Shown piece after piece: positions 1 to 64,000 of a stretch of DNA of 64,000 nt. The notes beneath the pieces were generated by a model, which was given only the letters and a program-made list of their open reading frames with translations, had not been told where the DNA came from and made no database searches. The DNA comes from an uncultured Chloroflexia bacterium (GTDB taxonomy: Bacteria; Chloroflexota; Limnocylindria; Limnocylindrales; CSP1-4): assembly GCA_963819655.1 (NCBI GenBank), contig CAWFXA010000002.1, positions 1,056,001-1,120,000 on the forward strand, written 5' to 3'. The number at the start of each line of letters is the position of its first letter. Position 1 is the stretch's first letter. The translations under genes and the position numbers were made by a program.

Positions 1-259
1 GCTCGAGGGCGCCGGGATGCTGCTCAGCGGCCAGTCGCCGGACGGGCGGCTCGTCGAGATCGTCGAGCTCAAGGATCACCCGTGGTTCGTGGCCAGCCAG
101 TTCCACCCCGAGTTCAAGTCGCGGCCGGAACGGCCGCACCCGCTGTTCGACGGGTTCGTGGCCGCATCGATCGCGGTCGCGGACGGTCGTGAGCCCGTCC
201 TGGAAGCTCGACCTGAGCTCGCGCCATCGCGTCAGGCCGCGACCGTCGACGCCGGGTGA
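1..259 (+). CDS. pyrG: CTP synthase, C-terminal part (truncated by window edge)
   Basis: Glutaminase-domain motif [25 protein letters not shown]...PHPLF. Confidence 0.95.
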
Positions 260-312
260 GTCGGGGCTGACAGGCCAGACCTGACGGCGTGGCCTGATCC
301 CGGAGCACGCCG

Positions 313-1200
313 ATGGCCACGCCGACGTTTCGCGACCGAGAGTGTCGGGAGCTCCTGGCATTCGACGAGGTTCGCCACCGACTCGGCTTAGGGACTCGTC
401 TCCCGGGGGGCCGGCGCGAGGTCGCCGTCGCCGACATCATCGGGTCGGTCGGCCGGGTGTCCGATTTCGACGGCTGCTTCCGGCCCAGGAACCGACGCCT
501 TCGTGATGAGATCCGTATCCGTGCGGCGAGTCCGGTGGTGGTCGACATGCCGCTCTCGCTGCTCCAGGTGGATCACGCCTTCTTCGTCGAGGACGGCCAC
601 AAGCGGCTCTCGGCGGCGATCGCCGACGGTCGTCAGTACGTCGATGCGAACGTCGACCAATTCGAGACGCGCTTCCACGTCGCGCCCGGGACGACCATGG
701 CATCCATCCGGGTCACCGCCAGCGAGCGTAGGTTCCGGAAGGTGACCGGCCTCGATGCGGCAGTCCCGCGACGACGGTTCCCGCTCTCGGATCCGGACGG
801 CTACCTCGAGCTCCAGGAGTCCGTGAAGGCGCACACGCTCGACTACTCCCGGGCCGAGGCGCGACTCGTCTCCCCGGAGGAGGGCGCCCGGCACTGGTAC
901 GAGACCGTGTTCGTGCCGATCCTCGAGCTGATCGACTCGACCGGCATGGGCAAGCTTCTCGAGTCGATGACCGACGCGGACCGCTTCCTGTTGTTCAGGC
1001 GTGGCATCGACGTGCCGATGTTGCCCGGCTGGCGCATCCCTCGTGCCGCGGCCGAGCGAGGGGTGGAGAACATCACGGATCGAACGCAGGTCACGCGGAC
1101 CAAGCGACTTGCCTCGCTCGCTCGACGCCCCAAGAAGCGCAACGCACCGCTCCTGCCGGAGGAGACTCAGGGCGACGATGGCGGGTCGTCAGCGCCCTGA
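313..1200 (+). CDS. DUF4032/ParB-like domain protein
   Basis: IIGSVGRVSDFDGCFRP and FFVEDGHKRLS (ParB-like DGHxR) motifs; C-terminal WYETVFVP. Confidence 0.65.
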   Translation: MATPTFRDRECRELLAFDEVRHRLGLGTRLPGGRREVAVADIIGSVGRVSDFDGCFRPRNRRLRDEIRIRAASPVVVDMPLSLLQVDHAFFVEDGHKRLSAAIADGRQYVDANVDQFETRFHVAPGTTMASIRVTASERRFRKVTGLDAAVPRRRFPLSDPDGYLELQESVKAHTLDYSRAEARLVSPEEGARHWYETVFVPILELIDSTGMGKLLESMTDADRFLLFRRGIDVPMLPGWRIPRAAAERGVENITDRTQVTRTKRLASLARRPKKRNAPLLPEETQGDDGGSSAP

Positions 1201-1407
1201 CCCGCCGTCATTGGTGGTGCCGCCGCGCACCGTCCCGCACGGGAGCGGGTCAGCGCCACGCGACGCGACCCGCCACCAGGGGTCAGACTAGCCAGCACTC
1301 AACGGTGGGTCGCGCGGTCCGGACGACGTCGATGACCCCAAAGACATCACGTCGTCGATCGCACCCCAGCGACCCTCCATGGACCACGCCTGGTAGGAGG
1401 AGAGTCC

Positions 1408-2691
1408 ATGCGTAGGCTGGCCATCCTGGCCGTATCCATCCTGATGCTCGCTGCCGTTCCGGCGGCATCCGCACGCACGACCGACGCGTACGACGCGCCA
1501 ACCGCGAGTGGACTGTGCGAGGCCTTCTTCGGCGTCAGCGCCGGACCGGAGCCGCTGTCCGCGTGTCAGTGGGATATGCGGTACATCAACGCCAATGCCG
1601 CCTCCCGCGCCCTCGCCACAGGCGATGGCGTGACCGTCGGCGTCATCGACAGCGGAATCGACTTCACGCACCCGGACCTCGACAACATCGACGTCGGGCT
1701 CTCGTGTTCGTTCATCAACACCGATACGCCGACCGCCGATCCAGCCGAGATCGCGAACGGCGACTGTTCGAACAAATCGGCAGTCCAGGACCTGAACGGT
1801 CATGGGACCCATGTCGCAACGACGATCGCGGGTGCGCTCGATGGCACCGGCATCGTCGGCGTGGCCCCGGACGCAACGATCGTAAGCCTCAAGGCCTGCA
1901 CGATCATCGGCTTCTGTTTCGTCGATTCGGTCGCGGCCGCGCTGCGCTATGCAGGCGACCAAGGCATCGATGTCGTCAACCTCAGCCTGTTCGCCGACCC
2001 GTACCTCTACTACTGCAGCAACGACGCGGGCCAGCGGGCGATGTACCAGGAGATGAAGAACGCGGCGAAGTACGCGCAGCAGCGCGGCACCGTCGTGGTC
2101 GCCGCGGCCGGCAACGAGCTGCACGACCTCGGTCACCCCGTGACCGACGAGATCAGCCCCGACTGGCCGCCTGACACAGCCGAGAGCCGTCGGATCCACA
2201 ACAACTGCCGCGTCGCCCCCGCAGAGCTGCCGGGCGTCGTGACGGTATCGGCCTCCGGCGTGAACACGCTGGCGGGCTACTCCAACGTCGGCAGCCCGAT
2301 CGATGTCACGGCCCCGGGCGGCGATGCCGCTCAGACGCCGGGCACGACCTTCGGTCGGATCCTGGCGGGTTGGTCCAGCACAGACGGAACCGGCTCGTGG
2401 GAGTTCTTCGCTGCCACCGGCCGAGCCGTCCTCGACGACGGCGGTCGATACGTCTGGATCAGCGGGACGTCGATGGCGTCACCGCACGCCGCGGGTGTCG
2501 CAGCGTTGATCATCGAGAACCACCCGGGCTGGAACCAGGGAGCCGTGGCGGCTGCAGTGCGGTCCACCGCGACGCCGATGGCCTGCCCGAGCCCAGCCGA
2601 TCCGAACCTCCCCCGCTGCTTTGGCGGTCGTGGCAACACGACCTTCTTCGGCGCCGGCATGGTGAACGCCCTGGCGGCCGCCTCGAAGTAA
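1408..2691 (+). CDS. Secreted S8 (subtilisin-like) serine peptidase
   Basis: Signal peptide; catalytic triad motifs VIDSGID, HGTHVA, GTSMASPH; GGAGGAG RBS. Confidence 0.93.
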   Translation: MRRLAILAVSILMLAAVPAASARTTDAYDAPTASGLCEAFFGVSAGPEPLSACQWDMRYINANAASRALATGDGVTVGVIDSGIDFTHPDLDNIDVGLSCSFINTDTPTADPAEIANGDCSNKSAVQDLNGHGTHVATTIAGALDGTGIVGVAPDATIVSLKACTIIGFCFVDSVAAALRYAGDQGIDVVNLSLFADPYLYYCSNDAGQRAMYQEMKNAAKYAQQRGTVVVAAAGNELHDLGHPVTDEISPDWPPDTAESRRIHNNCRVAPAELPGVVTVSASGVNTLAGYSNVGSPIDVTAPGGDAAQTPGTTFGRILAGWSSTDGTGSWEFFAATGRAVLDDGGRYVWISGTSMASPHAAGVAALIIENHPGWNQGAVAAAVRSTATPMACPSPADPNLPRCFGGRGNTTFFGAGMVNALAAASK

Positions 2692-2720
2692 AGACTTGTT
2701 CGCTCCGCGAACCCCAGGAA

Positions 2721-2745
2721 GGGCCGCCGGCATAGCCGGCGGCCC
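2721..2745. other. Perfect 11-bp stem hairpin between the two peptidase genes
   Basis: GGGCCGCCGGC-ATA-GCCGGCGGCCC. Confidence 0.6.
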
Positions 2746-2772
2746 AGAGCCACATGAAGTGGAGGAGGCCGT

Positions 2773-4290
2773 ATGCGCTCTCGACGGATCGCCGCGCTGT
2801 CGATCGTTCTGACGATCGGCGCGCTTGTTGCCGCGCTCGCCCCACCGGCGTTCGCCGCAGACATCAATGAATCAAAGGGCTTTCGCAAGGCGGTGACGCT
2901 CGCCGGCATCCGCGAGCATCAGGCCGCTCTCCAGGAGATCGCCGACGACAACGACGGCACACGATCGTCGGGTACGCCCGGCTATCGCGCGTCGGCCGAC
3001 TATGTCGCGGGGAAGCTCGAGGCTGCCGGTTACGACGCCACGCTCCAGCCCTTCCCGTTCGCGTTCTATCGACAGCTTGCGCCGTCGACGTTCGAGCGCG
3101 TGTCGCCGAACCCGACCACGTACACGGAAGGTGCCGGGGCCGATTACACCCCGATGACCTATTCGGGTTCCGGGAATGTGACGGCCTCGGTATCGACCGT
3201 CGCGGCGCTTGGTTGCGAGAGCGCCAACTTCGCCGGTTTCCCTGCAGGCAATATCGCGCTCATCTCACGCGGTGCCTGCACGTTCGGGATCAAGGCCGCC
3301 AATGCCCAAACCGCGGGGGCGTCCGCGGTCGTCATCTACAACAACGCCGCCGGTCCGCTCAACGGCACGCTCGGGGCGCCGAACTACACGATCCCGGTCC
3401 TTGGCACGACCCAGGCGATCGGCGTGGAGAATGCGGCCCTCGTTCCCGGGGGATTGACGTTCCACGTCATGACCTCGACCGACAGCGAGACAAGGACGAC
3501 ATGGAACGTGATCGCCGAGACCGCGTCTGGTGATCCGAACCGCGTGGTCGTCGTCGGCGCCCACCTCGACAGCGTCCTGCCGGGACCGGGCATCAACGAC
3601 AACGGGTCGGGTTCGGCGACGATCCTCGAGATCGCCGAGGTCTTCGCCGCGCAGAACCGTGTCGCCCGCAACAAGCTCCGGTTCATGTGGTACGGCGCCG
3701 AGGAGTTCAATCTCCTGGGCTCGGCGTTCTACGTGAATGGTCTGTCGGTGGCCGAGCGGGACAAGATCATGGCGATGATCAACTTCGACATGGTCGGGTC
3801 GCCCAACTATGTTCGCTTCGTCTACGACGGCGACAACTCCGCCTTCCCCGTCGGGCCAGGAGCGGCCGAGGGTCCTCCGGGCTCCGCCTACCTGGAAACG
3901 CTGTTCGTCGACTACTTCAACGCCGTTGGTCTCGCCAGCGATCCCACGCCATTCAGTGGTCGCTCCGACTACGGCCCGTTCATCGCGGTCGGTGTCCCGG
4001 CCGGCGGGCTGTTCACGGGCGCCGAAGGGATCAAGACGGCCGCCCAGGCTGCGACATACGGGGGCACGGCGGGCACGGCCTACGACCCGTGCTACCACCA
4101 GGCGTGCGATACGTACGCCAACAACAGCAACACCGGCCTCGATCAGATGTCCGATGCCGCCGCGCACGTCGCCCTGACGCTGTCACGGGTGAAGGTCGAC
4201 GTTCGCCAGACGGATGCAGTGGCCGCGCTGCGGACGTCCGGTAGCCGCGTGGCCGACGCGCCGGGTCCGGAGGAACTCCCCGACCGGTAG
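2773..4290 (+). CDS. Secreted M28 aminopeptidase with PA domain
   Basis: Signal peptide; GAHLDSV, GINDNGSGS, GAEE, NFDMVGS, YHQACD; PA domain IALISRGACTF. Confidence 0.93.
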   Translation: MRSRRIAALSIVLTIGALVAALAPPAFAADINESKGFRKAVTLAGIREHQAALQEIADDNDGTRSSGTPGYRASADYVAGKLEAAGYDATLQPFPFAFYRQLAPSTFERVSPNPTTYTEGAGADYTPMTYSGSGNVTASVSTVAALGCESANFAGFPAGNIALISRGACTFGIKAANAQTAGASAVVIYNNAAGPLNGTLGAPNYTIPVLGTTQAIGVENAALVPGGLTFHVMTSTDSETRTTWNVIAETASGDPNRVVVVGAHLDSVLPGPGINDNGSGSATILEIAEVFAAQNRVARNKLRFMWYGAEEFNLLGSAFYVNGLSVAERDKIMAMINFDMVGSPNYVRFVYDGDNSAFPVGPGAAEGPPGSAYLETLFVDYFNAVGLASDPTPFSGRSDYGPFIAVGVPAGGLFTGAEGIKTAAQAATYGGTAGTAYDPCYHQACDTYANNSNTGLDQMSDAAAHVALTLSRVKVDVRQTDAVAALRTSGSRVADAPGPEELPDR

Positions 4291-4311
4291 CCAGTCGATC
4301 AAGTCAAGTGG

Positions 4312-4347
4312 AGAGCGGGTCTGGTCCCCAGGCCCGCTCTTCGTTTC
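4312..4347 (+). terminator. Probable intrinsic terminator after the M28 gene
   Basis: Stem AGAGCGGGTCT / AGGCCCGCTCT (one G-U pair) followed by TCGTTTC. Confidence 0.6.
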
Positions 4348-4484
4348 CTCAGCGGCTCAGATGAGCCGCTTCCCGTCCAACGCGAGTCGCCTAACGACTG
4401 AACCGAAAGCAGGCTCATTCCGAGACGGCCCGCAACCTCGCCCCAGCGTAGAATCAGGGTCCCTTCGCCGAATGGAGCCCTGCC

Positions 4485-5192
4485 ATGAAGCTCTTCCTGG
4501 ACACCGCTGACATCGAAGAGATCCGCACCGTCGCCCGCTGGGGCGTGCTCGACGGTGTGACCACCAACCCGACGCTGTTCTCCAAGACCACCGGCCGGAC
4601 CTACGAGGAGGTCCTCAAGGAGATCTGCACGATCACCAGCGGCCCGGTCTCCGCGGAGGTCGTCGCCGACGAAGTCGAGGGGATGCTCACCGAAGGACGT
4701 GCGTTCGCCAAGCTCGCCCCGAACATCGTCGTCAAGGTCCCGATGAGCGTCGAAGGCCTCGAGGCGATGAGCCGCTTCGCCGAAGAGGGGATCAAGACCA
4801 ACTGCACGCTGATCTTCACCGCGAACCAAGGACTGCTCGCAGCCAAGGCCGGCGCCAGCCTGCTATCGCCGTTCGTCGGGCGCCTCGATGACATCAACCA
4901 GGACGGGATGATCGTCGTCCGCGAACTCGTGGAGATCGTCGAGCTCCATCAGCTCGAGACAGAGGTCCTCGCGGCGTCGATCCGGAACCCGGTCCACATG
5001 ACCCAGGCGGCCCTCGCAGGCGCGCACGTGGCGACGCTGCCCTTCAAGATCCTCGAGCAGATGGTCCACCACCCGCTCACCGACAAGGGCATCACCCAGT
5101 TCCGGTCGGACTGGGACAAGGCGCGCAAGGCGCTTGCCGAGAAGGCGGGAGCCGCCCAGAGCGACATCAAGCCGACCGAGGCGCGCGCCTAA
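4485..5192 (+). CDS. fsa: Fructose-6-phosphate aldolase / short transaldolase family
   Basis: MKLFLDTA, GVTTNPTL, Schiff-base VVKVP, SPFVGRLDD, LAASIR. Confidence 0.9.
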   Translation: MKLFLDTADIEEIRTVARWGVLDGVTTNPTLFSKTTGRTYEEVLKEICTITSGPVSAEVVADEVEGMLTEGRAFAKLAPNIVVKVPMSVEGLEAMSRFAEEGIKTNCTLIFTANQGLLAAKAGASLLSPFVGRLDDINQDGMIVVRELVEIVELHQLETEVLAASIRNPVHMTQAALAGAHVATLPFKILEQMVHHPLTDKGITQFRSDWDKARKALAEKAGAAQSDIKPTEARA

Positions 5193-5225
5193 CGCCTCGC
5201 TGAGGCCACCGGAGGAGGGAAGCGC

Positions 5226-7020
5226 GTGGCTGCGACGGAGGAGGTCCTCGGCCAGTTCCTCGGCGACGACACGTTCCCGGTGTCATGGGATTCGGAGGTC
5301 GAGAAGGACTTCTTCTGGGTCTACGACGACCTCCACATCCCCCATCCGGTCAGCCCGATGTTCTTCGACATCGGTGGTTGGTGGCTCAGCTGCGACCACA
5401 TGTTCCGCCGGTTCGGGACGCCGTTCGCGGTCGACTGGCTGGCCAAGAACGTCAACGGCTACGTGTACACCACGGCCATTCCAGGCCGACCCTGACGTCC
5501 GCATCGAGGGCACCGAGTACAGCTCGCGCTACCAGGCACGCGTCCCGCGAGATGACACGTTCGCCACGTCGATGGGCGCCTATCTCGACACGGTCCTACC
5601 CGTCTACGGTGAGCACTTCGCCGACTGGTGGCACGACCGGCTCGTGCCCGAGATGCAACGCAACTTCGCGTACCTCGAGGAGCGCCTCGACGCCGCCGAC
5701 GACATGTCGCTGGCCGAGACCGCGACCCTCCTCGAGGACGCGATCGACATCCACGACCGGCACTGGAAGATCCACTGGATGCTCAACTTCGCCCAGCTGT
5801 CGGCGACGCTGAAGCTGCGCGCGGTGATGGAGAAGACCCGTGGCTCGGTTGACGAGGAGCTATTGGGACGGCTCCAGAATTCGGCCTCGGACCGCAACTG
5901 GGACTCGATCGGGGCGCTCTGGCGGATGAAGAACGAGGTCCGCGACGAACCCGAGCTGCGGACGGCGTTCGAGCCCGACGACGTCGACCGGATCGCCGCA
6001 GCCCTCCGCGCGTCGGAGCGAGGCCGACGCTTCATCAGCGAACGCGTCGAGCCGTACCAGCGCGAATTCGGCTGGCACGCCGTGTGGAGCCACGAGTTCA
6101 TCTTCCCGACGGTGCGCGAAGAGATGAGGCCGGTCCTCGAGCTGATCCGCGGCTACCTCGTCAGCGACTACGACTTCCCGAGCGCGATCGAGGCGATGCG
6201 CCGGGACATCACGGCCGCCTCGCAGGAGATCCTGAGCGGACTCGCCGGGGAGGCGCTCGAGGAGATGCGGGAGTCGAACGCGGTGAACCTCCGGATGGCG
6301 CCGCTGACGCCCGATCACCACTTCTACATCGACCAGGGCGCGAACGCCCACGTCCGGCTCGTGCTCCTGGCGGTCGGCAGGAAGCTCGTCGAATCCGGAC
6401 GGCTCGATCAGCCCGACGACGTCCTGTTCCTGCGTTACAACGAGCTGCGGGCGCTCATCGGCAGCGCGGATGCGCTCGATGCCCGGACGCTCGTCTCCAC
6501 GCGGCGTGCCGAGCGCGACGCCGCTCGGGAGCTCCACCCGCGGGATTGGGTCGGCACGGTCACGCCGTCGCAGCTGGCCTTCCCATACCTCGTCAATTGG
6601 GGCTATCCGGAGCGCTTCCACCGCCAGCAGTCCGACGACGAAAGCGTGATCAGCGGCATCGCGGGCTCGCCCGGCACGATCGAGGGGATCGCGCGCGTCG
6701 TCACCACGGTCGATGAGTTCGACGAGGTGCGCGACGGCGACATCCTCGTGTGCCAGATGACGAATCCCGCGTGGGTCGTGCTGTTCACCAAGATCGCGGG
6801 GCTCGTGACCGACACCGGTGGGACGACATCGCATCCGGCCGTGCTCGCGCGGGAGTTCGGGATCCCGGCCGTCATCGGGACGTCCGTGGCGACGCGTCGG
6901 ATCAAGACCGGCGACCGTCTCCGGGTCGACGGGGGCGCCGGCCGCGTCGAGATCCTCGCCGCTGAACCCGCGGCGCCAGCCGCACCCGCACCGTCAGCGG
7001 TCGAGGCGATCGGGCGTTGA
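5226..7020 (+). CDS. PEP-utilising enzyme: substrate-binding domain plus phospho-His swivel, no ATP-grasp (phenylphosphate synthase alpha-like architecture); indel near 5485
   Basis: GTG after GGAGGAGG; N-terminal FWVYDDLHIPHPVSPM; C-terminal GGTTSHPAVLAREFGIPAV; ORFs 5226-5495 and 5134-7020 join after removing 1 nt. Confidence 0.85.
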
Positions 7021-7065
7021 GCGCGGCCCGGGACCAGGTGGATCGGGTCCGGTAGGGCCGGACCC

Positions 7066-7921
7066 ATGCGTGCGTTCGCCTACGAGCGGCCGAGCGAACT
7101 GGCCGAGGTCATCGGCCTGCTCGCCGATCAGGGACCGGACGTGCGCCTTCTCGCGGGCGGCACCGACCTCATCATCCGCATCCGGGACGGCTCGATCCAG
7201 CCGCGCACAGTGGTCGACGTCAAGGGCGTCGCCGAGCTGGAGCGGGGCATCCGGGAGGTCGACGGTCATCTCTCCATCGGGGCGCGGACCGTGATGACCG
7301 ACCTGCTGCGCGACGAGCGCATCCGGCGTGACTACGCGGCGCTGGCAGAGGCGGCCGCCGTCGTTGGAGCAGTGCAGATCAGGAACCGGGCGACCCTGGC
7401 CGGCAACATCTGCAACGCGTCCCCGGCAGCCGACACGGCGCCCGCCCTGCTCGCATTCGGCGCGCGCGTCGTCGCGGTCGGGCCCGATGGCCACCGTGTC
7501 ATCCCGCTCGACGCGTTCTTCGTGCGCTCCGGTGTCACGACGCTGGCGGCCGGCGAGCTTGTGTCCGCGATCGAGCTTCCGCTGCCGGTGACGCCGCGCG
7601 GATCTGTCCATGTCCGGCGCACGCGCCGACGAGGCCATGATCTCGCCTCGGTCACGCTGGCGTGCACGGTCGACGCCGAGGGGGTCACGCGGATCGCGTA
7701 TGGCAGCCTGGGTCCGCGGCCGCTGCTCGTCGTCGACGAGACCGGCGTCCTCGCGGATCCCGCAGCGACGGACGCGGCGCGTGAAGCACGACTCGCTGAG
7801 CTGTTCTCCGACGCGGCACCGTCGCCGACGATCGATGCGGGCGAGCCCCGAGTACCGCCTCGCGATGCTTCGGGTCCTGGGGCTGCGCGCGGTTCGCAGG
7901 ACCATCGAGCGGCTGGCATGA
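7066..7921 (+). CDS. Xanthine dehydrogenase-family FAD-binding subunit (indel near 7830)
   Basis: LAGGTDL, QIRNRATLAGNICNASPAAD; C-terminus SMRASPEYRLAML lies in another frame and ends in an ATGA overlap at 7918-7921. Confidence 0.88.
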
Positions 7922-8474
7922 CCACCCGCCGCATCGAGCTCACCGTCAACGGGCGCGCCCGAGCGGTCGACGTCCAGCCGCACCACACGCTGCTCGAGGT
8001 CCTCCGCGACGACCTCGGCCTCACGGGCACGAAAGAGTGCTGCCTGGTTGGGGAGTGCGGCGCCTGTACGGTCCTGGTCGACGATGTGAGCGTCGATTCG
8101 TGCCTGATGCTCGGCGTCGAGGCGGACGGCGCGTCGATCACGACGGTCGAAGGGCTCGCCCTCGGCGACCGGCTGCATCCGCTCCAGCAGGCATTCCTCG
8201 ACACGGGCGCGGCCCAGTGCGGCTTCTGCATCCCTGGTCAGCTCCTGTCCGCGGCCGCGTTACTGGCAGAGATCCCGCACCCGACTCGCCCCGAGATCGA
8301 GGAGGGGCTTGCCGGCAACCTGTGCCGCTGCGCTGGCTACGAGCAGATCATCGAAGCGGTTGCAGCCGCGGCCACGCCGGCGACCGAAGCGGCGCTTCGC
8401 GAGCACGCCACGCTGGGCTCCCTGCGGTCGGCGACCGCGCGTCGACGCCGGATGCGGAGCTTGCACCGCAATGA
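7918..8474 (+). CDS. Xanthine dehydrogenase-family 2x[2Fe-2S] subunit (probable indel near 8415)
   Basis: GTKECCLVGECGACTV, QCGFCIPG, GNLCRC; alternative-frame tail ends in an ATGA overlap at 8471-8474. Confidence 0.88.
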
Positions 8475-10715
8475 CGGTCGTCGGCAGCTCACCGGCGCGG
8501 GTCGGCGGGGTGGATCGCGTGACCGGCCGACAGGCGTATGTCGCCGACATCCACATCGAGGACACCCTCCACGTGAAGCTCGTGACGCTCGACGTGGCTC
8601 GCGCGCGGATCGGCTCGATCGACACGAGTGCGGCACGTGACGTCCCGGGCGTCCGCCTCGTCATGACGGCCGCGGACCTGCCCAAGCCGATGCCGCGATT
8701 CGGTCCGCAACGGCGCGACCGGCCGGTCCTCGCGGTCGACGAGACCAAGTACCACGGCGACCCCGTGGCCGCAGTGGCCGCCGACTCCCGGGATGCCGCC
8801 GAGGAGGCAGCCCGCCTCGTGCGGGTCGAGTTCGAGGAGCTGCCCGCCCTCCACACACTCGCCGCGGCGCTCGCGCCAGACGCGCCCCTTGTGCAGGATC
8901 CCGCACTGCGCCCGAACGATCCCCAGGCCGAGACCAACGTGCTCCACGAACACCGCCACAGCTGGGGCGACCTTGACGCCGCCGAACGCGAGGCGGAGAT
9001 CGTGGTCGAGGGCACGTACACGTTCCCGATGGTCACCCAGTTCGCGATCGAGCCGCACGCGTTCATGGCCGCCCCGGACGGCGATGGCATCGCCATCTGG
9101 AGCGCGATCCAGCACCCGAACTGGCTGCAGCGCGTCATCGGCGAGCTCCTAGGTCTGCCCCTCGCCAAGGTGCGCGTCCACGCGCCCGACCCGGGCGGCG
9201 CATTCGGGGGCAAGCAGCACGCGAAGTACGAGCCGCTGCTGGCGTTCATGGCGCTCGCCACCGGCCGGCCGGTCAAGCTGGTTCTATCGCTCGAGGAGAC
9301 GTTCCAGGCGGTCCGCCGTGGCGCGGCCGAGGTCCACGTCCGAACCGGTTTCCGACGCGACGGCACGCTCGTCTTCCGCGACCTCGAGGCGAACTACCTG
9401 ATCGGTGCCTACGCCGACATCGCGGACCGGACCGTGGCGAAGGGCAGCTACACCTCGATGGGTCCGTACCGCTGTCCGGCGGTCCGGATCGTCGCCCGCA
9501 GCGTGCTGTCGCACACCGTGCCGTCCACCGCGTTCCGTGGGTTCGGCAATCCCCAGCAGATCTGGGCGGTCGAGTCGAACATGAACGAGGCGGCGCGGGC
9601 GCTCGGCATCGATCCGCTTGAGCTGCGGTTGCGCAACCTGGCAGGTCCCGGCGAGACGTTCATCCCCGGCGACACGCCGGCCGATGGCGACTGGGCGGTC
9701 GCGGTGCGACGGGCGGCCGAGATGATCGGCTGGGACTCGCCGCTGCCGGCGGGTCGAGGCCGAGGTCTCGCGCTCGGCTTGAAATCGGGGCCGACCACCG
9801 GCCTGTCGTATTCGACCGTCAGGCTGCTGGTCGATGGCAGCGTCGTCGTCTACGCCGGCACGTCCGACATGGGGCAGGGCGCGCGGACGATCTTCGCCCA
9901 GATCGCCGCCGACGAGCTCGGCGCGCCGCTCGAGTGGGTGAAGGTCGTCTCGGGCGACACGGCGGTCGTGCCGTACGACCAGCAGACCTCGGCCAGTCGG
10001 TCGTCGGTGTTCATGGGGAACGCGGTGCTGCGCGCCTGCCAGGACATCCAGGCCAAGGTCCGGTCGATGGCGGCGCGGCTGGAGTCGGTCGATGCGGCGG
10101 AGGTCACCGTGGAGCGCGGCGAGGTACGAATCGGCGATCGCAGTGCTCTCGATCCGCGATGTCGTCCGGCGCGGCCTCGGTCGACTCGGTGGCGAGCTCA
10201 TCGGCGTCGGTGAGATGCGCAAGGACGCCGAGCCCGACCATCCGCTCGGCGGCACCGCGGCGTTCTACGAGTTCAACGCGACGGCGGTCGAGGTCGAGGT
10301 CGATCGCGACACCGGCGATATCACGATCCCGAGGTATGTGACGGTGTCGGACGTCGGCAAGGCGCTGAATCCGCTGCAGGTCCGCGGCCAGGACGAGGGT
10401 GCCGCGGTGATGGGACTCGGGCACACGCTGATGGAGCACTACATCTGGGACGACGAGGGCCGGATCCGGAACCTCGGCGCCATCGACTACCGGATCCCGA
10501 CGTCGATGGACCTGCCGCTCGAGATGGCGAGCGACATGGTCGAGAACGCCGACGGGCCCGGACCGTATGGCGCGAAGGGGATGAGCGAAGGGGCGCTCCT
10601 CCCGGTCGCTCCGGCCGTGGCCGCGGCGGTGCGCGACGCGACCGGTGTCTCGATCCGGGACCTGCCGTTGACGCCGGAGCGGGTCTGGCGCGCGCTCCAG
10701 GATGCCGGCGAATGA
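8471..10715 (+). CDS. Xanthine dehydrogenase-family molybdopterin-binding subunit (indel near 10142)
   Basis: GGAFGGK, AFRGFGNPQ, DMGQG, GPYGAKGMSEG, LPLTPERV. Confidence 0.9.
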
Positions 10716-12820
10716 CGCACGCATACGCGCTCGACGGGGTCCCGGCAGCGACGCTCGACGAGGCCGTCGCGCTCGTCGGCGGCAAGGCCGCGAACCTCGG
10801 CGTGATGACCCGCGAGCTCCACCTGCCGGTCCCGCCCGGGTTCGTGATCACGACGGTGACATGCCGGACGTTCCTGGCCGATGGATGGCCGGATGGTCTT
10901 GACGAAGCGGTTCGCCGGGAGATGGCCGCGGTCGAAATCGCGGTCGGGCGGCGCTTCGGCGACCCTGGCGATCCGCTGCTGGTCAGCGTGCGGTCGGGGG
11001 CGCCGGTTTCGATGCCGGGGATGATGGATACGATCCTCAATCTGGGACTCAACGACGCGACCACGCGGGGGCTGGGTGCGGTGGCCCGTGACGATGGGTT
11101 CGCCGAGGGATGCCGGGCGCGTTTCGTCGATTCCTTCCGCCTGATCGTCGGGGTCGTGGACGTGCCGGACGACCCGTGGGCCCAGCTCCGGCTTGCGATC
11201 GAGGCAGTCTTCCGTTCGTGGCACAGCGATCGGGCGCGCGCCTATCGCGAGAAGGAGGGTATCTCGCACGATCTCGGGACCGCCGTGACTGTGCAGGCGA
11301 TGGTGTTCGGCAACCGTGGCGCCGACTCGGCGACCGGCGTCGTCTTCACCCGCAACCCGGCCACCGGCGAACCGGCTCTCTACGGAGACGTGCTGTTCGA
11401 CGCCCAGGGCGAGGACGTCGTCGCCGGCACCCACCAGACCGAACCGATCGCTGTGCTCGATACGCGGCTGCCGGCAGTGGCCCGCGAGCTGCGCGCTGCC
11501 GCCGAGCGGCTCGAGCGCCACTACGCCGACCTGTGCGACATCGAGTTCACCGTCGAAGCCGGGACGCTTTGGCTGCTCCAGGTGCGGGTCGGCAAGCGTT
11601 CGCCGCAGGCGGCGCTGCGGATCGCGGTCGACATGGCGCAGGACGAGGCGTTCCCGTTGACGCGCGCGGAAGCGGTCCGGCGCGTCCTTCCGTTGCTGGC
11701 CGACCCGCCGAGGATCGCGACGGGCCGCGCCTCGGAGGCTCCCGCGCTGACGACGGGCCTTGCCGCATCACCGGGTGTGGCGAGCGGGCCGATCGCCACA
11801 GATCCGGAGGCGGCCGTGGCATCGGCAGACGCCGGCACACCGGCGATCCTTGTCCGCGCCCAGACCTCGCCCGACGACGTCCACGGCATGGCGAAGGCGG
11901 CCGGCATCCTGACGTCGCGCGGCGGGCTTGCGAGCCACGCGGCGGTGGTGGCTCGCGGCTGGGGCATCCCCGCCGTCGTCGGCGCGGAGTCGGTGGAGGT
12001 CGGTGACGGTGAGATCCGGATCGATGGGCGTGTCGTCCGCGCCGGCGATGTCATCACGATCGACGGTGGCACCGGCGAGGTCTTCGAGGGCAAGGTCGAT
12101 GGCTCGACCGTGATCGCGCCAGAGGCCGCGACGCTGCTCGCTTGGGCGCGTGAAGCTGGCGTCGACGTCGCACCGAGCGTCCGGCGCGAACCTGCGTCCC
12201 GAACACTTCCAGTAGACGCCGATCGCGTCCTGCGAGCCGTTGCCATCAAGGGCTTCGCGACGACCCAGGGGATCGCCGACGCGGTCCTCGCGACTCCCGA
12301 CGCCGTGCGACCCGTGCTCGAGGGACTTACGCGCGACGCCCTGATCGAGTTCGCCGCCGATGCCTTCAAGCTGACGCCCGCCGGCCGCGAGCGTGCCGAC
12401 GAGCTGTTGACTGCCGAGCGTGAGGCGTGGGGCGTCGACAGCGCCGCCGCAGCACTCGACGCCTTCCTCGACATCGACCATCGCGTGAAGGAGGTCGTCA
12501 CCGCCTGGCAGCTGCGCGACGACCAGACGGTCAACGACCACAGTGACCCGGCGTACGACGCCGACGTGCTCGACCGGCTCGCCGCGATCCACGCGGACGC
12601 GGTGGCCTGCCTCGAACCGAACGAACCGAAGCTCCCGCGTCTCGGCGACTACCGCGCTCGACTCACGCGCGCGCTCGAGGCCGTCCAGGCCGGCGACAGC
12701 CGGTACGTCGCCTCACCCCGCGTCGACAGCTACCACGGCACCTGGTTCGAGCTGCATGAGGATCTGATCCAGCTCGCCGGCCGAACCCGCGAGGAAGAAT
12801 CTGCCGCCGGCCGTGCATGA
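10712..12820 (+). CDS. Truncated PPDK-like protein (ATP-grasp + His swivel, no pyruvate-binding barrel) fused to a wHTH/helical C-terminal domain
   Basis: GGKAANL, VSVRSGA..SMPGMMDT, VQAMVFGN, AQGEDVVAG, GGLASHAAVVAR; C-terminal domain ends DSYHGTWFELHEDLI. Confidence 0.88.
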   Translation: MTHAYALDGVPAATLDEAVALVGGKAANLGVMTRELHLPVPPGFVITTVTCRTFLADGWPDGLDEAVRREMAAVEIAVGRRFGDPGDPLLVSVRSGAPVSMPGMMDTILNLGLNDATTRGLGAVARDDGFAEGCRARFVDSFRLIVGVVDVPDDPWAQLRLAIEAVFRSWHSDRARAYREKEGISHDLGTAVTVQAMVFGNRGADSATGVVFTRNPATGEPALYGDVLFDAQGEDVVAGTHQTEPIAVLDTRLPAVARELRAAAERLERHYADLCDIEFTVEAGTLWLLQVRVGKRSPQAALRIAVDMAQDEAFPLTRAEAVRRVLPLLADPPRIATGRASEAPALTTGLAASPGVASGPIATDPEAAVASADAGTPAILVRAQTSPDDVHGMAKAAGILTSRGGLASHAAVVARGWGIPAVVGAESVEVGDGEIRIDGRVVRAGDVITIDGGTGEVFEGKVDGSTVIAPEAATLLAWAREAGVDVAPSVRREPASRTLPVDADRVLRAVAIKGFATTQGIADAVLATPDAVRPVLEGLTRDALIEFAADAFKLTPAGRERADELLTAEREAWGVDSAAAALDAFLDIDHRVKEVVTAWQLRDDQTVNDHSDPAYDADVLDRLAAIHADAVACLEPNEPKLPRLGDYRARLTRALEAVQAGDSRYVASPRVDSYHGTWFELHEDLIQLAGRTREEESAAGRA

Positions 12821-12853
12821 ATGGAGGGAGACGCCCGGCCTAGCATTGTGGCC

Positions 12854-13180
12854 ATGACTCCCTCGCCCGCCCGACCGGTCATCACCGATGCGACCGCGCG
12901 CGAGCGCTATGAGGCCCACGTCGACGGCGAGCTCGCGGGCGTTCTCGAGTACATCGTCAAACGCGGCCGGATCGCCCTCATCCACACGGAGGTGCTGCCC
13001 GACCACGAGGGCCAGGGCGTGGGGTCCGCACTGGTCCGCTTCGCGCTCGAGGACGCCCGCCGACGCGAGCTGCGGGTCATCGCGACCTGTCCATACGTTC
13101 AGGCCTATCTGTCACGCCACCCCGAGGACGACGACATCGTCGTCGGTCGGTCCGCCCCGTCGCCTGACTCGGTGTCCTGA
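12854..13180 (+). CDS. Small GNAT N-acetyltransferase (YjdJ-like)
   Basis: HTEVLPDHEGQGVGSALVR...IATCPYV. Confidence 0.85.
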   Translation: MTPSPARPVITDATARERYEAHVDGELAGVLEYIVKRGRIALIHTEVLPDHEGQGVGSALVRFALEDARRRELRVIATCPYVQAYLSRHPEDDDIVVGRSAPSPDSVS

Positions 13181-13236
13181 AAACGACAGCGTCCTGCAAC
13201 CTTGGGCACAGGGTGTCGGCGGGGAGGCGGCCACCA

Positions 13237-13335
13237 GTCGCGGTCGCTAACGGCCTCCCGCTCTACACGTGCAACCCGGGCGACTTCGCCGGCATCGACG
13301 ACTTGACCATCCGAGCGGTTCCTGCTGCCGATTGA
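13237..13335 (+). pseudogene. 3' remnant of a VapC-like PIN toxin gene
   Basis: Translates VAVANGLPLYTCNPGDFAGIDDLTIRAVPAAD*, resembling the PIN C-terminal motif; no start codon or N-terminal part. Confidence 0.6.
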
Positions 13336-13395
13336 TGGCCCAGACCGGAGCTCTCTGGTGCGCTCTCGTTCGATCGAGGCAGGTAAACGGCGTCC

Positions 13396-14283
13396 TCAGC
13401 TGCCCTGCTCGTATCCCGTGGCCGTGAGCTTGTCCCAGAGCGTGCCGGCGTTCTTGGTCTGGATGTGATCCATCATGTAGCCCTGTCCGACGTCGACCGG
13501 GCCGAAGACGTCATCGAACCGGATCCGCTCGACGGTCTCCTGGCGCGTCCAGCCCTTGGCCACGGCGTCGGCGACCGCGGCCTTCCACGCCAGTAGCACC
13601 GCCCGTTGCCGATCCACGGCTTCTAGCGTCGTCACCGGCCCGTGGCCCGGGACGAGGCGATCGACGTCCAGTTGCCGGATCCGCTCCAGTGCCTCCAGCC
13701 ATTGGTCGACGTTCGAGGTCATCAGCCAGGTCTGGACCTGATTGAAGATCGTGTCGCCGGTGAACACGACCCGCTCCTCCGGGATATGGACCGCTAGCTG
13801 GCCGGGCGTATGCCCCGGCGTCCACAGGCAGTGGAACGTATGGTCGCCGACGCGTAGCGTGAGGTCCCCGGTGAACACGATCGTCCCCTTGTTCGGGTCC
13901 TCGTAGTAGACCTCGCGGTCCGGGATGAGCGGAGCGGCGTCGGGGTCGTCGGTCGGGATCGCCTCGAGCGCGTACGCGAACGGATCGAGCTCGGCGTTCG
14001 GATCCATGAAGTTGTCGTACAACCCCTGGTTCATGACGACCTCGACGCCCTTGAACCAGTAGTTGCCGAAGATGTGGTCGACGTGGTGCTCGGTGTTGAT
14101 GAGGTAGCGGATCGGGCCGTGGAGCTCGGCCTTGGCGCGCATCGCGACCGCGCGAGTCGGGAGCTGGGGCGTGTCGACCACGACGACGCCGTCCGACGTC
14201 ACGACGAAGCTGGGGTTGCAGCCGCGCAGCTTGGTCGTGGTGAAGACGTTCGGAGTCACCTGCTCCATGTCGATGGTGGTCAT
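13396..14283 (-). CDS. MBL-fold metallo-hydrolase (cyclase-like)
   Basis: NTEHHVDHIFGN, PGHTPG, FTGD, VPGHG; ATGA overlap with the SDR. Confidence 0.88.
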   Translation of the reverse strand: MTTIDMEQVTPNVFTTTKLRGCNPSFVVTSDGVVVVDTPQLPTRAVAMRAKAELHGPIRYLINTEHHVDHIFGNYWFKGVEVVMNQGLYDNFMDPNAELDPFAYALEAIPTDDPDAAPLIPDREVYYEDPNKGTIVFTGDLTLRVGDHTFHCLWTPGHTPGQLAVHIPEERVVFTGDTIFNQVQTWLMTSNVDQWLEALERIRQLDVDRLVPGHGPVTTLEAVDRQRAVLLAWKAAVADAVAKGWTRQETVERIRFDDVFGPVDVGQGYMMDHIQTKNAGTLWDKLTATGYEQGS

Positions 14284-15065
14284 TGCGTGGCTGTCAGCCC
14301 GCCATCGATGCCGAGCACCTGCCCGGTCACGAATGACGCGGCGTCCGACACGAGGAAGATCGCTGGTCCGACGATGTCGCTCGTTTCGCCGACGCGGCCC
14401 AGCGGGATTCGGCCGACGATGCCGGCCTTGAACACCGGGTCCTCGAGCAGCGTCGCGACCTGGGGCGTGTCGACGAAGGTCGGCATGATCGCGTTGACCC
14501 GGATGCCGTGCTTCGCCCACTCGGTCGCCCATTGGCGAGTCAGCGACGAGATCGCGCCCTTCGCGGCGACGTAGGCCGAGTAGCCCGCGTTGATCCCAAG
14601 GTTGGCGCGGACCGACGAGATGTTCAGGATCCTGCCGCCCTCGCCCTGTTCGATCATGGCGCGCGCGACGGGCTGGGTCGCCACTAGCGTGCTCCGGACG
14701 TTGAGCTCCATGATCCAGTCCCATGCGTCGCGCGGGTAGGCCTCCGCGGGGTGGAGCACCTTGCCGGCGCCGCCGCCGACCGCGTTGACCAGGATGTCGA
14801 TGCGGCCGAAGCGATCGATCGTCTCGTCGACCATCCGCTCGGCGTCGGCCTCGTTCGTCGCGTCACCCGTGACGGCGAGACCCTTGGAGCCGGCTGATTC
14901 GACCCGTTCCACCGCGGCCCGGAGCGGCTCGGCGTTCCGACCCGCCACCGCGACGAGGGCTCCGGCCTGCGCCAGGGCCTCGGCGATGGGCGCCCCGATG
15001 CCGCCCCCGCCGCCCGGGATCAGGGCGACCCGGCCCTGCAGGCTGAACATGTCGAGTTGGGCCAT
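14280..15065 (-). CDS. SDR oxidoreductase (gluconate 5-dehydrogenase/KduD-like)
   Basis: GGGGGIG, YVAAK, FVTGQVLGIDGG. Confidence 0.88.
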   Translation of the reverse strand: MAQLDMFSLQGRVALIPGGGGGIGAPIAEALAQAGALVAVAGRNAEPLRAAVERVESAGSKGLAVTGDATNEADAERMVDETIDRFGRIDILVNAVGGGAGKVLHPAEAYPRDAWDWIMELNVRSTLVATQPVARAMIEQGEGGRILNISSVRANLGINAGYSAYVAAKGAISSLTRQWATEWAKHGIRVNAIMPTFVDTPQVATLLEDPVFKAGIVGRIPLGRVGETSDIVGPAIFLVSDAASFVTGQVLGIDGGLTATQ

Positions 15066-15170
15066 GCGGCCTCCTTCCGAAGTTCGAGCGTAGTGGCGCC
15101 CCCATCGTCGCGTCAAAACGCGAGTCCGGGCGTGCGGCCCCGTCGGCAGGCTCGGCGTACGATCGCGTTG

Positions 15171-15887
15171 ATGTCCGTCGCGGCCCCATCGATCGGGATC
15201 CTTCGAGAGCGGCATCTGCACGCGTCCTTGAAACGGTGGTATGCGGAGCCCGGCGACCAGGTCGAGGTGGTCGTCGACGGGTACGTCGTGGATCTTCTCC
15301 GAGGCGAGCTGCTCATCGAGATCCAGACGCGTGGATTTGCCGGGATGCGGCCGAAGGTCCTCGCGCTGCTTGGGGCCGGCCACCAGATCCGGGTCGTCCA
15401 TCCGATCGCGGTCGACCGGTGGATCGTGCAGGTGGATGACGATGGGCAATTCCTCGGCCGCCGGCGCTCGCCGCGCCACGGCGATCTCGTCGACCTGGCC
15501 GCGGAGTTGGTGACCTTTCCGGAGCTCCTCGACGATCCCGGGTTCGAGATCGAGGTGCTGCTGACCCGAGAGGAGGAGGTCCGGCGCCACGACCCCAGGC
15601 GGTGCTGGCGTCGCCGCGGCTGGACCGTGGTCGAGCGCCGCCTGATCGAGGTGCTGGATCGGATCACCCTGGCGCGGCCTGGCGACCTCACGCGCTGGCT
15701 CCCCGAGACGCTTTCGGAGCCGTTCACGACGGCCGAGCTGGCCGTCGCGCTCCATCGGCCCCGACGCACCGCGCAGCAGATGACCTACTGCCTGCGTCGG
15801 CTCGGCCTCATCGAGGCGATCGGCACGCGGGACCGCTCGGCCGCGTATCGCCTCGTCCCACGGGAGGCTCCGGGCGACGTACTATAG
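15171..15887 (+). CDS. Hypothetical protein, possible PD-(D/E)XK nuclease fold with C-terminal HTH
   Basis: H..LK...E..VDGYVVD.....IEIQT pattern; C-terminal FTTAELAVAL...AQQMTYCLR. Confidence 0.6.
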   Translation: MSVAAPSIGILRERHLHASLKRWYAEPGDQVEVVVDGYVVDLLRGELLIEIQTRGFAGMRPKVLALLGAGHQIRVVHPIAVDRWIVQVDDDGQFLGRRRSPRHGDLVDLAAELVTFPELLDDPGFEIEVLLTREEEVRRHDPRRCWRRRGWTVVERRLIEVLDRITLARPGDLTRWLPETLSEPFTTAELAVALHRPRRTAQQMTYCLRRLGLIEAIGTRDRSAAYRLVPREAPGDVL

Positions 15888-15939
15888 AAAACCATTACCG
15901 CCCACGTTCTGAACGACTGACGTCACCACGGAGAGGGGC

Positions 15940-16875
15940 ATGGCGCTGAACCTCGACGGGCTCATCCCGGCCACCGTCCTGCCGATGCATGGCGACGGGA
16001 GCATCGACGAACCCGCCCTCAGGACGTATATCGCCTGGGTCGTCGAACAGGGGCCGGTCGCTCTGGCGATCAACGTCGACACCGGCGAGGGACCGCATCT
16101 CACCCACGACGAGAAGGTCCGCATCATCCAGATCGTCCGCAACGTCACGGACACCCCCATCGTGGCCGGGCTGGCCGGCCCATCGACGGACGCGGCCGTC
16201 CGCCAGGCCCGCGACTTCCAGGCCGCCGGCGCCGACGCGCTCCTCGTCTTCCCGATCCCGGCCTACCTGAGCCAGCCGCTCGATCCGCGGATCCCGGTCG
16301 CCTATCACAGGGCGATCGCGGAGGTCGGGCTGCCGCTCATCCTCTTCCAGCTGCAACCCGCCCTCGCGGGCGTGAACTACGAGGCCGACGTCCTCGAGGC
16401 GATGGCCCTGGTCGATGGCGTCGTCGCGATCAAGGAGGCGTCCTTCGACGCACGCCGGTTCGTCGATACCGCCCGGCTGCTCGAGCAGCTCCCGAAGAAG
16501 ATCACCCTCCTCACCGGCAACGACAACTTCATCCTCGAGTCGTTCCTGCTGGGCGCGACCGGCGCCCTCATCGGTTTCGGCGCGGTCATGACCCGTGAGC
16601 AGGTCGACATGATCCGCGCGTGGCAGGAAGGTCGGACCGACGAAGCGATGGCGCTCGGCAGACGCGTCCAGCGGCTGGCCGACGTCGTGTTCGCTGCGCC
16701 GGTCGGCGACTATCGGGTCCGGCTCAAGGAGTGCCTGCGCATCCTCGGCGTGCTCGAGTTCGCGACCGTCCGGCAGCCGCTCCTGCCGATCTCCGACGCC
16801 GAGCGCGAGCACCTCACGGCCGTCCTGAAGGAGGTCGGCCTGCTCGCGCCGACCAACGCCCCCGCGCTCGTCTGA
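15940..16875 (+). CDS. DHDPS/N-acetylneuraminate lyase family aldolase/dehydratase
   Basis: GLIPATVLP...GSIDE, DTGEG, AIKEAS Schiff-base Lys, LTGND. Confidence 0.88.
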   Translation: MALNLDGLIPATVLPMHGDGSIDEPALRTYIAWVVEQGPVALAINVDTGEGPHLTHDEKVRIIQIVRNVTDTPIVAGLAGPSTDAAVRQARDFQAAGADALLVFPIPAYLSQPLDPRIPVAYHRAIAEVGLPLILFQLQPALAGVNYEADVLEAMALVDGVVAIKEASFDARRFVDTARLLEQLPKKITLLTGNDNFILESFLLGATGALIGFGAVMTREQVDMIRAWQEGRTDEAMALGRRVQRLADVVFAAPVGDYRVRLKECLRILGVLEFATVRQPLLPISDAEREHLTAVLKEVGLLAPTNAPALV

Positions 16876-18488
16876 TGGCCGAGGAGCCCGCGGACGTCCT
16901 GATCATCGGTGCCGGCGCGTCCGGCGGGGTGGTCGCGAAGCGCCTCTCGGAATCCGGTTTCGGCGTCGTCTGCCTCGAGCAGGGCGAGTGGCTCGACCGC
17001 GCGGACTACCCGGGCAACAAGCTCGACTGGGAGCTCAAGGCGCGCAAGGACTGGGCGACAAGCCCGAATATCCGCGGGCTGGCGCAGGACTACCCGATCG
17101 TCGAGGATGACACGCCTGTCTCGCCGCTCATGTACAACGCCGTGGGCGGCTCGACGATCATCTTCGCGGGCGCCTGGCCACGCGCGCTGCCGTCCGATTT
17201 CCGCGTCCGATCGCTCGACGGCGTCGCCGATGACTGGCCGATCGACTACTTCGAGCTGCTGCCGTACTTCTACAGGACCGACCGCGATTTTGGCGTGTCG
17301 GGGCTGCCGGGCGATCCGGCCTACCCGCCCGATACCGAGGACGCGCCCATGCCGCCGCTCCCGATCGGGTCGGCCGGGCTCAAGGTCGCGCGCGGCATGA
17401 CCAAGCTCGGTTGGCACTGGTGGCCGGAGTTCAATTCGATCAACTCGGTCGCCTATGACGGCCGCCGGCCGTGTGTCCAGCGCAGCACCTGCCAGTCCGG
17501 CTGCAATGAGGGCGCCAAGGCCTCGACCGACCTGACCCACTGGCCCAAGGCCATCGCCAGGGGCGCGCGCCTCGTGACGGGCGCACGCGTGCGGCGCATC
17601 GAGACCGACGCCAAGGGCCTGGCGACCGGCGCCACCTGGATCGACGCCGACGGGGCCGACCATTTCCAGCCGGCGAAAGTCGTCGTCGTGGCGGCCAACG
17701 CGATCGGGACGCCCCGGCTGTTGTTGCTCTCCTCGAGCCCCCAGCACCCGGACGGCCTCGCCAACTCATCCGGCCTGGTCGGCAAGCGGCTGATGATGCA
17801 TCCGTTCGCCAATGTCGCGGGCCTGTTCGAGGAGCCGCTGATGAGCTGGCAAGGGCAGTTCGGCGACCTCATCGAGTCGCTCGAGTTCTACGAGACCGAC
17901 GAGAAGCGCGGGTTCGTCCGCGGCGCGCGTTGGGGTCTCGCCCCGACCGGCGGCCCGATCAACACCGCGCTCCCGAGCCGGGCCGGTGAGCAGATCTGGG
18001 GCGCCGAGCACCACGCCCACGTCCGGACGCACCTCGGCCACGGGGCGAACTGGGGTCTCTTCGCCGAGGACCTGCCCGACGAGGCGAACCACATCACGAT
18101 CTCGTCGACGGTCACCGACTCGTCGGGGATCCCGGCGCCCGAGGTCCACTACGCGATGGCCGACAACGCGCGCCGCATGCTCGATTTCCACATCGAGCGA
18201 GCGACGGAATCGATGGAGGCTGCTGGCGCCTACAAGATCGAGGTCGACCGGCTGATGCGGTACTCCGGCTGGCACCTCCTTGGGACGGCGCGGATGGGCG
18301 ACGACCCGACGACGTCCGTGCTGGATCGTTGGAACCGGGCCCACGACGTCCCGAACCTCTACGTCGTCGACGGCTCGTGCTTTGTCACGTCGTCGGGCGT
18401 GAACCCGACGTCCACGATCGTGTCGATCGCCCTGCGAGCAGCCGACCACATGGTCGAGACGCGCTTCGAGCAGCAGGTGCCGGTATGA
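16875..18488 (+). CDS. GMC-family FAD oxidoreductase (sugar dehydrogenase large-subunit type)
   Basis: IIGAGASGG, CVQRSTCQSGC Cys cluster, HLLGTARMG, NPTSTI. Confidence 0.9.
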   Translation: MAEEPADVLIIGAGASGGVVAKRLSESGFGVVCLEQGEWLDRADYPGNKLDWELKARKDWATSPNIRGLAQDYPIVEDDTPVSPLMYNAVGGSTIIFAGAWPRALPSDFRVRSLDGVADDWPIDYFELLPYFYRTDRDFGVSGLPGDPAYPPDTEDAPMPPLPIGSAGLKVARGMTKLGWHWWPEFNSINSVAYDGRRPCVQRSTCQSGCNEGAKASTDLTHWPKAIARGARLVTGARVRRIETDAKGLATGATWIDADGADHFQPAKVVVVAANAIGTPRLLLLSSSPQHPDGLANSSGLVGKRLMMHPFANVAGLFEEPLMSWQGQFGDLIESLEFYETDEKRGFVRGARWGLAPTGGPINTALPSRAGEQIWGAEHHAHVRTHLGHGANWGLFAEDLPDEANHITISSTVTDSSGIPAPEVHYAMADNARRMLDFHIERATESMEAAGAYKIEVDRLMRYSGWHLLGTARMGDDPTTSVLDRWNRAHDVPNLYVVDGSCFVTSSGVNPTSTIVSIALRAADHMVETRFEQQVPV

Positions 18489-19006
18489 CGGATCGCATGG
18501 ACACCGGGGAGCGAGCGACCCTCGCGGCGATCGCCGACCACTTCATCCCGGCAGCGGACGGCATGCCGTCGGCGGCGGACATCCTGACCGACGATCGGCT
18601 CGCGTTCGTTGTTCGCGCTCGCCCCGACCTCGCGGAACCACTGAAAGATGCGCTGCGGTCGGAGCTCGGCGATGACGTTCGCGAGCGCCTCTCCGCGCTC
18701 GCCGACGAGCCGACCAACCTGGCCGCGCTCCAGCTGGCGATCGTCGGGGGCTACTACACCGACAAGCGCGTGCGGGAGCTCATCGGCTATCCGGGCCAGA
18801 TGGCGCTCGAGCTGCGGTCGTGGGAGTACCCCGCCTACCTTGAAGAAGGGCTGATCGACGCCGTGCTCGCTCGCGGCCCCGTCTGGCGTGACCCGTCGAC
18901 CGGCCGGCGAGCCGTCACGACGGATTCGCCACGTACCTACGCAGAACGCTGGTCGGGCGGTGCCGAGTCGCCCGAAGGAGGACGAGATGGCCGCGATCGC
19001 ACCTGA
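18485..19006 (+). CDS. Gluconate 2-dehydrogenase subunit 3-like partner
   Basis: TLAAIADHFIPAADGMPSA and GGYYTD...IGYPG; ATGA-coupled to the GMC gene. Confidence 0.75.
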   Translation: MTDRMDTGERATLAAIADHFIPAADGMPSAADILTDDRLAFVVRARPDLAEPLKDALRSELGDDVRERLSALADEPTNLAALQLAIVGGYYTDKRVRELIGYPGQMALELRSWEYPAYLEEGLIDAVLARGPVWRDPSTGRRAVTTDSPRTYAERWSGGAESPEGGRDGRDRT

Positions 19007-20465
19007 CACGACGAAGGCGTCGGCACCGGGCTGGCTCGGCACGTTCGTCGAGGCGTGGGAGCCGGGGACCGGGGCGCCGGTCGAGGACCACGAGCCCGCC
19101 ACGGGCCGGCTGATCGCCACGGTCCGGGGTTCCACCGCCGACGACGTGGCCCGGGCTGCTGCCGCCGCCAAGGCGGCCCAACCGGCGTGGGCCGAGACGT
19201 CCTTCCAGGAACGCGCGCGAATCCTGCGCAAGGCCGCCGACATCTACGAGGCCAATCGCGAGGAATTCGGGACGTGGACGATGCGCGAGACCGGCGCGTC
19301 GCACAGCAAGATGCACCACGAGTCGAATTTCGCGTACGGCGAGATCCTGAGCGCCGCCACGCTGCCGTGGCAGCCCTACGGCTCGCTCGTACCGACCGCC
19401 GTGAAGGGCCGCCTGTCGATGGTCCGGCGGATCCCGATCGGGGTCGTCGGTGCGATCACGCCGTGGAACTCACCGAGTGTGCTGGGCATGCGGGTCGTCG
19501 CGCCGGCACTCGCGCTCGGCAACGCCGTCGTCCTGAAGCCGGATCCCCAGACGCCGGTCATCGGCGGGGCGATGTTCGAGGCGGTCTTTCGCGAAGCGGG
19601 CCTGCCGGAGGGCCTGCTCCAGATCGTCGTCGGTGGCGCCGACATCGGCGAGGGGCTGGTCACGGATCCCAATGTCAATCTCGTGTCGTTCACCGGTTCG
19701 ACAGCGGCGGGCCGTCGGGTCGGCGAGCTCGCGGGCGCACGACTCAAGAAGGTGTCGCTCGAGCTCGGTGGCAACAACGCATTCATCGTGCTCGACGACG
19801 CTGATCTCGACGCCGCGACGGCTGCCGGCGCGTTCTCGTCGTTCCAGTTCCAGGGCCAGGTCTGTTTCGCGGCCGGCCGGCACATCGTCCACGAGAGCAT
19901 CGCCGGCCACTACGTCGACGCGTTGCGCGACAAGGCGCAGAAGCTGCGACTGGGCGACCCGTACCGCGAGGACGTCCAGCTCGGTCCGATCGTCAACGAG
20001 AAGCAGATCAGACGCGTCGACGACATCGTGCGCCGTTCGGTGGACAGCGGCGCACGCCTCGTCACGGGCGGGACCTACGACGGCCTCTTCTACCAGCCGA
20101 CGGTCCTTGCAGAGGTGACGCAGGAGATGCCGGCCTGGACCGACGAGATCTTCGGCCCAGTCGCGCCGGTCACGACGTTCCGGACCGACGAGGAGGCGCT
20201 GGCTCTGGCCAACAACAGCGCGTACGGGCTGGTCGGCGCGGTCTATTCGAAGTCGCTCTCGCGCGGCCTGTCGGTCGCCAACCGCATCAAGGCCGGGATG
20301 GTCCACGTCAACGACGGCACGCTGAACGACGAGGCGACCATCCCGTTCGGAGGGACGGGGCTGTCGGGCAACGGCAGCCGGTACGGTGGCGAGGCGAACC
20401 TCGACAACTTCACCGAGTGGCAGTGGGTCACCGTGCGCGACGAACCGCCGACGTTCCCGTTCTGA
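18987..20465 (+). CDS. Aldehyde dehydrogenase (benzaldehyde dehydrogenase-like)
   Basis: ITPWN, FTGS, LELGGNN, QGQVC, EIFGPV, EWQWVT. Confidence 0.92.
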   Translation: MAAIAPDTTKASAPGWLGTFVEAWEPGTGAPVEDHEPATGRLIATVRGSTADDVARAAAAAKAAQPAWAETSFQERARILRKAADIYEANREEFGTWTMRETGASHSKMHHESNFAYGEILSAATLPWQPYGSLVPTAVKGRLSMVRRIPIGVVGAITPWNSPSVLGMRVVAPALALGNAVVLKPDPQTPVIGGAMFEAVFREAGLPEGLLQIVVGGADIGEGLVTDPNVNLVSFTGSTAAGRRVGELAGARLKKVSLELGGNNAFIVLDDADLDAATAAGAFSSFQFQGQVCFAAGRHIVHESIAGHYVDALRDKAQKLRLGDPYREDVQLGPIVNEKQIRRVDDIVRRSVDSGARLVTGGTYDGLFYQPTVLAEVTQEMPAWTDEIFGPVAPVTTFRTDEEALALANNSAYGLVGAVYSKSLSRGLSVANRIKAGMVHVNDGTLNDEATIPFGGTGLSGNGSRYGGEANLDNFTEWQWVTVRDEPPTFPF

Positions 20466-21520
20466 TGGCATCGATCACCGAGGTCGCACGCCTGGCGGGC
20501 GTCTCGACGGCGACCGCGTCGCGTGTCGTCTCGTCGGCCGATTACCCGGTCAGCGCCGCGACCCGCGCCCGTGTCCTCGACGCGGCGCGGACGCTCGACT
20601 ACGTCCCGAACGCGCTCGCGCGCGGGCTGCTCAAGAGCCAGATCCCGGTGGTCGCGGTGATCGTCCACGACATCACCGACCCGTATTTCGCGGAGGTCGT
20701 GCGCGGCGTCGAGGATGCCGCCTCGCCCGCGGGCTACCTGGTGATCACCTGTTCGTCGGAGCGCGACGCGGAACGCGAGACGTCCTACGTCCGGCTGCTG
20801 CGATCGATGCGTGCCGCGAGCGTCATCTTCGCCGCGAGCGGCCTCGACGACCCCGAGTCGAACCGGGAGATCGAGAAGCACCTCGCCGCGATGCGCGCTG
20901 ACGGAGCCGCCGTGGTGCACCTCTCGCCGCACGCGCTCGGCGACGCCGACGTTGGCGTCGACAACGAGGCCGGGATGGCGCGGATGATCGCCGCGCTCGT
21001 CGAGCTCGGTCATCGGGAGATCGCGTTCCTCGCGGGTCCATCGACGCTCTTCGTCGCCCGGGCCCGCCTCGTCGGCTACCGCCGCGGTCTCGCGGAGGCC
21101 ACCATCCCGTTCGACGAGCGGCTCGTGATCCATACGAGCTTCGACCGGGACGGTGGCGCTCTCGGAATCGACACGCTGCTCGGCGGTCTGGCACGGTTCA
21201 CCGCCGTCGCGTGCGCCAACGATCCGCTGGCGATGGGCGCCCTGGCGCGCCTCGCCGAGCTCGGGATCGACGTTCCGGGGCAGGTCTCCGTCACGGGCTT
21301 CGACGACGTCCCGGTCGCCGCCATCACCTCGCCCAGCCTCTCGACCGTCCGGCTGCCGTTGCGGGAGATGGGTCGTCGCGGCTTCGCCGAGGCAGTGCGT
21401 GTCCTGGGCGGCGCGGAGCTGTCATCCACCGTCCTGCCCACCGAGCTGGCCATGCGCGCCTCGACCGCGCGACCTGCCGCCGTGCCGCTGGGCGCTGCCG
21501 TCGAAGGGGTCGGCGCTTGA
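20465..21520 (+). CDS. LacI-family transcriptional regulator
   Basis: SITEVARLAGVSTATASRV, YVPNALARGL, VSVTGFDD. Confidence 0.93.
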   Translation: MASITEVARLAGVSTATASRVVSSADYPVSAATRARVLDAARTLDYVPNALARGLLKSQIPVVAVIVHDITDPYFAEVVRGVEDAASPAGYLVITCSSERDAERETSYVRLLRSMRAASVIFAASGLDDPESNREIEKHLAAMRADGAAVVHLSPHALGDADVGVDNEAGMARMIAALVELGHREIAFLAGPSTLFVARARLVGYRRGLAEATIPFDERLVIHTSFDRDGGALGIDTLLGGLARFTAVACANDPLAMGALARLAELGIDVPGQVSVTGFDDVPVAAITSPSLSTVRLPLREMGRRGFAEAVRVLGGAELSSTVLPTELAMRASTARPAAVPLGAAVEGVGA

Positions 21521-22272
21521 CCGGGTCGCTCGCGGATCGCGTCGTGCTCGTGACCGGCAGCAGCCGGGGCATCGGCGCGGAGGTCGCGGTGAAGGCCGCC
21601 GCCGAAGGCGCGATCGTCGCCGTCCACTACCACCGCTCCGCGGATGCCGCGCAGCGGACCCTCGAACGCGTCCGCGCGGCCGGGGCGGAGGGTGACTGCT
21701 TCCCCGCGGACATCGCGGACGGCGGCCAGGCCGAGCGGCTCGTCGAACAGGTCATCGACCGGTTCGGGCGTGTCGACGGCCTGGTCAACAACGCCGGGCT
21801 CACCCAGGTGGGGCCGTTTCTCGAGATCGAGGCGGCCGAATGGGAGGAGATCATCCGGACCGATCTGACGGCCGCGTTCCATACCTCTCGCGCCGTCCTG
21901 CCATCGATGCTTGAGCGCGGCGACGGGGCCATCGTCAACATCGCGTCGCGGCTCGCGCAGATGGGCATCGCCGAGACCGCCGCATACAGCGCGGCAAAGG
22001 CCGGGCTGCTGGGTTTGACCCGGTCGCTCGCCCGCGAGTTCGGGCCGCGCGGGATCCGGATCAACGCCGTCGCCCCGGGGGTCACGATCACCGAGATGAC
22101 GACCGACCTCGTCGACAGTGAGGCGGGCAAGCAGCGGCTGCGCGACATGGCGCTCGGGCGGTTCGGCCGCGCCGAGGAGGTGGCCGAGGCGGTCGTCTTC
22201 CTGTTGTCCGACCGCGCGAGCCTGTTCCTCGGCCAGACGCTCAACCCCAACGCCGGGGGCTACATGCCGTGA
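21517..22272 (+). CDS. SDR oxidoreductase (FabG-like)
   Basis: TTG start overlapping the LacI stop; TGSSRGIG, NNAG, YSAAK. Confidence 0.9.
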   Translation: MTGSLADRVVLVTGSSRGIGAEVAVKAAAEGAIVAVHYHRSADAAQRTLERVRAAGAEGDCFPADIADGGQAERLVEQVIDRFGRVDGLVNNAGLTQVGPFLEIEAAEWEEIIRTDLTAAFHTSRAVLPSMLERGDGAIVNIASRLAQMGIAETAAYSAAKAGLLGLTRSLAREFGPRGIRINAVAPGVTITEMTTDLVDSEAGKQRLRDMALGRFGRAEEVAEAVVFLLSDRASLFLGQTLNPNAGGYMP

Positions 22273-22457
22273 GCAAGACCGCTGCCGCCGGCCGAATGCA
22301 GCAGATCGCCGCGCAGGTGGATCCGGCGCAAGGCGCCAACGAGCACGGGAGCGAGCGCATCTGGATGATGCGTGAGCGAGCGCGCGCAGGCGGCAACGCG
22401 GCGACGGGTCCGCATCCGCGAGCGAGATGCAAATGGAGGTCGGCGGGTGCGGGCTAA
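22269..22457 (+). CDS. Small hypothetical protein (62 aa)
   Basis: GTGA overlap with the SDR stop; its end overlaps the next start codon. Confidence 0.4.
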   Translation: MSKTAAAGRMQQIAAQVDPAQGANEHGSERIWMMRERARAGGNAATGPHPRARCKWRSAGAG

Positions 22458-24010
22458 GGTCCTGGACGTTCGTGATGCGGTCGCGCTGGTTCGTGACGGG
22501 AGCACGCTGCTGATCGGCGGGTCCGGTGCCGGCCACGCCGTCCCGCAGCGATTCATCGACGAGCTCGCTGCGGTCTTCACCGCCGAAGGCAGGCCACGCG
22601 ACCTGACGACGGTCCGCATCGTGGGCATCGGCGACTTCGCCGACCGCGGTTTCTCGCAGCTCGGCCTGCCCGGGCTGATGCGCCGCACGATCGGCAGCAA
22701 CATCGGCAACGAGCCGCGGCTCGGTGCGCTGGTCGAGGCGAACGAGATCGAGTCGTATTCGTTCCCGCAGGGCGTGCTCTCGCAGCTCGTCCGCGAGATC
22801 GCCGCGGGTCGGCCGGGGCTCGTCACGCACGTCGGGCTGGGCACGTATGTGGACCCGCGCCAGACCGGTGGCAAGCAGAATGCCCGAACGACCGAGGATC
22901 TCGTCGAGGTGGTCACCCTGCGGGGTCGGGAGTGGCTCCTGTTCCACGCATTCCCGATCGACGTCGCGGTCATCCGCGGCACGACCGCCGACGAGGACGG
23001 CAACCTCACGATGGAGGGCGAGGCCCTCCAGGGCGAGATGCTGGCGATGGCAATGGCCGCGCGGAACAGTGGCGGCATCGTCATCGCCCAGGTCCGGCGC
23101 CTGGCGCGTCGGGGCAGCTTGTCGATGCGCGACGTGAAGGTGCCGGGAGCGCTGGTCGACCACGTGTTCGTCGACCCGGACCAGTGGCAGACCTACATCA
23201 CCCAGGACTCGCCGTACTACGCGGGCGCGCTGCGCAAGCCCGTCACCGACGAGCCGCCAGCGCCGCTCGACGTCCGCAAGATCATCGCCCGGCGCTCCCT
23301 GCTCGAATTCCGGCGCGGGGCCATCTGCAACCTCGGGTTCGGCATCAGCCAGCTCATCGGCCGGGTCGCCTGGGAGGAGGGCATCACCGACCAGCTCGTG
23401 CTGACGGTCGAGCAGGGCATCTTCGGTGGCGTGCCGGTCGCCGGGAACGAGGGCGGCACCGGGCTTCAACTACCAGGCGATGATCGACCAGCCGTACATG
23501 TTCGACTTCTACGACGGCGGCGGGCTCGATGTCGCGAGTCTGTCCTTCGCCGAGGTCGATGCCGAGGGCAACGTCAACGTCCACGCCTTCGAGGGTCGCG
23601 TGCGCGGGCCGGGCGGCTTCCCGAACATCAGCGCTCGGACCGGCAAGATCAACTTCGTGGGGACGCTCACAGCCCAGGGCCTCCGGCTCGACATCGACGA
23701 CGGCGTGCGGATCGTCGAGGAGGGGACCCTCCGGAAGTTCGTCCCGAAGGTCCGCGAGGTCTCGTTCAATGGGCAGCTCGCGCGCGAGCGCGGCCAGCAG
23801 GTCCGCTACATCACGGAGCGAGCGGTGTTCGCGCTCGAAGACGACGGCCTGGTCCTGATCGAGGTGGCGCCCGGTATCGACGTCGAGCGCGACGTGCTCG
23901 GCCAGATGGACTTTCGACCGCGCATGGCCGATGACCTCGGGACGATGGATCGCCGGCTGTACGCCGAGGGACCGATGGGTCTCGCGGCCGATTTCGCGGC
24001 CGCCCGATGA
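22447..24010 (+). CDS. Acyl-CoA:acetate/3-ketoacid CoA transferase (YdiF/Pct-like; indel near 23461)
   Basis: PQGVLSQL, THVGLGTYVDPR, NLGFGI, catalytic VEQG, FDFYDGGGLD, YITERAVF. Confidence 0.9.
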
Positions 24011-24786
24011 GCGAGCTCGTCGCTCTCGAGCTCGGGCGCGTGACGCACCTCGAGCTCGTCGATCCGCCGCTCAACCTTGTCACGCGCGACCTGCTCGAGG
24101 AGCTGTCGGTGGCGCTCGCGACGATCGCCGCCTCGGCGCCGGGTGACGTGCGCGCGGTCGTCGTCAGCGGACGCGGCGAGCGCGCGTTCTCGGCCGGATC
24201 GCATGTCGGCGAGTTCGAGATGCAGCGAGGGCCGGGTGGCCGCGAGCGGCACGCGCTGGAGTCGGGCGTGGCCGACGGGCTGGCGCGCCTGCCGATGCCG
24301 ACAATCGCCGCGATCGAGGGCAACGCGCTCGGCGGCGGGCTCGAGCTCGCGCTGTGCTGCGACATCCGGATCGCTTCGGAGGGCGCCCGGCTCGGGCTGC
24401 CGGAGGTCCGCCTGGCGGTCACCCCCGGTGCCGGGGGCACGCAGCGGCTGCCGCGGGTCATCGGCTCGGCGCGGGCCCGGGAGCTGATCCTGACCGGTCG
24501 GGTGCTGACCGCCGCCGAGGCAGAGCGGATCGGTCTCGTGACCGAGGTCGTGCCAGCGGGCGAGGCCGTGGCACGTGCAACGGCCATCGGCGAAGAGATC
24601 GCCGCCCGAGGGCCGCTCGCGGTCCGCGAGGCCAAGCGACTCATCGATCTGGCGACCGAGACCGATATCGACTCGGGCCTCGCCGCCGAGCTTGATGCCT
24701 CGGATCGGTTGTTTGCGAGCGATGACATGCTCGAGGGCGCGCGGTCGTTCTTCGAGAAACGTGATCCGGACTACCACGGCCGATGA
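24007..24786 (+). CDS. Enoyl-CoA hydratase/isomerase family
   Basis: AFSAG, ALGGGLELALCCD, GLPEV...PGAGGTQRL. Confidence 0.92.
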   Translation: MSELVALELGRVTHLELVDPPLNLVTRDLLEELSVALATIAASAPGDVRAVVVSGRGERAFSAGSHVGEFEMQRGPGGRERHALESGVADGLARLPMPTIAAIEGNALGGGLELALCCDIRIASEGARLGLPEVRLAVTPGAGGTQRLPRVIGSARARELILTGRVLTAAEAERIGLVTEVVPAGEAVARATAIGEEIAARGPLAVREAKRLIDLATETDIDSGLAAELDASDRLFASDDMLEGARSFFEKRDPDYHGR

Positions 24787-24814
24787 GGCCCTACCGCGCG
24801 GAGGAACACTGCCC

Positions 24815-25870
24815 ATGAGCGACGTCGGACGTTTCGGGGTCTTCCTGCCTTCCTACGTCTGGGAGGGTGACGGACCGGAACGCGCGCGCGGGATCAAGTC
24901 GTTCGCGCGGACCGTCGAGGACCTCGGCTTCGACTCGCTGTTCATCACCGACCACCTGCTTGTGGGCAAGCGGTTCTACTCCGTCAACTGGCTCGAGCCG
25001 CTCATGGCGCTCGGCGTGGCAGCCGGGGTGACCGAACGGGTCCGGCTCGGGACCTCGATCCTGATCATGCCACTGCGCAACCCGGTCCTCCTCGCCAAGG
25101 AGCTCGCGACGCTCCAGTTCCTGTCCGACAACCGGATGATCCTGGGCGCCGGCGTCGGCTGGAACGACGCCGAATACGAGGCGGTCGGCGTCCACAAATC
25201 GGAGCGCGGCAAGCGGACAGACGAGATGCTCGACATCATGCTGCCCCTGCTCGAGGGCGAGACCGTCACCTATCACGGCCGCTATTACTCGGTCGACGAC
25301 GTCTTCATCGAGCCGCGCACCGGGCAGCGTCCGCCCGTCTGGGTCGGCGGTGGCTCGCAGCTCGCGAACCCCAAGTCTCCGGACGTGCCGAAGTTCGTCG
25401 AGTCGGTCAAGGCGCGGACCCTCCGCGCGGACGGCTGGATCCCGCGACCCACCTGCCCGCCGCCCGACATCCGCCGCGACTGGGACGAGCTGCAGGCGTT
25501 CTTCGACGAGAACGGCCATGACGCCCGCGAGCTGTCGGTCGCCCACGAGAACTTCCTCCACCTCGTCATGACGAACGACCCGGCCAAGGCTCGCGAGGAG
25601 CAACATCGCGCTTTCCTCAAGGTGATGAGCGGCGAGCGGGGCCCGGAGTACCTCGAGACGGTCTACCTGTTCGGGACACCCGACGAGATCGTCGCGTCGC
25701 TGCAGGCCCGAGTCGACGCCGGTGTGGAGCAGTTCATCCTGCACACGATGACGCCCGACCCCGCACAGCTCCGGCTCTGGGTGGACGAGATCATCCCGAA
25801 CGTGACGTTCCCCGCGCGGGCAGGACCCGTGCGGAAGCCGAACCGCGACCGGGTCGCCGTCGCCTCGTGA
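24815..25870 (+). CDS. LLM-class flavin/F420-dependent oxidoreductase
   Basis: GFDSLFITDH, TERVRLGTSIL, LGAGVGW, PPVWVGG. Confidence 0.88.
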   Translation: MSDVGRFGVFLPSYVWEGDGPERARGIKSFARTVEDLGFDSLFITDHLLVGKRFYSVNWLEPLMALGVAAGVTERVRLGTSILIMPLRNPVLLAKELATLQFLSDNRMILGAGVGWNDAEYEAVGVHKSERGKRTDEMLDIMLPLLEGETVTYHGRYYSVDDVFIEPRTGQRPPVWVGGGSQLANPKSPDVPKFVESVKARTLRADGWIPRPTCPPPDIRRDWDELQAFFDENGHDARELSVAHENFLHLVMTNDPAKAREEQHRAFLKVMSGERGPEYLETVYLFGTPDEIVASLQARVDAGVEQFILHTMTPDPAQLRLWVDEIIPNVTFPARAGPVRKPNRDRVAVAS

Positions 25871-26724
25871 CCCGCCAGGTCGCGCTGATCGGCAAGCCGC
25901 TCAAGCGGCGGCACTCGCAGGTCATGCACGACGCGGCGTTCGACGCGGCCGGCATCGATGCCCGGTATGTGCTCCGGGAGATCGAGTCAGACGAGGTCGA
26001 GGGCGTCGTCGCCGATGCCCGCGGGCCGGGTTGGCTCGGTCTCGGGATCACGGCGCCGTACAAGCGGGTCGTGGCCGCTCTCGTCGACGAGGTCGAGGGA
26101 GCTGCCCAGCAGATCGGCGCGGTCAACAATGTCGTTCGGACCGACGACAGGCGGTTGATCGGCTTCAACAGCGACGCGCCGGGTTTCCGGGCCGGCGTCG
26201 AACTGGCGATGGGCCGGTCCCTGGCCGAGGCTGAGGTCGTGGTCGCTGGTGCCGGCGGTGCTGCCCACGCCGTCGTCCATGCTTGCCTGACTGCTGGGGC
26301 GGCGCGGGTCACCGTCGCCAGCCGGCGGGCCGATGCCGCCCGTGTGTTGCTGGAGCGGTTCGCATCGATCGGGGATGGGGACCGCTTGTTCGCGGAGCTC
26401 GGCCACAACACCGTCCGCGAGGCGCTCCGGTCGGCGGACGTCGCCGTCAACGCCACCACGGTGGGCATGATCGATCCAGGGGCGACGATCGATATCGATC
26501 TGCTGCCGGACCACGGCACCGTCTTCGATCTCGTCTACGTGCCGGCCGAGACCCCGTTGCTCGCCGCGGCGCGGGCGCGCGGCCTCCGCGCCGCGAACGG
26601 CTCCGAGATGCTCATCCAGCAGGCGGCCATCGCGTTCGAGCGCTGGACCGGGGTCGGCGGGATGGCGGATGTCATGCGGGCTGCCGTCGCGCCGCTCCTC
26701 GCCGACGCTACGGTTCGGGCCTGA
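25867..26724 (+). CDS. Shikimate dehydrogenase-family protein (divergent)
   Basis: ITAPYK, IGAVNN, GFNSD, GAGGAA, NATTVGM, DLVYVP, GSEMLIQQA. Confidence 0.85.
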   Translation: MTRQVALIGKPLKRRHSQVMHDAAFDAAGIDARYVLREIESDEVEGVVADARGPGWLGLGITAPYKRVVAALVDEVEGAAQQIGAVNNVVRTDDRRLIGFNSDAPGFRAGVELAMGRSLAEAEVVVAGAGGAAHAVVHACLTAGAARVTVASRRADAARVLLERFASIGDGDRLFAELGHNTVREALRSADVAVNATTVGMIDPGATIDIDLLPDHGTVFDLVYVPAETPLLAAARARGLRAANGSEMLIQQAAIAFERWTGVGGMADVMRAAVAPLLADATVRA

Positions 26725-26727
26725 TCT

Positions 26728-27366
26728 ATGCGGCTCGATCTACCCGATCCCGGCGCCATCTACACGATCGGGTTGAACTACGACGGGCCGGGCGCCGCAC
26801 CACGGCCTGAGCGGCCACTCGTTTACGGCAAGGCAAGCAACTCGGTCGCGGGGCACGGCGCGACGCTCACCTGGGACCGGTCGCTGACGTCGAACGTCGA
26901 CGCGGAGGTCGAGCTGGGTGTCGTGATCGGCGAACCCGCCTGGCAGGTAACAGCTGAGGACGCCATGCGCCATGTGTTCGGCTACACGATCGTCAACGAC
27001 ATCTCGTCGCGCGACGAGTGGCTCGACGGCGACCAGTGGCTGCTCGGCAAATCGATGCCCGGTTTCTGCCCGGTCGGGCCGGTGGTCGTGACCGCGGACG
27101 AGCTGGATCCCACTGACCTGCGCCTCGGGTGCACCATCAACGGCGAAGCGATCCAGGACGGGCGCATCGCGGCCATGCGGTTCTCGATCGCCGAGGTGAT
27201 CGCCTACCTCAGTCGCCACGTCAGGCTCGAGACCGGGGACCTGATCGCGACCGGCACGCCCGCGCGCCTGACCACCCCGCCGGGCCCGGATCGACACCTC
27301 CAGGCCGGGGACGTGGTCACCGCTTGGATCGAGGGCATCGGAGAGCTGACGACCACCGTCGCCTGA
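26728..27366 (+). CDS. Fumarylacetoacetate hydrolase family protein
   Basis: IGLNY, DAEVELGVVIG, GYTIVNDISSRD, GDLIATGTP. Confidence 0.9.
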   Translation: MRLDLPDPGAIYTIGLNYDGPGAAPRPERPLVYGKASNSVAGHGATLTWDRSLTSNVDAEVELGVVIGEPAWQVTAEDAMRHVFGYTIVNDISSRDEWLDGDQWLLGKSMPGFCPVGPVVVTADELDPTDLRLGCTINGEAIQDGRIAAMRFSIAEVIAYLSRHVRLETGDLIATGTPARLTTPPGPDRHLQAGDVVTAWIEGIGELTTTVA

Positions 27367-27391
27367 CTGCGACGCAACGAGGAGAGCTGGC

Positions 27392-28180
27392 ATGAAGCGA
27401 CCCACCGTGTTCCTGGGCGAGATGACCAACCCCGAGGTCGAGGCGTTCGTGGCTGAGCACTCGACGGTGATCGTGCCGATCGGCTCGACGGAGCAGCACG
27501 GTCCCCACGGCCCGCTCTCGACCGACACCATCGTGCCCACCGAGGTCGCCCGACGCGTGGCGCCGAAGGTCGGTGCGGCGGTCGCACCATCGATCGGCTA
27601 CGGGTTGTCGTACCCGCATGCCGGCTTCACTGGCGTGGTCTATCTGCGGATCCCGACATTCATGGCAATCGTCGAGGATGTCGCGGTCGGCCTGGCGACG
27701 ATGGGCTTCCGCACGATCGTGTTCCTCAACGGCCACTACGACAACACGCTGGCGATCGCGTACGCGTGCGCGACCGCCGCCGATCGGCTGCCCGACGGCA
27801 CGCGCGCCTTTCCGATCAACTACTGGGACGGCCTGACGGCCGAGGAGGCGGCCGAATTCTTCGGCCCGACCAGTGGCTTGCACGCCAACCGTGCCGAGAT
27901 GTCGGCGGTGATGGCTGTCGACGAGGGGCTCATCGATATCGAGCATGCGAATGCCGAGATGCCGCCGTTCCCCGAGGTGGGCAGCCCGGCTGCCGTGCAC
28001 ACGGCGTTCTTCTTCTCGACGCCGGGGTCCGTGTACCGCGCGACCCAGTCCGGCACGTGGGGCGACGCCCGCGAGGCGTCGGTCGAGTATGGCCGCCGCT
28101 ATCTCGATGTCGCCGAGGCGGCGACCCTGCGCATGCTCGACGATGTGAAGCGGACGTTCGAAGCGATGCCGCCGCGCTAG
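27392..28180 (+). CDS. Creatininase-family amidohydrolase
   Basis: PIGSTEQHGPH, NGHYDN, HANRAEMS, SGTWGD. Confidence 0.88.
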   Translation: MKRPTVFLGEMTNPEVEAFVAEHSTVIVPIGSTEQHGPHGPLSTDTIVPTEVARRVAPKVGAAVAPSIGYGLSYPHAGFTGVVYLRIPTFMAIVEDVAVGLATMGFRTIVFLNGHYDNTLAIAYACATAADRLPDGTRAFPINYWDGLTAEEAAEFFGPTSGLHANRAEMSAVMAVDEGLIDIEHANAEMPPFPEVGSPAAVHTAFFFSTPGSVYRATQSGTWGDAREASVEYGRRYLDVAEAATLRMLDDVKRTFEAMPPR

Positions 28181-28183
28181 CGC

Positions 28184-29305
28184 TCAGTCCGCGGCGAGCC
28201 ACTGCCCGCCACGCATCACGCGGCGGACGGTCAGGTCCTCGTCCAGTTCGACGAGGTCGGCGCGCTGACCCTCGGCCAAACGACCACGGTCCGCCACTCC
28301 AAGCAGGTCGAGCGGGTTGCGGCTTGCGGCCGCGACGGCATCGGTCAGCGGGATGCCCACGGCCGTCGCGTTCCGGACGGCGCTGTCTAACGCGATCACG
28401 GATCCGGCCAGCGTGTCGGTCCCGGCGAGGGTGGCCCGGCCGTCCCTGACCTCGATGTCGAGATCGCCGATCCGCCCGCGACCCTGCGGAGTACCGGCGA
28501 CTGCAAGGGCATCGCTGACGAGCAGCAGCCGCTCCCGCGGCTTCAGCCGCGTGATGAGCGGCCAGATGGCGGGATGGACGTGGATCCCGTCCGCGATGAG
28601 CTCGACGTACGCGTCGTCGTCGAGCAAGGCCGCGACCGCGACCCCTGGAGCGCGATGGTCGACGCCGGTCATTGCGTTGAAGAGGTGGGTCGTAGAGCGG
28701 GCGCCGGCGGCGTAGGCGTTCCAGACCTCGTTAGCGCCGGCCGCCGAATGACCGATCGACACCGCCACGCCCTGGCTGTGGAGCCAGCCGATCAGGTCAG
28801 TCGCGCCCGGGAGCTCGGGCGCGACCGTCAGCAGCCGCAGTCCCTCGAGCAGTTGCTCGATCGTGTCGCGAGGAGCGCCGGCCGGATCCCGCAGGAACCG
28901 CTCCGCGTGCGCGCCACGACGGGCCGGCGCAAGGAACGGGCCCTCCAGGTTGAACCCGAGCGGCTCGGCGCCGTCGTCGGGTGCCGCGGGCATCCACGAG
29001 CGCACCCGGTCGGCAAAGGCCGCGAGGTCGTCCAGCGGCGCCGTGACAGCGGTCGGCAGGAACGACGTCACGCCCCGTCGGAGCAACGCCCGGGCCATGC
29101 CATCCAACGCAGCCATGTCGCCCATCGCGTCGTGGCCGCCCCAGCCATGCACATGGAGATCGACGAACCCGGGCGCCAGGTAGGGGCCGCCCTCAGTGGT
29201 TCCCTCCTGGAGGTCGACGGCCGCGATCAGGCCGTCCGCGATCGTGAGCCGCCCGTTCACGACTCGATCGTCGAGGACCAGACGACCGCCGACCGTCTCC
29301 GTCAT
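28184..29305 (-). CDS. nagA: N-acetylglucosamine-6-phosphate deacetylase
   Basis: PGFVDLHVHG, LEGPF, GHS, THLFNAM, IADGIHVHP, LAGS. Confidence 0.92.
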   Translation of the reverse strand: MTETVGGRLVLDDRVVNGRLTIADGLIAAVDLQEGTTEGGPYLAPGFVDLHVHGWGGHDAMGDMAALDGMARALLRRGVTSFLPTAVTAPLDDLAAFADRVRSWMPAAPDDGAEPLGFNLEGPFLAPARRGAHAERFLRDPAGAPRDTIEQLLEGLRLLTVAPELPGATDLIGWLHSQGVAVSIGHSAAGANEVWNAYAAGARSTTHLFNAMTGVDHRAPGVAVAALLDDDAYVELIADGIHVHPAIWPLITRLKPRERLLLVSDALAVAGTPQGRGRIGDLDIEVRDGRATLAGTDTLAGSVIALDSAVRNATAVGIPLTDAVAAASRNPLDLLGVADRGRLAEGQRADLVELDEDLTVRRVMRGGQWLAAD

Positions 29306-29321
29306 CGATCGATCCGGGCGG

Positions 29322-30074
29322 TCACGTCTCGACGGCGCGTGTCGCGTCGAGGTCGGGTCCCTCCACGTCGAATTGCACGTCGAGCCCGTACCGGTCGGCG
29401 ACGTAGCGCGACTCGGTCGCCTCGACCCGCCGCCCGTGCGTGTCGACGATCACCCGCCGTTCGACGAGCAGGGGATCGCCGGTGCGCACAGCGAGCAGGC
29501 GCGCGTCCTCGGCGGTCGCCGCCGCGGCGGAGATCGTGCCGGTCCCGCGGTGGAGCACGATCCCCGCGCGGCCGAGCGTCTCGTGCAACGAGCCCGCCTC
29601 GAGGTCGGCGCTCATCACCGCATCGGCGCAGGAGGCGATCAGGACAGTCGATTCGAGGGCGATCGGCTCGCCGTCTGCCTGTCGCAATCGATGCAGGTGG
29701 ACGACCGGCTGGTGCGCCAGGATCCCGAGATTGACGGCCTCGCTGGTGGTGGATGGCCGGATCACCCTCGTCAACAGCCGCGAACTCGGGACCCGTCCGG
29801 TCCTGCGCATCTCCTGGGAGAACGTCATGAGCCGATTCGTCCGCCGGTGGACGGGCGGTGTCGTGACGAAGCTCCCGCGACCCGGCTCTCGCCGGATCAG
29901 TCCGTCGGCCGCCAGCCGCTCCATGGCGTTCCGGGCGGTCATGCGGCTGACCCCGAACTCCGCGCACAGGTCGGTGTCCGATGGCAGTCGCGCGCCGGGC
30001 GCAAGAGTCGCGATCCGCTCGCGCAGGGCCTGCTCGATCTGGCGGTAGTGCGGCCGGTAGCCGGGCTCGGTCAC
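29322..30074 (-). CDS. GntR/HutC-family regulator with UTRA domain (DasR/NagR-like)
   Basis: LPSDTDLCAEFGVSRMTARNA, GRGSFV, UTRA-type C-terminus. Confidence 0.9.
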   Translation of the reverse strand: MTEPGYRPHYRQIEQALRERIATLAPGARLPSDTDLCAEFGVSRMTARNAMERLAADGLIRREPGRGSFVTTPPVHRRTNRLMTFSQEMRRTGRVPSSRLLTRVIRPSTTSEAVNLGILAHQPVVHLHRLRQADGEPIALESTVLIASCADAVMSADLEAGSLHETLGRAGIVLHRGTGTISAAAATAEDARLLAVRTGDPLLVERRVIVDTHGRRVEATESRYVADRYGLDVQFDVEGPDLDATRAVET

Positions 30075-31039
30075 TGCGTGCGCACCTGTTCGGGCGCGGG
30101 GTCCCGGTCCGCCGCAGCGGCTTGTTCCGCGCCGTGGATCGCCGCGCCGATCCCACCAGCCCAGGTGCCCAGCTCCGCGGTGACGACGGTGACCGCATCG
30201 AGCGATGTCGTGTGAACGCGCCGGCGCAGCTCCTCGTGGATGGGAGCCATCAGCAGGTCGGCGGCGGCGGCCACACCGCCCCCGAGGACGACCCGGTCCG
30301 GCGTCATGACCACGATCATGCTGGCGATGCCGATTCCGAGGTAGCGCCCGATCTGGGCGATGCCCTCGGCGGCCCGGGCGTCGCCGGCGCGCGCCCTCTC
30401 GAATGCCTCCTCCGCCGTGGCGGTCCCGCACATCGCCGCGATCTGGTCGGCCCGCGTGAAGGCCTCGAGGCAACCGCGGTTGCCGCAGCCGCACCACGGC
30501 CCGTCGGGATCGATCGTCTGGTGGCCGAGCTCGCCGCCCGTGCCGTCGTGACCCTGGTACACGCGGCCGTCGATGGCGATGACGCCGCCGACCCCGGTGC
30601 CGAGCGTGAAACCGATCATCGAGGACGCGTTCCGAGCGGCACCCAGGCGGAGCTCCGCAAGGCCGAACGCGCGGGCGTCGTTGATGAGCGCCGCCGGTAA
30701 CCCAAGCGCCTCGCTGACGGGCCCGGCCACGGGCTTTCCGGCCCAGGCGCCCCGGATGTTGACGAGGAACCGGGTGGTTCCAGCGGCCGGGTCGTACAGC
30801 CCCGGGATCCCGATCCCTACCGTGGAGACGCCCGGGGAGCGGCCGATGGCTTCGGCGCCGACCTCCGCAAGGCGTGCGACGACCCGGTCGGGTCCGTCGG
30901 CGACGGGTGTCGGGACCTGGTCGCGGTCGAGGACACGCCACTCGTCGATGTCGCGCTCGACGACGACCGCCTTGATGTTGGTGCCCCCGAGGTCGAGACC
31001 GAGGTGGCGGGTGGGAGATGGGCGGTCGGTCCGCTCCAT
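30071..31039 (-). CDS. ROK-family sugar kinase
   Basis: GLDLGGT, NDA, GTGVGG, GELGH...CGCGNRGCLE; no HTH. Confidence 0.9.
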   Translation of the reverse strand: MERTDRPSPTRHLGLDLGGTNIKAVVVERDIDEWRVLDRDQVPTPVADGPDRVVARLAEVGAEAIGRSPGVSTVGIGIPGLYDPAAGTTRFLVNIRGAWAGKPVAGPVSEALGLPAALINDARAFGLAELRLGAARNASSMIGFTLGTGVGGVIAIDGRVYQGHDGTGGELGHQTIDPDGPWCGCGNRGCLEAFTRADQIAAMCGTATAEEAFERARAGDARAAEGIAQIGRYLGIGIASMIVVMTPDRVVLGGGVAAAADLLMAPIHEELRRRVHTTSLDAVTVVTAELGTWAGGIGAAIHGAEQAAAADRDPAPEQVRTQ

Positions 31040-32026
31040 CAGGTCTCGCCGGTCACCCGAGCGTACAGGGCGGCGACCGCCACGATGATCGAGCCGAACA
31101 GCACCTGGCGCACCGCCTCCGGTTGGCCGAGCGCGGTCAGCAGGGCGCTGATGATCGTCAGGATCAGCGCGCCGACGATCGTCCCGCCGAGGCCGCCACG
31201 TCCACCGAAGATCGAGGTCCCGCCGATGACCGCCGCTGCGACCGACGGCAGGACCAGCGAATTTGCGAGCGTGACGCTCGCGACGTTCGTGAGGCCCGAC
31301 AGAAGGAAGCCGGCGATGGCCGCCATCAACGCCGACACGACGTACAGGACGACAAGGACCTGCCAGCTGCGGGCGCCCGACAGGCGCGCCGCGACCGGGT
31401 TGTCACCGATCGCGTAGAGCATCCGGCCGTACCCGGTGCGACGCAGGGCGAGGAGGATCAGCCCGGCGAGTGGCAGGAACACGATGAAGCTGTACGGGAG
31501 CAGCTGGCCGAGTCGCTCGGACCCGAGCGTGCGCAGCTCCGGCGGGACACCCGTCGAACTCTGGACCATCATGATCTGCCAGGCGTTGGCCAACCCGAGC
31601 ACGACGAAGCTCACACCCAGCGACATGATCAACGGATGGACACGGAAGATGCCGACGCCGATCCCGGTCAGGAGGCCGGCCAGCGTGGCCGCGCCAAGAG
31701 CCACGAGCAGTCCGACTTCGGTACCCGGGCCCGCTCCCCAGCGAGGCCACCACGAAGCCGGCCATCGAGGCGACCGCTCCGACCGAGAGATCGATCCCGC
31801 CCGTCAGCATCGTCAGCGTCTGGCAGCCAGCCAGGATCGCGAGGGGGACCGCCGCCCGGAGCATGACGCCCGCCCAGTCGGCGTTGACGACACCCGGTCG
31901 AACGACCGCATAGGTGACGACCAGGAGCAGGAGCAGGATCGACAGCGGGATGATCGGCCGCTCTCGAAGGAGGGCGCGCAAGGTCGTGCCGCCCTGACGC
32001 GCGACGGTGCCACTCACCGAGGTCAT
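31039..32026 (-). CDS. Monosaccharide ABC transporter permease (indel near 31735)
   Basis: TGGIDLSVG, YAIGDNPVAARLSG, AAAVIGGTS. Confidence 0.88.
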
Positions 32027-33027
32027 CGTCGACTCCTGCGCCACTGGAGGAGACTGCCGAACATCACCACGCCGATCAGGATCACGCCCTGGCTCACGAG
32101 GGAGAGATTCGGGTCGAGGCTCATGAACGCCATGTCGATCTGCACGAGCTGGAGAAGGACGACGCCGATGATCGGACCGAAGACGCCGCCTCGGCCACCG
32201 GCAAGGCTGACGCCGCCGAGGACCACGGCCGCGACGCTCATCAGGGTGTACGGGCCTGGGACCGGGTTCCCGATCCCCGTGCTCGCGGTAAGGGCGAGAC
32301 CTGCGAATGCCGAGAACAAGCCCGTGAACGCGTAGGCGACGACCTTCGTCCGGCCCACAGGGACGCCGCTCCGGAAGGCTGCCAGCTGATTGCTCCCGAT
32401 GGCGTAGATCGACAGTCCGAGCCGCGACCGTCGCAGGGGTATCCAGATGACGGCCACGATGACCAGGATGACGACGGCGGCTTTGGGGATGAACGGCACG
32501 CCGACCGATCCGAGGACCAGGTCTTTGAGCCATTGAGCGGAGCCGCCCGCCGGGGTCTTGAGGACCAGGAGCGCGCTCCCACCCCAGACGAATGCCATCG
32601 CCAGCGTGACCACGATGTCGGGGACGCGGGTCGCCACGATCAGCGCGCCGTTGATGGCCCCGAGAACAAGCCCGAAGACCAGCGTGGCAAGCACGATGGC
32701 GACCGCGAACTCCTCGCTCTGGCCCTTCATGTTCGCGGCAGCGAAGACGCTGGTCAGGGCCATCATCGAGCCGATCGATAGATCGATGCCGCCCGAGATG
32801 ACGCAGATCGCCTGCGCGACCGCTGCCAGGGCGAGCGGAACCACCGAGATGGCGAGGGCCTGGATCCCGGTGACGCCGTAGTTCGAGTTGATCATCCGGG
32901 TGTAGACGAGCAGGACAGCGAGGAGAGCCAGGAGTCCCAGGCTCCAGCTGTTTCGCCTGAACCAGGCGGCGACGGCGTCCACAGGTCGGCTCGGGGTATC
33001 GTCGAATGCGGGAGCCATCGCGCTCAT
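32023..33027 (-). CDS. Monosaccharide ABC transporter permease
   Basis: SGGIDLSIG, YAIGSNQLAAFRSG, AAVVLGG. Confidence 0.92.
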   Translation of the reverse strand: MSAMAPAFDDTPSRPVDAVAAWFRRNSWSLGLLALLAVLLVYTRMINSNYGVTGIQALAISVVPLALAAVAQAICVISGGIDLSIGSMMALTSVFAAANMKGQSEEFAVAIVLATLVFGLVLGAINGALIVATRVPDIVVTLAMAFVWGGSALLVLKTPAGGSAQWLKDLVLGSVGVPFIPKAAVVILVIVAVIWIPLRRSRLGLSIYAIGSNQLAAFRSGVPVGRTKVVAYAFTGLFSAFAGLALTASTGIGNPVPGPYTLMSVAAVVLGGVSLAGGRGGVFGPIIGVVLLQLVQIDMAFMSLDPNLSLVSQGVILIGVVMFGSLLQWRRSRR

Positions 33028-34625
33028 CGGTCGTCCGCCGGCGGGCCGGGCTGCTGAGGAGGGTCACGCGGTGCCTCGGCGTGCTCGCTGGCAACCTCCG
33101 TGGCGACGAGTTCCGCCGCGACCTCCTCGGGCATCGCCGCGTCGGAACGGAGGTTGTACGCCGCCCGGAGGAGCGTCGACTCGTCCGCGTCGGCTGCATC
33201 GACCTCGGCGACCAGGCGACCGCCGAAGATCACGATCGCGCGGTCGCACACCAGCTGCACCTCCTTGAGCTCCGAGGTGTACAGGAGGACCGCGGCCCCG
33301 GCGGCGGCCAGGTCGCGGAGCAGGACGTAGATCTGTTGCTTCGTCCCGATGTCGATGCCGCGCGTCGGGTCAAAACACAGCATCGTCTGGACACCGCCGG
33401 CGACCCAGCGCGCGATGGTCACCTTCTGCTGGTTGCCGCCCGACAGCCGCCGGACCTCGCTCCCGGCGCGGGCGTCGATCTGCAATGTCTCGACGGCGCC
33501 CTTCACTCGCTTTCGCTCCGCACCAAGGTCGATCAGGCCCCAGTGCCGGATCCGGGCCGTGATGGGCAGCGTGATGTTCTCGGACACGGAGCGCTGTGGG
33601 AGCAGCGCCTCCGCCCGATCGGCGGCGACGTAGACGACGCCGGCACGGATGGCGTCCGCGGGATGGCGGAACGAGACCGGAGCGCCGTCAACGAGGATGT
33701 CGCCGACGGACGGTCTCTCGGAACCCGCCAGGATGTCGAACAGTTCGTCCTGGCCCTGGCCCTCGAGCGCGACGACGCCAAGGACCTCGCCCGGGAACAG
33801 ATCGAACGAGACGTCCTGTAGCTTCGTCTCGAAGCTCAGCCCGCGAGCCGTGACGCGCGGGACGACGTCGGCACGTCGCGCTGCTGGCCCGGCGCCGCCG
33901 GCGCGATCCGGCATGTCCCCGACGATCTGGCCGAGCATGAGCTCGACGATGCGCTCCTCGGAGCCCGGCGCGACGTCGACGACGCCGACCGTGGCACCCT
34001 CCCTGAGCACGGTCGCTCGATCGCAGACAGCTGCGATCTCGATCATCCGGTGGGAGATGAAGATCACGGAGCGATCGCCACCGCGCTGTCGGCCGACCAC
34101 TTCGAGGACCCGCTCGGTGAGGTTCGCCGGAAGGGCGGCAGTCATCTCGTCGAGCATCAGGACGTCGGGCTCGATGGCGAGTGCGCGGGCGAGGTCGATG
34201 ATCCGGAGGGACGCGAGCGGCATCTGCCTCGCGATGACCGACAGGTCGAGTCTGCCGAGGCCGAGTTCACCGACCCAGTGTCGAAAGGCCTCGATCGGTG
34301 TATCGGTGAGCTGGAGGTTCGAGCGGATGTCGAGGTCCGGGACAAGCGCTGGCTCCTGGTAGACCGACACCAGACCGCCCCGCCTTGCGTCGGCTGGGGA
34401 GTGGACCGTGCGCTCCCGACCACGAATGAGGATGCGGCCGCCGTCCGGCCTGACGTTCCCTGTGAGGATCTTGACCAGGGTGCTCTTGCCCGCGCCGTTG
34501 GCGCCCATGAGCGCATGGACCTCGCCCGGTCGGACCGCGAGGGAGGCGGCGCGCAGTGCGACGACTGCGCCGTAGGTCTTGGCAATGTCTGTCGCTTCGA
34601 GCAAGAGGTCGGTCGCGACGGTCAT
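33024..34625 (-). CDS. Sugar ABC transporter ATPase (two NBDs, RbsA-like)
   Basis: GANGAGKST, LSGGNQQK, DPTRGID. Confidence 0.93.
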   Translation of the reverse strand: MTVATDLLLEATDIAKTYGAVVALRAASLAVRPGEVHALMGANGAGKSTLVKILTGNVRPDGGRILIRGRERTVHSPADARRGGLVSVYQEPALVPDLDIRSNLQLTDTPIEAFRHWVGELGLGRLDLSVIARQMPLASLRIIDLARALAIEPDVLMLDEMTAALPANLTERVLEVVGRQRGGDRSVIFISHRMIEIAAVCDRATVLREGATVGVVDVAPGSEERIVELMLGQIVGDMPDRAGGAGPAARRADVVPRVTARGLSFETKLQDVSFDLFPGEVLGVVALEGQGQDELFDILAGSERPSVGDILVDGAPVSFRHPADAIRAGVVYVAADRAEALLPQRSVSENITLPITARIRHWGLIDLGAERKRVKGAVETLQIDARAGSEVRRLSGGNQQKVTIARWVAGGVQTMLCFDPTRGIDIGTKQQIYVLLRDLAAAGAAVLLYTSELKEVQLVCDRAIVIFGGRLVAEVDAADADESTLLRAAYNLRSDAAMPEEVAAELVATEVASEHAEAPRDPPQQPGPPADDR

Positions 34626-34643
34626 CGATCCTCAGGTCGTGGT

Positions 34644-34674
34644 GAGGGGACGCCGGCGGCGCCGGCATCCCCTC
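34644..34674 (-). other. Strong hairpin after the SBP gene (mRNA stabiliser or attenuator)
   Basis: Minus strand GAGGGGATGCCGGC-GCC-GCCGGCGTCCCCTC. Confidence 0.6.
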
Positions 34675-34706
34675 GTGAATCCCGCTTGGTGAGCTCGCTC
34701 GGACGG

Positions 34707-35876
34707 TTACTCCCCTGGGCCCTTGCAGGCGATGGCCTGCTCCGGCGTGTAGGTCGTCCATCCGTCGATCGTCACGCTCAGAGGCCACAGGGGGTTGAGC
34801 CCCTCGACCTGCTGCCATGACTCCAACAGCGCCTTGCCCTCGTCGGTCACGTTGTCGGCGAGGACGGGCTTCAGCAGAACGGTATTGGGGAAGGGAGCGG
34901 TGGCATCGGCCTCGATGGTCTCGCCGTTGAGGACCTTGAGCGCGAGGTTGACGCCGGCGCCGCCGACGGCAGCTGTGTTCGTCACGGCTGCGCCCTGGAG
35001 GCCCGCATAGTTGGTGGCGTCACCCAGATAGTTGGCGAACGCACCGAGGTCGGCACCCACGATCGGCTTGTACTCCTTGCCGGCCGCCTTGACAGCGTCG
35101 ACGACCTGGGAGTCCATGCCGGACGTCCAGATGCCGTCGACCGTGTCGTACTGGCCGCTCGAGATGAACTCATTGGCCAGGTTCGTGGCGGTCGTCGGGT
35201 TCCAATCCGTGTGGACGCCTTCCTTGCTCGGGACGACTTCGATGCCCGGCGTCTCGCTGAGCGCCTTCTGGAATCCGGTATCGCGATCGGTGTCGGCCGG
35301 ATGGCCGGCGATGCCGCGCGTGTACCAGACCTTGCCGGTGCCACCGATCTGGTCGAACAGCCACTTGGCGCCAAGGTACGCGTAGTCGACCTGATTGTTG
35401 TAGAACTTCCAGGTCTCCGGGTCCTCGACATACGCGTCGACGGCCACCATCAGGATGCCAGCCGCCTGCGCCTCATCGATCGCCGCTTGCAGCGCCGTCG
35501 CGTGGCTCGGGTTGAAGACGATCGCGTCCGGGCTGTTCGCGATCAGGGTCCGCAGGTCCGCGAGCTGCTGATTCGTATCCGCATCGCGCGCGATCATGTC
35601 GACCTTCGTCACCTGACCGGACGCAAGCGCCTCGGCCTTGGCGGTGCAGTTCTGCTCCTCGCGGAACCCGTTGCCGGTGCCGCCGGTGTTCGAGAACCCG
35701 ATCGTGTACTGGGCGGCGGCCGAGGCCGACGCCGACTCGGACGCGGCCGGCTCGGACGCCGCCGGCGCCGATGCGCTCGGTGCCGTCGTCGCCGCGCCCG
35801 GGCTCGAGCACGCGACCGCGAGGACCGCGATCGCTGCCAGGCCGAGCAGCCGCTTGTGCGTGGATCCGTTGATCAT
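34707..35876 (-). CDS. Sugar ABC substrate-binding lipoprotein
   Basis: Lipobox LAVAC, Ala/Ser/Pro linker, periplasmic binding protein type I pattern. Confidence 0.9.
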   Translation of the reverse strand: MINGSTHKRLLGLAAIAVLAVACSSPGAATTAPSASAPAASEPAASESASASAAAQYTIGFSNTGGTGNGFREEQNCTAKAEALASGQVTKVDMIARDADTNQQLADLRTLIANSPDAIVFNPSHATALQAAIDEAQAAGILMVAVDAYVEDPETWKFYNNQVDYAYLGAKWLFDQIGGTGKVWYTRGIAGHPADTDRDTGFQKALSETPGIEVVPSKEGVHTDWNPTTATNLANEFISSGQYDTVDGIWTSGMDSQVVDAVKAAGKEYKPIVGADLGAFANYLGDATNYAGLQGAAVTNTAAVGGAGVNLALKVLNGETIEADATAPFPNTVLLKPVLADNVTDEGKALLESWQQVEGLNPLWPLSVTIDGWTTYTPEQAIACKGPGE

Positions 35877-36006
35877 CCGTTCTCCTCCTCTACGACCGAC
35901 GCGCCGATCTGGTCGCGTCGTCGAAATGGCTGACTGACTGTCCTTGGGTGGAAGTCGGTCGATGCGATCTATCGGCGCCACCTCCTCCGCGTGGTACCCG
36001 TGGCCA

Positions 36007-36804
36007 TCACCCCTCCCCGGTGAGGGCTCGAGCGATCCGTCGCGCGTGCTCCTGGTATGCGGCATCGAACAATGCCCGCGAGCGCTCGGTGCCGACGACC
36101 GAGGCCCGGGTGATGGTCGGCGGTAAAGCACCCTGCTCCGCGAGGAGCTGGGCGGTCCGCACCTTGATGCTATTGGCGACGGCGACCGCCGCGAGCGTCG
36201 AACCCGGGCCGACCGGGGTGTCGACGCCGTCGATGGCGATGAGCGCGTCGGCGTGTGGCGTACACAAGTCGATGACGAGGTCGGCTTCGTCGGCCAGGCG
36301 CCGCCCGGATACGACATCCGGGTCCTCCACCATCGCTTGCGCGAGCGAGGTTACAGCGACGACGCGCAGTCCGCGAGTTCGTGCACCGCGCGCCATCTCG
36401 ACGGGGACCGCGGTCGACCCGCCCGCCGAGAAGACGATCATCACGTCGCGCGGGCCGAAATGGAAGTTCGAGAGGATCACCTCGGCCAGTCCGGGCATCC
36501 GCTCGATGGCCATCGCCTGGCGCTGACCGTTCGCACCGACCACCTGGGTATGGAACGTCATCGACAGCTCGACGATGGGGTTGAACCCCGGATACGACCC
36601 GTAGCGGGGGAACATCTCTTCCACGGGGATCCGCGAGTGGCCCGTGCCGAAGAGGTGGACGAGCCCGTCCGACGCGATGGCGTCGGCACACCACTGGCTC
36701 GCCTGTTCCATCGCGCCAGCCTGGGTCGTCGCCAGTCGGTCGAGCACGGCGCGCGCCTCGTCCATCCAGGCGAGGACCGGCACGGACGTCGCGGCGCTCA
36801 TCAA
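36007..36804 (-). CDS. SIS-domain sugar isomerase
   Basis: FGTGHSRIPVEEMFPRYG, FSAGG, GPGST. Confidence 0.85.
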   Translation of the reverse strand: MMSAATSVPVLAWMDEARAVLDRLATTQAGAMEQASQWCADAIASDGLVHLFGTGHSRIPVEEMFPRYGSYPGFNPIVELSMTFHTQVVGANGQRQAMAIERMPGLAEVILSNFHFGPRDVMIVFSAGGSTAVPVEMARGARTRGLRVVAVTSLAQAMVEDPDVVSGRRLADEADLVIDLCTPHADALIAIDGVDTPVGPGSTLAAVAVANSIKVRTAQLLAEQGALPPTITRASVVGTERSRALFDAAYQEHARRIARALTGEG

Positions 36805-37555
36805 TACGAGCCGCCGCCGTCGGCGCGACCGGCGACCGTCGCCGGAGCGCGGCCGGCCTTGCGGCGCGGAAGTCGTCGATGATCGTCTTCGTCGCGGTCG
36901 CGCCGATGCGGGTCACGCCGAGGGCCATGACCTCGAGCAGCGCGTCCAGCGTGCGGACGCCACCGGCCGCCTTGACCTGGACATGCGCTGAGGTGTTGGC
37001 CCGCATCAGCCGCAGATCGTCGTGCGTCGCCCCGCCCGGGGCGAAACCTGTCGACGTCTTGACGAAGTCGGCGCCGGCCGCCTCGGACAGATGGCATGCG
37101 CGGATCTTCTCGTCGTCGGTCAGATACGCATTCTCGAAGATCACCTTGACGACGGCGCCGCCGGCGTGGGCCACATGGACGACTGCCGCGATGTCGGCCT
37201 GGACATCGGCGTCGCGACCCGACTTGAGCGCCCCGATCTGGATGACCATATCGAGCTCGATCGCTCCGTCCTCGAGCGCCTGGCGCGCCTCGAACACCTT
37301 CGTCGCCGTCGGCTGACCACCGTGGGGGAAACCGATGACCGTGCCGACGGCGACGTCGGTGTCGTGAAGAAGCGCAGATGCCCGGATCACGTCGACGGGG
37401 CGCACGCAGACCGAGGCCACGTCGTACTCGGCAGCCAGCCGGCAGCCGTCCTCGACGAACGCGTCGTCGAGTTCGGGGCGCAGCAGCGAGTGGTCGATCG
37501 CCTTCGCGATGTCGCGCTCGGTCAGGGCGTCGAACGGCACCACGGTCGTCGTCAC
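36801..37555 (-). CDS. deoC: Deoxyribose-phosphate aldolase family (indel near 36865)
   Basis: IDHSLLRP, VIGFPHG, KVIFE, FVKTSTGF, VKAAGGVR. Confidence 0.88.
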
Positions 37556-38467
37556 TTGATGTAGGGCCTGAGCACGTCGCGGGCGATGAGGAAGCCGCGC
37601 TTGATCCGGTCGTCAGTATTCTCGAAGTCGCGGTCCTCGTGCTCGATGATCACATCGCCGTCGTAGCCGGCCCGCCACAGCGCCGCGAACAGCGGAGCCC
37701 ATTCGACGTCGCCGAGACCCGGCAGGCGCGGGATCTGCCAGCCCATCCCCATCGAGAACACGCCCCGCTCGTAGAGACCTTCGCGATCGATGAGCAGGTC
37801 CTTGGCCTGGACGTGGAGGATGTGCGGCCCGAACTCCCCGATGAACCGCGGGATGTCGATCATCTGGAGGATCAGGTGCGACGGGTCGAAGTTCAGCCCG
37901 ATCGTCCCGCCCCAGTGCTCGAGGATCCGCCGCCAGATGCGCGGCGTCGTCGCGAGGTTGTGCCCGCCCGGCCACTCGTCGTAGCTGAACAGCATCGGGC
38001 AGTTCTCGATCGTGATCCTCCGCCCGTGGTCCTGGGCGAACGCGACGATGTCTGGCCAGACCCCGAGCGCCTCATCCCAGTTGTCGTCCTGGTTCTTCGC
38101 CGCGTCGGCGCCCATGAACGTGTTGACGAACGGGACGTCCATCTTCTCCGCGGCCGTGATGACGTTCTTGAGGTGGCCGATCACGCGCTCGCGATGCTCG
38201 GGGTCCGGGTGGAGCGGATTCGGGTAGTAGCCCAACCCGGAGATCGTCAGGCCCTTTGACGAGATCTCCTCGGCAAGCTCCGTCGCCTGCGACGGACGAG
38301 AGGTTCGCGACGTCGATGTGCGACGTGCCGGCGTAGCGGCGGACCGCCCCGTCGGCGCGCGGCCAGCATGCGATCTCGATGCTCTCGAAGCCGTTGGCCG
38401 CGGTCCAGTCGACCACGTCCATCAGCGGGGTCTCGGGGAAGGGCGCGGTCAGCAGGCCGAGCCTCAT
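37552..38467 (-). CDS. Sugar phosphate isomerase/epimerase (xylose isomerase-like TIM barrel); indels at about 38260-38300
   Basis: MRLGLLTAPF, IENCPM, NFDPSH, HVQAKD, RLPGLG, IEHED. Confidence 0.85.
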
Positions 38468-39669
38468 CGGGCGATCCCCGTGGGCACCGGCCGGGTGGCC
38501 GATCCACCGGCGTCGGGTCGTTCCACGTCGACCCAGCGGCCCTCGCGGGCGCTGCGTGCGATCGCCTCGCCGACGAGCATCTCGTCGTGGCCGTCGGCGA
38601 AGGTCGGGTAGCCGGGCGGGGAGGAGGGCCGCCCGGCTACCACGTCGGCGTACACCGCCCGGAAATGGGCACAGAACGTGTCGAAGAAGCCTTCGACATG
38701 GCCGCCCGGCAGGGCCGACGCAGCCTGCCCCGCGGCACCCATCAGGGCGGGATTGCGGATGAGGATCTCGTTGGGACGCTCGCGATGGCCGATCCACGCC
38801 TGGTCCGGCTGCTCGCTGTCCCACGACCACGCTGCGTCGGACCCGTCGATCTCGTAGACGAGCGAGTTCTTCCGGCCAGGGCTGATCTGGGAGATGCTCA
38901 CGGCGCCCCGCGCGCCGCCGTCGAAGCGCAGCAGGATGGTGGCCGTGTCCTCGGTCCCGATGGGTCGTTCGACAGTTTCGGTGGAGCGGTCCGTCGAGAA
39001 CGTCTCCACGGGTCCGGTCGGTTCACGGCGCGTGCCGATGAACGTGGTCAGCTCGGCCATCACCGACGCCACGTGCTGGCCGGTCACGAAGGTCATCAGG
39101 TCGAGCCAGTGCGAACCGATGTCCCCGACCGCCCGCAGCGCCCCGCCCCGATCCGGCTGCAGTCGCCAGTTCCAGTCGCTGTCGAGCAGCAGCCAGTCCT
39201 GGAAGTAGCGGCCCGTCACGAGCCGCACCTGGCCGAGTCCGCCGTCCGCGACGAGCTCGTGCACGTGCTGGTTGAGCGGGTAGTAGCGGATATTGAAATT
39301 CGTGGCGTTGACGAGCCCGGTCTCAGCCGCGTGCGCGACGAGCTCGGCAGACTCGTCGGCCGACATGGCGAGCGGCTTCTCGCACACCACGTGCTTGCCG
39401 GCCTTCAGGGCGGCCTCGGCCTGGGAGACGTGCAGGTCGTTCGGGGAGGTCACATGCACGACCTGCACGCGATCGTCGGCGAGGAGGTCGTCGAGCGACG
39501 CGTAGGCCTTCGGGACGCCCAGCGCATCGGCCCGCGCGGCGCCACGTTCCGGGGTGCTGCCGAGCACGCCGTGCACGTTCACGCCGATCCGGCGCAGGGC
39601 CTCCACGTGGACCGTGCCGATGAAGCCCGTGCCGATGACGGCGGCGCCGATCGATGCGAGGTTGGCCAT
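38464..39669 (-). CDS. Gfo/Idh/MocA oxidoreductase
   Basis: GTGFIG, CEKPL, GDIGSHWLD. Confidence 0.92.
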   Translation of the reverse strand: MANLASIGAAVIGTGFIGTVHVEALRRIGVNVHGVLGSTPERGAARADALGVPKAYASLDDLLADDRVQVVHVTSPNDLHVSQAEAALKAGKHVVCEKPLAMSADESAELVAHAAETGLVNATNFNIRYYPLNQHVHELVADGGLGQVRLVTGRYFQDWLLLDSDWNWRLQPDRGGALRAVGDIGSHWLDLMTFVTGQHVASVMAELTTFIGTRREPTGPVETFSTDRSTETVERPIGTEDTATILLRFDGGARGAVSISQISPGRKNSLVYEIDGSDAAWSWDSEQPDQAWIGHRERPNEILIRNPALMGAAGQAASALPGGHVEGFFDTFCAHFRAVYADVVAGRPSSPPGYPTFADGHDEMLVGEAIARSAREGRWVDVERPDAGGSATRPVPTGIAR

Positions 39670-39698
39670 GGGCGTCGGGCTCCTCCTGCCTGGCGCAT

Positions 39699-39716
39699 CG
39701 GTCTAGACCGTCTAGA
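39699..39716. promoter_or_regulatory. dre-like (DasR/NagR-type) operator upstream of the leftward sugar operon
   Basis: Perfect palindrome CGGTCTAGACCG, overlapped by TCTAGAC-C-GTCTAGA, 30 nt before the start codon. Confidence 0.6.
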
Positions 39717-39782
39717 TGGCTCGCGCTGATGCTAGCGCTCCGGTCGCAGCCGGGTCAATGCTCTTGGCTCGCGAACGATCGT

Positions 39783-39807
39783 ACTTTGACGTGTCAAGTG
39801 CAAAAGT
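39783..39807. promoter_or_regulatory. Putative ROK-repressor operator
   Basis: 25-bp ACTTT-N15-AAAGT, AT-rich in a 70% GC background, just upstream of the ROK regulator. Confidence 0.5.
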
Positions 39808-39844
39808 GGTCGCGGGCCCCCAAGGCACGCGTATCATCCGCGGC

Positions 39845-41139
39845 GTGAACGACGGCCCGACCCAGCCGGCCCCAGCGCCGCTGCCCGACGAAGTGCTCGA
39901 CGATCTCGTGACCGTCCTGGACGAGATCCGGCTGGGACGCTCGCGGTCGCGCTCCGAGCTCGTCGAGCGCACCGGGCTCGGGCGGGCGATCGTGGCCCGC
40001 CGCGTCGGCGAATTGATCGACCGCGGGCTGGTGGCGGAAGGCCCGGTCGGGCCGAGCACCGGCGGCCGTCCCCCCGCCAGTTGGCATTCCGGGCTACGGC
40101 CGGACACCTGCTCGTCGCCGATCTCGGTGCGACCAGCATCGATGTCGCGCTCACCACCCTCGATGGCCGGATCCTCGGCCATCACGACGAGCCCGCCCGC
40201 ATCGAGGACGGACCCGAGGCCGGGCTCGATCGCGTCGACGCGCTGTTCGATCTCCTGCTCGCGACGGCCAAGGGCGTGCCCGGTCGCCTGTGGGGAGTCG
40301 GGATCGGCGTGCCGGGACCGGTCGAGTTCGGGTCCGGCCGGCCCATCTCGCCACCGATCATGCCGGGCTGGGACGGCTACCCGATCCGCGAGCGGTTCGC
40401 CGCCCGGTACAGGGCGCCCGTCTGGGTCGACAACGACGTGAACGTGCTCGCACTCGGCGAGTGGCGCTCGGGCGTCGCCGCCGGTCACGACAACGTGGTG
40501 GTCATCAAGGTCGGGACGGGCATCGGGGCCGGGATCATCTCGGACGGCCGGCTCCACCGCGGCGCGCAGGGGAGCGCCGGTGACGTCGGCCACATCCAGG
40601 TCTCGGACGAGGTGTCGGTGGTCTGCCGCTGCGGCAACGTGGGCTGCCTCGAGGCGTATGCGGGAGGCGCCGCGCTGGGACGTGCTGGAGAGGCCGCCGC
40701 GACGGCCGGGGCCAGCCCGCGACTCGCCCTCGCCCTCGACCAGACGGGCTCCGTCAGCGCCGAGGACGTCGCGCGGGCCGCGTCGTTCGGCGACCCGGTC
40801 GCTGTCGCGATGCTCCAGTCGGCCGGCCGGCGGGTCGGGTCGATGCTGGCCAGCGTCGTGAACTTCTTCAACCCGTCGCTGATCGTCATCGGCGGCGGCG
40901 TGGCCAACAGTCCGGAGCTGTTCATCGCATCGATCCGCGAGACGGTCTACCGGCGCTCCCTGCCGCTGGCCACGCGCGACCTGCGGATCGCGCATTCGTC
41001 GCTCGGCGGGCTGGCGGGTGTTATCGGGGCTTCGTCGATGGTCGTCGACCAGCTCTTCTCCCGCGAGTCGATCGGCCGGTGGCTCGAAGCCGGCGATCCC
41101 ACCGCTGCGGCCGACCTGGACCTGGCGCGCGCGGGCTGA
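39845..41139 (+). CDS. ROK-family transcriptional regulator (indel near 40075)
   Basis: HTH SRSELVERTGLGRAIV, STGGRPP, DNDVN, CRCGNVGCLE. Confidence 0.88.
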
Positions 41140-41509
41140 CGGCCGGGGCGCAGGCTGAGCGCGACGACGCCCGTCGCGCCTTGGCGCGGGGCCGGCCGGA
41201 CCCAAGCCCCTGAGCGTCGTTCTGCCGATCAGCGCGTTCCGCCCGGGATCGACCTATCCCGACCGTGCCCGGTGCGCCCCGCATTTCTGCCCCCATCAGA
41301 CGAATGACGGGTTCGCGGGTCACAAGGGTGACTCCGAGGCCGCCATGGCGTGGGGATCGTGCGGGGCCCAGCCTCCGGAATGGCCCCGAAGGACCCGATC
41401 CGCTGCCTTATGCCGCATCTACCCCCGCAATCGTCTGGCCCCAGCAGAATCCCGAACCGGATGCAGGATCTCCGGGCTCCAGACTGGGCGAACGTAGCAA
41501 GCTCACTCG

Positions 41510-42715
41510 TTACGCCCCGGTCACGACCCGGTCCGTGAAGTCGCCCGAGGACTCGGTCCTTGAGGATCAGCTTGTGGCGCCCGTCGGGCAGGATCTCGCG
41601 CTTGATCACGATCTGCCCCTCGAACGTCTCCGGCGTTGACGCGATCCGCGCGGTGGAGCCGCCGCGCCAGTCCATCTCGACCGGCTCCCAGCGTTCGCTC
41701 GTGGCCGACCGGTAGCACGCGTCCATGACCGCGTTGACGACATAGCCGTCGTAGAACGTTTCGCGCGGCGACGACGCATCCTCCATCGCCCGGAACATGT
41801 CGCTGAACATGTCGACATAGCCGAGCTCGGACACCTCGTCGCCGACCGGGAACAGCCAGCCGGCCGCGGATCTCGGCCTTCTCGGCGACGTACCCGCCGC
41901 CGCCACCCGCGGTGAACATCTCGAACCCGGTCCGCAGGAAGTGGTTCAGCCAGATCGTGCCGTGCGTGCCGGCCACCTCGTCGCGCAGGTCCATCCCGCC
42001 GCGGAACGTCCAGCTCACCTCGAACTGACCGATCGCGCCCGATTCGAACCGGATCAGGGCGATCGCGTTGTCCTCGTCGCTGATCGGGTGGACGAGCGTG
42101 TCGGTGTGGCACATGACCTCGAGCGGCCGGTTCCCCTTGCCGACGAAGTTGCGGATGATCTCGATGCAGTGGCAGCCGAGGTCGATGATCGCGCCGCCGC
42201 CGGTCAGCCGGCCATCCCAGAACCACGCTGAGTGCGGGCCGGGATGCGTCTCGCGCGACCGGACCCACGTCACGTTCCCGACCGCCCCGCTCTCGACGGC
42301 CGCGATCGCCTTGAGCGTCTTGGGCGTGTAGCACGAGGTCCTCGAGGTACCCCGCGAAGACCCCGGCCGACTCGACGGCCTCGAGCATCCGCTTGCGCCT
42401 CTTCGGCGTTCCTGCCAAGAGGCTTGGTGCACAGCACCGCCTTGCCCGCTCGGGCGGCGAGGGTGACCGCCTCCTCGTGGAGGAAGTTCGGCAGACCCGA
42501 CGATGACGACATCGGTGTCCGGATGGTTCGACGGCGGCGGCCATGTCGGTCGTCGACTCCGGGATCCCCCAGCGCTCCTTGAACGCGGTGCCGCGCTCCT
42601 CGCTCCGCGAATAGACGACCTCGACCCGGTCGCGGCTGCGCTGGCCGTGCAGCGTCATCGTGTAGAAGTCGCCGATCAGGCCGGTGCCGAGCAGCGAGAT
42701 GCGATGGCTCTCCAC
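41510..42715 (-). CDS. Gfo/Idh/MocA oxidoreductase (several indels)
   Basis: Collinear pieces in three frames: [43 protein letters not shown]. Confidence 0.8.
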
Positions 42716-42726
42716 GGGTCCCTCCT

Positions 42727-43761
42727 TCAGGTCGTCCGACCGCGCACGAGGTCGCGGCCGGCGACCAGCGCACGGAGCTTGGCGAGCGTCGCCCAGCGGG
42801 CGGTCTGGCTAAAGCCGCAATCGGGGACGAGCGTCAGCCGCTCGGGTGGCACGCCGGTCGCGAGGACCGCATCGATGCGCTCGGCGACGTCCTCCGCGGT
42901 CTCGATGTAGTAGTTCTTGACGTCGACGACGCCGGCCGCGACATCCCGCCCGGCCGCGGCGATCTCGCCAAGGATCTCGACCTCGGCCATCTCCCGGTTG
43001 GCGAACTCGAGCACAAGCTCGTCGACGTCGAACCCGAGCATCGCCTCGAGCACCGGCCGGTAGGTGCGGCGCGCCAGCGGCCGGCCGAGGTAGTTCCCGA
43101 AACACAGGTGCGCCCCGAGCCGGACCTTGCCGACGACCGGCGCGACCGCCGCGTTGAACAGCGCCGCGAAATCGGATGGGGCATCCGGATGGATGGCCGG
43201 CGACGGATCGTCGATCTGGATGTGGCGGGCACCCGCCGCGACGAGCCCCTCGAGCTCGGCGCGCAGGATCGGGACGAACGCCTCGGCCGCAGCGTCGCGT
43301 TCCGGGTACACCTCACCATGCCCCGTCCGCAGCCGACCGGACAGGGTGTACGGCCCGGGCAGCGTGACCTTGAGTGGTCGGCTGGCGCGTCTCGAGGCGT
43401 ATCGGAACTCCTCGACCACGCCGAGCCCGTCGGGCGCCGCGATCGGCTCGAGCACCTCGAACCGGTGCTGCTGGTCGTGGCCGCCCGCCCCGAGGACCCG
43501 ATCCGCGGGCAGAGCCCGGACACCGGTCATGTGCCGGTAGAACTCGGCGGTGAAGAAGCCCGCGCGCCTCATCTCGCCGTCGCTGACGAGGTCGATACCG
43601 GCGTCCTCCTGATCGCGCAGCGCGAGGTCGACCGCGTCGTCCAGCATCTCCGCGAGATCGACCGGCCCGAACTCGCCGCGCTCCGCGGCCGCGATCCCGG
43701 CGACGAACCACGACGGACGGGCATGCGACCCGACGACACTCGTCCGGAGCCCTTCGGTCAT
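42727..43761 (-). CDS. MetE C-terminal-core (B12-independent methionine synthase-like) Zn protein
   Basis: VVGS, SDGEMRR, IQIDDP, Zn ligands HLC, E (VLEFA) and PDCG; no N-terminal MetE half. Confidence 0.85.
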
Positions 43762-43777
43762 GCGGTCATCCGTTCGA

Positions 43778-44590
43778 CTATTCCGCTTCCGGTTTCGGTT
43801 CGGCTGTCGTGGACACGATCGACCAGCCGCCATCGACGGCCAGTGACTGCCCGGTCACGGCGCGCGACTCGTCCGACAGGAAGAAGATCGCGGCCTTGGC
43901 GACCTCGTCCGGATCGAGCATCGAGCCGGCGAGCGGCTGCTTCCTCGTCGCGTACTCGAGGATGTGCGGATCAGAGGCCGCTCGTGCGGCCATCGGCGTG
44001 GCGGTCAGCGACGGGGCGACCAGGTTCACCCGGATGCGGTCCGCGACGTACGTGGCAGCCATCGTCGTCATCAGTGCGGTCAGCGCGCCTTTCGCCGCGG
44101 CGTAGGCGTGCGTGCCGAACAGTTCCGGGACCGGTGCATCCGTCGTGATGCTGCCGAGGAGCAGGATCGACCCGCGCATGCCCGAGGCGTCGGGCGACTG
44201 GTCCCGCATCGCCTTCACGGCACGGCTGCACATGAGGACCTGGGTGCGCAGATTGAGCGCGGCGGTCGCCTCCCACGCGTCGCCTGTGAGCGTGTGGATC
44301 GGGCCGTCGCCGAAACGCCGGCCGCTCCCGCCGGCCACCGAGAACAGCCCATCGATCCGGCCGAACCGCTCGAGGCCCGCCGTGACCGCACGGTCCACCG
44401 CCTTCTCATCGGTGAGGTCGGCCTCGGCCCATCCGACGTTCGGGAGACGCTCGGCCAGCGTACGCGCGTGCTCGCTGGTGCGCGACACGACGAATACCGA
44501 CGCCCCTTCCGCGGCCGCTCGCTCGGCAGTCGCAGCGCCGATGCCTGTCGATCCGGTGATCAGCACGACCCGGCCCGCCAGGCGGTCCAT
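43778..44590 (-). CDS. SDR oxidoreductase
   Basis: TGSTGIG, YAAAK, VTGQSLAVDGG. Confidence 0.88.
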   Translation of the reverse strand: MDRLAGRVVLITGSTGIGAATAERAAAEGASVFVVSRTSEHARTLAERLPNVGWAEADLTDEKAVDRAVTAGLERFGRIDGLFSVAGGSGRRFGDGPIHTLTGDAWEATAALNLRTQVLMCSRAVKAMRDQSPDASGMRGSILLLGSITTDAPVPELFGTHAYAAAKGALTALMTTMAATYVADRIRVNLVAPSLTATPMAARAASDPHILEYATRKQPLAGSMLDPDEVAKAAIFFLSDESRAVTGQSLAVDGGWSIVSTTAEPKPEAE

Positions 44591-45246
44591 CAGGGACCGA
44601 CTGCCGCGATGAGCGCTCGACGAGCGGTCGGATCGGCGTTGGTCAAGGCTCCGCCCACCCCGACGGCAACGCAGCCGGCCGCCAGGAACGCGGCCGCGGA
44701 GCCAGCGTCGACGCCGCCGGTCGCGATCATCTCGATGTCCGGGAAGGGACCGCGCATCTCGCGAACGTGCGCCGGACCCAGGCTGGACGCTGGGAAGATC
44801 TTGACGAAGGTCGCCCCGCCTCGCCACGCGAGGTCGATCTCCGACGGCGAGTACGCGCCCGGGATGACGGGCAAGCCGAGCGCGATCGCCTCCTCGACGA
44901 GCGCGAGATCGAGCGTCGGGCTGACCGCGAACGCGGCCCCGACATCGACGGCCGCGTGGAGCGCATCGGTTGTCCGGATCGTGCCGGCCCCGACCACGAC
45001 GTCCCCTCGGCCACCCTCCTCTAGACGCCGGCGCGCAGCGACCAGGTCATCCGCCGCGCTGGGCGCGTCGAAGGTCACCTCGAGGATGCGGACGCCGTCA
45101 CCGACCAGCGCATCCACCAGGTCGAGCAGACGGGTCTGCGGTTCGATCCCGCGCAGGATCGCGATCAGCCGGGCCGACCGGATCAGGTCGGCGACGGGTG
45201 AGGCGCGAAGGGCATCCACGGCACGCGGGTCGGGCATCGCCGGCAT
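44590..45246 (-). CDS. eda: KDPG/KHG aldolase family
   Basis: IAILRG, LEVT, GAGT, VSP, VKIFPA, TGGV. Confidence 0.85.
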   Translation of the reverse strand: MPAMPDPRAVDALRASPVADLIRSARLIAILRGIEPQTRLLDLVDALVGDGVRILEVTFDAPSAADDLVAARRRLEEGGRGDVVVGAGTIRTTDALHAAVDVGAAFAVSPTLDLALVEEAIALGLPVIPGAYSPSEIDLAWRGGATFVKIFPASSLGPAHVREMRGPFPDIEMIATGGVDAGSAAAFLAAGCVAVGVGGALTNADPTARRALIAAVGP

Positions 45247-45295
45247 CGTACGTCCCGCGCTCGGCGGCCGCGATCGCGCTAGGATCCCTGGCATC

Positions 45296-46741
45296 ATGGA
45301 GACGGTCCCGATCGGTGCCTTCGATGCGGCCACGGGCGCGCGCGACGTGTTCCTCGACATCGAGTTGCAGCGCGGCTCGCTGCGTCGCAATCTGCGCCTG
45401 GCGTTGCGCGAGGCGATCCAGCAGGGCCGCCTGTCGGCCGGCACGCGCCTGCCATCATCACGCCGCCTCGCGTCGGACCTGCAGGTCTCGCGCGGGGTGG
45501 TCGCCGATACGTACGACCAGCTCGCAGCCGAGGGCTACCTCGCCGTCGCGCCACGACAGGCGCCGCTGGTGGTCGCGGTGGCTGCCTCCACCCCGCTGAC
45601 CATCGAGGCGGAACGCCGGACCTGGCCCGTCGACTTCGTCGCCACGACGCCGGACGTCGAGCTGTTCCCGCGCCGGGCGTGGTTGCGCGCCATGGAGCGC
45701 GCGATTCGTGCTGCGCCGAACGCCGCATTCGACTACGGCGACCATCGCGGGCGGCCGGAGCTCCGGCTGGCCCTGCGCGAGTACCTCGGCCGTGTCCGCG
45801 GGGTGCGGACCGAACCGGAGCGGATCGTCGTCACCCAGGGCTTCACCCAAGCGCTCTTCCTTCTCTGCCGCGTGCTGCGCGCCGGCGGTGCGCGGACGCT
45901 GACGTTCGAGACGCCGTCCGCCCAGACGCCCTGGGCGACGGTGGCCAGCGCCGGCCTGTCACTCGAGGCAGCACCGGTCGACGACCACGGGCTGCGGACG
46001 GATCGGCTCACCCGATCGGCTGGCGACGCGGTGCTCGTCACGCCAGCCCACCAGTTCCCGACTGGCTCGGTCATGGCCGCCGATCGCCGGGCGGCGCTCG
46101 TCGCGTGGGCGCGGGAGCGGGACCGCCTCATCATCGAGGACGACTACGACGCCGAATTCCGCTATGACCGGGTCGCCATCGGGGCCATCCAGGGACTCGA
46201 TCCGGAGCGCGTCGTCCACATCGGGACGACATCCAAGACCCTCGCGCCGGGGATCCGCCTCGGCTGGATGAGCGTGCCGGTCGATCTTGTCGCCGAGGTG
46301 AAGGCAGAGAAGTCGGCGCTCGACTCCGGTTCGCCGGCGCTCGAGCAGCTCGCGTTCGCCGATATCCTCGCGAGCGGCGAGTACGACCGTCACGTGGCCC
46401 GCGCGCGGCAGGTCTATCGCCATCGACGCGATGCGCTGGTCGGCGCGGTCGGGCGTCACCTGCCGGGTTTGCGGCTCGACGGCGCGGCGGCCGGGCTCCA
46501 CGTGCTGCTCCGACTGCCGGGCTCGGTCGATGACGTCGCGGTCGCGCGAACGGCCGCCGAACGCGGCGTCAGGGTCGAGGCTCTCTCACCGATGTCACTC
46601 GTCGGGGCGCCCGACCGCGGGCTGGTCCTCGGCTACAGCCGGTTGTCCGTGGAAGGGATGGACCCGGCGGTCGCTCTTCTCGCCGACATCCTGCGGTCAG
46701 CCGGCGCCGTCTCACGCCGCGGTCAGGCTTCGTCCGCGTAG
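45296..46741 (+). CDS. MocR/GabR PLP-dependent transcriptional regulator
   Basis: RLPSSRRLASDLQVSRGVV, TPAHQFPTG, IIEDDYD, TSKTLAPGIRLGW. Confidence 0.92.
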   Translation: METVPIGAFDAATGARDVFLDIELQRGSLRRNLRLALREAIQQGRLSAGTRLPSSRRLASDLQVSRGVVADTYDQLAAEGYLAVAPRQAPLVVAVAASTPLTIEAERRTWPVDFVATTPDVELFPRRAWLRAMERAIRAAPNAAFDYGDHRGRPELRLALREYLGRVRGVRTEPERIVVTQGFTQALFLLCRVLRAGGARTLTFETPSAQTPWATVASAGLSLEAAPVDDHGLRTDRLTRSAGDAVLVTPAHQFPTGSVMAADRRAALVAWARERDRLIIEDDYDAEFRYDRVAIGAIQGLDPERVVHIGTTSKTLAPGIRLGWMSVPVDLVAEVKAEKSALDSGSPALEQLAFADILASGEYDRHVARARQVYRHRRDALVGAVGRHLPGLRLDGAAAGLHVLLRLPGSVDDVAVARTAAERGVRVEALSPMSLVGAPDRGLVLGYSRLSVEGMDPAVALLADILRSAGAVSRRGQASSA

Positions 46742-47148
46742 TCCCACGCGCGGATGACCCCCGGTACGACGCGGATGACGGCCCCGGGCGCGTACGACGA
46801 GACCATCCGCTCGGCGGCCTCGGGACCGGAGTAGCGCAGCCCCGTCCGGCGCAACGCGCCGTAGAAGTCGTCCGGCTCGGTCGACACGGTCGCCTCGCCG
46901 CGCAGCTCGAAGCCCTTGTACGGCCAATCGTGGTTCGCGACCACGACGGTCACCCGCGGGTCGCGCTTGACATGCCCGACCTTGCCGCCCTCGGGTGTCG
47001 GCACCCAGATGTTGATGCCGCCGTCATGCCACTCGAACCAGACCGGCGACAGCATGATCGTGTCGTTCTTGCGGCGCGTGGCGAGGATCGCGATCAGCGG
47101 CTCGTCGAGTAGGCCGTCGAGGTCATCGAGACCGAGATCGGTGCGCAT
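46723..47148 (-). CDS. PPOX-class (pyridoxamine 5'-phosphate oxidase-like, possibly F420-binding) protein
   Basis: ILATRRK...SPVWF, K.GHVKRDPRV, ELRGEA. Confidence 0.8.
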   Translation of the reverse strand: MRTDLGLDDLDGLLDEPLIAILATRRKNDTIMLSPVWFEWHDGGINIWVPTPEGGKVGHVKRDPRVTVVVANHDWPYKGFELRGEATVSTEPDDFYGALRRTGLRYSGPEAAERMVSSYAPGAVIRVVPGVIRAWDYADEA

Positions 47149-47149
47149 G

Positions 47150-48103
47150 TCAGACGATCCTCCGACTGTCCGCGACGACCGGCGCGGGCCCGGGCGGTGG
47201 CGTGGCCGATGGCCGTCGGCCCGCCGTCATGTTGACCAGGGCGATGCCGCCCACGATCAGCGCGAGGCCCGTGAGCAGGCGACCATCGACCGGTTCACGT
47301 AGGATGATCGCCCCGAGCGCGACACCGAAGACCGGCAGGAGGTAGGCAACGAGCGACGTCCCGGCAGCGCCGCGCCGGGCGAGCAGGCGGAAGAAGATGA
47401 GATACGCCAGCCCCGACCCGAGGAACCCGAGCCACAGCACCGCAAACAGAGCCTGCGGCTCGACCTGCAGCGTCCACGGCCGATCCACCGCGAGCGCGAT
47501 GGCACCGGCGATGACGAGCGCGAACGCGACCTGGAACAGCGCCGGGATCATCGGGCGCAGGCCGCGGACGTGCCGGCGCGCATAGACCGCGCCACACGCA
47601 TACGACACCGTCGATCCGACGAGCGCCAGCACGCCGGCGAGATCGCTCCCGGCCGCCGTCCCTGGGTCGAAGCCGACCAGCACCGCGACACCGGCGAACC
47701 CGAGGAGGACACCCGCGATCCGGCCCGGGCTGAGCGGCTCGTCGCGGAGCGTGACGGCGGCGATGGGGATGACGAGGATCGGCACGGCGCCGTTGATGAC
47801 CGAGGCGAGCGTCGAATTGACCCGCTGCTCGGCCCAGGTGATCAGGGTGAACGGGATCACGATGTTCACCACGGCCATCACGAGCAGGTGACGGTAGGTC
47901 GTCCGGTCGCGCGGCAAGTGCTCCCGGGCGGCGGCGACGACCGCGGCCAGCAACGCGAAGCCGAGCAGGAGTCGGAGCGCGACCAGCGTGAACGGCGGCA
48001 GGCCGGCATCGACGCCGATCTTGATGAACATGTAACTGCTGCCCCACAGGAAGCCGAGGACGACGAACAGCAGCCAGTCAAATCGGGAGCCGACGGTGGT
48101 CAT
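47150..48103 (-). CDS. EamA/DMT family transporter
   Basis: LWGSSYMFIK, about 10 hydrophobic segments, YLLPVFGV..G. Confidence 0.9.
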   Translation of the reverse strand: MTTVGSRFDWLLFVVLGFLWGSSYMFIKIGVDAGLPPFTLVALRLLLGFALLAAVVAAAREHLPRDRTTYRHLLVMAVVNIVIPFTLITWAEQRVNSTLASVINGAVPILVIPIAAVTLRDEPLSPGRIAGVLLGFAGVAVLVGFDPGTAAGSDLAGVLALVGSTVSYACGAVYARRHVRGLRPMIPALFQVAFALVIAGAIALAVDRPWTLQVEPQALFAVLWLGFLGSGLAYLIFFRLLARRGAAGTSLVAYLLPVFGVALGAIILREPVDGRLLTGLALIVGGIALVNMTAGRRPSATPPPGPAPVVADSRRIV

Positions 48104-48124
48104 GGTGCCATCGTCACGTACCGG

Positions 48125-48168
48125 TGGCCCCATGGCTAGGTCCACACCGGCCAGACGCGATGGGGCCA
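48125..48168. promoter_or_regulatory. Inverted repeat upstream of EamA, candidate MocR operator
   Basis: TGGCCCCAT-N26-ATGGGGCCA with an internal GGTCCA. Confidence 0.45.
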
Positions 48169-48344
48169 GTATCGCCCGTTGACGGGCCATCGTCGGGCGT
48201 CTATGCTCCAAGTATCCCGACCGGTACCGCGCTGCGGCAGCGATTCCGCGCGCACACCCGCTCGGCCCCCCTTAGCGATCCGGACCCAGGCCGATCGGCC
48301 CGTCGAGTCCGTCCCGCCTCTTCACACCCAGGTGACCCCGCCAG

Positions 48345-49733
48345 ATGCCCGCCACAGGCCCAGACCAGCGTTCCCGTAACCGCCGCCCACGTCGGCGCGG
48401 TCCATCCTCCTCATTCCGCGCTCCTGTCAGCGAATTCGAAGAGCAGCAGGAGCTCGAGGCCGCTCGCGAGCGCAACGACCTCGACGTCAGCGACCTGCGC
48501 GAGATGAGCGTCACCGAGCTCCGCGAGGTCGGTCGCGACCTCGAGCTCGTGACCGCCGCGGGCGACCGCAAGGACGACCTCGTCGACCAGATCCTGCAGC
48601 GCCAGACCGAGCGAGCCGGCCACGCTTACGCGACCGGCATCCTCGACATCGTCGACGAAGGGTTCGGGTTCATGCGCCGCCACGGCCTGCTGCCCAGCCC
48701 GGAGGACGTCTACGTCAGCTCCAGCCAGGTCCGTCGGTTCGGCCTGCGCATCGGCGACCGCATCTCCGGCGCCGTGCGCGCTCCACGGGAGGCCGAGAAA
48801 TATTGGGGCATGCTCCGGGTCGACGCGGTCAACGGCGTCGACACCGACACTGCCCGCCGCCGGCCGATCTTCAACGACCTCACGCCGGTCCATCCCGACG
48901 AGCTCATCAACCTCGAGACCGACCCGAAGAACCTCAGCCAGCGCCTGATCAACCTCGTCAACCCGCTCGGCAAGGGCCAGCGCGCGCTGATCGTCAGCCC
49001 GCCGAAGGCCGGCAAGACGATGCTCCTCAAGCAGATCGCCAACGGCGTCAGCGCCAACTACCCCGAGATGCTCCTGATGGTCGCGCTCATCGGTGAGCGC
49101 CCCGAGGAAGTCACCGACATGCGCCGCAGCGTCAAGGGCGAGGTCATCAGCTCGACGTTCGACGAGCCGACCGAGAACCACACCCATGTCGCGGAGATGG
49201 CGCTGGAGATCGCCAAGCGCCAGGTCGAGACCGGGCGCGACGTCGTCATCCTGCTCGACTCGATCACGCGCCTCGCGCGCGCGTACAACCTTGCGCTGCC
49301 GCCGAGTGGCCGCACGCTGTCGGGCGGCATCGACCCCATCGCCCTCTACCCACCGAAGCGATTCTTCGGCGCGGCACGCAATATCGAGGAAGGCGGCTCC
49401 CTCACGATCATCGGGACGTGCCTGATCGACACCGGCTCGCGCATGGACGACGTCATCTACGAGGAGTTCAAGGGCACCGGCAACTCCGAGCTGATCCTCG
49501 ATCGGAAGCTCGCCGAGAAGCGGATCTACCCCTCGATCGACGTCCAGCGCTCCGGTACTCGCCGCGAGGAGCTGCTGCTCGAGGAAGGCACGCTCAAGAT
49601 GGTCTGGACGATGCGCCGCATGCTCTCGGCGGTCGGGACGAACGAGGGCATCGAGATCCTCCTCAACCGACTCTCGAAGACCCAATCGAACGCCGAATTC
49701 CTCGCGTCGCTGACCAAGAACCTGGACGCCTGA
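48345..49733 (+). CDS. rho: Transcription termination factor Rho
   Basis: [46 protein letters not shown]. Confidence 0.97.
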
Positions 49734-49978
49734 CGCTCGGAAGTGATGCGTTCACGCCACGGAAACCGGTCGTTCACGAGCGACAGGTTTGCCACGCCTG
49801 TTCCGTGCGTGGTAGGTTTCGTAGCGATGTCGTAAGTCCGGCGTGATGTCGGACGCGGCCGCGAAGAGAGACCCCCAGCCTCGATACCGCGACCCCGGAC
49901 GGGCCTCGACTACCCCCAACTAGCGCCCATACCCCCAAAACCTGCGCACCGGGCTCGTCCTCACGTCAGGAGACCGTA

Positions 49979-51445
49979 TTGCTCAATGCGTCGGTCGGCG
50001 TCCAGCGCGTCCTTGGCCGCGTGCGCCGCACCTCGATCGACTCGATCACCGAGATGACGATCCCCAGTCGACCCCGTGTGTCGACGCGTGTGTCTCGATC
50101 GCGATACGGGTACATGGCGACATCCGCCCACGTCTATCCAGTCCCCCGCCGACGACGGCGGGCCTTCGTGCTGCCGTCGTTGTCCTTCCATCGACCGAAT
50201 ATCCGGTCGATGGCGCGCTCGTTCCCGCGACTCGCCCGACACGCGTTCGTCGGTCTCGGCCACGAGCGGGTGGTGGCCATCGCCGCCGCCGGCATCCTGC
50301 TGTCGGCCTCGCTCCTGAGCGTCGCTCCGGGCGGGCCGTCCGGTGACACGGGTGGCCCATCGGGCGACGGCAAGGCGCCACGTCTGGCGATCGCCGGATC
50401 GGGTGACGGCGATGACGTCGGCACCGTGGAGGAGGATTACGTCACCCAGGGTGAGGGTGGCGCCGCTGGGACCCTCGCGCACCCGGATCTCGAGCCCACG
50501 GAGATCGACAGCTCCGCGACCTACGACCTCGACCCGGTCAATCGAGCCGGTATCGCGGTCGCCCTGGCGGGCAAGGAGGCCACGATCGCGGGGCCGTTCC
50601 TCGCCGACGGCACCCTGCTCAAGCCGGTCGCGGTCGACACCACGGTGCCGGACGGCAGCGCCCTCATGAAGACGTACCGCGTGAAATCAGGCGACACGCT
50701 GGCCAAGATCGCCGGCCGCTTCGACGTCACGACGATGACCCTGTGGTGGGCGAACGACCTCAAGGCGAAGGATCGCCTCGTCGTCGGCCAGTATCTGCGG
50801 ATCCCGCCAGTCAGCGGTCTCGTGATCGAGGTCACCCCGCTCGACACCCTACCTGCCCTGTCGGCCCAGTACGACGTCCCCGAGCAGGAGATCCTGACCA
50901 CGAACGGCCTCGATGATCGCAACCTCGTGGTCGGTCAGGTCCTGATGCTGCCGGGTGCGCTCGGCAAGGGCATCTCGGTCCCGAAGCCGCCCAAGAGGAC
51001 CGTGTCGTCTCCGGTCAAGCCGCGCAACACCGGGACGCGACCGACCGTCCGCCCGCCGCGGACCTACAGCGGCGGCAACATGTCGTGGCCGACCTCCAGT
51101 CGGCACATCAGCCAGTACTTCCACTACGGCCACTACGGCATCGACATCGACGGATCGACCGGTGACCCGATCTTCGCCAGCGCGTCCGGCACGGTGATCT
51201 TCGCCGGCTGGAAGAACAACGGCGGGGGCTACCAGGTCTGGGTCGCCCACGGCTCCGGGCTGTACACGACGTACAACCACATGTCGAGCGTGTCGGTCGG
51301 GCGTGGTCAGAGCGTCGGACGCGGGCAGCGCGTCGGGCGCATGGGATCGACCGGGTTCGCCACCGGCTCGCACCTCCACTTCGAGGTGTGGAAGGGCCGG
51401 ATCTGGGACGGCGGCCACCGGGTCAACCCGCTCGCCTACCTCTAA
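49979..51445 (+). CDS. Membrane-anchored 2xLysM + M23 peptidase (start uncertain)
   Basis: YRVKSGDTL LysM, HYGIDI, YNH, HLHFEV. Confidence 0.9.
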   Translation: MLNASVGVQRVLGRVRRTSIDSITEMTIPSRPRVSTRVSRSRYGYMATSAHVYPVPRRRRRAFVLPSLSFHRPNIRSMARSFPRLARHAFVGLGHERVVAIAAAGILLSASLLSVAPGGPSGDTGGPSGDGKAPRLAIAGSGDGDDVGTVEEDYVTQGEGGAAGTLAHPDLEPTEIDSSATYDLDPVNRAGIAVALAGKEATIAGPFLADGTLLKPVAVDTTVPDGSALMKTYRVKSGDTLAKIAGRFDVTTMTLWWANDLKAKDRLVVGQYLRIPPVSGLVIEVTPLDTLPALSAQYDVPEQEILTTNGLDDRNLVVGQVLMLPGALGKGISVPKPPKRTVSSPVKPRNTGTRPTVRPPRTYSGGNMSWPTSSRHISQYFHYGHYGIDIDGSTGDPIFASASGTVIFAGWKNNGGGYQVWVAHGSGLYTTYNHMSSVSVGRGQSVGRGQRVGRMGSTGFATGSHLHFEVWKGRIWDGGHRVNPLAYL

Positions 51446-51514
51446 CCCGGACCTCGCCCAGGCCGCGCCCCGCGGCTGCCCAGCGAACGGGTCGGACCCA
51501 TTGCCCGTGCGAGA

Positions 51515-52819
51515 ATGGCCGCGATGTTCCTCGACCGCGTGAAGATCTGGGTCCGCGCCGGCGATGGTGGCGACGGGGCCGCGACCTTCCGCCAGGAGGC
51601 CCATGTGCCGCGCGGAGGACCCGACGGCGGCGACGGTGGCCGGGGCGGGTCGGTGCATCTGCGTGTCGATGCCGGCCAGACGACGCTCCGCGATTTCCAG
51701 TACCGCCACCACTTCAAGGCGACCCCGGGTGGGCGTGGCACGCGGGCCAGGCGGCACGGCAAGGCCGGCGACGACCTGATCCTCGACGTCCCGCCCGGGA
51801 CCGCCGTCCTGGAGGACGATTCGGGCGCGCTCCTCGCCGATCTCGTGGCGACCGGCCAGCAGGCCATCGTCGCCCGTGGTGGCCGCGGCGGCCTCGGGAA
51901 CACCCACTTCAAGACTTCCACCCATCAGGCGCCGCGCCATGCGCAGAAGGGCGAACCCGGCGAGGAGCACTGGCTGCGCCTGGAGCTGCGGCTCATCGCC
52001 GACGTCGGGCTGGTCGGTCTGCCGAACGCGGGCAAGTCCACGATCCTCGCGGCGCTGACCGCGGCGCAACCGAAGATCGCCGACTACCCGTTCACGACGC
52101 TCGAGCCCAACCTCGGCGTCATGGACCTCGGCGATGAGGACGAGCGACGGCCCACGATCGCCGACGTCCCCGGCCTGATCGAAGGTGCGTCGAGCGGGGC
52201 CGGCCTCGGTCACGCGTTCCTGCGCCACATCGAGCGGACGAGGATCCTCGTCCACGTCGTCGATGGGTCGTCGCGTGATCCCGAATGGGACTATGACGTC
52301 ATCCGCGAGGAGCTACGGGCACATGACCCGGCGCTCCTCGAGAAGCCGATGCTCGTGACCTTCAACAAGCTCGACCTCCCGGCTGCCCAGGAAGCGTGGC
52401 CGGCATTCGATCGTGCGCGGCGAGCGGAGGGTCAGGAGACGATCGCCATCGCCGCGGCCACCGGGGAGGGGCTGGACGCGTTCCGTGCCCGCGTCGCCGA
52501 CCTGTTGCCCTCCGCCGAGGAGCTCGAGGCGCCGCCCGAGCCGTCGGGCGTCGTCGTCCATCGGATCGAGGCCATGACCGACGGCTTCGTCGTCCAGCGC
52601 GACGCCGACGGTGCCTTCCGGGTGCGCGGCAAGCGCATCGAACGGATCGCCGCGCAGACCAACTTCGATGTCGAGGAATCGGCCGAACGTTTCCAGCGCG
52701 ATCTCGCGAAGCTCGGGATCGATACCGAGTTGCGCCGCGCCGGCGTCGCGACCGGCGACCTGGTCCGGATCGGCGGCGCCGAGCTCGAGTGGGAGCGGCA
52801 GCCGTGGGAGGAGGCGTGA
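51515..52819 (+). CDS. obgE: GTPase Obg/CgtA
   Basis: GGPDGGDGGRGG, GLPNAGKST, YPFTTL, DVPG, NKLD. Confidence 0.97.
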   Translation: MAAMFLDRVKIWVRAGDGGDGAATFRQEAHVPRGGPDGGDGGRGGSVHLRVDAGQTTLRDFQYRHHFKATPGGRGTRARRHGKAGDDLILDVPPGTAVLEDDSGALLADLVATGQQAIVARGGRGGLGNTHFKTSTHQAPRHAQKGEPGEEHWLRLELRLIADVGLVGLPNAGKSTILAALTAAQPKIADYPFTTLEPNLGVMDLGDEDERRPTIADVPGLIEGASSGAGLGHAFLRHIERTRILVHVVDGSSRDPEWDYDVIREELRAHDPALLEKPMLVTFNKLDLPAAQEAWPAFDRARRAEGQETIAIAAATGEGLDAFRARVADLLPSAEELEAPPEPSGVVVHRIEAMTDGFVVQRDADGAFRVRGKRIERIAAQTNFDVEESAERFQRDLAKLGIDTELRRAGVATGDLVRIGGAELEWERQPWEEA

Positions 52820-53454
52820 CCGACGGCCTCCGTGGCGCCACCGGCGTCTTCGGCGGCACGTTCGACCCGATCCACGTCGCCCATCTCGCGATCGCCGAGG
52901 CGGCCCGGGACACGTGCGACCTGCGCCGCGTCCTGTTCATCCCGGCTGCCGAGCCGCCGCATAAACCCGGCCGGCAGATCACGGCGGTCGGGCATCGACT
53001 CGCGATGGTCGAGCTGGCCCTCGTCGGCAACGCGGGGTTCAAGGTCAGCCGGATCGAAGTCGACCGACCCGGCCCGTCCTACACCGTCGATACGCTGGAG
53101 GCGCTGCGGGCGGTCGACGTCAACGACCGCCTCGCGCTGATCCTGTCCGCCGAGTCATTCGCCGAGCTGCCCACGTGGCGCGAACCGGAGCGGATCCTCG
53201 AGCTCGCCAGCTTGATCGTGGCGCCACGCGACGGATACCTCGCGGTGGATGCGGCAGTCGTGGAGCGCAACGTGTCGCTGGCAGGCGCTCAGGCGGTCTT
53301 CCTCGACGGCCCGCGGATACGCCTGTCGGCGTCGGAGATCCGCGAACGCGCCGCGGCTGGGCGTTCCCTGCGCTATCTCGTCCCGGATGCGGTCGCGGCG
53401 TATATCAGCGACCATTCCCTCTACCAAGACTCACGGAGGACCGATCGATCGTGA
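52816..53454 (+). CDS. nadD: Nicotinate-nucleotide adenylyltransferase
   Basis: GGTFDPIHVAH, PPHK, SYTVDTL, SASEIR. Confidence 0.93.
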   Translation: MTDGLRGATGVFGGTFDPIHVAHLAIAEAARDTCDLRRVLFIPAAEPPHKPGRQITAVGHRLAMVELALVGNAGFKVSRIEVDRPGPSYTVDTLEALRAVDVNDRLALILSAESFAELPTWREPERILELASLIVAPRDGYLAVDAAVVERNVSLAGAQAVFLDGPRIRLSASEIRERAAAGRSLRYLVPDAVAAYISDHSLYQDSRRTDRS

Positions 53455-53882
53455 CCGACCCCGCGCTCCCGAACGCCGTGGCGCCCAGCGCCGACGGTCT
53501 GCCGCGACGCGCCACCCCAGCGCCCACCACCGACGAGCGAGCCGCGCTCGACCTCGCCCGCCGCGTCGTCGAGCTCGCCGAGGACAAGAAGGCGGCCGAC
53601 ATGGTCGTGCTCGAGCTCGCGCCGCTGACGACCCTCGCGGACTACTTCGTGATCTGCTCGGGTGGGTCGGAACGCCAGCTGGATGCGATCGCGGACGGGA
53701 TCGTCTCGGGGCTGCGCGACGAGAAGGTGCGACCGATCGGGCGCGAGGGGACCGCCGCGTCCCACTGGGTGTTACTCGATTTCGGGTCGGTGATCGTCCA
53801 CATCTTCACGCCGCCCGAGCGCGACTACTACGGCCTCGAGAAGCACTGGTCGGAAGCGAAGACGATCCTGCGGGTTCAGTAG
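53451..53882 (+). CDS. rsfS: Ribosome silencing factor
   Basis: DKKAAD, ADYFVICSG, WVLLDFG..IVHIF..ERDYYGLEKHW. Confidence 0.95.
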   Translation: MTDPALPNAVAPSADGLPRRATPAPTTDERAALDLARRVVELAEDKKAADMVVLELAPLTTLADYFVICSGGSERQLDAIADGIVSGLRDEKVRPIGREGTAASHWVLLDFGSVIVHIFTPPERDYYGLEKHWSEAKTILRVQ

Positions 53883-54003
53883 CGGCACCCACTGGGTCGC
53901 CCCGTGGGCCTCCTTGTCGCAGCGCTAGCCAGTAACCCGTACTGATGGGTGGGGTACCGTCGGGTCATGATGGGCGCGCGAACGCGCGTGCAGCATCCGC
54001 GGC

Positions 54004-54258
54004 ATGTCCACTTCGCGCGATCGCTGCCCAGCCTGCGGTCACCGGCTCATCACGACCCGGTTCGACACGACGTTCCGGTTGCCCGACCGGAGCGAGCGGC
54101 TGTGCTTCGGCATCCCGGGTGGGCTCTGCGAGGACTGCTCGCAGCTCTACATCGATCCTGATCTGATCGAGTTGCTCGACCTCGCCGAAGGCCGTTGCGT
54201 CTTCGCGATCGAGAGCGACCTCGTCGTCCAGGAGCAGGCCTGGTCGTCCGCCGACTGA
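54004..54258 (+). CDS. Small Zn-ribbon protein (YgiT-type CxxC...CxxC)
   Basis: CPACG ... IPGGLCEDCSQLYID. Confidence 0.6.
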   Translation: MSTSRDRCPACGHRLITTRFDTTFRLPDRSERLCFGIPGGLCEDCSQLYIDPDLIELLDLAEGRCVFAIESDLVVQEQAWSSAD

Positions 54259-54285
54259 TGGTCTGAGCGCGCGCCGGTCCCGGGG

Positions 54286-55353
54286 TCAGCCGGGACCGCC
54301 GCGCCGACCACGCTCACCTGCGTGCTGGCGAACCCAGAGCAGAAAAGCCAACCGACGCTGGGCCATGTCGGTCTCGAAGCCGGGCGCACCCTTCACCATC
54401 GCATCGAGTTCGACCAGGCCGCGCAGGGCGGCCGTGAGCTCGTCCGTCGTCCAGTTGCGGGCCTGGGCGGCGAGGGTCTTCGCCCGGTATTCGCTCGTGA
54501 TGCCCATCGCGCGTGCCGCGTCCGGCAGCTTCGCGCCCGACGCCACCCGATCGCCGAGCTCCAGCAGCTCGACGACCCGCCGATGCAGGACCGCGAGCAG
54601 GACGGGTTCCGGGGTGGATTCGAGCAGTCGCTCGAGCGCGGTCGCGGCGACATCGACCCGCCGCTCGCCGATGGCGTCGCTAAGGGCCCACACCGACGCC
54701 GGCGTCGTCTCGGCCACGAGCGCCCGCACGTCGTCGGCCGTCACCGGACTCTCGTCGATGGCGTGACGGAGGGCCAGCTTGTCGAGCTCGCCCGACGCGA
54801 TCCGGCTGATGAACCGCCGGTCGACGTCGCCTTCGGTGACTCGCGCGCCAAGTCGATCGGCCAGCTCCCGTGCCGCTCCGGTGGCCAACGCCAGCCCCCG
54901 ATCGCGCGACTCGTCGGTGATCCAGGCCGCGAGAGCCGTGGGTCGTGGGGCCATCGCGTCGCGGATCGAGCCGCCGGCCGCCTTGACGGCATCGGACAGA
55001 CGGCGCGGCCCGGGACCTTTGGCGTTCGATTTCGCGGCCTCGATGAACACGAGCGCATGCCCGGGTGCCATCAGCCCGATCGTCTCGATGACCCGATCGC
55101 GCGTGTCGTTGCGGCGGACGAGGGCGCCGGGGTTGGCGACGACCGCCATCGTGCCGCCGCCGAACATCGAGGGCGTCGCGAGGCGCTCGTACAGCTGGGC
55201 AGCATCTGCCGTTGCGGTCATCAGGTCGGCGCGCAGGTCCCAGCGTTCCAGCGGTGAGCCGAGCTCCTTGCCGAGGGCGGTGGCGAAGCGGCCGACCAAC
55301 CGCTGAGCGAGCAGCTCGTCATCGCCCCAGACGTAGAGCAGCGGCGCGATCAC
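54286..55353 (-). CDS. holA: DNA polymerase III delta subunit
   Basis: LLYVWGDD, TPSMFGG, ELDKL, VWALSDAI, LDAMVKG; position after comEC. Confidence 0.85.
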   Translation of the reverse strand: MIAPLLYVWGDDELLAQRLVGRFATALGKELGSPLERWDLRADLMTATADAAQLYERLATPSMFGGGTMAVVANPGALVRRNDTRDRVIETIGLMAPGHALVFIEAAKSNAKGPGPRRLSDAVKAAGGSIRDAMAPRPTALAAWITDESRDRGLALATGAARELADRLGARVTEGDVDRRFISRIASGELDKLALRHAIDESPVTADDVRALVAETTPASVWALSDAIGERRVDVAATALERLLESTPEPVLLAVLHRRVVELLELGDRVASGAKLPDAARAMGITSEYRAKTLAAQARNWTTDELTAALRGLVELDAMVKGAPGFETDMAQRRLAFLLWVRQHAGERGRRGGPG

Positions 55354-55365
55354 GCCGCCAGCAAC

Positions 55366-57991
55366 TCAGCGCTGCGCCCACCGACCCAGCCGTGCCGGTC
55401 GACGAGCACCCATCGCGACGGCCGACGCGGGGAGGGCAGGACAGCGGCCTGGCAGATGCCCGGGATCGTCATCCGGGCGATGGTACCCGAGGGTCTGCCC
55501 AGCCTCATGGGGACGCGTCGGCGTCGGGCGTGGCGCTTCCGGGACGAACGGCTGCAGCGGCACGTCACACAGGAATGTCGCAGTCACGGGCGCCTGCGCG
55601 ACTGGCACTGCCGCCACCACGCGACGTGGAGCGGTCTTCACCGTCATCCCGGACGCTTCGAACGTCACGCTGACCGACCCGTCCTGATCCGTCCGATAGA
55701 CGCGGGCTCCGGCGATGGCCAGCCGCTCGAGGGTGGCTCGAGCCGGATGCCCGTACGGGTTCCCGGCGCCGGCCGAGGCGATCGCCACGCGCGGCCGGAC
55801 GGCTGACACGAACTCCTCCGTCGTGGCTGTTCGGCTTCCGTGGTGGGCGACCTTCAACAGGTCGAGCCTCGGCAACCCGCCCGTGAGCAGCGTCGGGTCG
55901 ATCTCTTCCTCCACGTCCCCGGCGAGCAGGAACCGGCGATCGCCGACGCTGCCGAGCAGCACGACCGACACGTTGTTGATCCCGGTCCCCGAGTCGGTCG
56001 GCTCGGCCGGGACCTCTCCGCGGATCGGCCACAGGACACTGAGGCCGATCTCGTCGACCGTCAGCCGATCACCCGCGGCGATCGAGGCGTGCATCGATGG
56101 ACCCGGTCGTCCGACGCGCTCGAGCCATGCCGCGTACCCCGGACCCGGTCCGCGCATGCCCGGCTCGAGGACGCGTCCGACCCGGTATCGATCGAGCAGA
56201 AGCGCCAGGCCGGCCACGTGATCCTCGTGCGGGTGGCTGAGGACGACGACGTCGATTCGACGGTCCCACGGCGGGATCAGGCGATCGAGCTCGACGAGCA
56301 GGCGGTCGGGATCCGGCCCACCGTCGACCAGCAGCCGGCCTCCGTGCGAGCCTTCCACCAGGATCGCGTCACCCTGCCCGACATCGAGCACGGTCACGCG
56401 CGCCACCCCTTCGGGGCGGGTGATCGCCACGGCGCCTGCGACAGCGACTGCGACGATAAGACCGACCGAGGCGAGTCGAACCAGCATCGGTCGTGGACTT
56501 GCGGCGGTCGGCCGCGTGCGGTCGAGGCCTCGCGCGACGTTGACTGGTCGCCGCCATCGCCCCCGCCGACGCCGCACGGCCATCACCACCGCCGCGAGCA
56601 ACGCGCTCCCGAACCCCAGCACCGCGCCCGTCGCAGGTTCGAACGACACGCTGGCCATGGGGATCGCTGCGGCGACGTCGACGATCCCGATGATCGCCCG
56701 CAGGGCGACCCAGCCCGGCGCGGCCAGGACCATGCCGATCGCCTCGGGCGCCCCGACCGCGACCAGCGCTCCTCCCAGCAGGGCGACCAGACCGGCCGCC
56801 ATCGCCGGCGCGACGAGCGGGACGACCAGCAGGTTGACCGCCGGCGCGATGACCGCCAGCCGGCCGAACGACACAAGCACGATCGGCAACGTCGCCGCCT
56901 GGGCCGCGAGCGAGACGCCGAGGCTCTCGGACAACCAGCGCGGCAGCCGACCGCGCGTCCACCGATCGAGGCGCTCGGTGAGCGGCGTCGCCCAGGCGAT
57001 GAGACCGCCGGTCGCCAGTGTCGACAGCTGGAAGCCGGCGTCGCCGATGAGGGCGGGATCGACCAGGAGCAAGAGCGCGACAGCCCAGCCGAGGGCAGCG
57101 GCCGCCCGGCCGGCGCGGCCCGTCTCGCGTGCGAACAGGACGACGCCGGCCATCGCGCCCGCGCGCAGGACCGACGGAGACGCACCCGCGAAGGCGATAT
57201 AGGCGACGATCGCAGCGGCGGTGACGACGGTCCGCCGGCGCCGACCGAGACGTCCGGCAATGGCTGCGATGGCGGCCGCGACGATCGCGATGTTCCAGCC
57301 CGAGATCGCGACGATGTGGCTGACGCCGGCGGTCGTGAACGTCGCCGCGACGCCCCGATCCACCCGGTCGCGTAGCCCGATCAGGATGCCCGCGGCAAGG
57401 CCTGCCTCAGGTTCCGGGAGCACGCGAGTCAGCAGCTCACCCGCATCGCGTCTGAGTCCCTCGAGTCTGGAGCCGGGATCGGTCGGCCGCTCGCGGACCT
57501 CGAGAGTCCGCGCATCGAGCGTCCCCCACGCGCCGATCCGGTCCAGGTAGGCGCCGTACGGGCTGTCGGGTCGTTCGCGTGCGCGGCCGGTGACGACGAC
57601 GCGGTCGCCCGGCTCGACAGGCGGATAGCGCGGGAGCGTGCCGGCGACCCGGAAGCCAGCACCGCCGGCCTCGAGCGTCCTGAGCGTCGCGACCTGGTGA
57701 CCCTCGCGTGGCGCGCCGACAGTCTCGACGACCATCACCCACGGCCCGGAGCCGTTCGGCGTGCCGGTGAGCTCGGTCGACGCAGGCCCCAGGACGCCGC
57801 GCACGAGGATGGCGACCGCACCGACGACCAGCGCGAGTCCGCGCGTCCGCGAGCCGCTGCTCGAGCCAGGCGGTCGCGACCAGCACCGCGGCCGCCCCGA
57901 CCAGCACGGCGGCGATCGGGCGTGCGTCATGCAACGAGATCGCGACTGCGCCAAGCGCCACCCCGATGGCGAGCCAGCCGCTCCGCGGCAC
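55366..57991 (-). CDS. comEC: Competence protein ComEC/Rec2 (indel near 57850)
   Basis: HIVAISGWN, SVLRA, GFQLS, DVGQGD, SHPHEDHVAG, KVAHHGS, NPYGHP. Confidence 0.92.
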
Positions 57992-57992
57992 G

Positions 57993-58712
57993 TCAGCCGA
58001 CCGTGACCAGGTCGCGCAGCTTCTCGAACGTCTTCTCGCCGAGGATGCCGCGTGTTCGGAGGTCCTCGACGGCCGCGAAAGGTGCCTCCTCGCGAGCTCC
58101 GATGATCTTCTCGGCGGTCGCCGGCCCGACACCGGGCAACTCCTCGAGCTCGCTCTGCGTGGCGCGGTTCAGGTCGACAAGCCCACCCGCTGTCCCGCCA
58201 GTTGTGGGACTGCCGGTCGGGCCGCCCGCAGCAACGTCGTCGCGTGACGGGACGCGCAGGTGATCGCCATCACGCAAGGGCGCGGCAAGGTTGAGCTCCT
58301 GTTCGGCTCTCGCGGTGTCGACGCGCGGTCCGTAGCCGCCGGCGAGCTCCACGAGGTCGCCGACGCGCGATCCGGCTGGCAACCGGTAGACACCGGGCGC
58401 CGGGACGGCACCGACGATCTCGACGACGAGCTCCGTCCCGACGACCGCACCCGCCGACGAGGACGGATCTGCCTGACCACCGATCGGCAAGGGTGAGCCG
58501 CCGTCGATCGTGACGGTCCCCTCGCCGCCGCCTGCCGCGAGGATGAACGCCGCGATCGCACATGCGACGGCGGCGCCACCGATCGCGACCGCCTTGACGA
58601 TCGTCGCGGTTCCAAGAGCAGGCGCCGAGCGCTCCGCCACCGGGGCTCTTTGGGTGGCGTCAGGTGGTGCGGCGTCGAGCACACGCCAGGGCGGGGTCGC
58701 GGTGGGGTCCAT
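57993..58712 (-). CDS. comEA: Competence protein ComEA (SLBB + HhH)
   Basis: TM helix, VEIVGAVPAPGVY, LNLAAPLRDG, DLNRAT..ELEELPGVGP. Confidence 0.92.
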   Translation of the reverse strand: MDPTATPPWRVLDAAPPDATQRAPVAERSAPALGTATIVKAVAIGGAAVACAIAAFILAAGGGEGTVTIDGGSPLPIGGQADPSSSAGAVVGTELVVEIVGAVPAPGVYRLPAGSRVGDLVELAGGYGPRVDTARAEQELNLAAPLRDGDHLRVPSRDDVAAGGPTGSPTTGGTAGGLVDLNRATQSELEELPGVGPATAEKIIGAREEAPFAAVEDLRTRGILGEKTFEKLRDLVTVG

Positions 58713-58891
58713 GGTCGCGCTCCGCGGCGGGCGGCCCGACGAGGCGCCGGACAGCCCGACGCCCCGCGATGTCGGGGGCACTTCCGACGCGGCGGGGCGT
58801 CTCTGCGGACCTTATCGAGAACCGATTAGCTGCGACTTATCCGCTGCGCGCCATTGAAAACCTGCAATAGATATCCACCAACTGACCAAGG

Positions 58892-58928
58892 GAGTTCGAC
58901 ATGACCAGGCATCGGCCGAGTCGAACTC
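58892..58928. other. Hairpin downstream of the DUF4389 gene (possible terminator)
   Basis: GAGTTCGAC-N19-GTCGAACTC. Confidence 0.4.
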
Positions 58929-58958
58929 TGGTCTGCGTGTTGCCTCACGCGTCCACGC

Positions 58959-59603
58959 TCATTCCCTGAGGCTGAATGGCGGGTATCGGTCGGTGACCAG
59001 CAGGAACGCGTAGGCGGCTACTCGTAGACCCCAACGGCCAACCCCCACCACAAAGTCGAAGAGTGATCGCGGGTAGCGTCCGGTGAAGAGGATGGCGAAC
59101 CAGGCGATGACAACCGCAACGAGCGCGGCGAGCAAGAGCACAGCGAGCACGAGGTAGTGCGGGATCGCCAGCAGCCATTTCACCAGCGGCAACCAGCGGT
59201 TGAGGTCTCGCTCGACGTCGGGGTAGTCGATCTCCAGGTGCACCGCCTGCTCGTCGACAGTCGACGGGTAGCGATCCGTGAGCAAGGCGAAGTAGGCACC
59301 GATTCGCGCCCCGAAGCGCGTCAGCTCTCGGGCGAAGTCGAACCACCAGCGCGGGTACCGCACCCGGCTTGCGATCATCAGCAAGGTGGCGAGCCACAGC
59401 CCGCCGGAGATCCCCCCGCCGGTGGTGACCACTTGGTCGCCGGTCTCGGTTACGACGGTCTCGTTCCCGGTCGCGGTGAGCAGGCTGTAAATGACGGCGA
59501 TCGGGATGATCCAGATCATCCGGAGCAATGTGGTCAGCCGGTCCAGCTGTTCTGGATAGTCGACCGTCAGTCGCGCGGCGTATGGCTCGGGCGGAGTGAC
59601 CAT
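58959..59603 (-). CDS. DUF4389 membrane protein
   Basis: Two repeats of RYPR..FDF......LLTDRYP. Confidence 0.85.
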   Translation of the reverse strand: MVTPPEPYAARLTVDYPEQLDRLTTLLRMIWIIPIAVIYSLLTATGNETVVTETGDQVVTTGGGISGGLWLATLLMIASRVRYPRWWFDFARELTRFGARIGAYFALLTDRYPSTVDEQAVHLEIDYPDVERDLNRWLPLVKWLLAIPHYLVLAVLLLAALVAVVIAWFAILFTGRYPRSLFDFVVGVGRWGLRVAAYAFLLVTDRYPPFSLRE

Positions 59604-59636
59604 GGTGTCCCTTCCAGTCGTAGGGGGGTTAGTGGG

Positions 59637-60032
59637 TTACGAGGGAGAGGCGGGTGGCGGCATCTGAGCGGCAAACACCTGCGTCAGGTCCGGCGTGGTG
59701 ATCGGGTCATCTTCCACGATCCTTCCAGCGGCCAGACGGTAGTAGGTGAGGCCCCGGGCCATGATCTTCTCCCCGGTTGGGAGGGTGATCGCGTATGTGA
59801 AGCGAGCGACCACCGCATCTCCTTCGGCGACCAGGTCCTGGATTTCCATCCGGCCACCGGGGCCGGCCGAGTTGGCGTTCAGCCACGCCTTGAAGCCGGC
59901 GCGGTCCATGCCGCCCATCCCGCGGTTCACGTAGTCCGCAGCCAGTAGGTCGTCGACCAGGTCGACGTGGCCACCGACGAGCACCTCGGTGATGTACCGA
60001 CGGACGACGGCCTTGTTCTGCTCTATCGACAT
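59637..60032 (-). CDS. SnoaL-like ester cyclase / NTF2-fold protein
   Basis: NKAVVRRY, LVAEGDAVVARF, GRIVE. Confidence 0.82.
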   Translation of the reverse strand: MSIEQNKAVVRRYITEVLVGGHVDLVDDLLAADYVNRGMGGMDRAGFKAWLNANSAGPGGRMEIQDLVAEGDAVVARFTYAITLPTGEKIMARGLTYYRLAAGRIVEDDPITTPDLTQVFAAQMPPPASPS

Positions 60033-60166
60033 CTCGACTTTCCTCGGTTGAAGTGGGCCGGCCTACCAGTATGGCCCCGGTCACCAAGCCGCCTAGACCA
60101 GCGCATGGGCTGGCTGATACCGCGTTGCCATCAACGATCGAGCGGCGCTACCTGGGACTTACCGGC

Positions 60167-60571
60167 CTAGATTTGCTCCCAGTCGACCCACCGGGTGCCG
60201 TCCCACCAGCGGTGCCAGACGCGGCCGTCGCGGCCGGGCGCGAAGACGTCGATGCGGTCGGCGCCCCACGACGATGCGGCCGGCGTCCCGGTCAGCTCGC
60301 CGCCGAGTGACTCCCAGTCGTGCCAGGACGTGCCGTCCCAGTAGCGGTTCCAGAGCTGGCCGTCGTCGAAGATCGCGAAGACCTGGAGCTCGTCGACGCC
60401 CCATGCGGTCGCCGCGGGCGCCGACGCCAGCGGGCCACCGAGTGACGTCGGCTCGGACCAGCGGTCGCCGTCGAACGAACGTGCACGAGCTCGCGCGATC
60501 TCACCGACCGTGAACAGGTCGATGCGGTCGGTTCCCCACGAGACGGCAGCGGTCGCGGCGGGTGTCGTCAC
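60167..60571 (-). CDS. Small PLL/fucose-lectin-type beta-propeller repeat protein (3 blades)
   Basis: Three repeats of A.SWG.DRID.F...G..WHRWWDG..W..WESLGG. Confidence 0.75.
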   Translation of the reverse strand: MTTPAATAAVSWGTDRIDLFTVGEIARARARSFDGDRWSEPTSLGGPLASAPAATAWGVDELQVFAIFDDGQLWNRYWDGTSWHDWESLGGELTGTPAASSWGADRIDVFAPGRDGRVWHRWWDGTRWVDWEQI

Positions 60572-60815
60572 GCGGGCAGACTAGCCGCGAGCGCGACTTC
60601 CGCGCACGTTTTGAGCTCCAGAGCCGGATGCGCGGTCTGCTCGGTCTGGTTTGTGCCTGGCAGTCGCGATCGGAGGTCGAAGGCGATGAGAGCGATGCGT
60701 CGGCTCGAAATCGCGACTGTGAGTCGCGCGGCGCGCGAAACGACCACCTCGAATCGAAGAGCGCCTGCCGGGAGGGGCAGGCGCTCGACGGGAGGGCGAT
60801 GCGGATCGGCGGCGC

Positions 60816-61082
60816 TTAGTCCGCGCCGGCGAGGCCGCGGTCGTCGGCCACGTTGTCGTCGAGTCGACGGGTCACGGCTGCGGCAGCGAGGCTGATCGCG
60901 GCCGTCGCGCGAGCGAGTCCGCGACGGACGCTGGAACCGAGATCGGGCTGCGCGACCCAGTCGTACTCCTCGCGGCCATCGGACTGGGTCTCGCGTGCGA
61001 GTCGGACGAGTCGCATCCTCTCGAGCTCTCGCGAACGATCGTTCGCAAGATCAAGAGCGATCATCGCGTAATAGGTGTTCAT
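60816..61082 (-). CDS. Small hypothetical protein (88 aa)
   Basis: GAGGAGG RBS; MNTYYAMIALDLANDRSRELERMRL... Confidence 0.65.
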   Translation of the reverse strand: MNTYYAMIALDLANDRSRELERMRLVRLARETQSDGREEYDWVAQPDLGSSVRRGLARATAAISLAAAAVTRRLDDNVADDRGLAGAD

Positions 61083-61110
61083 GTGGTCCTCCTCGAGGGT
61101 CAGAGTCGTC

Positions 61111-61227
61111 TTAGCGGACGTGGGAATCGGGAATTTGCTCCCGCGAATCCGCACCGAAGCGGATGGATCCCAGGCCCAGGCCGATGAAGCCGATGACCAG
61201 GACCAGGAACGTGACGATGACTTCCAT
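61111..61227 (-). CDS. Small single-TM peptide (38 aa, RFGADSR)
   Basis: GGAGG RBS; MEVIVTFLVLVIGFIGLGLGSIRFGADSREQIPDSHVR. Confidence 0.7.
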   Translation of the reverse strand: MEVIVTFLVLVIGFIGLGLGSIRFGADSREQIPDSHVR

Positions 61228-61248
61228 GGTCGGTCCTCCCAGTGACTC

Positions 61249-61332
61249 GTAACCCTTTTTTGGTGTCTCATCGGTTACTTGACGTAATGTACCCCCTTGC
61301 GCGTAACCTGTCAACTGGTCTAAAGTGGTTAT
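61249..61332. promoter_or_regulatory. Two TAACC-N18-GGTTA palindromes, candidate CGNR-regulator operators
   Basis: 61250-61277 and 61304-61331 have identical arms and spacing. Confidence 0.7.
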
Positions 61333-61336
61333 CAGA

Positions 61337-62035
61337 ATGAAAACCAAGATCAACGCGCTGGTCGCTCGCGGGCACCATGCGCACGATGTCGACCTCGAGG
61401 ACACGTTCGACTTCCTGAACACCGATGACCTCGAGAATGGTTTCCGGGTCGACCGGCTCCCGACCCTTGGAGACGCCCTGTCGTGGTTCGTCGAGCGCGG
61501 CGTCATCCACGGGGAAGGTGCCGATCGGCTGGGCCATCAGGCCGAGAGCGATGCTGCGACCGCGCAGCGCGACCTCGCGCGGATCCACGCCGTCCGCGGT
61601 GCGCTGCGCGATGTGGCGGACGCGATCGTCGAACAGCGGCCGCCACATGCGGGTGCGCTCGATACGGTGAACCGGGCGCTCCATGCCCGCCAGGTCATCG
61701 AGCTCGTCCCCGCATTCGACGGCTGCGTCGCGGTCGACCACCGACACGTCGGAGACCCGATCGACGACGCCCTGGCGCGCCTGTGCGATCCGCTGGTGTC
61801 CGAGCTGACAGGGGGAGACCCGGAGCGGATCCGGATCTGCGACAACGAGCGCTGCCGGTGGGTGTTCTACGACACGTCGCGCACGGGCCGGCGCCGCTGG
61901 TGCGACATGGCGACCTGTGGCAACCGTGCCAAGGCCGCGCGCCACCGCGCGCGGACGAAGGGCGCCATAGACACAGGCGCGATCGAGATGGGCGCGACCG
62001 AGACGGCCGCGCCGACCGTCAGCGCCGGAGCGTGA
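61337..62035 (+). CDS. ABATE/CGNR zinc-finger domain protein
   Basis: DFLNT, RICDNERCRWVFYDTSR...RRWCDMATCGNRAK. Confidence 0.92.
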   Translation: MKTKINALVARGHHAHDVDLEDTFDFLNTDDLENGFRVDRLPTLGDALSWFVERGVIHGEGADRLGHQAESDAATAQRDLARIHAVRGALRDVADAIVEQRPPHAGALDTVNRALHARQVIELVPAFDGCVAVDHRHVGDPIDDALARLCDPLVSELTGGDPERIRICDNERCRWVFYDTSRTGRRRWCDMATCGNRAKAARHRARTKGAIDTGAIEMGATETAAPTVSAGA

Positions 62036-62783
62036 GTACGCCGTAGCGGCACAGGGGCCACAGCCCCGGCCAGCGCTTCAGCATCATCCGGTCCAGTTCG
62101 CGGAGCGGCGGGATCTTCTTCCCGAAGCCGAGGCCACGCTCGATCATGCTGAACAGCTGCACGCCCCTCAGCTCGGCCGACGCGAACGGAGCCATCCAGG
62201 CGTCGATGTCCTGCCGCCGGAGCGGGATGTCGGCGCCTCGATCGTGCTTGTGCGGATAGGGCACGTGGTCGCGAACGGCCTGGACGATGGGGTTCGTCCC
62301 GAGTGGCTCGGAGAACGCAGCGCGACCGCCCGGACGGAGGATGCGCGCGAGCTCCTTCGCCCCGGCGACCGGTTCGAGATGGTGCAGGACGGCCTTCCCG
62401 AAGGCGATGTCGAAGCTCGCGTCGTCGAAGGGGAGGTATTCGCCGGGCGCGACCGCGAACGTGATCCGATCCTCGACGCCGACCATGGCCGCACGCTTCC
62501 GGGCGACCTCGACGCTGCCCTCGGATAGGTCGAATGCCGACACGTGGGCGCCACTGCGCGCCAGAAGCACGGTCAGTTTGCCAAGCCCACAGCCGTACTC
62601 GACGACCCGCTTGCCGTGCAGGTCACCGAGGAATTCGGCGACGCCAACGAGCAGTGCATCGCGCCCGGCGAACGAGGCGAAGTCCTCACCCTCCTTCGGC
62701 GGCACGATGGGCTCGGTCGTGTCGCCGGCGTGCGCGTCCCACTTCGCGCGCTCGACGGCATAACGCTCCTCGATCGCCGTCAT
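62019..62783 (-). CDS. Class I SAM-dependent methyltransferase
   Basis: VVEYGCGLG, LPFDDASFD, LHHL, LRPGG. Confidence 0.9.
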   Translation of the reverse strand: MTAIEERYAVERAKWDAHAGDTTEPIVPPKEGEDFASFAGRDALLVGVAEFLGDLHGKRVVEYGCGLGKLTVLLARSGAHVSAFDLSEGSVEVARKRAAMVGVEDRITFAVAPGEYLPFDDASFDIAFGKAVLHHLEPVAGAKELARILRPGGRAAFSEPLGTNPIVQAVRDHVPYPHKHDRGADIPLRRQDIDAWMAPFASAELRGVQLFSMIERGLGFGKKIPPLRELDRMMLKRWPGLWPLCRYGVLTLRR

Positions 62784-62974
62784 CGGTCCTCCTCCGGAGT
62801 CGTCGTCCCCCCGAGCGACTGGACTGGCCTTGACCGCCAACCATGGGCGGCCACCGTCGGTCCGTCAATCTCTGGGTGCCACGAACCTACCCTGTTTCGG
62901 TGTCGGTTGTCACCGTTTTCGTGTCGGAGACGAGCGGTTCCTGACGGTGAGGGCCGGTTGCCGAGCGCCCCGGC

Positions 62975-63895
62975 TCAGCCCTTCAACGCGCCGCTGACGC
63001 CGGCGCCCGACAGGAACAGGCGCTGGAAAAGGAGGAACAGCGCGATCGGGATGAGGCTCGAGATCGTCAGCGCGGCGATGAACACGCCGAGATCCGTCGT
63101 CGGCGCCAGGATCGGCAAACGGACCGACAACGGCTGGAGCTCCGGGTCCCGCAGGACCAGAAGCGGCCACAGGTAATCCTTCCACGTGGCGATGACCGCG
63201 AATACGGAGACGACCCCGAGGATCGGTCGCGACATCGGCAGGACGATCGACCAGAACAGCCGGAACGGGCCCGCGCCATCGACTCGCGCGGCCTCGAAGA
63301 TCTCGCGCGGCAGATTGTCGAAGAAGCGCTTGATCAGGATGATGTTCAGGGCGCTGGCACCCGCCGGCAGCCAGACCGCCCAATACGAGTCGATCAGACG
63401 CCATTCGACGATCGGGACCTTCACGACCGTCAGGTAGAGCGGCACGAGCAGCACGATGGGCGGGACGAACAGCGTCGCGATCACGAGGCCCGTCAGGAGG
63501 CCGCTGAACCGCGGCCGCAACACCGACAGGACGTAGCCGGCCGTCGTCGCGACGACGAGCTGGACGGCCCACGACCCGAATGCGATGGCCACGGTGTTGA
63601 ACAGGTAGCGGTCGATGTGGACCTTGTTCCACGCCGTCGCGAACTGGGTCACGTCGAACCCGTTGGGCCACAGGGCCATCGGCTGGCGCAGGGTGTCGAG
63701 GGTGGGCGTGATCGAGGACTTGAGCATCCACAGGATCGGCCCGAGACCGACCACGATGAGGAAGACCAGCGTGACCACGTGCACGACGCGCACCAGCCAA
63801 CGCGCACGGCGCTGGCTCAGGTCGGCCTTCGACAGGATGCCGCGCTCGGATGACGTCTGACCTGCGGCCGCCCTTGTGCGCCGCAGGCCGCTCAT
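62975..63895 (-). CDS. Carbohydrate ABC permease (MalG-type)
   Basis: EAARVDGA, WKDYLWPL. Confidence 0.92.
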   Translation of the reverse strand: MSGLRRTRAAAGQTSSERGILSKADLSQRRARWLVRVVHVVTLVFLIVVGLGPILWMLKSSITPTLDTLRQPMALWPNGFDVTQFATAWNKVHIDRYLFNTVAIAFGSWAVQLVVATTAGYVLSVLRPRFSGLLTGLVIATLFVPPIVLLVPLYLTVVKVPIVEWRLIDSYWAVWLPAGASALNIILIKRFFDNLPREIFEAARVDGAGPFRLFWSIVLPMSRPILGVVSVFAVIATWKDYLWPLLVLRDPELQPLSVRLPILAPTTDLGVFIAALTISSLIPIALFLLFQRLFLSGAGVSGALKG

Positions 63896-64000
63896 GAGTC
63901 GACGCTCCAGCGACGCGTGAGCCAGTAGTAGCCGGCCGTGAACACCGCCAGGAACGCAGCGAGCATCAGGCTCAGCGCCGCCGCCATGCCGTAGTCACCG
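63892..64000 (-). CDS. Carbohydrate ABC permease (MalF-type), C-terminal fragment
   Basis: GDYGMAAALSLMLAAFLAVFTAGYYWLTRRWSVDS*; overlaps the next start. Confidence 0.8.
   Translation of the reverse strand, partial: GDYGMAAALSLMLAAFLAVFTAGYYWLTRRWSVDS

Follow-up and report, generated by a model that had tools for sequence, protein, structure and literature searches.

At positions 4485–12820 of the window, the whole 64,000-nucleotide stretch of DNA from an uncultured Chloroflexia bacterium that we analysed, the plus strand carries a gene cluster that combines two dikinase-like proteins with a three-subunit, XDH-family molybdenum (Mo) enzyme. This locus may well be a copy of a conserved catabolic module in which a two-component dikinase adds a phosphate to a hydroxy-(hetero)aromatic compound and the Mo hydroxylase serves the same pathway. 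We give this reading, which takes the frame changes in this copy to be assembly errors, about an even chance of being correct. The link between the PpsA-like dikinase component and the XDH-family enzyme is strongly conserved. The pairing of a dikinase with a Mo hydroxylase is not new in kind, as Ensifer adhaerens HP1 provides a precedent by genetics. The cluster and its surroundings contain the following features:

4485–5192, plus strand: fsa/talC-type transaldolase family gene, 235 aa, intact (Pfam TAL_FSA, 203 bits)
5226–7020, plus strand: PpsA/HpeH-like gene, with an N-terminal and RIF-binding-like substrate region and a C-terminal phospho-His swivel (Pfam PF00391)
7021–7065: spacer of 45 nt
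7066–7921, plus strand: FAD-binding (CoxM/CutM-like) subunit (FAD_binding_5)
7918–8474, plus strand: two-[2Fe-2S] small subunit (Fer2, Fer2_2)
8471–10715, plus strand: molybdopterin-binding large subunit (Ald_Xan_dh_C, MoCoBD_1, MoCoBD_2, spread over two frames)
10712–12820, plus strand: PpdK-like ATP module, 702 aa, intact (Pfam PPDK_N and PEP-utilizers)
12161–12817, plus strand: C-terminal domain of the PpdK-like protein, with a winged-helix-like start followed by a helical bundle
12821–13180, plus strand: small GNAT acetyltransferase (Pfam Acetyltransf_CG, 90.5 bits)
13396–14283, minus strand: MBL-fold hydrolase (Pfam and NCBIfam), convergent to the cluster
14280–15092, minus strand: SDR (Pfam and NCBIfam), convergent to the cluster

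ATGA stop/start overlaps occur at 7918–7921, 8471–8474 and 10712–10715; they serve as gene junctions only if the frame shifts described below are read through. A scan of positions 4200–13500 for terminator-like sites found none on the plus strand and a single one on the minus strand, where 1.8 were expected in the scan, and no Rfam family was found in positions 1–20000. An earlier note on this DNA had described one same-strand unit with three such overlaps and no clear terminator. The sequence and the terminator scan agree with that description, as does Pfam with its gene order and domain calls. What the note missed are four changes of reading frame and two cluster genes that are absent here. 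Pfam and NCBIfam identify the scanned genes between 313 and 15092 as peptidases, fsa, the cluster itself and the GNAT, MBL and SDR genes. A phosphatase dedicated to the cluster is not evident in the window.

GTG 5226 is the start codon of the PpsA-like gene and is preceded by the ribosome-binding site GGAGGAGG. The only Pfam match of the encoded protein is the C-terminal PEP-utilizers mobile domain (PF00391), its swivel motif reads TDTGGTTSH, and it contains no ATP-grasp. In NCBIfam, the protein aligns to PRK08296 and to the C-terminal two-thirds of RedH/PigC/RPH, all under cut-off (124 bits against 999 for the RPH equivalog), and also to the C-terminal two-thirds of the PRK06241 model. Its best match in the PDB is RPH (5FBS, 100 bits, residues 395–595). 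Unlike the window protein, RPH (PDB 5FBS, 5HV1) is a single chain with its own ATP-grasp. Previous work on HpeHI, CreHI and PpsAB describes an H component with a RIF-binding-like domain and a C-terminal swivel (T/SxxGGxxxH), an ATP-grasp on a separate component, and a proposed route from ATP via His to a phenolic OH (J Biol Chem 2025, PMC12167813). The PpsA-like protein has the domain and swivel motif of such an H component and a separate ATP-grasp component encoded nearby; its gene is frameshifted in this assembly.

This second component, the PpdK-like protein, combines an ATP-grasp with a His swivel of its own (GGLASH) and a further domain at the C-terminus, and has no PEP/pyruvate barrel. 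Residue H409 is invariant among 11 orthologues. The protein belongs to the truncated PpdK family NF004531/PRK05878 (499.9 bits against a cut-off of 456, profile positions 24–506 of 534), a name that stands for an annotation and not for a tested function. It is not a true pyruvate, phosphate dikinase: TIGR01828 gives 509.1 bits against a cut-off of 843.45, there is no PEP-utilizers_C match, and PPDKs in the PDB align to residues 143–482 only. The proposal of a split dikinase, with substrate domain and swivel on one protein and ATP-grasp and swivel on the other, therefore holds. What the window protein has beyond the NF004531 family is a 210-aa winged-helix and helical domain. This domain matches nothing in Pfam or NCBIfam, and its predicted model (pLDDT 85.4) retrieved no PDB structure with Foldseek at E ≤ 0.001; beyond that threshold, the matches were nothing but weak winged-helix regulators. 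Its alignment contains the invariant motifs VTAWQ.R, NDH.D..YD and ASPRVDSYH..WFELHE. A counterpart exists as a stand-alone 206-aa protein on a Diaphorobacter plasmid, and the domain is 40.5% identical to the open reading frame at 11046–11597 of the compared locus L043. The two phospho-His domains had been thought to set this system apart from Pps and Cre systems. Against this view, the homologue on Rhodococcus opacus pROB02 (50% identity) also combines PPDK_N with PEP-utilizers, in a cluster that we take to be Cre-like by its gene content. HpeI and PpsB are described as ATP-grasp only (PMC12167813); the window module differs from HpeI in its swivel and extra domain.

Of 301 sampled Chloroflexota genomes, 24 have PpsA-like orthologues. 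XDH subunits lie beside the gene in 17 of the 18 Chloroflexota neighbourhoods that were fetched, the lone exception (L081) being a 4.8-kb contig that ends just past the ATP-grasp gene. In a species-wide scan, 20 loci from five phyla (Chloroflexota, Actinomycetota, Acidobacteriota, Pseudomonadota and Bacillota) reached at least 39% identity; XDH subunits are present in 17 of these orthologous loci, and an ATP-grasp partner likewise in 17. Among more distant PpsA-like homologues, the corresponding count for XDH subunits is 7 of 60. Conservation across five phyla supports the initial idea that the dikinase halves and the Mo enzyme belong together. In the PpsA-like tree, the 25 orthologue rows, 22 of which adjoin XDH genes, group into a single clade (SH-aLRT 100), and the swivel motif with its His is found in 24 of the 25 members (the L102 row gave no match). 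This clade is separate from the other sampled PpsA-like clades, in a tree that contains no named HpeH, CreH or PpsA sequences. The Mo-subunit tree places 24 cluster Mo subunits on one side, apart from the 3hpd-type rows. Since this tree is small, with three paralogues and six 3hpd-type rows as outgroups, we can say that the Mo subunits of the clade may be a single lineage.

Two other loci lend support to the module. One relative (G016) has a paralogous second cluster, rearranged but with all parts kept. A cultured organism, Thermomicrobium roseum DSM 5159, carries the set on a megaplasmid (NC_011961.1, 56–70 kb). Its PpsA-like orthologue (48.5% identity) is encoded beside XDH-family Mo, FeS and FAD subunits, an ATP-grasp protein and a GntR regulator, and its proteins fall into the same clades as the window proteins on both trees. 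Unlike the window module, the T. roseum ATP module is ATP-grasp only. This cluster also includes cyclase, FAH-family, Abm and ABC-transporter genes; a PEPCK/HprK-fold gene was not detected in it.

The closest functional precedent comes from E. adhaerens HP1, where genetics showed that the Mo hydroxylase HpdA does not convert 3-hydroxypyridine to 2,5-dihydroxypyridine without orf9 ("pyruvate-phosphate dikinase") and orf10 ("PEP-utilizing protein mobile subunit") (Wang et al. 2020, bioRxiv 10.1101/2020.01.08.898148). According to this preprint, HpdA gave zero conversion when a heterologous Ensifer strain lacked orf9 and orf10, a phosphorylated intermediate was not detected, and HpdA3, a separate SRPBCC/CoxG subunit, is essential in HP1. 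The earlier note had proposed a new pathway, and this precedent speaks against that claim. Like the 3hpd cluster, the window cluster has XDH-family FAD, FeS and Mo genes beside genes for a PpsA-like His-swivel protein and an ATP-grasp protein. A 3hpd-type locus in Pusillimonas caeni (L139) encodes PpsA-like, PPDK_N-only, FAD, CoxG, FeS and Mo proteins. The window PpsA-like protein is only 26% identical to its P. caeni counterpart and falls into a different clade, and the Mo subunit is 29% identical and lies on the opposite side of the tree. Judged through these P. caeni proteins, identities and trees do not make the window proteins orthologues of Orf10 and HpdA1. In contrast to the PPDK_N-only ATP module of 3hpd, the window module has its own swivel and extra domain. 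Where 3hpd has a separate CoxG/SRPBCC subunit, no gene of the gene-filled span 4485–13180 has a CoxG/SRPBCC match in Pfam. The 3hpd cluster is linked to the maleamate genes hpdBCDE, and Pfam and NCBIfam found none of these among the genes scanned at 313–15092. The 3hpd cluster also encodes a GntR regulator, as do most relatives of the window cluster; the window genome lacks this cluster gene. By these comparisons, the window clade is distinct from the 3hpd clade. The substrate of the window system is probably a compound other than 3-hydroxypyridine.

How such a module may work can be sketched by analogy with HpeHI and RPH. ATP would be bound by the ATP-grasp of the PpdK-like protein, and the phosphoryl group would move to a swivel histidine. 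The swivel His of the PpsA-like protein would pass it on to the hydroxyl of a small hydroxy-aromatic or hydroxy-N-heteroaromatic compound held in the RIF-binding-like domain. The Mo enzyme, equipped with FAD, two [2Fe-2S] clusters and Mo-pterin, would hydroxylate the same compound or its phosphate ester, a step for which the dependence of HpdA on Orf9 and Orf10 is the precedent. On chemical grounds, O-phosphorylation would turn an electron-donating OH into an electron-withdrawing group, favouring nucleophilic Mo-OH attack on the ring. A more far-reaching version, which we consider tentative and rather doubtful, is that a dedicated Mo hydroxylase lineage in at least five phyla depends on the PpsA-like clade and its ATP-grasp partner as an obligate, ATP-driven priming module. 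If so, O-phosphorylation would be a general and so far unrecognised activation of hydroxy-(hetero)aromatic rings for Mo-dependent hydroxylation, and the priming machine would include two more uncharacterised parts, the PEPCK/HprK-fold protein and the winged-helix/helical domain.

Four genes of the cluster (PpsA-like, FAD, FeS and Mo) are not single open frames in this assembly, with one change each. The PpsA-like gene runs in frame 0 from GTG 5226 and moves to frame 1 at about 5479–5485, a +1 change that corresponds to one extra base relative to eight relatives. The FAD gene opens in frame 1 at position 7066 and closes at 7921 in frame 2, where its conserved tail MRASPEYRLAML is encoded; this +1 change places an extra base near 7828. 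As assembled, the FAD frame continues into the FeS gene as one 524-aa open reading frame. The FeS gene is read in frame 1 from 7918 until the change at about 8410–8428, after which frame 0 encodes its conserved tail and stop (8474); the tail GDRASTPDAELAPQ and stop (ending LAPQ) match the ends of two orthologues (L013 and L019). The Mo gene switches from frame 2 at its start (8471) to frame 0 at its end (10715) by a +1 change at about 10141–10146. A search for sequencing runs that hold the source strain across the shifted sites found none.

Most likely, the four frame changes are indels of a long-read assembly, and because of this the real genes are probably intact. The alternative that the cluster copy is a decaying, non-functional remnant, with real frameshifts that arose after or alongside gene loss, is one that we consider rather unlikely. 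The changes are denser in the cluster (four in 5.5 kb) than elsewhere (about one per 10 kb; Poisson P of about 0.003 by our own post hoc arithmetic), while fsa, the PpdK-like gene, pyrG and two downstream genes are free of them, and the shifted FAD frame stays open into the FeS gene. Against decay, frame changes in the cluster follow assembly type: they occur in five of the six other few-contig relatives (G001, G007, G015, G016 and G017, but not G005) and in none of the four many-contig relatives (G006, G008, G009 and G013). The background in this genome (G000) also counts against decay. Among 76 other genes (99,249 aligned nt) we counted ten frame changes in seven genes, three of which are hit twice. 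A share of about 9% is too high for biology, and the shifts cluster elsewhere too. Furthermore, apart from the indels the proteins are 69–82% identical to intact orthologues, with high GC3.

The gene loss concerns the 45-nt spacer. In most relatives, this position is occupied by about 1.6 kb encoding a GntR/FCD regulator and a 298-aa PEPCK/HprK-fold P-loop protein. Both genes are really absent from the genome, as tblastn searches of the whole genome with the two proteins reached E-values of 0.052 and 0.081 at best. Together with the excess of frame changes, their absence from the entire 3.49-Mb assembly fits decay as well as error. Since G006 and G007 each miss one of the two, their presence is variable within the genus, which also argues against decay.

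In anaerobic phenol degradation, several steps separate the action of phenylphosphate synthase from that of 4-hydroxybenzoyl-CoA reductase. In a similar manner, the kinase pair and the Mo enzyme could share a pathway without mechanistic coupling, with the kinase acting on another intermediate such as the hydroxylated product. We regard this as unlikely. The neighbours vary among cluster types (cyclase, FAH-family, Abm, ADH, ALDH and histidine-phosphatase genes); such variety hints at catabolism in several steps and would suit an uncoupled kinase. Two-component dikinases are also described as opening several phenol pathways without any Mo enzyme, with HpeHI, CreHI and PpsAB feeding P450, carboxylase or other routes and not a Mo hydroxylase (PMC12167813). 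Yet, the 3hpd Mo enzyme did not convert its substrate in the heterologous host without orf9 and orf10, and the tight, ancient co-inheritance of one PpsA-like clade with perhaps one Mo lineage suggests more than common regulation.

The type of Mo chemistry bears on a further alternative, a reductive dehydroxylase of the 4-hydroxybenzoyl-CoA reductase (4-HBCR) type; dehydroxylation had been listed in the earlier note as an option. The kinase would make an aryl phosphate with the phosphate as leaving group, and the Mo enzyme would remove the oxygen function. 4-HBCR (1RM6) and quinoline 2-oxidoreductase (1T3Q) share the three-subunit layout of the window enzyme, and among solved structures 4-HBCR alpha (1RM6_A) comes closest to the Mo subunit with 332 bits, ahead of quinoline oxidoreductase (1T3Q_B) with 262. 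The best NCBIfam match of an intact Mo orthologue is XdhA (NF043082, 434.7 bits), closely followed by 4-HBCR alpha (TIGR03194, 431.5 bits), but both scores are far below their cut-offs of 780 and 994.55. The FAD subunit points away from dehydroxylation. In 4-HBCR, an insert in the HcrB subunit carries a [4Fe-4S] cluster. An intact orthologue of the window FAD subunit (290 aa) has no FeS insert: it aligns over its full length to CutM and CoxM (287–288 aa) and only over residues 4–118 to HcrB, so the HcrB-type insert is absent. The window FAD subunit contains just two Cys, and Pfam and NCBIfam found no ferredoxin or CoA ligase gene in the window cluster. A dehydroxylase is therefore improbable.

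Swivel domains phosphorylate proteins in PTS enzyme I, and a kinase pair that targets the Mo enzyme or its cofactor, for example activating it by protein or cofactor phosphorylation, would be in line with an HpdA that is inactive without orf9 and orf10 and with an undetected phosphorylated intermediate, but we find this very improbable, as the PpsA-like protein retains the RIF-binding-like small-molecule domain of RPH and HpeH. The description of the two-component dikinase subfamily in PMC12167813 also knows no member that phosphorylates a protein.

The fsa gene, which had been placed at the head of the cluster, is probably a housekeeping neighbour outside the system. It belongs to the NCBIfam equivalog TIGR00875 (fructose-6-phosphate aldolase/TalC; 285.3 bits against a cut-off of 245.95), and its distance to the cluster in relatives varies from 34 nt to 5.4 kb. 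In a small-genome sister family, fsa is the sole part of the query that is matched, in 12 of 12 genomes, and in other genera no close homologue was found within about 9 kb of the cluster. At the other end, the ATG of the GNAT gene directly abuts the PpdK-like stop (junction ATGAATGG). This gene was not seen downstream in one relative (G005), and in locus L012 the next gene at the corresponding position is the MBL homologue. The MBL and SDR homologue families are each present in 6 of 41 compared loci, and are thus recurrent neighbours of the cluster in some genomes. The MBL family includes one Oscillospiraceae locus.

The genome that carries the window (3.49 Mb, 69% GC, three contigs, estimated completeness 91%) encodes a kinase pair around the three subunits of an XDH-family Mo hydroxylase. 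By the names of its close protein matches it belongs to Chloroflexota, near Candidatus Limnocylindrales / CSP1-4. The PpsA-like half of this pair contains a substrate region and a His swivel without ATP-grasp; the PpdK-like half is the ATP-grasp partner.

Genes of the locus and sites of frame changes (window positions)
313-1200, between pyrG and fsa, open reading frame without a Pfam hit
1408-2691, between pyrG and fsa, subtilase S8 gene
2773-4290, between pyrG and fsa, PA-domain M28 peptidase gene with a signal-like N-terminus
4485-5192, + strand, fsa
5226-7020, + strand, PpsA-like gene; extra base at about 5479-5485
7066-7921, + strand, FAD subunit gene of the XDH-family enzyme; extra base near 7828
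7918-8474, + strand, FeS subunit gene of the XDH-family enzyme; -1 in the gene tail at about 8410-8428
8471-10715, + strand, Mo subunit gene of the XDH-family enzyme; +1 at about 10141-10146
10712-12820, + strand, PpdK-like gene (702 aa)
12821-13180, + strand, small GNAT gene

The domains named in the earlier note were recovered as the same Pfam domains. The ATGA overlaps at 7918, 8471 and 10712 are present in the sequence, and a scan of the + strand (4200-13500) gave no terminator-like site. Window positions 1-20000 matched no riboswitch or other Rfam family, and no sigma-70-like promoter was found. The 45-nt spacer 7021-7065 has an inverted repeat rich in GC (CCGGGACC...GGTCCGG) and no T-run. 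Elsewhere in this genome there are four more three-subunit XDH-family loci (C2:78303-81800, C2:1482277-1485858, C3:183659-187155 and C3:208717-212520), none with a PpsA-like gene, and a separate PPDK paralogue (C2:1712819-1714360).

XDH-family Mo hydroxylases are thought to require just water and an electron acceptor. A preprint describes an exception in the 3-hydroxypyridine (3hpd) cluster of Ensifer adhaerens HP1, where HpdA1-4 converts 3-hydroxypyridine to 2,5-dihydroxypyridine only in the presence of orf9, a "pyruvate-phosphate dikinase", and orf10, a "PEP-utilizing protein mobile subunit"; a GntR gene adjoins these genes, and the authors call the role of orf9/orf10 unknown (Wang et al., bioRxiv 2020). 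The pairing that the earlier note had proposed as a new pathway is thus known from 3hpd genetics. Our literature search found a link between a PEP-utilising protein and a Mo hydroxylase only in this preprint, and no Ensifer 3hpd record in the plasmid collection matched at the thresholds used. The locus of Pusillimonas caeni, one of the species listed by Wang et al., contains PpsA-like (612 aa), PPDK_N-only, FAD, CoxG, FeS and Mo genes. By contrast, the ATP-grasp partner in the window lineage has its own swivel and a C-terminal domain. The window locus shares the pairing with 3hpd and belongs to a distinct and widespread lineage of kinase-linked Mo hydroxylases that has its own accessory parts.

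PpsA-like orthologues occur patchily, in 24 of 301 sampled Chloroflexota genomes. XDH-family subunits stand beside the PpsA-like gene in 17 of the 18 fetched Chloroflexota neighbourhoods; the remaining one is a 4.8-kb contig that stops at this point. Scanning a single genome from each species gave 80 loci. Those with at least 39% identity span Chloroflexota, Actinomycetota, Acidobacteriota, Pseudomonadota and Bacillota; XDH subunits and an ATP-grasp partner were each found in 17/20, compared to XDH subunits in only 7/60 of the more distant homologues. The pairing read from the window by the earlier note is correct, and in this lineage the kinase is tightly linked to the Mo enzyme. This second lineage with the kinase/Mo hydroxylase pairing is much more widespread than the 3-hydroxypyridine system, and its comparison highlights two conserved accessory parts. 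From this conservation, and by analogy with the 3hpd genetics, we infer that the kinase pair would be mechanistically coupled to the Mo enzyme.

Phylogenies were built for both partners. In the tree of PpsA-like proteins (92 loci submitted, 60 of them covering at least 80% of the protein) the orthologues group in a single clade with SH-aLRT 100, and 22 of its 25 rows lie beside XDH genes; the label "XDH nearby" requires at least 4-5 changes overall. The tree of 33 Mo subunits, with small outgroup sampling, places the 24 clade-linked subunits on one side, where the only other sequence to join them is a paralogue on a long branch, at an unresolved node. Subunits of the 3hpd type fall in another part of the tree, together with two unlinked paralogues from the window genome. 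On this small tree, kinase and Mo enzyme may have been inherited together.

Two layouts recur. Type A, that of the window lineage, runs PpsA-like, GntR, PEPCK/HprK-fold, FAD, FeS, Mo, sometimes cyclase or ADH, then PpdK-like. Type B, found in Thermogemmatispora-like and other genomes, runs PpsA-like, GntR, cyclase, an ATP-grasp-only protein, FAD, Mo and FeS. A set resembling type B is present on the megaplasmid of the cultured Thermomicrobium roseum; its presence there makes the role of ATP for a Mo hydroxylase testable in tractable material. Cyclase (arylformamidase-like), FAH-family and Abm genes are recurrent in type-B clusters. Eight type-B loci (L077-L080, L084-L086 and L099) also contain a gene of the histidine phosphatase superfamily, whose product could remove the phosphate added by the kinase. 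One relative, G016, has two paralogous whole clusters (loci L013 on G016:C5 and L021 on G016:C1) with PpsA-like proteins that are 63% identical; in the second copy the PpdK-like gene has shifted about 4.5 kb away, to the opposite strand.

As to the chemistry, the Mo subunit scores below all NCBIfam equivalog cut-offs (XdhA 435 vs 780; 4-HBCR alpha 431 vs 995), and the closest matches among solved structures are 4-hydroxybenzoyl-CoA reductase alpha at 332 bits, followed by quinoline oxidoreductase at 262 bits. The FAD subunit has the length of CoxM/CutM, and its alignment to HcrB is restricted to the part before the position of the HcrB FeS insert. These features favour an ordinary oxidative hydroxylase as more likely than a reductive dehydroxylase.

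PMC12167813 (JBC 2025) defines two-component small-molecule dikinases (HpeHI, CreHI, PpsAB) in which the H part joins a RIF-binding-like domain to a swivel whose His is essential, and the I part is an ATP-grasp protein; no stable complex was observed. The PpdK-like protein scores above the cut-off of NCBIfam PRK05878, a truncated PpdK family. A Rhodococcus opacus pROB02 protein with which it shares 50% identity likewise combines PPDK_N with PEP-utilizers, and the second His domain is therefore not the distinguishing feature it was held to be. The neighbours of this homologue are P450, ferredoxin, reductase, ADH, ALDH, PEP-utilising and phosphatase genes, a layout that is presumably Cre-like. 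The extra C-terminal domain of the PpdK-like protein (window 12161-12817) occurs as a separate 206-aa protein in a Diaphorobacter plasmid. In its model (pLDDT 85) a helical bundle comes after a winged helix; Foldseek against the PDB gave no match at E <= 0.001, and protein-atlas matches scored 0.87, a lead only. The invariant His/Asp-rich motifs NDH.D..YD and ASPRVDSYH..WFELHE could bind a metal or ligand. Complex prediction for this domain with the PpsA-like protein gave an uninformative 0.01 against a mark of 0.32.

Most relatives have two genes between the PpsA-like gene and the FAD gene, one for a GntR/FCD regulator and one for a protein of 298 aa; the window has only 45 nt at this place. 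No copy of either turned up across the whole assembly (best E-values, 0.052 and 0.081), and their loss from this genome is real. One of the two genes is also missing from relative G006, and one from relative G007. Pfam and NCBIfam gave no match to the 298-aa protein. Since Foldseek relates its model (pLDDT 89) to ATP-dependent PEP carboxykinases (E 2e-8) and HPr kinase (E 2e-4), it is predicted to adopt a P-loop PEPCK/HprK fold. It is kept beside the PpsA-like gene in Limnocylindrales-like genomes (for example, L012 8788-9684, - strand), and it also occurs at one Anaerolineae and two Bacillota loci. PSRP, the regulator of PEP synthase, served as the model for a role in swivel regulation through a Thr two residues before the His. 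This idea was rejected: the position is T, V, L or A within the clade and is uncorrelated with the presence of the PEPCK/HprK-fold gene.

The genes described in the earlier note are real, yet four frame changes had been overlooked. ORF lists, three-frame translations and a GC3 frame plot revealed one change in each of four cluster genes, with sites placed by alignment with relatives; the conserved end of the FeS protein (...LAPQ*), for instance, lies in a different frame from its body. Unbroken are fsa, the PpdK-like gene, the upstream pyrG and two downstream genes. For the background rate, 400 kb of relative G005 supplied 165 long ORFs, 76 of them with a good orthologue in the window genome (99,249 aligned nt). 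Ten frame changes fall in seven of these genes, three of which carry two each (examples at C2:1273993-1275985, C2:1261338-1262212 and C2:1042032-1044136). The assembly thus has a frame change roughly every 10 kb of conserved coding sequence; its gene calls will be fragmented. The Mo gene of the C2:78303-81800 locus is likewise split into two matches.

Frame changes inside the cluster also occur in five of the six other few-contig relatives (G001, G007, G015, G016 and G017; not G005) and in none of the four many-contig relatives (G006, G008, G009 and G013). This pattern indicates long-read indels, and the four changes are probably assembly errors. Real decay of the cluster would account for four shifts in 5.5 kb, an excess over background (Poisson P about 0.003, computed post hoc), but the dependence on assembly type makes decay rather unlikely. 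A programmed +1 frameshift at CCC-TGA of the PpsA-like gene was discarded, as homology puts the change upstream of CCC-TGA and no comparable signal exists at the other three sites. No public sequencing run contained over 12% of the sampled words, and none of the runs listed as containing them was from RNA. Contigs from four soil/rhizosphere runs gave short pieces of related organisms only: two lack one base at 5479, the state of the relatives, and none spans the other three sites for this strain. For users of the assembly, the practical message is that probable indels break genes in the window.

Finally, fsa does not appear to head the cluster as had been supposed. The gene scores above the NCBIfam FSA/TalC equivalog cut-off and is the sole query part found in 12/12 genomes of a small-genome sister family. 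Within the genus its distance upstream of the cluster varies from 34 nt to 5.4 kb; in other genera a search out to about 9 kb gave no close homologue. It is most simply a housekeeping transaldolase. One caveat to this bystander reading is a very divergent TAL-family gene, distinct from fsa, that adjoins the PpsA-like gene in 12 type-A loci (for example, L070 11236-12327, + strand; L072 5613-6845, - strand). It matches Pfam TAL_FSA and, with 108-117 bits vs a cut-off of 367, falls far below every NCBIfam transaldolase cut-off. Its homologue in the window genome (56% identity) lies on another contig, at C3:312865-313944. The pyrG gene ends near 226 in the window, separated from fsa by three genes (313-4290); in relative G005 these three genes are absent and pyrG lies about 450 nt from fsa.
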